NCBI RefSeq assembly: GCF_037042905.1
Contig: NC_087245.1
Coordinates: forward strand, 1,924,001 to 1,988,000
Reading direction: 5' to 3'
From: Lytechinus pictus
Taxonomy: Eukaryota
DNA length: 64,000 nt
The translations under genes were made by a program, and so were the position numbers. Below, piece by piece: positions 1 to 64,000 of the stretch (within the stretch, counting starts at the first letter, position 1; every line of letters begins with the position of its first letter). Below the pieces are notes generated by a model. That model saw nothing but the letters and a program-made list of their open reading frames with translations. It was not told where the DNA came from and did no database searches.

Positions 1-998
1 CGATGATAAGTAACGAACCTGTACGTCATTCTTTCGTCGAGACATGGATAACGATCTGAATTTCATTTTACTACAGTATAGACTAGAACACACACGCTGT
101 GAGAGAATAAACAACCGGTCATTTCACTTTGCCTTTGGTAATCTGATTGGTTTAATCATTTTCGACCAGCTAAATATATCCAATGTTTGCCTTTGAAATT
201 ATCAGATATATATCTTACTGTTTGATGTGGATCCTTGACGTTAATTAAGTGTTCCTAAAAGGGACTCATGGTGTGACATTTGTTTTACTTAATGAATGCA
301 TTATTTTATTTCTGATGCCTATTATGGTCCATTATCTGGTAATTTTATCGAGAGAGTGATAGTCTAAGCCAACCAAACTCTGAGGCGATAGTTAAATTTG
401 CTGACCTACATTCAATCAATGCACCTACCCACACGCTTAACATGCCCCATCCCCTTTCCTTCCACTCCCCCCCCCCCTAGTCTCTCTATCTCTCTCATTG
501 GTTAGTTACAAGGGGAGAAGTAGACCTCTTATGATATTCTCCGTTTATTAAGCTTGTTGCCTGATTATAATAATTACGTTTCATAAGTTATAGATAAGCC
601 TTCGAAGAGCTAAATAATTATTCATCAGAGAGTATGAATGTTCGCATCTAACGACAATGCATTCAATTGCACACTTTACACCCATTTTGAGTGCAGGTAA
701 CATCTGAGTGCATGGGTAAGACTGAGAGAATGAATTTCTGATGTGTACTGTCTGATAGTCTTGATAAATGACATAACATCTCCGTGCAGACAGATCTGTT
801 ATCCTGGGCTCAGTATCACAGAGCCGATTCATATCAACAGTTTGATTGAAAATCATTCACCGCATTGGCTCGTATATCTATGATCACGTGATTACCAACC
901 TAAGGCGCCATTCTGTTCCGTTCTCATATTTTGAATGGACATATATATGAGGCATTTTTTAGGTTGCTTCTATATCATTAAGCTTTTTCAATGTTTAA

Positions 999-1583
999 AG
1001 GAGAATGAAACCTTTGGAACAAGATAGCTTGTGTGAAAACAGACAAATCAAAGAAACAGCTCAACGAAAGTTTGAGAAAAATCGGACAAATAATGAGAAA
1101 GTTAGGAGCATTTTAATATTGCGATCACTAATGCAATGGAGATCCTCAAATTGGTAATGCGACAAAGATGTGTGATGTCACTTGTGAACAACTCTCTCCA
1201 TTACTTTAGTATATATTTCACTTAAATTGCCTCTTTTATCACATCTATCAGTAGATCATGAGTTCTTTCTATAGGAGGGCATGTAATACAGATTTTTAAA
1301 GAATACATCATGGATAAAGAGTTTGCATCACCACAAGAAAAAGCAGAGAGAGACATTTTGAGGGTATTTTGTAGTCCATCAAAGGGAAAGTTGTTCACAT
1401 GTGACATCACACATCCTTGTCGCATTGCCAATTGGAGGATCTCCATAGCATTAGTGATTGCAATATTAAAATGCTCATAACTTTTTCATTATTTGTCCGA
1501 TTTTTCTCAAACTTTCTTTGTTCTTATTCTTTGATTTTTCTGTTTCAACACAAGCCTACTTATACCAAAGGTTTCATTCCCCT
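999..1583. mobile_element. non-autonomous DNA transposon, TTAA target (Kolobok-like MITE)
   Basis: TTAA|aggagaatgaaacctttgg ... ccaaaggtttcattcccct|TTAA with about 200-bp imperfect inverted arms. Confidence 0.88.
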
Positions 1584-1962
1584 TTAATGTTTTAATGTTA
1601 AAAACCATTCTATATAAAATTGTATGAATGTCATGATACTAAGATTTCACATACATATTACAAACAGATAGGAATACATGTGAACTTTAAAGGAATATTT
1701 CCGAATACACACATCTGTCTTTCTCTTTTCTTCTATTTCCCCTCTATTCTTCTCTTACCCCTTTCTCTGTATTTATTTTACCAGAATCTCTCCCATGCAC
1801 AAACACATGCACACACGTCAACTGTGCACATAATATCAGGCATACAAGGTCCTTGCATGTAAATATCGTATTAATAATATCTGTTTATTATTTATGTAAG
1901 TCAATGCCCGATTTGTAATTGACTTCGTTTTCTTTTTTTGTTTATTTCGCTATTACGTTTTA

Positions 1963-2179
1963 GGCCACTACCCTAGTCAAGCACTGCTTATGGTAGCGGT
2001 CTCTTATGATATTGCAAACTTATACTATCTATATACATTTTATGCCAATTAATTACTATTTGTAGTTATTTTTGTAAAAAGAAATGTATCACTATTTTTT
2101 TTTATGTTGTACACTATGTTTGTTAATAATTTCTGTTGGAAAAATGCTGAAATAAAATAAAATCAAATAAAATCAAATA
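1963..2179 (+). mobile_element. L2/CR1-group LINE 3'-end fragment
   Basis: Hairpin ggccactacc...caagcactgctt..ggtagcggtc, then T-rich UTR, AATAAA and an aaatc/aaat repeat tail. Confidence 0.55.
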
Positions 2180-3948
2180 CCCTATTCCCAATTTTACCAT
2201 TCATTTCGTTTACTGTTTAATGTAAATATTCTAAAGTTATATTGATTAAACTTTTTTTATTTTCTTCTATGGTGTTCTTTATACTTATAATGTAATTTTA
2301 GCTATAGCTATATTTGACCATTTTACGCGATATGTATCCCAGATAGATCTATCATTAACGCATTTACCAAATTACAATATTCTTCAAAGAAGCAAATATG
2401 ATATCTGACGAAGCATGTTTCCCTTTCCTAGCTGACAATGAACCAAGTGTTTCAAGCTGTCAAACTGGTAATCGATTGGAAGAAAAGCTCCGCTGGAGCA
2501 AACAATAATAATATGTCATTTTGAATTGTACGAATAAAAAATCATTTGACAGTTTCTTGATAAAAATCAGACTTAGTTTACTATGAAAAGCGGGTCACTC
2601 AATATTCTGTAGCCAAACAGACAGGTGTATTTTCTCACAGGTTTGATGGTAACCTGGCGTGGATTTTTTAATGAAAGATGTCACCTCAGTACCTCAGTCT
2701 TTTTTATTAAATAGGTCTTGAAGATGGAATCAGTGAATTGGGCTTCTTGAGTGGTGATTTAAAGTCTTTTTATACAAAAGATGCAACGACTGCATCGATT
2801 TCCATAGAGGATATGAACACACAAAATATAATATGTACTTTTATTTGTTTAATGAAAATATCTATATAATACTAATATTTTTAAAAAAAAGTTCTTGCGT
2901 ATATCATATGGTGATATAAATCCTCTATGTACTTCCAAAGGACTTGGATTTTATTATAGACTTTGTTTTTTATGATAGCAATAATAATAATGATAGCAAT
3001 AACAACAATCATTATCATAATGGAATTGATTATGATAATAATCTCTATGAGTCTATATTATTCCTGGTATTTCCCTATGTGCTATTTAACTAAAATCGTG
3101 CTATTCAAAGAACTTATTCGCCAAACTCATATCTGCGTACAATGTTCTGAGAAGAATATCGACTCGCATTCCTTGTACATTTATACTTCTACTTTTTTTC
3201 TTTCGTTTTTTATGTCAGCCAGTATAGGAGGCAATTTTATTCATGTTCTCGATTGTTCTTCTCCTTGATAATGGATTAGGCTATGAATCTCTTAAATTGT
3301 CAATCCTAAAGAGATATTCCTTCATAATGTGAATGAAGTATAGGGATAAATCCTCACAGGGTTCTATAATATCATCAAAGTTTGATGTGAATTACTATTC
3401 AAATTGGGAATGAAACTTGCGATAATTAGAAATGAACTATAAGAACACGTGTATGTAATCACGCTTATTACTGTTCGATTGGAGATTGAATTATCACATC
3501 CCATTATAAAATGACGGAGTCATACCAACTTTGCTAATGGAAATTTAAAAAAGATCATGTTATTGTAAGTTGCATTGTATTGGCTCTGAAATGTAAAACG
3601 CCTAAGGAAATGTATATGTTACTCTAAGCAATGGAGATGAAATAAAACCGTGTACTCCTACCAGTCATCTTGTATTTTCTTTAACTCTTACTCTCCAACC
3701 AAACACATTGTTTCATAGGAATTTCTTTGTATCTGAGTGTGGGTATGTGTGGGGGTGTGTGTGGGGGTGTATTCATGTCATTGCATTATAATAAATTGTT
3801 GGTATCTATGTTTACGTGATATTTAGCTCTGCTCGAAATCTTATTATCCAACACATATCATGTGTATCGAATAAGATTTTTTTATTCATCTTCTTCTTTA
3901 TTAAACATTGATTTATTTTCATTTTTTTATTTGTATGTTTCTTTACAG

Positions 3949-22858
<18,910 letters not shown>

Positions 22859-23382
22859 ACTTATTCCTTATCGACAATACAGTACCTAGGGAAAATACTT
22901 TCATCAAATCATTCCTTGCTCACTCATGACTTCAATTTTATGTTCCACAAATCTTCATTTATGTACCTCGACTTTAATCTACGCAAAAGAGACAGTGTCG
23001 TTTCATACATTTTGATGTGTTTTGCTCTGCGAGAAATCGTATGAAATATAAAATATTATAAGACTTGTTGATTTTTCAAGAGGTTTTGCACATTTTTACA
23101 TTGTTTTCTATACCGAGTAGATAGATATTTTGTAATGAAATCATATTGAGACATTTATGATGTTATTGCATCATTGTACTAATTGCGTTTAAATGTTCGA
23201 GGCTGAAGCTTCAATAGTTATAACAGCATTACTCTTTATATCGCACAACATCGTATTCCGTGCACTAACATTTGTTATGTGGCGTTTCAAATCGTTTACT
23301 AGGGTTACTTTATTCAATGTGATATACAAATTTACCAACCTTGTGCATTCTCTCCACAAAAAAACATCATTCATTATCTTCA

Positions 23383-24222
23383 TTTTTGTCTCACCTGCAT
23401 AGCAGAGTGTGACTATAGGCGCCGCTTTTCCGACTGCGGCGGCGACGGCGGTGTCAACATCAAATCTTAACCGAAGGTTAAGTTTTTGAAATGACAGCAT
23501 ATCTTCGAAAGTGTATGTACCTAGTTCATGAAACTTAAACATAAGGTTAATCAAGTATTACTAAAAATCCTGCCAGAGTTTCAGGTCACATGACCAAGGT
23601 CAAAGGTCATTTATGGTCAATGAACTTTGGCTACGTTGGGGGTATTTATTGAATTTCCATCATAACTTCGAAAGTTTATGGATCTGATTCATAAAACTTT
23701 GACATAAGAGTAATCAAGTATCACTGGACATCCTGTGCAGGCTTTAAGTCACATGACCAAGGTCAAAGGTCAATGAACTTTGGCCATGTTGGGGGAATTG
23801 TTGAATAACCATCATAACTCCGAAAGCGTTCGAATCTAGTTCATACAACTTGATCATAAGAGTAATCAAGTATCACTGAACATCTCATGCGAGTTTCAGG
23901 TCACATGACCAAAGTCAAAGGTTATTTAAGGTCAATTAACTTTGGCCATTTTGGAGGTAACTCTTAGATTGCTGTCATAACTTCCAAAGTTTATAGATAT
24001 AGTTTATAAAATGTGGAAATATGGGTAATCAAGTATCACTGATTAGTCTTAGGTCGCATGTTCCAGGTCAACTGTCATTCATTGTCATTGAACATATTAT
24101 TGTATCATTATATGAACTGTGTTTTTGTGAATAATTATGTTATAGTAGTTTTCAAAGTCAGCACTGCTGCTATATTGAATCGCGTGATGCAGGTGAGACT
24201 GCCAGAGGTGCTCCACTTGTTT
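23383..24222 (+). mobile_element. non-autonomous Helentron/Helitron2-type element (HINE/DINE-1-like)
   Basis: T-run start, subterminal inverted repeats gtctcacctgcat (23388-23400) / atgcaggtgagac (24187-24199), (GGC)-rich tract after the 5' end, about four internal 115-125-bp tandem units, ends cttgttt, no TSD. Confidence 0.75.
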
Positions 24223-24528
24223 AGGGTTAACAGGCAATAGCTAGAGTATGTAGACTGGAATCCACTTTTCTTAAAGTCCATTCTCTTTGTTCATGTAGCA
24301 GATTATCAAAATGATGAAATCATAGACCTATGCATCTGAAGTCAGTTTATAGTGAACAAGTACATTATATCAAACAAGAACTTGCTTACAACACCGAATG
24401 TGAGGCAAAGCTTGTGTTTGGATTAATGTCAGTTCGATGTTGATTTATCAATGACGTCTATAGTATAGTTATTTTTAATCTGTATAGTCGGTTCACACCA
24501 ATAACAATATGGAGCTTACGTTTCACAT

Positions 24529-24667
24529 GGGGAGCGTTTCATCGATATTTTCGTCTGACAAATTGTCAGATCTGACATATTTCATTGATTTTGATTGGCT
24601 GAGAAGCACAGTTCCTATGGCAACTGTCGGATAATACGTCTGCCAAGTCATTTCATGAAATCCTCCA
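24529..24667. mobile_element. short MITE (PIF/Harbinger-like)
   Basis: ggggagcgtttcat ... atgaaatcctcca imperfect TIR. Confidence 0.55.
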
Positions 24668-25120
24668 CTGAAGTCAAAATAGCGCCATCACAGTTGTCGC
24701 TCAGCATATTTGGAGAACGGTTTTGAAATTATTGGTGACTGGAGATGGACTAGCGCATAAATAGATAAATATGAAAAAATAAATGAACGAATCGATAAAC
24801 GAATGAAAAATAAACTGTCAAGAAGGTACCGCGGAATGAATGAAATGTCTAAAGCTCACTACTTGACCCAACATAATGTTTTCCAAATTTCAATGAAATC
24901 ACTTTAAAAAAATGAAAGATTTAAACTGTAACTCTTCTTCTTCTTTTTCTTTTTCTTCTTTTTCTTCTTCCTCTTCTTATTCTTCATCATCTGCTTATTC
25001 GTTTCTCGTTTAGCAGTATACTTTTCAAGATACACGTCTTTCTTGCAATTTAAAAAAGAGACCCTGCAAACATCTTGAAAAATATGGAATGTTGATGAAA
25101 TGAGATGTGCGTGAACTAGA

Positions 25121-25323
25121 GGATCCATGACATTTGCTCCGGCGACAATTGCTCCGATGGAAAATCTGCACGTAAAGTCTAACATAATAATAACCTAATC
25201 TCCGAAAATAAATAAACCCTTATCCTTATCTTTACATTATTCTGAGATAAAAATTATATTGCAATCCTAATTCTAACCGTATGCCTGCTGAGAAAAAAAG
25301 GCTAGAGCAAATGTCGTGTCACC
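25121..25323. mobile_element. unclassified MITE, same family as 58634-58815
   Basis: ggatccatgacatttgctcc ... gagcaaatgtcgtgtcacc imperfect TIR; taacc-like internal repeats. Confidence 0.7.
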
Positions 25324-26261
25324 GAACTGGTTCTGGTAGGTCGTGGTATTTATCGCTTCTTCGTCGCTCAGGGAGAAATTCGGGTATACATTGAATGAAC
25401 AAATTTTAATTTTGAAAAAAAAGTAGTGGAGTTGTTACATATTGTACCAGCCTTTCATATATGTTTTCCTTCGAATTTTCTTCATATACATCTTATTGAA
25501 AGTTGGTACTAACTTTGAACAGTATACTCAGTGTATTTACATTATATCACTCTCAACGTATCAGTTAGGCTTATTTTCACATAAACGTAATTCATTAAGT
25601 TCAGCAGTAAATTTAACTGTTTTATCTATAACTTATTTTGGATAATGATCGCGTGTGTAAGGATAGCTCAATGTGAATAAATTACATCTGAAATAAAGAT
25701 AGTCCCATCCCTTCTTACTCCATGTCAATATATTACGTATTAAAAGTTATGACGTAATATTTAAGGCGCTGGCCATCAAGAAGCGAGGAGTCTGATATTA
25801 AAGCAAAGTATTTTCCAAAATACAGTTCAGTCTTTTTTTTTAAGAAAGTGAAATGTACATCCGAACAACAATGACCCAAATCACAAAATTGAAACTGTTG
25901 GGTAAGCTAAAGCATGTTCCAAGGATGTATAAGACTTATACCGGTAGATTTATAAATGACAAATAACAAATAGAAGTAGTGCATGGAGTACACAATTACG
26001 AGACGCAAATGAGTATACTTATGTATTTATTGTTTAAGGATTCAGCAGCACAGACGTCATATAAGGAAACAGAGGATTCAACATGAGAATAAACTGAGTC
26101 AGGAAATATAATTTGTATTTACTTTATTCATGTTAAGAGGGACGGCAAAACTACATTTGATGTGTAAGGTTGAGGGTTCATACAATGGATTTTGACAATA
26201 TTTTTGAGGGTTTACGTTTCACACAATGTCGACGCGGTCCTTTGCATTTTTTACATTAATT

Positions 26262-26505
26262 ATTCATTCATTCATTCATTTATTTATTCATTTTTCCAAC
26301 AAAATTTATAATGCAATAATTACAATAAATAAAATATAACAGCAGAAAATATAAATGACATAAATATTCAAATGAACCAACTATAAAGAATATACACCTG
26401 GTATAGAAGATTATGTTTCCAATTTGATAATAACAATATGCAAGATATGTTGGGAAAATGGAGTGGCCCACTGAAAAGCAAAGCTTGTAAAGTGTGGACC
26501 ACTCA
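26262..26505 (-). mobile_element. L2/CR1-group LINE 3'-end fragment
   Basis: On -: hairpin gagtggtccac..ttacaagctttgctttt.cagtgggccactc, UTR, AATAAA and (GAAT)n tail. Confidence 0.7.
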
Positions 26506-26950
26506 AGAAGAAAAAAAGTATAACACTTAAATCTATAATAAATAATTATTATCATCTGTACGATCGCTATGTACCTCAACATCATCGTCATCATCATCAC
26601 TATTATCATCACCAATAGCAGCATCACGCCACACTACAATCATAGCAGCAACAGCATTATTATCATTACGATAGCTACATGTATCAATAACATCAATAAA
26701 CCAGATTCATTCAAATTCATCATTGGTGACGATCCCGGGGATACGGGGTAGCGTATATGATATGTGATAATCACATTTTGTGCAGGAGGGCCAAGAGGAA
26801 AGGGTTGCTTCAACCCCCCCCCCCCCCCTAAATAGGCCAAAATCTCACGAATTCATCACCTACAGTATGAATATGCCTATTATTATCATCATCCTCATCA
26901 TCACCTCCGCGGTGCACCGGTGCAACCGCCACCACCATCATCATCACCCG

Positions 26951-27079
26951 GGTCCCGTAACACAAAGATTAGCGATTAATCTTACGCTTGATATTCAAGA
27001 TTGATATTACATTGTAGTCAATGCAATCAATCGTAGAAAAATGTTCTACGATCATGGCTAAGCTTTGTGTTACGGGCCC
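26951..27079. mobile_element. short MITE (PIF/Harbinger-like)
   Basis: ggtcccgtaacacaaagattagc ... gctaagctttgtgttacgggccc TIR. Confidence 0.8.
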
Positions 27080-30014
27080 GTGATCACTAAAAACATCAAA
27101 TAATACCATTTCGAACAACGCGAATTATAGAATAATCTAAATCTAAAATTCCCTTTAGACCTATGTCATGGCCGTTAGTCACAATAAATTATCTACACGA
27201 ATGAATAAAGTTAATAATTTGCAGCTCTTCGTCATGCTCAAAAATCATCTTATGTTACAACCTGGAGAAGTTAATGATGAAATGAAATATATCAATATTA
27301 ATACTTAAATTCACTTGATTTATTTTGCTGAGCAGATTAAAGTGAAATTATAAGATGAGGAGTATGTATATATCCCTTATATTCAATTAAGTGAATAAAT
27401 ATGACCGGAGAGCAGTTAATGTGACGTTCAGGTTTGTTGAAATAAATACAGATGAAGGCTTGACGAAAGATCACAGAAAGACAGATTTTTAATTCCAGAT
27501 TTTCTCCAATAACCTTGTACGAAATGCCACTGATTATAATTAAATGCACAAGTATTATCAATTTCTTTTGGGGGAGAAGATTGCATTTTATTTCACACAC
27601 GCATGTCAAAAGAGGGTTCTGCTCGCATTGTGACGTCACAAAATTAGTTCTTTAAGCTCTGTATATATTCTTCATGACTTTATGTCGGGGCGAATATCCC
27701 AGTTAAGATTGCCTTAACATCGATGTTCATTAAATATATTTCCATAAATACTTCCTTATAGGTTTGTATATTCAAAGTAGCTTTTGGCACTCTGCCATAT
27801 TGACGCTCCATGTAAAATAATAGATTTATTCATTTATCAGATGAACATGATAATTCCTCCTCGTAATTGAAATTATGGTTAGTCTACAATTGCTTGTCCT
27901 ATTTTAAAATATTATAGTTTGAAGCCTTCCTTGTGAATTATCAAGCGACTAACATGTTTGATACCAATGAAATATATAAGTTAAATTATCTGATCAAGTA
28001 GAGACCGTTCGTGTGTCGTTTATCCTCAACCTATGTTCTGTTGTTATACGTTATTTCACATTCTCATATCAGTGTCATTGAGGTATATTTTTTGCGGTTT
28101 GTTTTCAATTTGTTTCGATTGATGGACGCACGAAAAATACTTATGACTTTGATTAAGAGTAACGAGTAGATAGTATATATGCCTTGAGTTAAAAGGGGGA
28201 AAACGCTATAAGAGTGAATTCAGGACTAATATAGATAAAAGTATGTTTTGATTCTCACTCATTCTTGGATTGACAAGAACGAACAATCACTCGAAAAGGA
28301 TATTAAATTTTGATGAATATTTGATTGAAAATGAAAGACGTTCACTCATAGGCCTATATAAGCCACTCTCGGATAGAATACTGCTCATTTGAATATGTAT
28401 CTGTATAATATGTATTTGAAACCGAAATGCAAGTTTTAGTGTGTGATTTCATGGAGATAGAGAAATATCAATGATATTATACTACCCCCTGAAAGGAAGA
28501 AATAAAAGTTATAGTATAGGGAAAGTATGAATATCTCTGTTTAGGAAATGTTATATTCGTCATAGGATTCCTTATGTTCCTTAATCTCTTTTACCTGTGA
28601 AGATATTAAGCTATTTGGCCAGGGAGTGAATCTCTTCCCAATATTTCCTTTCCGTATCATCTTTACTTATTTAATAATATCGTAGATACTCTTATGAATC
28701 CTTAACCTTAAAAGAGCAAATTTTCCGTTTGTAGATTCTCATATAGCGCAGAATTGTGAACCACCCCGTCCCCCCCCCCCTCCCCCTTACCCCCACCTCT
28801 GTCATTTCCAATTCATTATCAGGTCTAATTGCAGGACGTATACCAAATCTTTAAAAACATTTAAAAGCAATTACTCCTTTCTAAAAAATACCCCATTTTA
28901 ACGAAATTGTTAATAAAATAATTTAGCAGGAGTGCTGCTACCGACCTCTAACTCTTTGCACGCTGAATTAATTTGGGGGGATAATAATGACAATTATTCC
29001 ATGTTATTTTGCAAATAAAGGAGTGTAAATGCATTAACCGCCCATTGTTAGTTTTCAATAGAAACAAGAGTAATTTCTTATAATAACGTTGAAGTTTTTA
29101 TTCATGGATTTGTTCACCCATCCACGACACGATTGGAATGCGAGGATACATTTCGCAGAAAATGTCTGATCTTCATTTTTATCAATATATTCAAATTGAC
29201 CATTATTACTTGTTAAAAGATGCATTTTCCATTGAGCTCATTTGATACCCAAAAAAAAAAATTTAAAAAACAAATAGCAACAGAATTAAATAAAACTAAA
29301 TTGAATTTCATTAATTAAAACATAAAATAAAATAATAATTTGTAAAATAAAATAAATTGAAAAGTATCAGACGAGATGTGAGCGGATCAAAGGATAAACC
29401 ATAACATTGATAATACTTGATTAAACACCAGAAACAAATAATTATTTGCTAAAATTTTGGATCGCTGACACCCAAACATTACAAAAAAAATTACCCTTGT
29501 GTATGAAAAGATGGCATTTTTGCATTTTGGGTGTGCTCAGGACGCAATGGATCAATTTTATTTCACACAGAAATTCATCAATGAATGTAATATAACTGTC
29601 CAGTCAAATTATTCTGCTAAGAACTGTTTTTGTTTTATTCTAAATTTGTGGTATTTTTATAAGGGGGAGGTACTTTTTATTGTTGTTATTGTTGTTGAAT
29701 GTTATGCGGTCTATCGTTCGTGGGGCTATTCTATCGATAAACGGCTTCCATGGATATTTACCAATATTGACAGTATTTATTTCTTCGTCTCAAAATGATG
29801 TCTTGTAAGATATTGTATATTCGTCATGATATTTGGATGATTATATTCTTCTCTACAGATTGTGAATAATTTATGCATGATAAATATTATAAGAGTATGT
29901 AAATGTAATGCTGTATAAAGGCTGATTTATGACGACTGTATAGATCTGCTTGTATTGCCTATTTGTACGTGTATAGTATTTGGATAATAAAATGGCATAT
30001 GCTGTTCCTTTTCA

Positions 30015-30128
30015 CATGATTACTGTCAGTGTTATTAATGTTTCTGTCAATCATGATTACTGTCAGTGTTATTTATGTTTCTGTCAATCATGATTACTGT
30101 CAGTGTTATTTATGTTTCTGTCAATCAT
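30015..30128. repeat. 37-bp tandem repeat, 3 copies
   Basis: catgattactgtcagtgttattwatgtttctgtcaat x3. Confidence 0.92.
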
Positions 30129-30827
30129 CATAATCATAGTTTGTGAGTTCATTTCATCTGCAACTACGTAATACTACATACTATTGTACTGAAAAAATAC
30201 TTTGCAAAAAAAAATGGTTTGTATTCCCGCTCTTGCTCTGAACATCGTAATTGTTTAGACTTGATAATAGGTGTTAAAAGGGACCATCGGGCAATTTTTT
30301 TAAAAGGAAACTTTGCGTTAGCCATATGGCAGATTTAAACAAATCATTCCAAAAACACTTTGTTCATGTTCGACTCTGCTGAGAGAGACGGGCACAAATG
30401 TAAAGATATAACGTCGAATTGTCCACCAAATAACATATTAAAATACATTGGAGGCAATTTACTCATATTTTCAACTAAACAATCAGAAGACATACAATAT
30501 GCCGGTCCCGATACCAACCATATACAACCATGTAAGATGAGACATTGTTTACACAGACGAACGCTAATAGTATCAGGATTTACCTATCATTGACATATCT
30601 ATACTTCCGGTGTATTTGATTAGCGACGGTCATTTTCATAGTGTTTATACTTATAAAATTCATTATTTTCATAGATATCGTTTAGTCGCGTGACCAGGAA
30701 ATCACTGAAGGAAACTGTTGCCAATTGTACTTGAAATATTGTTCTACTTTTATGAGCAGAGTAAACGTAACTTTTGATTTGCGCCAAAGTAAGGCATGAG
30801 TGCAATTGATGTATCCAGATGTCAATG

Positions 30828-31537
30828 ATGGGCCTACATAGATTTTTATTTTTTTATTGATATTAATGATTATGGCTGCGTCAGTATTTACTCTTAATTA
30901 CATAATCATGACCTCAATTTCGATTATTTACAAAACTCAATCATAAATACAATAATCTTACAAGGGTTGCATTTACATCACAGTAAATAATACCCCCTGA
31001 TTGACTAAGCCTAACACATACCATACGAATATGGAATGAAATTATTTGGGAGAACATACTCTTTTAGGCCATATATAATAGAAATGTGTTCATGGCAGGG
31101 TTGTACGAAAAATTTTCAAGATATTAAACAATTAATGGATTCATAATTGTGGTGGTCATTGTAACGTGCAGATTGTCTAGACAGAAAAAGGCATAATAAG
31201 CATACAATAAAAATAATAAGCATAACGAATATAGTAAGCATATTTTTATTACTAACCGGTTATTTACAGACTATTCCATTGATGGATTGATTATAGTAAA
31301 AAACATTATTAACTCTCCTTCAACAAGTAATAACTTGATCTTAGACATCTTTTAAAAAATAAAATAACAAGGGTTCATTCTCACCTCCCTTTATCCCTTA
31401 TTTGTTTCATAATGGGCCTACATAGATTTTTATTTTTTATTGATATTGATGATTATGGCTGCGTCAGTATTTACTGTTAATTACATAATCATGACCTCAA
31501 TTACGATTATTTACAAAACTCAATCATAAATACAATA
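30828..31537. repeat. about 126-bp direct duplication (30828-30954 and 31412-31537)
   Basis: Near-identical copies from atgggcctacatagatttt to caatcataaatacaata. Confidence 0.92.
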
Positions 31538-31813
31538 GACAAATGACCTACCAATGGAAAGCTTAGAATCTCCTATTTCATCTGAAGTTAATTAGATTAT
31601 TCCTCATTCACGCATGAGTGAGCAAAAACAATTTGAAGAAAGGATACCAAAAACACATTTGGCGGGGGATATCTGAATTTCAAGAAGAAATTGATATGCC
31701 TAAAAAGTTCAATATCTGCTCTTTCATTTGATACCTTAATCACAGAAAATGGTCAAGAAGTAAAAAAGTTCTGTTCACTAGAAACAATACTTGTATTTCC
31801 ATACTTTCATTAA

Positions 31814-32669
31814 AGGTTAAGTCCACCCCAGTAAAATATTGATGTGAATAAATAGAGAAAAATCTAACTAGCATAACACTAGATAAGATAAGATAAGATA
31901 AGATATTTATTCGTCTTTCTTTCTGCACATACATTTTATCTTACAAGTGTGATTTCACATTCTACAAATGAAAATCAATTAACCATAAATCATTGTTACA
32001 GTAGAAAAAAAGAAACACAGCAAATAACTAATTACGTATTGAGAGAAAGACAAGGAGAACAAAGCAAGGCTTGTAAGGCTAGGGTCTCCTTTGTTTCAAG
32101 TACATGACTGTATAGTATTCAGTGTGTACACTGAAAATTTCATCAAAATCGGTTGTAAAATAAGAAAGTTATGGCATTTTAATGTTTCGCTTATTTTTCA
32201 CAAAACAGTGATATGCACAACTCTGTAACATGCAAATGAGTCAGTCAATGATGTCCATCACTCACTATTTCTTTTTTTTTATAGTTTGAATTATACAATA
32301 TTTCTTCTTTTTTTTTCAGATTTAACCACAGGGACGGACTTGAATAAATCATATAGTATTAAACAATGCTAATTCCAAATGTTCAGGGAGGAATTAATCA
32401 CTGTTCACTTGACAATGAGGAGAAAATTAGGATATTTCATATTTCATATAATAAAATACAAAAGAAATAGTGAGTGGATGACGTCATCAGTCTCCTCATT
32501 TGCATACCAACCAGGATGTGCATATAACTGTTTTGTGAAATTAAGCGAAACTTTAAAATGTCATAACTTTCTTATTTTACAACCGATTTTGATGAAATTT
32601 TCACTGTTATGCTTGTTGGATTTTTCTCTTTTTATTCAAATCAATTTTTTATTAGGGTGGACTTGTCCT
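31814..32669. mobile_element. TTAA-target (Kolobok-like) MITE nested in the Tc1-like MITE
   Basis: TTAA|aggttaagtccaccc ... gggtggacttgtcct|TTAA with long imperfect inverted arms. Confidence 0.88.
31881..32127 (-). mobile_element. L2/CR1-group LINE 3' fragment inserted in the left arm of the TTAA MITE
   Basis: (TCTTA)n tail on - at 31881-31905; hairpin ggaga..ttacaagccttgcttt..tctcc; flanked by ACACT direct repeats; interrupts the arm whose mirror image is intact. Confidence 0.75.
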
Positions 32670-33876
32670 TTAAATAAACGTGTTTTCACCGGTTTCCAAC
32701 AGAAGCTATCGCACGGTTAACAAAAGACTTAATTCATGGCTGATAGTCAACAAAACGGAGTGTCAAGTGAGTTTGAACGCTAGCCTGTAGAACCTCTTAA
32801 TTTTATGAAATTATTGAAATTCAAGCCTTATTTCAAATAACCAGAACTTTGTTATTTCTTGACCATTTTCTGTAATTGAGGTTTCAAATTAAAGAGCAGA
32901 TATTGAACTTTATAAAAATGTGGTTTTCTTTTTGAAACCCAGATACAGCCCGCCAAGTGACTTTTTGGTATCCCCTCTTCAAATTGTTTTTGCTCACTGA
33001 TGCGTGAATGAGAAATAATCTTTTTAAGCTTTACAATGGTAGGTTATTTGTCTATTGTATTTGTGATTAAGTTATGATAAATCATCGATAAATGTCGGTT
33101 CCGTTTTTGTGGGACGCACTGTATATATATATAGTGCTGGAAAATCTAATGTCAAATGACAAAAAAATGAATTGGTGGTTTTGGGGCACTGACCCGGAAG
33201 GAGGGGGTACTTGGATTATGATTGAACGGTGGTGTGAGACTCGGGGCTTGAAACCCTTACCCATTTCAAATGGTCATTTGGATTTTCTGTAAAATAAAGA
33301 CACATTTTCCTGATTAATTGTGCTTTTTTGAGCAATGAGACCATCACATTAAACAGATATGCATTATTATCGTACTAAGATGTGGAAATACTACACGTAG
33401 AATCTACTCGTCCCGGGGTCCTGGCTATACTCGTACTCTCGACGTAGTCTCTAACATAGACATTTCCGGGGCTTTTCCGGGGGCTTTTCCTTGGGATTCT
33501 TATAGATATTTTTCTTTTCAGAAACGGACCCATGTCTAAGGATTATTCAGTTGAAAAATAGTCCCCTATGGCTAAGGATTTCTTGCAATAGCAAGACCCA
33601 TGTCTAAGGATTTTTGTTATTGTAGTTGTTGCAAAAAAAAAGACCCACTGGGGCGGCACATCCCCGTATGCGATATACACGAGAGTACCCCCCCCCCCCC
33701 ACTCCTGGGGGCACTGAGCACCAGTTTTCAAAGTTCAGAGTTAATTTGTACGCCCAGAACTCAAACTGATAGTACTAGAAACTTTGATGTATTTTAAAAA
33801 CTACCCATGTACTTTATTTTGGTGGTAACCTTTATGCTTTTCGTGAAGAGTTCCCAGAAATATCAAAACTTCGTAT

Positions 33877-36549
33877 CTACATTGGAATAGTATAATTGAT
33901 CTTGGTGGTAACCTTGATGCTTTTCATGAAGAGTTCCCAGAAATATTCTTGACACATTGGGTCTTCATCCCATTTGAGATAGGGTCGGTTAATACTCATC
34001 AAAAGGCGAATCAGATATGGAAGGTCTTCACCAGGAATATCATCTAAAAACACGAAAAGAACTGCGTCGCGTTTAGCATGATTCACATGTTGCAGAGCTA
34101 TGTGTAGTTTTGTAAGAAACCAACTGTCTTTGATCGCACTTTGACTGACCATAAAAACGGATTTGTAACTATTGTCAATGACGTGGGCAACAGCGTCAAG
34201 ACGATACATCCCAAGTGGTAGCATTTCATCACCGACTAGGAGATTTAACTCTGGTTCACGCTCTTGAATATTGGGCACCAAATATTCGTTGACCCATTCT
34301 TGGTGGTCATCATCGTACACAATGTTGATGTCGTATTTGTAATCCCGTGTTTCAATGATTTCGCTGTAACCGATTATACAGAGTCTCAGAAGGAAGCACT
34401 TGTAGTTGATCCACCACCGATTGTAATACAACACGACCAGGATAACTATCACCAGAACCGAAACGACAGATACACCACAGTATAAAATGATATCAGGGCC
34501 ACAGTAGAGGGGTGAATCAAACTCCCTAAAAGATTTTCCCTGTAGTTCTTGGGGAGAATTGATGGAACAAACGGTTTCATCTAAAATTATTTCTACACTG
34601 CTGTTTTGCATCCAGTTTCTGAACCATTTATTTTCACAGTTACATGAGAGTTTTTTGTTGGATAAATCTAAGGTGGACAAAGAAGGTATGATTGGACCAA
34701 GTGCTTTTTCCGTAATGACCTCTATGTTCGTTTTATGCAGACTAAGCAAGGATATTTTTTTAGTTTGAGCAAATACATTATCGTCTAAACCTGCAATCGG
34801 ATTTCGACCTAGATAAAGTGAGAATAATTTGCCCTGATCTCGGAAAGTTTCGGGATGAATATCCTTTAACTCGTTATTTTCAAGGGACAGCATTTCAAGA
34901 TTTGAAAGGCCTTTTAAAAGGTCTTGGTCTAGCTTAGGAAGAGACATACCTTGAAGGTTTAGCATCTCAAGGTTGTAAAGACCTTCAAAACATCCACTTG
35001 GTATTTCACTTTGGATCAAGTTATTGGCGCTTAAATCAAGGTGCTTTAATTTGGTTAGGTTCCTAAATGTAGATATGTTTCTTTCATTTATCCATAAATC
35101 AGATATGTGAAGATAATTGTTATCAAGCCTCAGTTCAGAGAGGACATTAAGGCCAGTGAATGTGTTTTCAGGGTCAAGAGAGTTGATACCAGAACTACTC
35201 AAGTAAAGATTTCTCAATGTAGGTATAGCCCCAAATCTCGGAGGATTTATCAGTGAATTTCCATTCAAATTGAGGAGTTCAAGGCTATTTAGGCCATCAA
35301 ACGAATCATGGTAAATAATTCTGATAGAATTAAAATGCAGTATAAGGTAAATCAAACTCCCCAAACCAATGAAAACTTTCGATGGAATTTCATGAAGTAA
35401 ATTATTACCCAGAGAGAGAGACCTTAGTGGTGGTTCCCAAATCCCTGGAGTGTTTAATTGTACAATAGCGTTGCCATCAAGGTGAAGTTGTTTCATAGAA
35501 GACATGTTATTAAAACTTCTCGGAGAAATTACTTGTATTTTATTTTCAGACAAAAACAATTTCCGTAATCTTGTAAGAAAATGAAAAACATTTTCTGGGA
35601 TGGAGGAGATGTCGTTTTTACTTAAAGAAATGGATAGCAATGGCGAGTTTGTCAAAGGACTGAAGGTTTTTGCAGATAGAGAAGTTAGATTTGATGTTGC
35701 TACACTTATGTGAGTCAGGGTAGGGGCTCTCATCGATGCATAAAAAACCTCTTCAACTCCCTTTTCAAATAGAGGGTTCCCTTCGAATGAGATTCCTCCG
35801 ATATTGATTCCTTGTAAACTCTGAGGGTCTAACGATGATATGCTATTTGATGAAAAATCGATAAAAGTAATCTTTATACAAACTTCCAAATTTTTCAGTG
35901 AGTCATTTTCTAGACTGTTGATTGCATTGCCACTGAGATCTATGTACATAAGGTCACACGTTGTGTCAAAATTCATTCTGAAATTCGCTGAGTTGATGAA
36001 ATTCAGTCCAAAGTCAATGAAAGATATATTCGGTGCCTTCAAGACCAGATCTGGTATTTCCGTTAATGTGTTGTTCCTTAAAAATATATCAGTAAGATAA
36101 TAGTTTTGACGGTAGAGATGACTTGGAAGAACAGAGAGCCGATTCCCAATTAGGTTTACTGACTGCAAGAGATGAAGATCAAAGAATGCGCCTTCTTCTA
36201 TCTCGAAGATAACATTGTACTGTAGTGATATATCAACGAGATTCTTTAAATGTGAGAAAGAATCGTTGTAAATCCTCTCTATCAAGTTGTAGGAGAGTGA
36301 TAGATGCAGTGTATAAGAGGGAATGTCTCTCGGAACTTCTTTTAGACCACGACTCGAGCAGTTGGCTCTACTGTATTGGACGTCAATGGAACAATATTTA
36401 CCTGATTCCGTGCTGATAGGGTCAAAGCCTAATAGGTTATGATCGGTAGTTCCCGGATCACGCATGGTGGCGAGTGGTTCTGTCCCCACCATAATGAAGG
36501 CCGAGTGAATGAAATTAACAAGGAGAAGTGCAAACGAAAGAGTTGCCAT
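33877..36549 (-). CDS. Toll-like receptor, intronless, single-cysteine-cluster (vertebrate-like) type
   Basis: 890-aa ORF: signal peptide, LRRNT (CSIDV...ANCSSRGLKEVP), about 20 LRRs, LRRCT (CNCENKWF...C...C), TM helix, TIR domain (YKYDINIVY, GDEMLPLG, FW). Confidence 0.97.
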   Translation of the reverse strand: MATLSFALLLVNFIHSAFIMVGTEPLATMRDPGTTDHNLLGFDPISTESGKYCSIDVQYSRANCSSRGLKEVPRDIPSYTLHLSLSYNLIERIYNDSFSHLKNLVDISLQYNVIFEIEEGAFFDLHLLQSVNLIGNRLSVLPSHLYRQNYYLTDIFLRNNTLTEIPDLVLKAPNISFIDFGLNFINSANFRMNFDTTCDLMYIDLSGNAINSLENDSLKNLEVCIKITFIDFSSNSISSLDPQSLQGINIGGISFEGNPLFEKGVEEVFYASMRAPTLTHISVATSNLTSLSAKTFSPLTNSPLLSISLSKNDISSIPENVFHFLTRLRKLFLSENKIQVISPRSFNNMSSMKQLHLDGNAIVQLNTPGIWEPPLRSLSLGNNLLHEIPSKVFIGLGSLIYLILHFNSIRIIYHDSFDGLNSLELLNLNGNSLINPPRFGAIPTLRNLYLSSSGINSLDPENTFTGLNVLSELRLDNNYLHISDLWINERNISTFRNLTKLKHLDLSANNLIQSEIPSGCFEGLYNLEMLNLQGMSLPKLDQDLLKGLSNLEMLSLENNELKDIHPETFRDQGKLFSLYLGRNPIAGLDDNVFAQTKKISLLSLHKTNIEVITEKALGPIIPSLSTLDLSNKKLSCNCENKWFRNWMQNSSVEIILDETVCSINSPQELQGKSFREFDSPLYCGPDIILYCGVSVVSVLVIVILVVLYYNRWWINYKCFLLRLCIIGYSEIIETRDYKYDINIVYDDDHQEWVNEYLVPNIQEREPELNLLVGDEMLPLGMYRLDAVAHVIDNSYKSVFMVSQSAIKDSWFLTKLHIALQHVNHAKRDAVLFVFLDDIPGEDLPYLIRLLMSINRPYLKWDEDPMCQEYFWELFMKSIKVTTKINYTIPM

Positions 36550-36797
36550 GATTGTTTGTTCAGATTCTGTGTGAGTACAAAAAAAACGAGAAGCGATATC
36601 AAAATGAAAGCAATCATTTTATTCATTTTTTTTTTTTTTATAAAGTAATGCACCATTAAAGATTTGCTTGGTGAAACGATAGCAATCATTGATAAAGGAC
36701 AGCATTCTAATTGTTATTCTTGACGTGACCGCCCGCCGTAAGGGAGTTAATGTATTCGGCATATTTTGGTCCTCACCATTCTAGATCTGTCATTCCA

Positions 36798-37068
36798 GCC
36801 CCGTCTTACAAAGAGTTGCGATTGTTCCGATCAACCAAAGACAAGGATGACCAGCAACGTCAATATCTAAAATGCAAATTTATTCAAAATATTTTTTAGA
36901 TATGATGTATACATACTGTACATTCATCGTTATTTTGAAGATCCAGTGTGATTCTTTTTTTTCAACTAAGGAGATTGTGCAAATTTCCTGTAGAAAAAAA
37001 ATGGTATGGATGGATTTCCATACAGTTGAGATTGATAGATCAATTGTAACTCTTTGTAAGACAGGGGC
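36798..37068. mobile_element. MITE (PIF/Harbinger-like) about 250 bp upstream of the TLR start codon
   Basis: gccccgtcttacaaagagttgcgattg ... caattgtaactctttgtaagacaggggc TIR. Confidence 0.82.
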
Positions 37069-39033
37069 CCAGGAGCACGAAGCTCGTCCTAGGGGCAGCG
37101 GAACCGGGGGGGCAGGGGGCAAGTGCCCCCACCCCCAAAAAATCCTCGTAGGAGACAAATGCTCTTTTTTCAAAATGAAATGTCCCCTTTTTTTAAATGA
37201 AATACCCTTTTTGAAGTAAAACATAATACATTTTAGGTTAGAAAATCACAACAATTTAATTTGACTCGCGCTTCGCGCTCGCATTATTCAATCGGTGACA
37301 TATGTAGCCCGTATCCTATTCATGAGTCATTAAATGCAGTCTTGTCTGGTCAGTATATTGAAACGTTCAGCTCGCACTTTGCGCAAGCGTTAATTCTTAA
37401 GTAAGAGTCACATCCTTTTTCATGATTACAAAAACTGCTCGGAATGTTTACTTTTCATGTCTTATTACATGAAATTTCATGCTTCTCATCTTGGTCATAC
37501 TTTTGGTTTCCTCATATTTATAAGCATTTTATATCAATATGAATTTTTCGATTTGAGTTGGGATTCTGCGAAAGGAATGACATTGATGACATGTTTAAAT
37601 TAACGATATAACGAGTATAATTTACCTTTGATAACTTGCTTCTTTGAAGTACAGCTATGGCAATGGACTGGTGTTGATAACCCGTAATAGTTACCAGGTT
37701 CAGTTTACAGTGCCAAATAAGGTACTTGTGAATAACGCTATCCAAAGTCATTCTCTCCGGCATTCACTATAAATCGCTATATATGGACATCTCAAACATA
37801 AACATATTTATCGTTCTTTCGGTTTCTGATTTCGCATCATAAGCATTGCAACTATATTAAGTCCAATTTAGCCCATTATCAAGTACTTTAATGTAAACAG
37901 AATAGTGTTTTTGCAAGGTTCTCCGACTCACGTGAAGCATTACGGTATTTCTAAAGGAGAACAACTCGGTGACCGAGGAAGACTCTTTTTTTACATTACA
38001 GAATTAATGTAGGATAATCAGTAATAAAAATATGTTCACATGATGATCTCTTTGATCAATAATCCCAATTCTGGCCCCCCCCCCTTCTGTCTTATTTCCT
38101 TTTCCTAGCTCTGATTTCTTCCATTTCTGGAGGTATAATCGAATTTTAGGTTTGAATATCTTTCCCTAGTTCTTTTTTGTTTTGTCTTCTCGTTTCAGTA
38201 TAGGAAAATAAAGGGAAAATACAGGGAAAATACAGTAGGTAATCGAATTCAAACATACTTTTTCCCCATTACATCACAGCGCCATCTCATGTCTTCTTGT
38301 CACTGGACATTAGATAAGTGGGGATCAACGTAGAGGGCCAGAAATTCCTCATAATGTAAGGGCACTCCGAGCTTGTTGCGCAAAGATTTGAGCTAGATTG
38401 AAAATCCTACTTGCATAGTCAAAACATAGATTGAATACATTCTCGGGAAAAGGTTGAAGAAAAATCAGAATGGTGAAATTTGATTAGGTAATTATGTGTA
38501 TTTGAATTATAGGACTAACAAATATGCTATGCTGTTGACGGGTAATGGATGTGGAAACTTTGTCGTTATATGATATTGCACTTATGAATAAAACAAATGA
38601 CAGAAGTAATCGTGCCGTGGACGTGGTAATAGTCTTGATAAATTCGAGAAAAAAAATGCTTATCGGATGATTCACATGACTTAACGACATTCTGCTTCCT
38701 CCCTGTCCAACTTTCTGCATTATTTGAGCTGCATTTTATAAAACAGTAATTAACTTAAACTCTTATTGTCTTTGGCTTTATATTACAATTACCGTAGACG
38801 CCATTTTCAGTTCTCGTGGAAGCATCTGCATTAAGACGAAGCGGAAAATTTGAATTTTCAGCACTAGGGACATTTTTTTTGGGGGGGTGAATGTTCAGCA
38901 ACACTGATAAATGTAAGTGACTGTCAATGGATGCCATCCGTTGATTGTCACTGCAGCATTGACAGCACCGGTTTACAGATGGAGATTATGGGCTACGCCC
39001 CCCCCAAAAAAAAAAATGATAATAATAAGTTAA

Positions 39034-40317
39034 AGGTCCCATGAAATAAAGCAAAGATGCTGATTTATTCGTTAGATTAGTGGTCACTAATTACGATTCC
39101 ATCAAAATTTTACCCGAAAACATCCCACATCAGGTTCAAAGGCAATTTTATAAAGAAAATTGAGCCAAATTCGCTCCGCCAACAAAAATTCAGCCCGATT
39201 AGGTTTCGTATATCACGTGACCATTTATGACGTCAGGGAAGGAAGCTGCTGAGTGTTTTTGACGTTTGGAGCGTAAAGTGCCTATTGTGGTTGCACGTGT
39301 GGATTCAAAGTAAATAAATTGAATTGCTGGAATAATATTCAGAATCTGAATCTTCAAAGTCTGAAGAATCAGACGCAGCTGATGACGATGCTGCAGCCAT
39401 GATAAAAACCTCGTAAAAATCTAAAAAATCTGTTAAAGGGGAATCCAACCCAAATAAAAACTTGCTTTTAGAGGAAAAAGGAAAATCAGACAAGTTGATA
39501 GGTGAAAATTTGATCTATATCAGACAAACAATAAGAAAGTTATGATTTTTTTTAGAGTTGTGAATATTGGTAATCACTATACCCATGGAGACTTCAAATT
39601 GGCCGCACATGTGATGTCATAGTGATGTAAGGCAAGGACTACTCTTCCATGTACTCCAATACATAATTTGGCCAAAATGACATTTTTTCAAAAGTTTTAC
39701 TTAAAATTAAACTTGTCTTTCATGAGGACATAAAACAATATACTACCTAGGCTATATTTAGATTATGGCCCCAGGGGAATGGGTACTTATGAGAAAACCA
39801 CAAATCCCTGATAATAAAGTATATGGCCTATGGGAAAGTTGTCCTTGCCCCTTGTCATAATTTACTTACCCAGTTGCCAATTTGAAATCTACATAGTCTT
39901 AGGGATCTCAATTTTAAAACAGCCATAACTTTGTTATTGCTTGTCCGATTTCTTTCAAACTTTCACCATTCTTTTTTATTTATTTTTCTTCTTTCCAACA
40001 CAACATTTTGTGACCAAGGCTGGATTCCCCTTTAAGGATGAGCTCGGTCGAAACAGCAACTAAACGAGAAACTATATAGGGGTCCGGCTGCACAGCTGAG
40101 AAAGCCTTCCTTCGATGACGTCACAATGATTGACAGATCGATCGGCCGACTTTTTCGAAAATTTTAGCGGGCGTTCCCGTTGAAGTTCATTTCCATGGAA
40201 TAACTCAACACCGGTTCGTCGTACACAGAAACCGATGGCAAATTCGTATTTTTCGAGTAAAACTACCTAATAATAGATATGTATCTATAATAAGATGGCC
40301 TTTGTGTAATAGAACCT
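39034..40317. mobile_element. TTAA-target (Kolobok-like) non-autonomous element, outer
   Basis: TTAA|aggtcccatgaaataaag ... ctttgtgtaatagaacct|TTAA (13/18 TIR match); inner inverted pair tgacgtcagggaaggaagct / agccttccttcgatgacgtca. Confidence 0.7.
39437..40031. mobile_element. TTAA-target (Kolobok-like) MITE, inner; related to 999-1583
   Basis: TTAA|aggggaatcca ... tggattcccct|TTAA with long degenerate inverted arms. Confidence 0.85.
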
Positions 40318-43174
40318 TTAACAAACAATAAAACCAAAAAAAGTTCCAGACAGAGAAAAAATATAAATAAAGAAATTTTAAAAGAAAAAGCTAAGAAAAT
40401 GAAAAGGATGGCTAAAATATGAAATTCTTCTTTAGATATCATAGTAAGATCTGTCTCAAAATACGAATGTTAAGTTTTTCGATGTCTATGTTTTCTCTCG
40501 ACTTTTAAGAATATCCCCATTAATAAACCACTTATTTGTCCCCTTCAATGTTGGAGGTCATTGTGCCACTGCTTGTCAGTACCGATCATACCTCAACGAA
40601 AAGGTATCCAAATGTCTGAAAAATTAAAATTTCTTCAGAGTAGGGTCAAAACAGCAACAATCAAAGAAAAATCTATCCTATTAAGTGTTTGTTGGATCAG
40701 AATCATCAATTCGGAAAATTGACATCCCTTTCTCACTAGTGCAAAACCATGATTTAATATCATTTTGTATCAATAAATCTCTTGTCTAGGGTGCTTTATC
40801 TAGATATTGTTTTAAGAGGATAAAGGCGCTCAATAATTTCAACCACCCAATTTCCTCTATAACACTTTCCAGACAAACTATTGAGACATTAATGATATCG
40901 GACGCTTGACTTTAACACCATTAATATACATTCAACGTTTTCAAGAATATCAAGGCAGTAATAACTTTACCTATCAAATTGATTGCCTCTTTTATGATAA
41001 TTATTTGCTTTTAGCTTAAAACAAATAGTAAATAGTCCAACCTTGTTCCTATCACCATTGCTTTGTAGCAGTCTAAATATGCTTATTAGGTAAACGTTCT
41101 GTAGATTCGATGAAATTGCCGACCGTTTTCCCCTCCCTTTCTTTGCAATTGAGATATTCGAAGGATACCGTTTACGTTTGGCATTGACACATATGTTGTG
41201 TTGGTTTTTTTTTTCTTCTAATATAGAAATATTTCCCTACCTGATTGAAAAAAAAGATTCATTATCAAGGAGCCCTACAGTGGTTGACCGCGAGATCACA
41301 ATGTTGAGTTAACTGGAATTTCGGGCTAGAAGGGCTATACGGCAAAAGTTATATTGAAGGAAATTTATTACAGATACTTTATATACACATACATGAATAC
41401 ATTTTAAGCCGGTATGCCTATCTCCTAGCTATGTGGTATTGATATCTTATTACTTTTACTTTTGACCTCCAATAGATATCTTAAAGATTTAGGCTCTCTG
41501 ACTACCCGTATGCTCGAACGGTCATGTGTTAAAAATTATTTAATATGTCGCTTAGTGGTTTTTACAAAATACTTTGTTTGCTAGTCCATGCTATTTTGCT
41601 ATTTAAAGCTGAAATTTCATGTGCTTAATGGTTTTGTATTCCTTTGCATTGACTTGGTTTACCAGCTAGGCAAGATAGAGAGAGTTTCTATACACGAGTT
41701 TACGTTCTAAGAGTGAGATCTACTCTCTATTTGTAGATATATACGTGTGTATATGTGTTTGTTTTATCTAAAATTGATGTGAAGAGTTTTTGAATTAATA
41801 CTATCATCGATTTCACTTCACGTAATCTGGCTTTTAATTACACCGCTACATGTTGGTATTCTTAGTTTTTATAATATTAATAAGTGTCATGTACAACAAG
41901 TGTAATTACTTCATATCCTCCATCAAATAAGATGATCTATATTCCGTTGAAGACTGGTGTTTGGTGACCCTTTTGTGATGAACCTTCTAGATCGTTGTTA
42001 TTGTATGCTGTACGTGTTTCTTTTTGACATATCACGCAAAATCCGCTCCATTGTTTACTCAGGTACAACGTTGAAAATCATACTCCTAACAAGTTACATA
42101 AAGTACAGATTAAACCAACGTTTGACATGTTGGAACACTATTGAATTATTCCTTTCACTCTAGGGTCTTGAAATGCCAGTATGCAACAGAAGCCCCTCCA
42201 TCCAGTCGTTAGACTGTTAGAAGGACTGGTTCATTTTTTGAAGTGTGGTCGCACAATACATGATTGTTATCCTCTTCGCAGTTTATACAATCGTTACATG
42301 TTTCTTTATCATTATGGGTATTTGTCGAAGAATGTATGCTTTTTCTTTAATACACGACATTTGGTCATTATTTCTCCTCCTTGCTGTTGTTTCTACAATA
42401 TTCCTTCAAATTATATCTGCCGTTTTAATCTGTGTGTGATCTTGGGGGTTTGTGGGGGAGCATGCACCACCCTTGTTAGGTTTTGAATTGTACACAAAGC
42501 GATTTACTGCAAAGAACTTCTTATGCAGAATTTTCTTTTTTCATGCTAATGTATCAAATTAATTCCTCCTATTGTCTTACTTTTGGGAGATTCTTACACA
42601 AATGGTATATATGAACATTATTTACATATTGGACTTATTGATACATATCCAACACAATACAGTATCAGATGTTTCTCATTCTTTCGTTTTATTTATTATG
42701 AATGCTGTCCCAATCTTTTTATATCGAAGTATCTTATCGTAATGTCTATTATTAGTTCATTTGCTATGCTTTGCGATTTAAAGGGCTTGCATGTTCCTCC
42801 AATAACCTTTCAATTGTCTCATTATTGCTGGTGCTTGTTGGTTCTTCTTCCACCTCATGGAAATGTATATACATGGAAAATATAGACGCATTTTACGTCT
42901 TCCCTCGAAGGGTTAATGTCTGTAATATTGCCTAAAATACTTTGCTTATTTTGTTCCTGTTATATAGTCAGCTCTGAATATTCTCCCTCTTTTTATAATT
43001 TAAAGGTTCCTAGGATTTAAGTGCTACTGTATATTTGTTTTCTTTTTGTTTTTGTGTTTGTCGTTATTTGTCTGTATTCGTATCTGTCATTCTCGTAATA
43101 TCATGTCTTGTGTTATTTCGTTTAGCTGATCTGCATACTCCTCCCTATCTCTGGAGATCCCCTAGACATCCTTT

Positions 43175-46100
43175 GTGATGGCTGTAAACACAAATTTCCC
43201 ATTTTCTGATATAGATAATGATGAATTACACGATACTTTCCAGGCTGCCTTTAATTCGAAGTTTGATGAACATGATGAATGTAAAAATTCTGTTTTTCAT
43301 GACTCCGTAGCTCAAACTCTCAATGCACAAGCTAATCTTGATTCTCTTTCTGATCCTAATGATAATACGTATCAACATACCCCCTCGCTCTATTTTACTG
43401 ATAAACAGATAGCGTCGAAACAACTTGACAACAGTAACTTTCTAATGCTACATTGCAACATTCGCAGTGCCAACAAAAATTTTGAATCACTTCGTTCCCT
43501 TTTATTGAATTCTAAGCTCTTTTGTTCTGTGATAGGTTTGTCAGAAACGTGGTTTTCCCACTCTACTCAACTATCCTTTTATACGCTGCCAGGTTATAAT
43601 TTGGTCACAAATAATAGAATAGGGAAATCAGGTGGAGGCGTTGCTCTTTTTGTATCCCAACAATTCGATTACAGGTTAAGGCCTGATCTTACTTTAATGA
43701 ATGATGCTATTGAAACACTTTTTGTTGAAATTCTTTTGCCCAACGACAAACATATTCTGGTTGGAACGATTTACAGGCCGCCTAACTCCTCCCACGATGA
43801 CTTTTTAAATACATTCCATGGGTTATTGGCACTCCATGAGATGGTCAATAAAACGTGTTTTTTACTCGGCGATTTCAATATTGACTTACTAAAATACGAT
43901 ACTGATACTTTTGTTCAAACTTTTTCGGATGTAATAATGACAGCAGGTTTCCTTCCTTTGATAACCAAGCCAACTCGAATCACAGGTACATCGGCTACTC
44001 TCATCGACAATATATTTACAAATACCAGAAGTACTCTCTCTACGGGAATAATTCTTTCTGATTTGACGGACCATTTTCCCATATTTTCGCATTTTAAACT
44101 AGATACCAACGCCACTGAACACAAAGTTGATCATAATACTCGACGTGATTTTTCTGAAAATAATATGAATCTGTTCAATGAAGAGTTAGGAAATGTTGAC
44201 TGGTCAGGAATTTACAGTATTCAAAATGCCGAGGATGCATTTGACGCTTTTATGAATAAATTGAATCCATTAATGAATAGCTCTTTTCCCGTAGTGCGAT
44301 TCAAACGCTCTAATTACAAAAAGGTTCCAAGGTCCCCATGGATTACACCTAGCATTTTGCGCTCAATAAACAGAAAGAATAACCTTTACTTAAAAACTAT
44401 TTCAAAGCCTTGCGACAGTAATAGAAAAAAGTACACTGACTACAAAAATATTCTGACAGGTATACTGAGAAAATGTAAAAAGAATTATTTTCATAATCAA
44501 TTTGACCTCTATAGAAACGACGTTAAAAATACATGGAAAGTTATAAAAAACGTTATACAAGGTAACTTCAGAATGTCTACGCCCACGAAAATAAATGTTG
44601 ATGGTGAATTGGTAGAGGATCCCCTTGCCTTGGCAAATGTTTTTAATGACTATTTTGCATCCGTAGGCCAAAATCTTGCCAGCACAATCCCTGCCTCTTC
44701 TAAACACTTCACATCTTTTCTTAATGTCCCTAATCCAAATTCGATATATTTCACACCAACAGACGTAAAAGAACTAGCTGATATAATTTCTGGACTAAAG
44801 AATAAAATGAGTTCAGGATGTGACGATATAAGTAACATTCTCCTGAAAAGAAACCTGATACACATTATTAAACCTTTGACTTATATCTTTAATTTGTCTC
44901 TTTCTACAGGAGTTGTACCTTCTTCATTAAAGCAAGCCCGAGTAATCCCCATTTTTAAAAAAGGCGACAACGCCGTGTTGGGAAATTATCGCCCCATATC
45001 ATTATTGACATGCCTTTCGAAGGTTTTGGAAAAAGTAATTTTTGTACGCACGACAAAGTTTCTTAATATACATAAATTGTTTTATCCCCTGCAGTTTGGT
45101 TTTCGCGAAAAACATAGTACTACTCATGCCCTGTTGTCAACGATTAATAAGATTGCCAATGGAATTGACAAGTATGAGCATACTGTTGGGGTGTTCCTGG
45201 ACTTCTCCAAGGCTTTCGACACAATCAACCATGATATCCTTTTATACAAGCTTAATTATTATGGAATCAGAGGGATAGCCTTGGAGTGGTTCAGGAACTA
45301 CCTCAGCAGTAGGCAGCAATATGTTTCCATAGCAAATGTAGATTCCCCTCCCAAATCTATCTCATGTGGAGTCCCTCAAGGCTCAATCTTGGGTCCGCTT
45401 CTTTTTTTGGTCTACATTAATGATTTTTATAAATCATCAAGTACTTTATCATTCATTCTTTTTGCCGACGACTCAAATATATTTTTTTCTCATAAAGACC
45501 CCAAACATTTACTTGACACACTTAATAAAGAATTAAAACTAGTCTCAGAGTGGATCAAAGCCAACAAATTATCGCTTAATCTCACTAAAACAAATTACAT
45601 GCTCTTCAGCAATATCATTGATGAACTCCCAGGTAACATTATTTTTGATAATATTAATATTCAAAGAGTATTAAGTACGAAATTTCTAGGAGTAACTATC
45701 GACGACAGACTGTCATGGAAAGAACATATAGATAACACATGCAAAATAATTTCACGGAATATTGGAATTATAAATAAAGTTAAATTCTATTTTCCGACTC
45801 GTATATTATTAAACTTATACTCTACGCTGATACTCCCGCATTTGAACTTTTGTATTATTGCATGGGGGAGTTGTGCTGATTTTCATTTGAATAGACTTTT
45901 ACTACTTCAGAAAAAAGCTTTGCGCGTTATTTGCCATTCTCATTATCGGGCACATACGAATGTTCTTTTTAAAACTCATGGAATTCTTAAGATACATGAT
46001 CTTTACCATTATAATCTTGGATCTTTTATGTTCAACCTTAGTAAAGATGAACTACCAGACGTATTTTATTCTATGTTCACACGAAATATCAATGTACATC

Positions 46101-46306
46101 ACTACCTTACAAGATCTGCTGGACTTTTCCATTTACCTAGAACGAGGACATTATTAACAAACAAACTGTTTATATCTTCTGGTATCAAACTTTGGAATTC
46201 ACTTCCGCAAACTTTACGAAATAAGCCAACTATTCATAGCTTCAATAGAGCACTTAAAAAAAATCTAACCAATAACTATAACACTCACATCATTCATCCT
46301 ACTTAG
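43175..46306 (+). CDS. LINE ORF2: apurinic-like endonuclease + reverse transcriptase (L2/CR1 group)
   Basis: Uninterrupted 1043-aa ORF (first ATG 43178). APE motifs HCNIRS, LSETW, GDFN, TLIDNIF, SDLTDHFPI; RT motifs NYRPISLL, QFGFR, LDFSKAFD, GVPQGSILGP, FADD, FLGV. Confidence 0.97.
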   Translation: MMAVNTNFPFSDIDNDELHDTFQAAFNSKFDEHDECKNSVFHDSVAQTLNAQANLDSLSDPNDNTYQHTPSLYFTDKQIASKQLDNSNFLMLHCNIRSANKNFESLRSLLLNSKLFCSVIGLSETWFSHSTQLSFYTLPGYNLVTNNRIGKSGGGVALFVSQQFDYRLRPDLTLMNDAIETLFVEILLPNDKHILVGTIYRPPNSSHDDFLNTFHGLLALHEMVNKTCFLLGDFNIDLLKYDTDTFVQTFSDVIMTAGFLPLITKPTRITGTSATLIDNIFTNTRSTLSTGIILSDLTDHFPIFSHFKLDTNATEHKVDHNTRRDFSENNMNLFNEELGNVDWSGIYSIQNAEDAFDAFMNKLNPLMNSSFPVVRFKRSNYKKVPRSPWITPSILRSINRKNNLYLKTISKPCDSNRKKYTDYKNILTGILRKCKKNYFHNQFDLYRNDVKNTWKVIKNVIQGNFRMSTPTKINVDGELVEDPLALANVFNDYFASVGQNLASTIPASSKHFTSFLNVPNPNSIYFTPTDVKELADIISGLKNKMSSGCDDISNILLKRNLIHIIKPLTYIFNLSLSTGVVPSSLKQARVIPIFKKGDNAVLGNYRPISLLTCLSKVLEKVIFVRTTKFLNIHKLFYPLQFGFREKHSTTHALLSTINKIANGIDKYEHTVGVFLDFSKAFDTINHDILLYKLNYYGIRGIALEWFRNYLSSRQQYVSIANVDSPPKSISCGVPQGSILGPLLFLVYINDFYKSSSTLSFILFADDSNIFFSHKDPKHLLDTLNKELKLVSEWIKANKLSLNLTKTNYMLFSNIIDELPGNIIFDNINIQRVLSTKFLGVTIDDRLSWKEHIDNTCKIISRNIGIINKVKFYFPTRILLNLYSTLILPHLNFCIIAWGSCADFHLNRLLLLQKKALRVICHSHYRAHTNVLFKTHGILKIHDLYHYNLGSFMFNLSKDELPDVFYSMFTRNINVHHYLTRSAGLFHLPRTRTLLTNKLFISSGIKLWNSLPQTLRNKPTIHSFNRALKKNLTNNYNTHIIHPT

Positions 46307-46987
46307 GATATCTTGTGGATCTTCTGTTCTTCTGGATTCCCCCCTCCCCCACCCTGCCTTTATTTCGCTTCTTTTCCCGTCTCCTTTCTTTCGCTCTACC
46401 TGTTTTTTTTGGGTTTTTTTTCTTTCCTTCTTCTTTCTTTCTTTCACTCGTTTTTGTCCTTTGTTTTGTTGTTGTCGTTGTCTTTTTTTTTCAATTTGTC
46501 TGTTCTTGTAATACTTCGTCTGTCTTGTTTTGGTATAACTTTTTGTCATGTCTTGATCTTGTACCGTTCTGTCACGTCCTGATTTCGTAACGTTTTGTCT
46601 GGTGTGTCCTTTTCACTTTTTCTTCATATCTTGTAAGATAATCCAGCCTTGTTTATTTTTTACTTGGGAGAATATGTAAAAAAAAAAAATACATTTAACA
46701 AGGATTTACATATAATTTTTACATATAATTTTTACAAGAAAGATATGATGACTTGTTTATTGTATCTATTTTGAATTTCAACAAGAACGATATGATTAGT
46801 ATATTATATATATATATTTGTTTTTTGCATTAAGTCTTATTTATTAAAGGAAACCTTCAATAACAAGCTTTGCTTTCCAGAAGTTTCCTATTTCATTTCA
46901 AAATGTTATATTATATTTTGCTTTACTTTGTAACTTTGTTGAAATTTTGGAATGAATAAATTCGTTGTCAATCAATCAATCAATCAA
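43175..46987 (+). mobile_element. L2/CR1-group non-LTR retrotransposon (ORF2 + T-rich 3' UTR + (CAAT)n tail); 5' boundary undetermined
   Basis: ORF2, then about 680 bp of T-rich UTR, a hairpin ggaaac...acaagctttgctt...gtttcc (about 46849-46888), AATAAA and tcaatcaatcaatcaatcaa ending at about 46987. No ORF1 recognised upstream. Confidence 0.88.
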
Positions 46988-47376
46988 GAAAAATCACCTG
47001 GTAAATCGATGGTTTTTTCAGAATAAAGATGACGGAGTCGGTGTTACTCATGAACCAACCCCTCCACCTACGCCAACATCCAATTAGAAAAACGTCAACG
47101 CCCTTAAAAAAATGCCTAGAATAAAAAACATTACATTTCGAAAACGTTATTGGGTCCAAGGTTTAATCCAGATTTAAGAAAAGGGGAGATTACTGACGTA
47201 GACCGAAGTAGGCTGCATCGGTGGTTGAAAATAAAAGAAGAAGTTGAATGCATGGTTAGGTTTCAACAATACAAGAAACTACACCCCCGATCGGTAGTGA
47301 CGAGCAGAACCTGATCTGTGCTGTTACGTACGTACATCCGATATTCACGAAGAAAGTGCAATAATGCAAGGATGAT

Positions 47377-47500
47377 ATGGAGAAGATACCCTCTAATTCA
47401 ATGTTAATAGGAAAATTCAAGATGCCAAGATCACCTCGGAATTACACATATATTTTAGTCATTTTATCTACTTTCGCAATATCATTAGTCAATGGACAAG
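47377..47500 (+). CDS. putative first coding exon (signal peptide) of the LRP2-like gene
   Basis: [26 protein letters not shown] from ATG 47422 (in-frame upstream ATG at 47377); strong donor AAG|gtaag, phase 1, matching the next exon. Confidence 0.75.
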
Positions 47501-50500
47501 GTAAGCATCATTCATATGTTTCATTTATTGTTTATATTTCTGTCAGTTACATAATAGTTCGAATATTTCATTCTGTACAGACGCAAGACGGGAGCAGACC
47601 AGAATATTGGATTTAAGTTTTGCTCAATCACATAACTTACATGCAGATGTCAAGGGAATTGGTCTCATGTTTTCCGATATTCTGAACAAAAAGGCATTAG
47701 TCAAAAGTGTGATATACAAAACACAATATCTAATCTATCATTTTGTGCACTTGAAATGATTAATTAGATATGTATTTGTCATATTGCAATTGATTGATTG
47801 AATTATTTTTTTTAAATATATATAATTAAGTATTATGATAAGGGGTAGAAGTAGAAGAACAAATGGGAAGATGAAGTTGACGTATACGATTGTGGTGATG
47901 ATGGTGGTGATGGTAATAGTAATGTTGGCCATGGTGGTGGTGGTGATGATGTTGGTGACATTGATTCATGTAGTAATGCTTATGATGGCGGTGGTTGGTG
48001 ATGGTAATGATGATGTTGATGGTAGTGGTAGTGGTGGTGATAAGATGATAGTGGTAGTGTTGGTAATGGTGATTATGATGGTGGTGGTGGTATTGATGGT
48101 AATGATTATGGTGATGTTGATGGTGATGATAATATTGGTTTTGGTGTAGGTGATGAGAGGAGGAGGATGATGATGATGATGACGATGATGAGGATGGTGG
48201 TGGTAATGTTTTTGTGTTGGTAATGGTAATGATAGTGGTGGTTGTGGTACGTGGTAGTTATGATGATGGTAGTGATGGTTATGATAATGGTGAAGTTAGT
48301 AATGGCGATTGCAATGATGATGGTGTTCATGATGGTAATGATGATGCTGTTGGTAAGGATGGTTATGGTAGTGATGATGGTAATGGTTATGATAGTGGTA
48401 ATGGTGAAAGTGGTAACTGTAATGGAAATGATGTTGGTGATGATGATGATAATGATGATGGTGATGGTTATGGTAATGATGATGGTGTTGGTGGTTATGG
48501 TAATGATGATGGTGATATTTAAGTAATGATGCTGGTAATGGTGGTGTGGAGATGTCGAAAAAATCACTACAATTATCAGCATTTTATACTTTATTATATC
48601 GCCACTTCTAACATCACCGCTACTACATACACCACTACTACCACTAGTGCTGCTACCACCACCACCAAAACCACCACTAGTCAACAGAACTAATATGTAT
48701 ATCAAATTTATAATCATTATAAGACAAACAATTTTTTTGTAGGTTCAAGTTTCCCTCTTAAGCAACGATGCTGATTCCACATGTTCAGGGTGGAATTAAT
48801 CGTTGTTTCCCTTGACAATGATTTCAAAAAATATTACATATTTTAGATAATAAGATGCAAGGGAAGTGGTGAATGGATAACGTCATCAGTCTCCTCGTTT
48901 GCATACCGACCAGGTTGTGCATATAGCCGTTTTGTGAAATTAAGCAGGGCTTTAAAATGCCATAGATTTCTTGTTTTGCATCTGATTTTGATGAAGTTTG
49001 GTGTGTTATGCTAGTTGGATTGTTCTCTATTTGTTAGAATCAGCTTTTAGTTGGGATGGACTAGAAATATGCATTGAATATGACTGCTCGCTCGTCCCGG
49101 GACTCCTCCTGCTTTTTATTTACTTTAATACCGTGACTCTTTCTTTTTAAATCATCCTTAGCTTTCACCACCACCATCACTTTCCCGATTTGAGTGTTTT
49201 CCCTTTAGTATACACGTTCACTCTTTACATTGAGTTATTTCATGTTTGATGGTTTTTTAACCAGATGTACTGCTACATGTTTACATACCTGTGAATTGTA
49301 CATAATTGTACATTAGTGCAATGATAATAAAACCTTTTCAATTTCAATTTCAACGATGTGATTCGATTATCTAGGATACTATATTACAGTACAGTTGTGT
49401 GTAAGAGCACAACATTATATCGAAATATCTAAAGTTCAAAACATAATATATTCTGCATCAGACCAAATCTACAGAGTATTTAAGCTTTTATGAATCTTAT
49501 CTTGAAAATACAAATGCCTATAGTTAAGATTTTTTTAATAGTCTTTAAACCATCATAAATAACAAAATAAATGGCAAATGATAATGTTTGAAGATCGGCA
49601 TTAGCAGTAAAGCCTATACCATGTTATCTCCGTGCCATTACTCCTGAATGGAGTATTATGATCGTGTATGTTCAAGCGCCAGATCACGGTTGAAAATTAA
49701 ACCACTAAAAGGACTATAAAAACCTTAAGCTAAAATGTTTACATGGTTGTTTATATTTTAACTTCTATACAATTTGTATGCGCTAATGGAAATCATGGTT
49801 GAAGAGATTCTTCTGCATAATCCAAATGTTACATAATAACATTAATAGAGCAGCTATTTGCAAAGGACTTCCTTAAAGCCATCTTTGTTTGATGCCATTG
49901 TCAGGTGCGGAACCACTGTGGTCAAGTTCATAAGAATGCATTCCTTGTGATTTCTTCATTGTTAAATTCTTTGAACACGTTCAGTTCGGCATTGTCTTTG
50001 AACGTACCCAACCGCCTTTTAATCACTTACGTCATCATTCATCTAGTAATTTTTTTTTAGCAAGAAAACATCGGACAGCACGTTTGAAAAGTAATCTCTT
50101 ATTTTTTTTGTTCAGAGAAAGCATTTATTAAACCGTATTCATATACATGTACGAAGGAAGTGATACAAGGTGGATGATGCCGACAATATATATATTTTTG
50201 TATATATTGGCGAAGAAGCTCAAAAAGCATTGAAGCTAGAGACGTAGCCTGGATTTCTTCAATTTTTATTAGTACAAGCTTTCGGCCATTTAGTTGGGCC
50301 TTCTTCAGGTATCTGAAGATGTACAAGACATAATGGCTTTACAATTACCATGCATATATTTGGATTAATCTACTAAATATAGGTATATCTTAAAAGAAAA
50401 TGTTTTACATCGGTAATGTTTAATTAATTAATATGTTTGTATATGTATATAGTTTTTGTCTATATATCAGCCACGGTTAAAATAATACTTTGATATTTGT

Positions 50501-53500
50501 TTATATAAATAATTGGCCTATTTTTCTTTGTTCAAAGTACATAGCTGTACTGCCTTCCTTATTTTGATGGAATTTCTCCTGCGTATAATGTGACATTCTT
50601 ATCTATGAATTGACCTGAAATAGTACGAGGATTGTCTTTTTTATGGCTTCTGTCAAATCACATCAACGATGTTTAGCATTTCTTATTTTATTACTATCTC
50701 TCTCAAATACATGTAGGCATAAGTAACGAATTTACCAACACTTTTTAAAGTTTTACTTTTTATGAAATCAATTTGTTTCTCTTTATTTTGATGAATCATC
50801 TTGTAGAAATCCAGAAGTATAATAAACACTATTTGATACAATAGATTGGAAAGTATTTGTCACGAGGTTGATGCAATATGAAGACTACTGAGGGTCTTTT
50901 TAATACAGTTCAGGAAATTCCATTCGGTCCATGGAACTACTATTGTACACAATAGATCGTGGCCTGAGAAGGGTAGGACAGTTACGTAATTATCCTTTCT
51001 CTGCTGCCGAATAGGTGAATAAGAATTGGAGGGTTTTGTTATGCTAATGCACCCGTTTAGTTCTGGGCTTGCATGCTATAACACAGCGAGACCTTACATG
51101 TCTTAATCCCTGTCCCTGTGTGTTAACCTGAATATGGTCATGAAATCTTAAGATCGTGCAAACGTAACGATACGTCATCGTATCTATCATTCACCTTAAA
51201 ATGTTCTTCCATTCACCTTAGAATGTAATGGGCGTATCCGAAAAAAACTAAAAACTTTTCTTGACAAAACATGTAAGTTACAACGAAAACCATATTTCTT
51301 AATAGAACGGTATTGATTCCATATTGAAGTTTCCAGGGCAATGCATCGCTGAACACAATTCCTCTGAAAATATGCTTAAAAATCAAAAGTATGAAACATT
51401 TTTTAATCAATGGCGATAAAGCAACTGCATAATTTCATTCATTCTTCACGATAAGTGCACTTTGCATATTATATTTATGTGCAGTGGAAGTGAAACAACA
51501 GTTCAATTTGCACTATTTTTTCAGAATAATATTTTTCATTTATATAATGATGCTCATTCATCCTACAAACCACATTAAGGTATCTTTAAAAAAAAAATGT
51601 TAATAGGTCGTTCTTTCGCGTGATTTATGTTTCGTGATTATTAATTTGATGATAGGCGCCTATTCTTCTAAGAGCGTTCGTGCTACTAAAAGCTGATTGA
51701 AATGTTATCGGGAGAGAACAAGACCGTGTTTGTCTGTCTTGCTTGTACATGTAATTAGCATAAAAAAGACTTCAATATGCTTCAGTTATAGGAGGCACGT
51801 ACAATATATTAAATAACGTTGCTTTTTCCATCATTAGTTTCATATATAGGCATTGCCCATAAAAACGACCTTGCTACGCATTTATAATGAGACTCGTCAT
51901 CGTCCATACATTTTAGATTACTTCTAAATAAATTCCCCTGAACAGATTCGTATTGTGTAATTATGTATCTTCTGTTTGTATCCATAAGGGAACTAATTAG
52001 CTTAAGATTGGAAGACATGTTTCTTTGGTACTTCATGAACACAATATGCAGGCCTTTACCCCGTGATAACCATAAATCGTCGATGTGTACATTTATTGTA
52101 TTACCCACTTATCATATCATGGTAACATGGGTCTATGTAAATAATCTAAATTAAGAATGGATGAATGTTTATCAATATCTTTCGCTTCCCCAAACACACA
52201 TATTTTAAGCTTGTATTTTTAAATGCAAAATATGCACTCATATCTGAATTAAAAAAAAAACAGAGCTTCAGACATTTTAGTTTAACTTTTAAGTAAAATG
52301 ACAGTTATTGGATTATAATTTTTTTTTAAATCAGTAAAATTCAAATGAGATCGGAAAGAGATCGGAAGTAAAATTGAAAATTTATTTTTGGGATTCTTTA
52401 TTCAGAAATAAAATGTTCAAATTGCCAGCACATATGTTTGTACGTGTACAAATTCCTTATTCATGTTAACTTTGTTCAATGTTTTGTAATATTTCTCTGA
52501 ATTTATTTCAATTACAGTCTTCTCTGATCAAAAAATATTTTACATGAGTAACCGTCTTTATAAACTAACAAATTTCATGATTTGATATTTCAAGATCAAT
52601 CGTCTCCTTGTCTTTATTTCTAGTTCCAACATGTGATAATTTCAATGGAGGATGTAGTGATATATGTACGCCCCTATCTGCATCAGGAGGAGTAATATGT
52701 TCGTGTACAGACAACAAAACGTTAGCCAACAATAACAGAGTCTGTGTCCGTAAGTATCAGTCCTTTCCTTGTATACGCACCCCTAATTATTCAACCAGTT
52801 ATTAAGTTCAATTTTCTCCCCAGTTTCATATGGCATTTCTCATGCTTATACCAATGAAATAAAAATTATTAGGCTACTCACCAAATATGAGAGTGATATA
52901 AGTAAGATGAATGAACGACTAGAAATGAACAAAAAGGGCAATTTAGGAGAAGGATCCTGTCTGATTTTTCATAGCTTATTTAAGAGTTTAACACACACAC
53001 ACATAGACCATAGCATAGCATTCACTCCGTTCCTACGCCTAAATAGACAAACCACATCTTCATGTTCGTAGAATGAATGCACCCAAATATTTAAATTATT
53101 ATCTTAAAAACATTGTCCATTATTACAGCACCAGATACAAAAGTTTGTGATGGATCGACCCAGTTTACATGTGCCAATGGAGATAAATGTATACCACTCA
53201 TCCAGGCTTGTGACATCACTGATGACTGCGGGGACGAGTCTGATGAGGGAACTAACTACTGCTGTGAGTATGAACATTGTCACATAAAGATGTAAACATT
53301 GCACCTCAATCTTTCAAGCTCACAATCTGCTTTAATTTTGAATAGGTAACGGTGTCCAACTAGAAAAATGTATTTCAGATGGATGCAGTTCAGAAACGTT
53401 CTGGGTGTACCGTGTTTTTTTTTCATAGACTTAAAGTTAATGCTTAATTATAAATTTTGTTTTATTTTATGATGCAAGACACTGGTGAAACCGTTGATTT

Positions 53501-56500
53501 CAGTAATGAAATCTCTATTTTTCATCATCAAGATGAGTAGGCCTATGTAGGAATCCTTTATTGATCTTAATCAAAGCAGCTTCCATTTTCCAAATCAGGC
53601 ATTAAAACCCGGGTTAAAACCATTCTTTCTCATTTTATGTCGAAACAGTTTTATTCAGAGGCCACCACGAATGAACAAGGGAATGGGCAGGTAGTAAATA
53701 GTGGCTGTGATAACGGCACTATCACTCTTCTATCGTTCGCCTTGCTCGCTTACACATTTCACTCATCCTAATCGTAATATAAATTTATACCTAATTGCAG
53801 CTGATAATTAATGCTATCAATTATTTTTTTTCTTTTGAACAGATGACCATAAATGCGGTGTAGATCAGTTCACATGTGACAACGGAAAATGTATTTATGA
53901 ACAGTTTAAATGTGATTTCTTCAATGATTGCTTCGATAACAGTGATGAAAACCCAGACATATGTGGTAGGTCTCTTTTTGTAGAAACAAAGGAAGGAATA
54001 ATTTGATATTGCATTTTGAAACTGAATAAGAAATTAATCAACGTAAAATCAAACGAGTTTATCAAGAGGCAAACGATTAAACTAAAGATTATTTATGATA
54101 AAACTAAATAAAGGCCTAGATACGAATGAAGAATTGTAATTTTTCGTATGTGAATGAGAGAACAACAGAATAAAACAAATGCATTTTGCTTAACTTCCAT
54201 TATTTTGGACTTTGAAACGTAATACTGAGCTTAAATGGTCAGGTTATCATCGTTGTTTTTTAAAACATATCTTGATTTTTTTTTCTTTCAGGATTTGTTA
54301 CATGTTCCCCTGGATCGTTTGCGTGTGCCAATGGTATCTGTATATCAAACACTTCTCTATGTAATGGTATTGATGAATGTTTAGATGGCATGGCTAGTGA
54401 TGAACTTGGTTGCCGTAAGTTACTTTGTATTTATTACAACACTCTTCCTCTCTATTTCGCTCACTTTCTCTTTCTCTCTAACATTTTCTCTCATATTATT
54501 TCTTCATCCTTTCATGAAATTAGAAACAAATTCCCTTCTCGTATTTTATCTTAGTGTCAGAATAATCTATTTTATTATTGAATAATCATGAATCATATGT
54601 ACACGATAGATTATTACTTTGTCTCTAATACTCTCATGTATTTTAATGCTAACCTGTATTATTGTATTCTTATCACTATAAATAAAGATAACTCAGTTGG
54701 ATTGAAATTTATTGCTTAAACAATGACAGCAAAATACGGTCTTCAATACCATTTCATTACGATGTCATTCAGATTAGAAAGGTATAAAATGCCATCTCCA
54801 ATTCCTCCATTTCTTCTATTACATTCCCACAGCCGACAGAACATGTTCCCCTGGTACTGTCCCGTGTGAGAACAGTAATATCTGTATTCCACCCCAGTGG
54901 CTGTGTGATCGATCTAATGACTGTGGTGATAACTCGGATGAAGACAGCTCTTTCTGCAGTAAGTATATGGGTGTAATGATTGTCCGAGGACCGTTACACT
55001 GGAGTGAGTGTATGGGTTTAATGATTGTCCGAGGACCGTTACACTGGAGTGAGTATATGGGTGTAATGATTGTTCGAGGACCGTTACACTGGAGTGAGTT
55101 TATGGGTGTAATGATTGTCCGAGGACCGTTACACTGGAGTGAGTATATGGGTGTAATGATTGTCCGAGGACCGTTACACTGGAGTGAGTTTATGGGTGTA
55201 ATGATTGTCCGAGGACCGTTACACTGGAGTGAGTATATGGATGTAATGATTGTCCGAGGACCGTAACACTGGAGTGAGTATATGGGTGTAATGATTGTCC
55301 GAGGACCGTTACACTGGAGTGAGTTTATGGGTGTAATGATTGTCCGAGGACCGTTACACTAGAGTGAGTATATGGGTGTAATGATTGTCCGAGGACCGTA
55401 ACACTGGAGTGAGTTTATGGGTGTAATGATTGTCCGAGGACCGTTACACTGGAGTGAGTTTATGGGTGTAATGATTGTCCGAGGACCGTTACACTGGAGT
55501 GAGTATATGGGTGTAATGATTGTCCGAGGACCGTTACACTGGAGTGAGTTTATGGGTGTAATGATTGTCCGAGGACCGTTACACTGGAGTGAGTATATGG
55601 GTGTAATGATTGTCCGAGGACCGTTACACTGGAGTGAGTTTATGGGTGTAATGATTGTCCGAGGACCGTTACACTTGAGTGAGTATATGGGTGTAATGAT
55701 TGTCAGAGGACCTTTACACTGGAGTGAGTTTATGGGTGTAATGATTGTCCGAGGACCGTTACACTGGAGTGAGTATATGGGTGTAATGATTGTCCGAGGC
55801 CAATACACAACCAAATTGTTTTAAGCCAGCCCCCCACCCCCGCATCTTAAAAGGTGACACTTAACTACATTTTCTACCAATCAGGAGTGCGTATGCGAGA
55901 CGTGCGTTGATTTGAGTTGTTTCTACACTTGGTCATTGTCGTCTACATATCAATTGACATGGATTAACAATATGTATCAAGGAGATATTTAATGTTCTAT
56001 CGCCATTACAAATTACTTTAAAAATATCAATATTAATTTATTGATAAAATAATCTTTTATAGCAAAACCCATGAAATTTCTATCCATCTCTTTGTCGAAT
56101 AGAATAATTTTACTAGAATAGCATTGATATAGATGTGCTCATTGAAAAATAACTTTATGAAGTAAGAACTAGGGAAACAGTTTGAACAAAAAAAAGAGAT
56201 AATATGACTGTCTTCTATACCCCCCCACCCCCCCCCCCCCCCCCCTCTGTAGGTCACATGTCTAGGTTTTTCAGTCAATCAGTCTTGGAATATGTCAAGA
56301 GTTAAGTTATTGTATTGTCAGATATGCTTTACCATAAATTGCATGGTTTTATGCCATGCTGTATAATTATTGAATATTTAATCTTATTGTAATCTATTCT
56401 TTTTAATGACCATATTGTATATTATAAGCTGAGATATTTAATTCATGTATACGTGAAGCGCATAGAGACTTCGTGTATTATGCGCTATATAAATGTAATT

Positions 56501-59500
56501 TTTTTTATTATTATTAATCAAAGCAAGGTAAAGTTGTCAAACATCAAATGCTGATGAAATGCAGCCCTTATTCGTTCATCCTATTCTCTCCCTTAGGAAA
56601 CCGAACATGCTCAGTGGAAGATTTCTTGTGTCAAAGTGGTAACTGTATCCCAGGAGCCTGGTTCTGTGATGAAAGATCAGATTGTCCTGATGGCGACGAC
56701 GAGGTTGAAGATGTCTGCAGTAAGAATTTTCCCTTTGGCCTGAAAAGGCGATTTTCTATTTAAAGAAAGGAAGAAAAGACAAAGGGAAAACATTGGGAAT
56801 ATGGCAGGGGAGAAGAGAACGATAGAAGGGAATGTGAAACTGAAAACGAGAAAGGGAAACAAAAAATAGAGATTATGAGATATAGAGAAAGGGGGGGGGG
56901 AGAGAGAGAGAGAGGGGGAGAGAGAGTGAACAACTAGTACACACTTGCAAGACTATTTGGTTTTCATGGTTTATAGTAATTCTACGATGGAAAATATATG
57001 CTTCCTGATTGAAAAGTTCTTGCTATAAAATGTGTTTTTAAGAAAAGGTAGAAAAGTTTACGACAGAAAATGATGAGTATGGCTGTCGTGAAATAGATAG
57101 TTTCGATTCCCATATTATCTAATTCATCGGAATAAACATTCCAAATCAACACAAACCACAAGATCACTGTGACTGATCAAGGTATCTGTGTTGAATGGAA
57201 TGCTCATACCGATCGATCGATGACTGAATGCCAAACTACTCTTATTATTATACTCTTAGATATATTTCGTGATGGATCTCTTAATATTTTCTTTTTTTCC
57301 CTTTCTCTCAGCTGCTCCTAATTTCACTTGTCATTATGGTCTCTTTACCTGTGATGACGGAACATGTATCACTGAGGAATGGGAATGTGATGGTATACCA
57401 GAATGCCCAGACGGCTCAGATGAATACAGAAGTTGCCGTAAGTCGGACTAACGACCTTGATTGAAATATGATCGCAAAAGTCTTTCGAATGATTATCTTA
57501 AGAAAATAAACAATGCGATTAAACTGTGAAATAACTTTTCATAATCTCTTAACGATTTCAATCAAGCCTGTCCAATTTTCATGTGACAATGATGGGTGAA
57601 GAAATTTAATGAGGCTACAATGAATGACATTTAGCCTTGATATGGTGTTTTCTAAACAAATCGAAATAATTGTTGTGTCCATTCAGCTATTTCGATTCCT
57701 AGATCCAAGAACTTTCTTTAATTCGAAATGCTTTAAAGCTTTGACACCAAATATATTTCCATTCTCCATAGCGGAATATGTTTGCCCGGAAAACTTCTAC
57801 AAGTGTGAGCAGAAGAAGCATCTAAAGAACAGATGCATCCCCGACACTGCTGTATGTGATGGACAGGTTGATTGTGCCATGGGAGATGATGAATTCCAGA
57901 ACTGCAGTAAGTATAACTATTTGATATGATTGGTATCAACGGGCACCATGCCTCTGCAGGTATTAGGAAACGATAACCTGTAAGCTTGCTATGTTTTGGG
58001 GCATTGACAAATGGAGAATCTGTTGCCGAATCAGATGACGGTTGATGGCGATTATCAGACTTGGTTGAACCTTCTACTACCGTCGATGTTGTTCAAACAC
58101 GCCTCCTAGTTTTCTAATGTCCCATAATACCTACCGCCATTTATATATTGTTACTTAGACCCTGTGCCATAATTCAGCTATTACCATCGCTATTTCTCAA
58201 TTTCTTCTTTCCAGCTATGCGTACCTGTATGCCAGGAGAGTATTCATGTCGAAATGGTCTTTGTATCAGAGATGAATTCCTCTGTGACCATGAGAACGAC
58301 TGTGGGGATCAATCAGATGAAGGATCAGCGTGTAGTAAGTTGATTTCTCATGGATGAATTATTACACTGCCCCTTTCATCTCCCACTTACCCCTACTGTA
58401 GGATTAAGTGGGAGATGTAGGGGCCCTTGATTAATGTTTAATTCTATTCCCTCCATTCTTACCTATTCCTCCTTTTCCATAATCTTCCATTCTCGTCCAT
58501 TCCTTCTTCCTTCCATTCTAGCTTAATGATTTTAACGAATGACAATTTCATTTTCACATCTTGTGAAAAGTCAGAGTAAATTAAGTACTTAAACAAATTA
58601 TCTTTGCTCTCTCTCTCTCTTTCTCTCTTTCTTGGTTCCATGACATCAACTCCAAACACAAATTGAGTGACCAACTTCCACCCTGGATTTAACACTATAC
58701 CCTATCATCTATCATAAACCTAACATAAAACCCTATTACAACCCTAACGCTAACCCTATATTTTAGACGAAATAAATCCCGGAGCAATTGTCGCCGGAGC
58801 CAATGTCGTGTCACCTCTTTGGTTTTCCTCTGTCCCTATATCTCCCTTTCCTCGATAACAATATATCTCTCCTTTCTATTCTCCAGACTATGCTCGATGT
58901 GATCCTGAAACGGAATTCACCTGTAACAACGGTTTGTGTGTGATGGCATCCTGGGTATGTGACGGTGTTAGTGATTGCAGAGATCGTTCCGATGAACACG
59001 GATGTGGTACGTGGTAACGAAAGCATTTTATTCCTAAAAGTCAGCATCCTGTAACTATACTCGGAATTAGCATCATAGTGTTATAGAACTCCGGTTACTT
59101 AGACCTGGTGGGTGTTTCATAAAGTTGTTCGTAAGTTAAGAGCGACTTTAAGAACGACTGATGATCCTTTCTTGTGGTAAATGGTATATTCAGTGGCGAT
59201 GGTTAAGCGCGTAAGAAAGGTTTACCATTCGTTCTTAAAGTCGCTCTTAACTTACGTACAGCTTTATGAAACTGCCCCCTGTTATACTTTTGGTTGAGTA
59301 GGTTAATTGTAAAATCTATAAACAACGTCTTATGTCACCAGCTCAATATTGCTTGTGTAAGATAATAGGTATTTATTATAATCTGAATCTGACTGAATTG
59401 TTTGTCTAAGGTAGATATTAAGTTATCTGAGATACAGGTTTATATAACAGTCAGTATCATGTGATTCTCATTTCTGTATACATCAAGAACATTTCCCGCT

Positions 59501-62500
59501 GCCAAAAATGTTGAATTTCTAGTATCAGAAAGTAAATTTGATTGTGGTTTCTCATTTCAATCTTTGACCAGCTATCTCTTCCATATATTAGCAACTCGTA
59601 GCATACGTAAAGTGATAATTTATCGGTAATTCATTACATAAGTAAACATATGAGAAAATATGAAATCTTTCTAATTTTCTTTATCTATTTAGATGAAAAC
59701 ACACCTACATGTGCTCCTGGTGAATATATGTGTGGAGATGGATCCTGTATTCTACAACAACTCGTTTGTAATAACGAACCTGACTGTAATGATGGTTTAG
59801 ATGAATACCGCTGCGGTACGTTCAGGGTTTTCAATTATTTCCCCTTTAAAGATTAAGATTAAACCACAAAAGGGAATTTATCAAATTATTCAAACGATCA
59901 GAAGCGATCAAATCTATGAAGCAAGTGGGGTCGTGGCCCAGCTGAAGCCCTGATGCTTGAATAGACAGCATAAAGCAGATCATCAAATTCAACGTGTATT
60001 ATTCTCCGAGAATATCAAAACACAATATGTGTTACTCTGCAGTGAGACTTATGAAGTGTATCCATATAATAGTGATTTGGGGTTTGAGTGTTTTGAATTA
60101 TCTCAACTCCTTGATGTACACTCCATCCAAGCTTAACTAGACAGCATTCAATACTTGCGTAGATAGAGACACATACAATTCTTATTCAGACCGTCGAGTT
60201 TAGTCTTTATTATTTCATATTGTACTTACTAACAGGGGTGAATGAATGTGAGAACAATGCCACTGGGTGCCATCATAACTGTGTGAACACGGCTAATAGT
60301 TACTACTGCACATGTAATGATGGGTTCCGGTTGAACGCTGACGGGCGAACGTGTGACGGTAAGTATCAATATGCTTCTCACTCAAGGTCAGGGTCCCCGT
60401 CTTCCGATGAGATGATATAAATTTACATCAAACTCAAAGTGCGATTGATTTGAAATCGTAAGATAAGAGATATGAAGTCTGAATCAATCGCACTTTGAGT
60501 TTGATTTGAATTTATCTCAATCCCTTGTAAGAATGGGCCCAAATACTGAAGTTTACTACCCGAATACTTGATATAAGACTTATGATTACAAGCAAATTCA
60601 AAATGACTTACCAGTATGCTGTTTATAACCTATTCCGATTATTGGTTGATAGTTTGGGATTGATATTTTATTCCATTATTCTTTGTAATTTTTATAAACT
60701 AATCGCGTTGTCATACTGGGTCTTACCGAAACTATTTATGTATGCTTGCCTTTATTCTGAATCTGTATACGATCGACGACAACACTGAAATCATAGTCAC
60801 ATATGTACCTACATGTATGATTTTAAGCAGATATATAAACTAGTGCATGATAGGCAATTGTTTCCTCCAACACAAGGTAATGAATTATCAGTAATTTTCT
60901 TCGATTTTCCTACGACATTTATTCATTAATTTGGATTGTGTTTTCACGTTTGAAGTTGGATCAATTTCTCTTGCCCCTCAATTTACGAGTGATATCAGTT
61001 GGGAGAGTATTTCTGTGGATATAACTATTGATGAAATTTGAATAAATTGATGATAATGAAATTATTATAATGGAATTGTTTATCACTTTTTATTGCAATT
61101 GTAGAAATAAACGAGTGTGTTGAGACTCCGGGAATCTGTAGCCAGATATGTGAGAACACGGTTGGAGGATACATCTGTATGTGCGTTGATGGCTACACCC
61201 TACGTAATGATAGGAGATCGTGTAAACACAACTCGGGTAAGATTTAACATGAAGGAGGAGCCGTGGCCGAGTGGTCTAAGGCGCCTGGCTATACATAGAA
61301 AGTCCGGGGTTCGATCCCCTATGCCCGTGAGCAAAGCATTTAATGTACAATGCTCTTTTATCCTGCTTTCAAATAAATGGAAATGCTATATGCATTATTG
61401 GTAACTTGGTGTGCACTTTAAAAAAAATGTCCTCGTTCACACAAATAAAATATAAAATAAAAATAGAGATTGCATCGATGTGGCTGTGAAAATCTGTTCG
61501 TAAAGCAGCTGATAAACTGTTGTCTTATGTTAACTTTCTTTTGGGAGTCACATGCACTGTAAGCGGGAAAGTGAATGTGGAACGAATCATAAATGGTCTG
61601 TCCGATTTATTCATGACCGTATTTCAGCATGCACTTCACAGACGCTTTCTGCAACGTTCAGAATTCTATTGAAAATGCCCGTCAAATCACAATGGACAGG
61701 TTAGAGGTCATTGTCGAAAGTTGGTGGACCAGACGAAAAATTGCAAGTATGTCGTTTGTTCAGAGTCCATGACGACACTGCTGTTTTGATTCACTGATTT
61801 TCGACAAATAACGGCTGCTGACAAAGCGTCAGCGAAGTAATTGCGAAATAATTAAGATGTCTTATTGCATTGTTATAAATTCAAGGACATTTGATGGGTA
61901 TAGAGAAGAAAAATTGATGTCGCATTGAGGTCTTGCTACTTCCTTCCTTATTTATTAAACTACACTGGCGCCATAACAGCCAGTGAAAGGAAATGTCGCA
62001 TATAAGAGTACTATCTAAAAGCTATTTCAAACTGATAATAAGCGTTTCTATTTCCAAGCACCAGTCAAAGTATATAATATATCATATGCAAGTCACTTCA
62101 TAATATTTTCTATAATTTTTGTATTTTCCCTAAAGCAATTGATCCCATAATCATCTTCAGCAACATATACTATGTTCGGTCTCTCTCACTTGATGGACGT
62201 GAATACAATCTGATCGCAGACGACTTCGGGAGCGCTGTAGCTTTTGATTTCGACTATGCTGAGAGTCGTCTCTACGTCATGGATATAGTGCGAGGGCACA
62301 TCCTTCGAATGTGGGTGAACGGAACAGATCGTGAGGTCATCATCGACGACTTCGTCAACGGTGGAGAGGGAATGTCTGTTGATTGGGTTGGAAGGTATAT
62401 AGTTGATCTTAAAAACCTGTGACGAAAGAGACCATGTAGTAATTGAGAAAGGCATGGTGTCTTGTGGAGCTCTTATGGTACTAATGATACCATCAGGTAT

Positions 62501-64000
62501 AACATGTATGGTCGTCTCATTTTAGTTTCAGCTTGTCTTTTTTGTCCCCCTTTGATACTTTTTTTCTTGATTTTCTCAATTTTTTGTCTGTTTTTTTTTA
62601 CCATTTGAAAGTGAAATATTGTAGATCTATGCGCATACTTGCGCTGAAAGAATAGCTGTTAATAAGTTATTAAGAATGACACCTGAAATCTATAACAATA
62701 ATTGTCATCCAAATGTCACATTAAATCCTGACAGTGAATAATTATTGCATATTTGTAATAACTTATTCCAGAAAACTGTACTGGGTTGATAGTGTTAACG
62801 ATGTGATGGAGGTAGCTGAGCTGGATGGTAGTCAGAGGAAAACGTTAGTCTATACTGGAATGGATCAACCAAGGGCTGTGGTGGTTAACCCTAAACATGG
62901 GTAAGATATTACAGAGATACTCTTTAGATTTCTCCAATTAAACTGTTCAAATGATTTGTGTAATGCTTGATGTATTATTTTCTTTAATTTCAAGTTGAAG
63001 TATTACCGAACTCTTCTTCTTCTAAAAAAATGAATAAATAAAAAAGTTTTGATATTTTTAGTGACATCCTTCAAAAAGATAAAAAGAAATATTTCAAAGT
63101 TTTGCATTTGGACGGTTATTTGGTACTTTTAGTGGCTGGAACGATCCATTGAAATAAATAGCAAGCTAGTATTAATCACCCTTGTTCTTTCACTAAACGG
63201 AAACAAATTCTCAACACTAAAACAGGTTGTTTTGATTCAATTTCTTTGTCTACAGTCACGTGTACTGGACTGACTGGGGTCTCGATGCCTATATTGGACG
63301 TGTAGGCATGGATGGTACAGGAAAGACTCGTTTCCATGACAACAGGATGGTCTTTCCAAATGGACTGACCATTGATTATGCTGCAGAGCGACTATATTGG
63401 TGTGATGCCCATCTAAATCATGTAGCGTGAGTGTTTTTTATATCCTTGTTGAATGAAGGGCTCATGGTCCAATGTTCGTGCCACCAATAAATGGTGGCAT
63501 GCAGCCGATGGCATTTGAAAAAAAATAGGAACACCTTTCCAAATAACGTATACACTGTCATCCAATGCTTGCCTCCTTTGAATAACGTTGATAACAATGC
63601 CTTCGAGATTGACATAAGATTCCACTTTTTTTTCTTCACATATATTTTTTAAATAATTCAGCCGAAGGTCAAACCTTCAAGATCACCGCACACTTTTTAA
63701 CCATGGTTTATAATGTTATAAAACGATGGTGTGACACCCACGAGAGAAATTGTCCTACACAAAATGTTTGCCCCAACACGATTCTTTCACAGAATAAATG
63801 TCTCTATGATTTCTAGATTTTCTGACTTGGACGGTAACACCCTCCATATAGTACCAACCCGAGGCACACCATTGGCACACCCTTTTGCCATCTCACTATT
63901 CGAAGATGACGTCTACATAACAGACTGGAATGAGAAAACAATACGTCGGTTTGACAAACTCGGTGGACGGCACATCATGGAGTATGTGGAAACCCTTCAG
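47377..64000 (+). CDS. LRP2: LRP2/megalin-like LDL-receptor family protein, multi-exon, 3'-partial (gene span)
   Basis: In-frame GT-AG exons: signal peptide 47377/47422-47500; EGF 52624-52749; ten LDLa exons 53129-59815; EGF 60236-60358 and 61105-61236; YWTD propeller exons 62136-62394, 62772-62900, 63256-63426, 63817-end. Domain order and motifs (PDRTC...NSNICIP, IIFSN.YY.R.L..DG) follow megalin cluster III. Probably an LRP2-derived paralogue rather than the canonical gene. Confidence 0.9.
47890..48545. repeat. degenerate (GAT/GGT/AAT)n low-complexity tract
   Basis: Trinucleotide-periodic tract in the first LRP2-like intron. Confidence 0.92.
48768..49062. mobile_element. diverged right-half copy of the TTAA MITE at 31814-32669
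   Basis: Colinear similarity (acgtcatcagtctcctc.tttgcatacc.accagg...gtgaaattaagc...gatttttgatgaa...tggact). Confidence 0.78.
52624..52749 (+). CDS. LRP2: LRP2-like exon, EGF-like domain
   Basis: tag| [41 protein letters not shown] |gtaag. Confidence 0.92.
53129..53263 (+). CDS. LRP2: LRP2-like exon, LDLa repeat 1
   Basis: [43 protein letters not shown] bounded. Confidence 0.93.
53843..53965 (+). CDS. LRP2: LRP2-like exon, LDLa repeat 2
   Basis: [41 protein letters not shown] bounded. Confidence 0.93.
54292..54414 (+). CDS. LRP2: LRP2-like exon, LDLa repeat 3
   Basis: [41 protein letters not shown] bounded. Confidence 0.93.
54833..54958 (+). CDS. LRP2: LRP2-like exon, LDLa repeat 4
   Basis: [45 protein letters not shown] bounded. 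Confidence 0.93.
54959..55799. repeat. 45-bp minisatellite, about 18.7 copies, starting at a splice donor
   Basis: Unit gtgagtwtatgggtgtaatgattgtccgaggaccgttacactgga; two copies have a 1-nt deletion. Confidence 0.97.
56597..56719 (+). CDS. LRP2: LRP2-like exon, LDLa repeat 5
   Basis: [41 protein letters not shown] bounded. Confidence 0.93.
57312..57437 (+). CDS. LRP2: LRP2-like exon, LDLa repeat 6
   Basis: [40 protein letters not shown] bounded. Confidence 0.93.
57772..57906 (+). CDS. LRP2: LRP2-like exon, LDLa repeat 7
   Basis: [45 protein letters not shown] bounded. Confidence 0.93.
58215..58334 (+). CDS. LRP2: LRP2-like exon, LDLa repeat 8
   Basis: [40 protein letters not shown] bounded. 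Confidence 0.93.
58634..58815. mobile_element. unclassified MITE, same family as 25121-25323
   Basis: ggttccatgacat ... ggagccaatgtcgtgtcacc, internal aaccct repeats, TCTT on both flanks. Confidence 0.7.
58887..59006 (+). CDS. LRP2: LRP2-like exon, LDLa repeat 9
   Basis: [40 protein letters not shown] bounded. Confidence 0.93.
59108..59278. mobile_element. palindromic MITE (PIF/Harbinger-like, CTG flanks)
   Basis: About 50-65-bp inverted arms gtttcataaagttgttcgtaagttaagagcgactttaagaacga / tcgttcttaaagtcgctcttaacttacgtacagctttatgaaac. Confidence 0.85.
59693..59815 (+). CDS. LRP2: LRP2-like exon, LDLa repeat 10
   Basis: [41 protein letters not shown] bounded. Confidence 0.93.
60236..60358 (+). 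CDS. LRP2: LRP2-like exon, calcium-binding EGF
   Basis: [40 protein letters not shown]. Confidence 0.93.
60391..60540. mobile_element. palindromic MITE
   Basis: atcaaactcaaagtgcgattgatt / aatcaatcgcactttgagtttgat inverted pair with ggg...ccc ends. Confidence 0.75.
61105..61236 (+). CDS. LRP2: LRP2-like exon, calcium-binding EGF
   Basis: [43 protein letters not shown]. Confidence 0.93.
61257..61427 (+). mobile_element. tRNA-derived SINE
   Basis: A-box gtggccgagtgg, B-box ggttcgatccc, no complete acceptor stem, tRNA-unrelated body and A-tail. Confidence 0.8.
62136..62394 (+). CDS. LRP2: LRP2-like exon, YWTD beta-propeller
   Basis: [20 protein letters not shown]...[15 protein letters not shown]...EGMSVDWVG. 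Confidence 0.92.
62772..62900 (+). CDS. LRP2: LRP2-like exon, YWTD beta-propeller
   Basis: [42 protein letters not shown]. Confidence 0.93.
63256..63426 (+). CDS. LRP2: LRP2-like exon, YWTD beta-propeller
   Basis: [20 protein letters not shown]...[24 protein letters not shown]. Confidence 0.94.
63817..64000 (+). CDS. LRP2: LRP2-like exon, YWTD beta-propeller (runs off window)
   Basis: FSDLDG...[30 protein letters not shown]... Confidence 0.92.

Follow-up and report, generated by a model that had tools for sequence, protein, structure and literature searches.

Gene Organization and Genomic Context

The stretch of Lytechinus pictus DNA considered here, referred to as the window, comprises 64,000 nucleotides, and its 3' part holds the first 18 exons of a gene related to LRP2 (megalin). 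The coding region is unbroken and consists of 42 exons encoding 2014 residues, with 15.7 kb of the gene lying past the window end (Table 1). All 41 introns have GT-AG splice sites and the open reading frame has no internal stop; the 18 exons within the window carry AG/GT ends in every case (18/18) and, once spliced, give a single open frame. Exon 1 ends with a phase-1 GT donor, and exons 2 to 14 have phase-1 ends throughout. The spliced product is identical to the public protein P0275 over 2014/2014 residues; it is already in RefSeq, under an automatic name, and its component parts are all known.

The product is composed of a signal peptide, an EGF domain, 10 LDLa repeats, two EGF domains, a YWTD propeller, an EGF domain, 11 LDLa repeats, two EGF domains, a second YWTD propeller, further EGF domains, a transmembrane (TM) helix, and a cytoplasmic tail. 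Purpose-built HMMs found exactly 10 LDLa, 3 EGF, and 5 YWTD-repeat matches between 52600 and 64000, while Pfam recognized 21 Ldl_recept_a stretches in the product together with Ldl_recept_b, EGF_CA, and cEGF. These counts and the splice frame agree with an earlier sequence-only reading, which described a signal exon, one EGF, ten single-exon LDLa repeats, two calcium-binding EGFs, and a YWTD propeller in one open frame. The same reading allowed for a secreted form in case no TM helix followed. This part did not hold: cluster IV, propeller 8, a TM helix, and a megalin-type tail lie downstream, so that the protein is expected to be membrane-bound, and the proposed natural mini-receptor is supported as a type I receptor of 2014 residues. 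The signal peptide is predicted from hydropathy, which peaks at about 26-36 and again at about 1820-1845, the single TM helix. The second propeller (beta8) contains a furin-type RRKKR site. The consensus of internalization signals in this family is [FY]xNPx[YF]; the tail carries FENPIF, both here and in Strongylocentrotus purpuratus, and no tyrosine-type NPxY.

Table 1. Features of the window and of the DNA that follows it (positions above 64000 continue the window numbering).
Feature	Position	Strand	Basis
PAS_9 exon	3912-4076		Consistent with a KCNH gene
TLR gene	33880-36618	-	LRR and TIR
LINE-type ORF	43166-46303		Pfam RVT_1 and Exo_endo_phos
Exon 1: in-frame ATGs at 47377 and 47422, hydrophobic core, phase-1 donor	47377-47500	+	Hydropathy; loose RNA ends; equivalent exon in S. 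purpuratus and L. variegatus models
Exon 2: EGF preceding cluster III in LRP2	52624-52749	+	Sequence match; RNA splice to 53129
Exons 3-12: ten one-exon LDLa, ligand-binding cluster III	53129-59815	+	HMMs, repeat register; RNA joints among exons 3-6
LDLa exons 3-7	53129-53263, 53843-53965, 54292-54414, 54833-54958, 56597-56719	+	
LDLa exons 8-12	57312-57437, 57772-57906, 58215-58334, 58887-59006, 59693-59815	+	
Exons 13-14: two calcium-binding-type EGF domains	60236-60358, 61105-61236	+	HMM/Pfam
Exons 15-17: most of the YWTD propeller equivalent to megalin beta7	62136-62394, 62772-62900, 63256-63426	+	
Exon 18: end of beta7, crossing the window edge	63817-64046	+	
Exons 19-42: EGF, 11 LDLa (cluster IV), 2 EGF, YWTD beta8, EGFs, TM, tail	C1:1988001-2003660	+	
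TM helix	78014-78107	+	
Stop codon	79658-79660	+	

The DNA upstream of exon 2 contains no further part of such a receptor. A six-frame scan of positions 1-52600 with the same HMMs gave 0 LDLa, 0 EGF, and 0 YWTD matches, and a tblastn search of this region with three LRP2 N-terminal halves returned nothing at E<=1, so that no LRP relic was found there and the absence of LDLa or YWTD exons before 52624, noted from the sequence, is confirmed. The LINE and the TLR gene named in that reading are borne out by their domains; the PAS_9 exon is consistent with the KCNH gene. A gap in the assembly at this locus is rejected, as the window and the following 100 kb (164 kb in all) contain zero N.

Splicing and Expression

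The junction between exons 1 and 2 (47500>52624), predicted to splice the gene's own signal exon to the EGF, is present in RNA with 43 and 76 reads in two runs (119 in total) and no alternative partner listed. Four further exon joints are seen, and the one from exon 2 to 53129 is covered by 79 and 116 reads. The reads were aligned over 51000-54900, with depth sampled at about 6% of each run, and exon 1 is visible in them as loose-end letters only; these loose ends, preceding exon 2, match 47469-47498 save for one allele difference. The first mates are all on the minus strand, the orientation that plus-strand RNA gives in most stranded libraries. The gene models of Lytechinus variegatus and S. 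purpuratus contain the same junction.

One contig stops 120 bases before the junction, at about 47379, though contigs cannot mark a transcription start. A promoter scan gave results at chance level with a bacterial model, which is not applicable to this host, and one further sequencing run (X15) yielded short unrelated pieces only.

Assignment to LRP2

The whole product is collinear with rat LRP2 2656-4454, beginning at product residue 45, so that its best match starts, as anticipated, at the EGF before LRP2 cluster III. The assignment of the first repeats to cluster III is further supported by the YWTD exon, whose best domain match is rat LRP2 3199-3282 (66 bits, against 26 bits for the next propeller), and by the repeat register, with 15 of the 21 LDLa repeats in register with the expected LRP2 repeat (6/10 in cluster III and 9/11 in cluster IV). 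The top match of exon 2 is a crinoid LRP2 at 2454 (52.8 bits; best non-LRP2, 39.3 bits), and among the 37 exons with matches (38 queried) the best was an LRP2 in 33. Phylogenetic trees, the first from a quick search and the second from a careful search without a mixture model, place the gene in an echinoderm clade that includes the full-length crinoid LRP2 (support 100/100), with LRP1 apart, the order of branching among the echinoderm forms not being settled by the second tree.

LRP1 has the same layout in its C-terminal half (10 + 11 repeats) and a chain break in propeller 8, its alpha-beta association being reported as mediated by B8 (PMC13403279). An LRP1 origin is nevertheless ruled out by identity (38%) and by the trees, where LRP1 forms a separate clade; LRP1 also has its own locus, at C1:26.06-26.15 Mb.

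The likeness to LRP2 (rat 8JUT, mouse 8EM4, human 9CWM; crinoid XP_033127863.1; amphioxus P0271) starts at the EGF preceding cluster III and continues through to the tail, with 10 + 11 LDLa repeats in collinear order, 42-46% identity, the Glu/Arg/Asn triad of beta7, and tail motifs of the V[TS][FY]RxG and ENP types. The RRKKR site is common to the half form and the invertebrate LRP2s, and frog and rodent LRP2s lack it at this position. In contrast to the canonical layout (clusters of 7, 8, 10, and 11 repeats, eight propellers, about 4,600 residues), there are only two clusters and two propellers: clusters I-II and propellers 1-6 (about 2,600 residues), and with them the head, beta-cage, beta-basket, and LBD I (PMC11145282), are missing. 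The tail of the half form also differs, with NPxF and a C-terminus other than SDV. The megalin models examined from vertebrate, amphioxus, mollusc, and crinoid all have four clusters and about 4,400-4,650 residues.

Related Forms in Echinoderms

Orthologues of 2014 residues, at 96.9% and 84% identity, are present in L. variegatus and S. purpuratus, where RefSeq calls this protein LRP2; models of the same length in these species indicate that the half-megalin is no assembly artefact. The half form is intact and expressed; it is conserved across three camarodont urchins, and the trees put it within the echinoderm LRP2 clade.

A counterpart is found in the brittle star Amphiura filiformis, whose LRP2-like isoform X3 (XP_072034881.1, an automatic annotation) has the same architecture, 2014 residues, 46% identity, and a signal exon of its own that splices into the same EGF. 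Unlike the urchin gene, X3 is one isoform of a longer locus, whose isoforms X1/X2 run on from propellers 5-6 into that same EGF, in models that lack a signal peptide and clusters I-II. The signal exons of urchin and brittle star are unalignable, with no detectable sequence similarity. A Holothuria unit also opens with this EGF followed by LA10.

In addition, urchin, sea star, and sea cucumber possess a second, further-trimmed half-megalin (Lytechinus XP_041476930.1 and P0403, Asterias XP_033629026.1, Apostichopus XP_071823211.1), encoded in L. pictus at C1:16.57-16.61 Mb. These proteins share the SP-LA-EGF2-YWTD-(EGF)-LA11-EGF2-YWTD-TM layout and fall within the echinoderm LRP2 clade, but have 40-41% identity, no leading EGF, and a first cluster of 8 or 5 repeats, the first 2 or 5 repeats of cluster III being absent as judged by the position of repeat III.7; they form a separate clade (LA8/LA5; support 100/100). 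The protein searches covered the best 150 of 327, 120 of 851, and 120 of 1552 matches.

Search for a Full-Length LRP2

The sequence-only reading regarded the gene as a partial duplicate beside a full-length LRP2, which was not borne out: heuristic searches of the genome found no such separate locus. Among the candidates scored (17/17 and 79/79), the only other LRP2-type propeller 7 or 8 was that of the shorter LA8 paralogue. N-terminal half queries (crinoid beta3-6, brittle-star beta5-6, amphioxus beta1-2, frog beta4-5) hit generic YWTD exons only, among the best 36 of 294, 71 of 181, 63 of 203, and 70 of 134 candidates. No scored locus gave ordered matches to propellers 1-6, those to propeller 4 being scattered and weak. 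Pieces of 43 genomic stretches, 40 of them YWTD matches, gave no signal of an echinoderm LRP2 N-terminal half, and where LRP2 ranked top its lead was at most 8 bits; as a control, 10/10 pieces of the brittle-star N-terminal half matched another LRP2 at the collinear place.

Several loci considered as candidates were assigned elsewhere: the top match of the N-half queries, at C11:32.32 Mb, belongs to a short gene of LDLR/VLDLR type that has a TM helix and NPVY; C9:21.2 Mb is LRP4; C9:23.2 Mb is LRP5/6; and C1:16.57-16.61 Mb is the LA8 paralogue. The region C1:26.06-26.15 Mb is LRP1; three exons at C1:26.07-26.10 Mb match chordate LRP2 2-8 bits better than the next class, and the other exons there are clearly LRP1. 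Multi-propeller loci without a class name lie at C3:77.9-78.1, C16:26.9, and C11:15.8 Mb.

The N-terminal half is therefore likely, though not proven, to be absent from the L. pictus genome, given that the best candidates were those scored and that the assembly may be incomplete. With neither a full-length LRP2 nor an N-terminal half found, the half form looks like the urchin's megalin itself rather than a spare duplicate, and full-length megalin seems to have been lost in this urchin.

Evolutionary Origin and Alternative Explanations

The brittle-star short isoform, which likewise enters at this EGF through its own signal exon, points to a start from an internal first exon, with later loss of the upstream half. 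An internal promoter and signal exon would have arisen within the intron that leads into the cluster III EGF, giving a short isoform still annotated in the brittle star; the urchin line would afterwards have lost the upstream exons, and an early copy of the short form may have given rise to the LA8/LA5 paralogues. The view that the gene acquired its own signal exon stands insofar as the exon exists, whereas its acquisition may predate the truncation. Overall, it is probable that the gene is the urchin LRP2 cut to its C-terminal half, working as a multiligand endocytic receptor and of internal-promoter origin. The wider proposal is about evenly balanced: that an eleutherozoan short megalin from an internal promoter founded a half-size family (urchin, sea star, sea cucumber, brittle star), and that camarodonts then dropped the full-length form and run endocytosis without head, beta-cage, and beta-basket. 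A dimerizing head, beta-cage, and beta-basket are central to ligand capture and pH-driven release in the cryo-EM model (PMC11145282).

Alternatively, the urchin line may have lost the N-terminal half through a deletion or translocation and taken on a new signal exon, with no link to the brittle-star short isoform; receptor and function would be the same. The two signal exons may have arisen separately, given their lack of similarity, but this is weak evidence because signal exons diverge fast. The intron before the cluster III EGF is phase 1, as are most LDLa/EGF introns in this gene, so any phase-1 signal exon would fit there, and no LRP relic remains among the TLR, LINE, and PAS-domain gene. 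Independent recruitment is nonetheless considered unlikely, since the brittle star uses the same entry point and the Holothuria unit starts with the same EGF and LA10. A partial duplicate, with full-length LRP2 located elsewhere, missing from the assembly, or overlooked, would agree with the heuristic nature of the searches, the unnamed multi-propeller loci, and the partial LRP2 duplication that did occur in echinoderms (the LA8/LA5 clade). It is quite improbable: a full-length copy would bring its own beta7 and beta8, and single-exon searches with all candidates scored returned this gene, the LA8 paralogue, and other LRP classes only; moreover, the unnamed loci, compared piece by piece, show no preference for the LRP2 N-half, and the S. 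purpuratus RefSeq LRP2 is itself the 2014-residue form.

Gene fission, in which a diverged N-half gene (secreted or re-anchored) pairs in trans with the half-megalin into a megalin-like complex, could draw on the YWTD loci without class name and on the retained K4027, a partner-contact residue in rat. The lack of ordered propeller 1-6 matches and the presence of K4027 in all 11 aligned rows, trimmed paralogues included, make it very unlikely. An assembly break or wrong splice model hiding a full-length gene, for which no supporting point was found, is extremely improbable in view of the sequence without N, the junction reads, and the same junction in two other species' models, barring long transcripts too rare for the depth sampled (about 6% of each run). 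Finally, compatible with either origin, the receptor may have been re-purposed from a general scavenger into a dedicated receptor for yolk or nutrients (major yolk protein, lipoprotein, carotenoid carrier), in convergence with vitellogenin receptors of two clusters. In the Atlas comparison, the look-alike cluster ranked first bears the automatic name 'vitellogenin receptor', a feature score among generic LDLR-family clusters. Vitellogenin receptors typically have three propellers. An insect vitellogenin receptor is of similar size (1817 residues; about 1800 in the group), with two LDLa clusters and an endocytic role; HaVgR has 4 + 7 repeats (PMC4871585). This re-purposing is unlikely, as the phylogeny points to LRP2 and the register to clusters III/IV, the LA8 paralogue, which evolves faster, is just as good a candidate, and a term search of a 2026 review of urchin reproduction gave no occurrence of LRP or megalin (PMC13666137).

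Structure and Proposed Function

In megalin, the N-terminal half provides the dimer interface, two composite ligand sites, and part of the pH switch (Goto et al. 2024, PMC11145282); within it, the head (beta3-beta6) forms the main dimer interface and the beta-cage, accounting for about 40% of the dimer area. The head is absent from the gene and was not found in the genome searches. The absence of beta3-beta6, the wing (beta1-2 and cluster II), and cluster I would make the main dimer contacts of megalin impossible; the half-megalin probably exists as a monomer, or else as a weak leg-leg dimer, and binds a narrower range of ligands. K4027, which in rat touches CR1-2 of the partner protomer (PMC11145282), is kept in 11/11 aligned rows; neither K4337 nor either of the two glycan sites in cluster IV of rat megalin is conserved. 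A homodimer prediction for residues 1345-1812, run without alignment or controls, scored 0.00 and counts neither way.

The peptide-binding triad of beta7 is kept, with E664, R707, and N751 aligned to E3275, the PR arginine, and N3370 of P0232 (this arginine being 3326 in P0232 and 3324 in PMC11145282). By analogy with the rat structure and LDLR-family biology, the Ca2+-loaded LDLa repeats of cluster III and the cluster IV/beta7 pocket would bind basic proteins and lipoproteins, FENPIF, an [FY]xNPx[YF] signal, would sort the receptor into clathrin pits, and cargo would be released at the low pH and Ca2+ of endosomes.

No paper on a truncated echinoderm LRP2, or on its length, was found in a literature search with limited coverage of subscription journals. 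If full-length megalin is lost, as it seems, a genetically tractable urchin that has the C-terminal half as its sole canonical LRP2 would be a natural deletion experiment, testing which parts of megalin are really needed: whether head and dimer are required for uptake and release, and which ligands a lone cluster III/beta7/cluster IV unit binds. It may also offer a concrete route from giant to two-cluster LDLR-family receptors, through an internal first exon and then loss or duplication, and, with the LA8 paralogue, two candidates for a receptor that takes up protein or yolk in urchins. An engineered counterpart is the megalin mini-receptor mMeg, which is reported to consist of cluster IV and the tail and to traffic through endosomes (PMC9630597); in contrast to the half-megalin, it is artificial and lacks cluster III.

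The half-megalin gene and its transcript

Every exon that a sequence-only reading had placed in the window is present, each with AG/GT ends. Our own HMMs return ten LDLa, three EGF and five YWTD-repeat matches after 52600 and none of these before it, in line with the claim that no LDLa or YWTD exon lies upstream. Likewise, three LRP2 N-terminal halves (clusters I-II with propellers 1-6) gave nothing at E<=1 in tblastn against the upstream 52.6 kb. Neither the window nor the next 100 kb of the contig contains any N. Traced downstream, the gene comprises 42 exons with GT-AG at 41/41 introns and 2014 stop-free codons, ordered signal peptide-EGF-LA10-EGF2-YWTD-EGF-LA11-EGF2-YWTD-EGFs-TM-tail (LA, number of LDLa repeats). 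The product was proposed to be a mini-receptor with its own signal exon, or a secreted form: the signal exon stands, and a TM (at ~residue 1820) and a tail of ~165 residues do follow.

RNA reads from two raw runs labelled as the same species (X19 and X20, ~6% of each) were placed on 51000-54900, where coverage is nearly all exonic, first mates are on the minus strand throughout, and four GT-AG joints are found. Loose ends before exon 2 (43 reads at 0.98 agreement in one run, 76 at 0.99 in the other) are the final 30 bases of exon 1, save one allele difference, which bears out the expected 47500>52624 junction; no other upstream partner for exon 2 appears among the loose ends listed, ten weaker ones excluded. 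Reads joining exon 1, the lack of N and of another listed partner thus speak against splicing to outside YWTD exons, an assembly break or a missing junction. One signal-exon base differs between reads and window, and three exonic places (54323 and 54889-54890) differ from every read of X19, X20 and a further source, X1; these differences are most simply alleles.

The public annotated protein P0275 is identical to the product. Its 90% cluster includes 2014-aa models from L. variegatus (XP_041482271.1, 96.9% identity) and S. purpuratus (XP_030830689.1, carrying the name LRP2), both opening with a signal exon of the same type that leads into the corresponding EGF. The half-megalin is real, expressed and conserved. 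Neither its parts nor its family is new, and a database already lists the protein under automatic annotation; no description of an urchin LRP2 truncation was found in listings of the literature within reach, which leaves out earlier subscription articles about urchin LDLR-family members, nor when a 2026 review on reproduction in urchins was searched by term.

Descent from LRP2

The protein matches rat megalin 2656-4454, as anticipated, and aligns with crinoid, amphioxus and frog LRP2 from ~residue 2450-2655 at 44-46% identity, compared with 38% for carp LRP1. The assignment to cluster III also holds: 15 of 21 LDLa repeats choose their own LRP2 repeat, and for the first YWTD exon the match to LRP2 propeller 7 far exceeds that to any other propeller. 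LRP2 is preferred by 33 of the 37 exons having a match. In two trees the half-megalin groups with the full-length LRP2 of the crinoid in a clade made up of echinoderm sequences alone, apart from LRP1 (SH-aLRT 100 in a quick 26-row tree; 100/100 in a careful 17-row tree); neither resolves the branching order inside the clade. The half-megalin is LRP2 by descent, yet fails the defining four-cluster, eight-propeller architecture.

Replacement or duplicate

The sequence-only reading took the gene for a partial duplicate of LRP2; no full-length parent was found. Across the 812 Mb genome, searches with single-exon propellers 7 (17/17 candidates scored) and 8 (79/79) returned only the half-megalin, its paralogue at C1:16.6 Mb and other LRP classes. 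N-half queries (crinoid beta3-6, brittle star beta5-6, amphioxus beta1-2, frog beta4-5), with candidates scored in part, returned generic YWTD exons, the top loci being assigned as an LDLR/VLDLR-type gene, LRP4, LRP5/6 and LRP1, and none on C1 upstream of the half-megalin. Pieces of 43 stretches gave no clear echinoderm N-half match against a panel, and where LRP2 came top its lead was at most 8 bits; in a control, 10/10 brittle-star N-half pieces chose the collinear place of another LRP2, by margins mostly of 13-28 bits and twice below 6 bits. Against absence count three exons of the LRP1 locus scoring slightly higher with chordate LRP2 and several multi-propeller loci without clear LRP class, possibly an urchin expansion. 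Full-length LRP2 is probably absent from L. pictus, and as a megalin replacement the half-megalin is more surprising than as a duplicate.

An Amphiura LRP2-like gene in RefSeq has three isoforms: in X1 and X2, whose own N-terminus is incomplete, propellers 5-6 precede the EGF, and in X3 (2014 aa) a signal exon takes their place at the same EGF. These automatic models would look like the pattern expected of an internal first exon. The urchin gene may thus have arisen from an internal first exon at the cluster III EGF, followed by loss of the upstream exons. The urchin and Amphiura signal exons do not align, and crinoid LRP2 is retained at 4385 aa.

Lytechinus, Asterias and Apostichopus share a second half-size type, which has a first cluster of 8 or 5 repeats and makes up a clade of its own; in L. 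pictus it is the paralogue at C1:16.57-16.61 Mb. In this type repeat III.7 is number 5 or 2, which fits an origin by further trimming. Holothuria leucospilota KAJ8019651.1 (P0314, 3375 aa) holds two tandem half-megalin units (LA5...LA11, then EGF-LA10...LA11-TM) and is a fused gene model or else a receptor that has expanded again. In Argopecten irradians, P0114 (LA4...LA11, grouping with LRP1) and P0409 (LA10...LA9) are half-size LRP1-like models of two propellers each; they may be fragments or convergent half-LRP1, because they have no clear signal peptide.

Predicted mechanism

In the rat megalin structure (PMC11145282), the head, which accounts for ~40% of the dimer area, and the ligand cage are made by beta3-beta6, and the basket by beta1-2 together with cluster II. 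Cluster I touches the leg of the partner, cluster III serves as a flexible arm for ligands, and cluster IV wrapped around beta7 makes a pocket. By comparison, the urchin protein retains the leg, cluster III and the cluster IV/beta7 pocket. Its beta7 triad (E664, R707, N751) is conserved; K4027 (rat numbering) is retained, K4337 and both glycan sites of cluster IV are missing. In beta8, an RRKKR loop common to invertebrate LRP2s suggests furin cleavage by analogy with LRP1. The tail carries a proline-rich TPPTSP stretch and FENPIF, which fits the sorting signal [FY]xNPx[YF]. From the retained modules, triad and tail signal, Ca2+-dependent ligand capture, clathrin-mediated uptake and acid release of cargo are predicted, with the receptor most likely monomeric or weakly dimeric. 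A mini-megalin engineered from cluster IV passes through endosomes (PMC9630597). A function as yolk receptor is possible, though unsupported.

Genomic neighbourhood

Of the upstream LINE, TLR and KCNH gene named earlier, Pfam confirms a LINE-type ORF, the TLR and a PAS exon; the PAS_9 exon and a 187-codon open stretch probably belong to a KCNH/EAG channel gene. The LINE-type ORF ends ~1.07 kb upstream of exon 1, and the element is probably young because the signal exon is common to S. purpuratus.

Features of the locus and related loci (positions in the window, G000:C1:1924001-1988000, continued past 64000; C, contigs and L, stretches of the L. pictus assembly G000)
Feature	Position	Strand	Remarks
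PAS_9 exon	3912-4076	+	Pfam
Open stretch, 187 codons	22295-22855	+	Pfam search, no match
Toll-like receptor ORF	33880-36618	-	Pfam; single exon, 913 codons, LRR + TIR
LINE-type ORF	43166-46303	+	Pfam; endonuclease + reverse transcriptase, 1046 codons unbroken
Half-megalin gene	47377-79660	+	
Tandem array	54954-55799		45-bp unit, 18.8 copies, 95% matches; starts at exon 6 donor site
Next gene downstream (L007)	~86850-91300	-	
Second half-size LRP2-derived gene (L002, L018)	G000:C1:16571500-16606000	-	40% identical to half-megalin; by L. variegatus model SP-LA8-EGF2-YWTD-EGF-LA11-EGF2-YWTD-TM
Compact LDLR/VLDLR-type gene (L015-L016)	C11:32315900-32332800		TM helix, FDNPVY; followed by 1349-codon retrotransposon ORF, gypsy-like by eye
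LDLa-packed open frame	C13:19555000-19561000	-	~1944 codons
Multi-propeller YWTD loci, no clear LRP class	C3:77.88-78.15, C16:26.93-26.97, C11:15.75-15.82, C11:29.48-29.52, C8:10.0-10.1 Mb		

The next gene downstream is a candidate TRAK/Milton-type adaptor, which its exons resemble by motif, and the LDLa-packed frame on C13 may resemble egg cortical-granule or fertilisation-envelope proteins.
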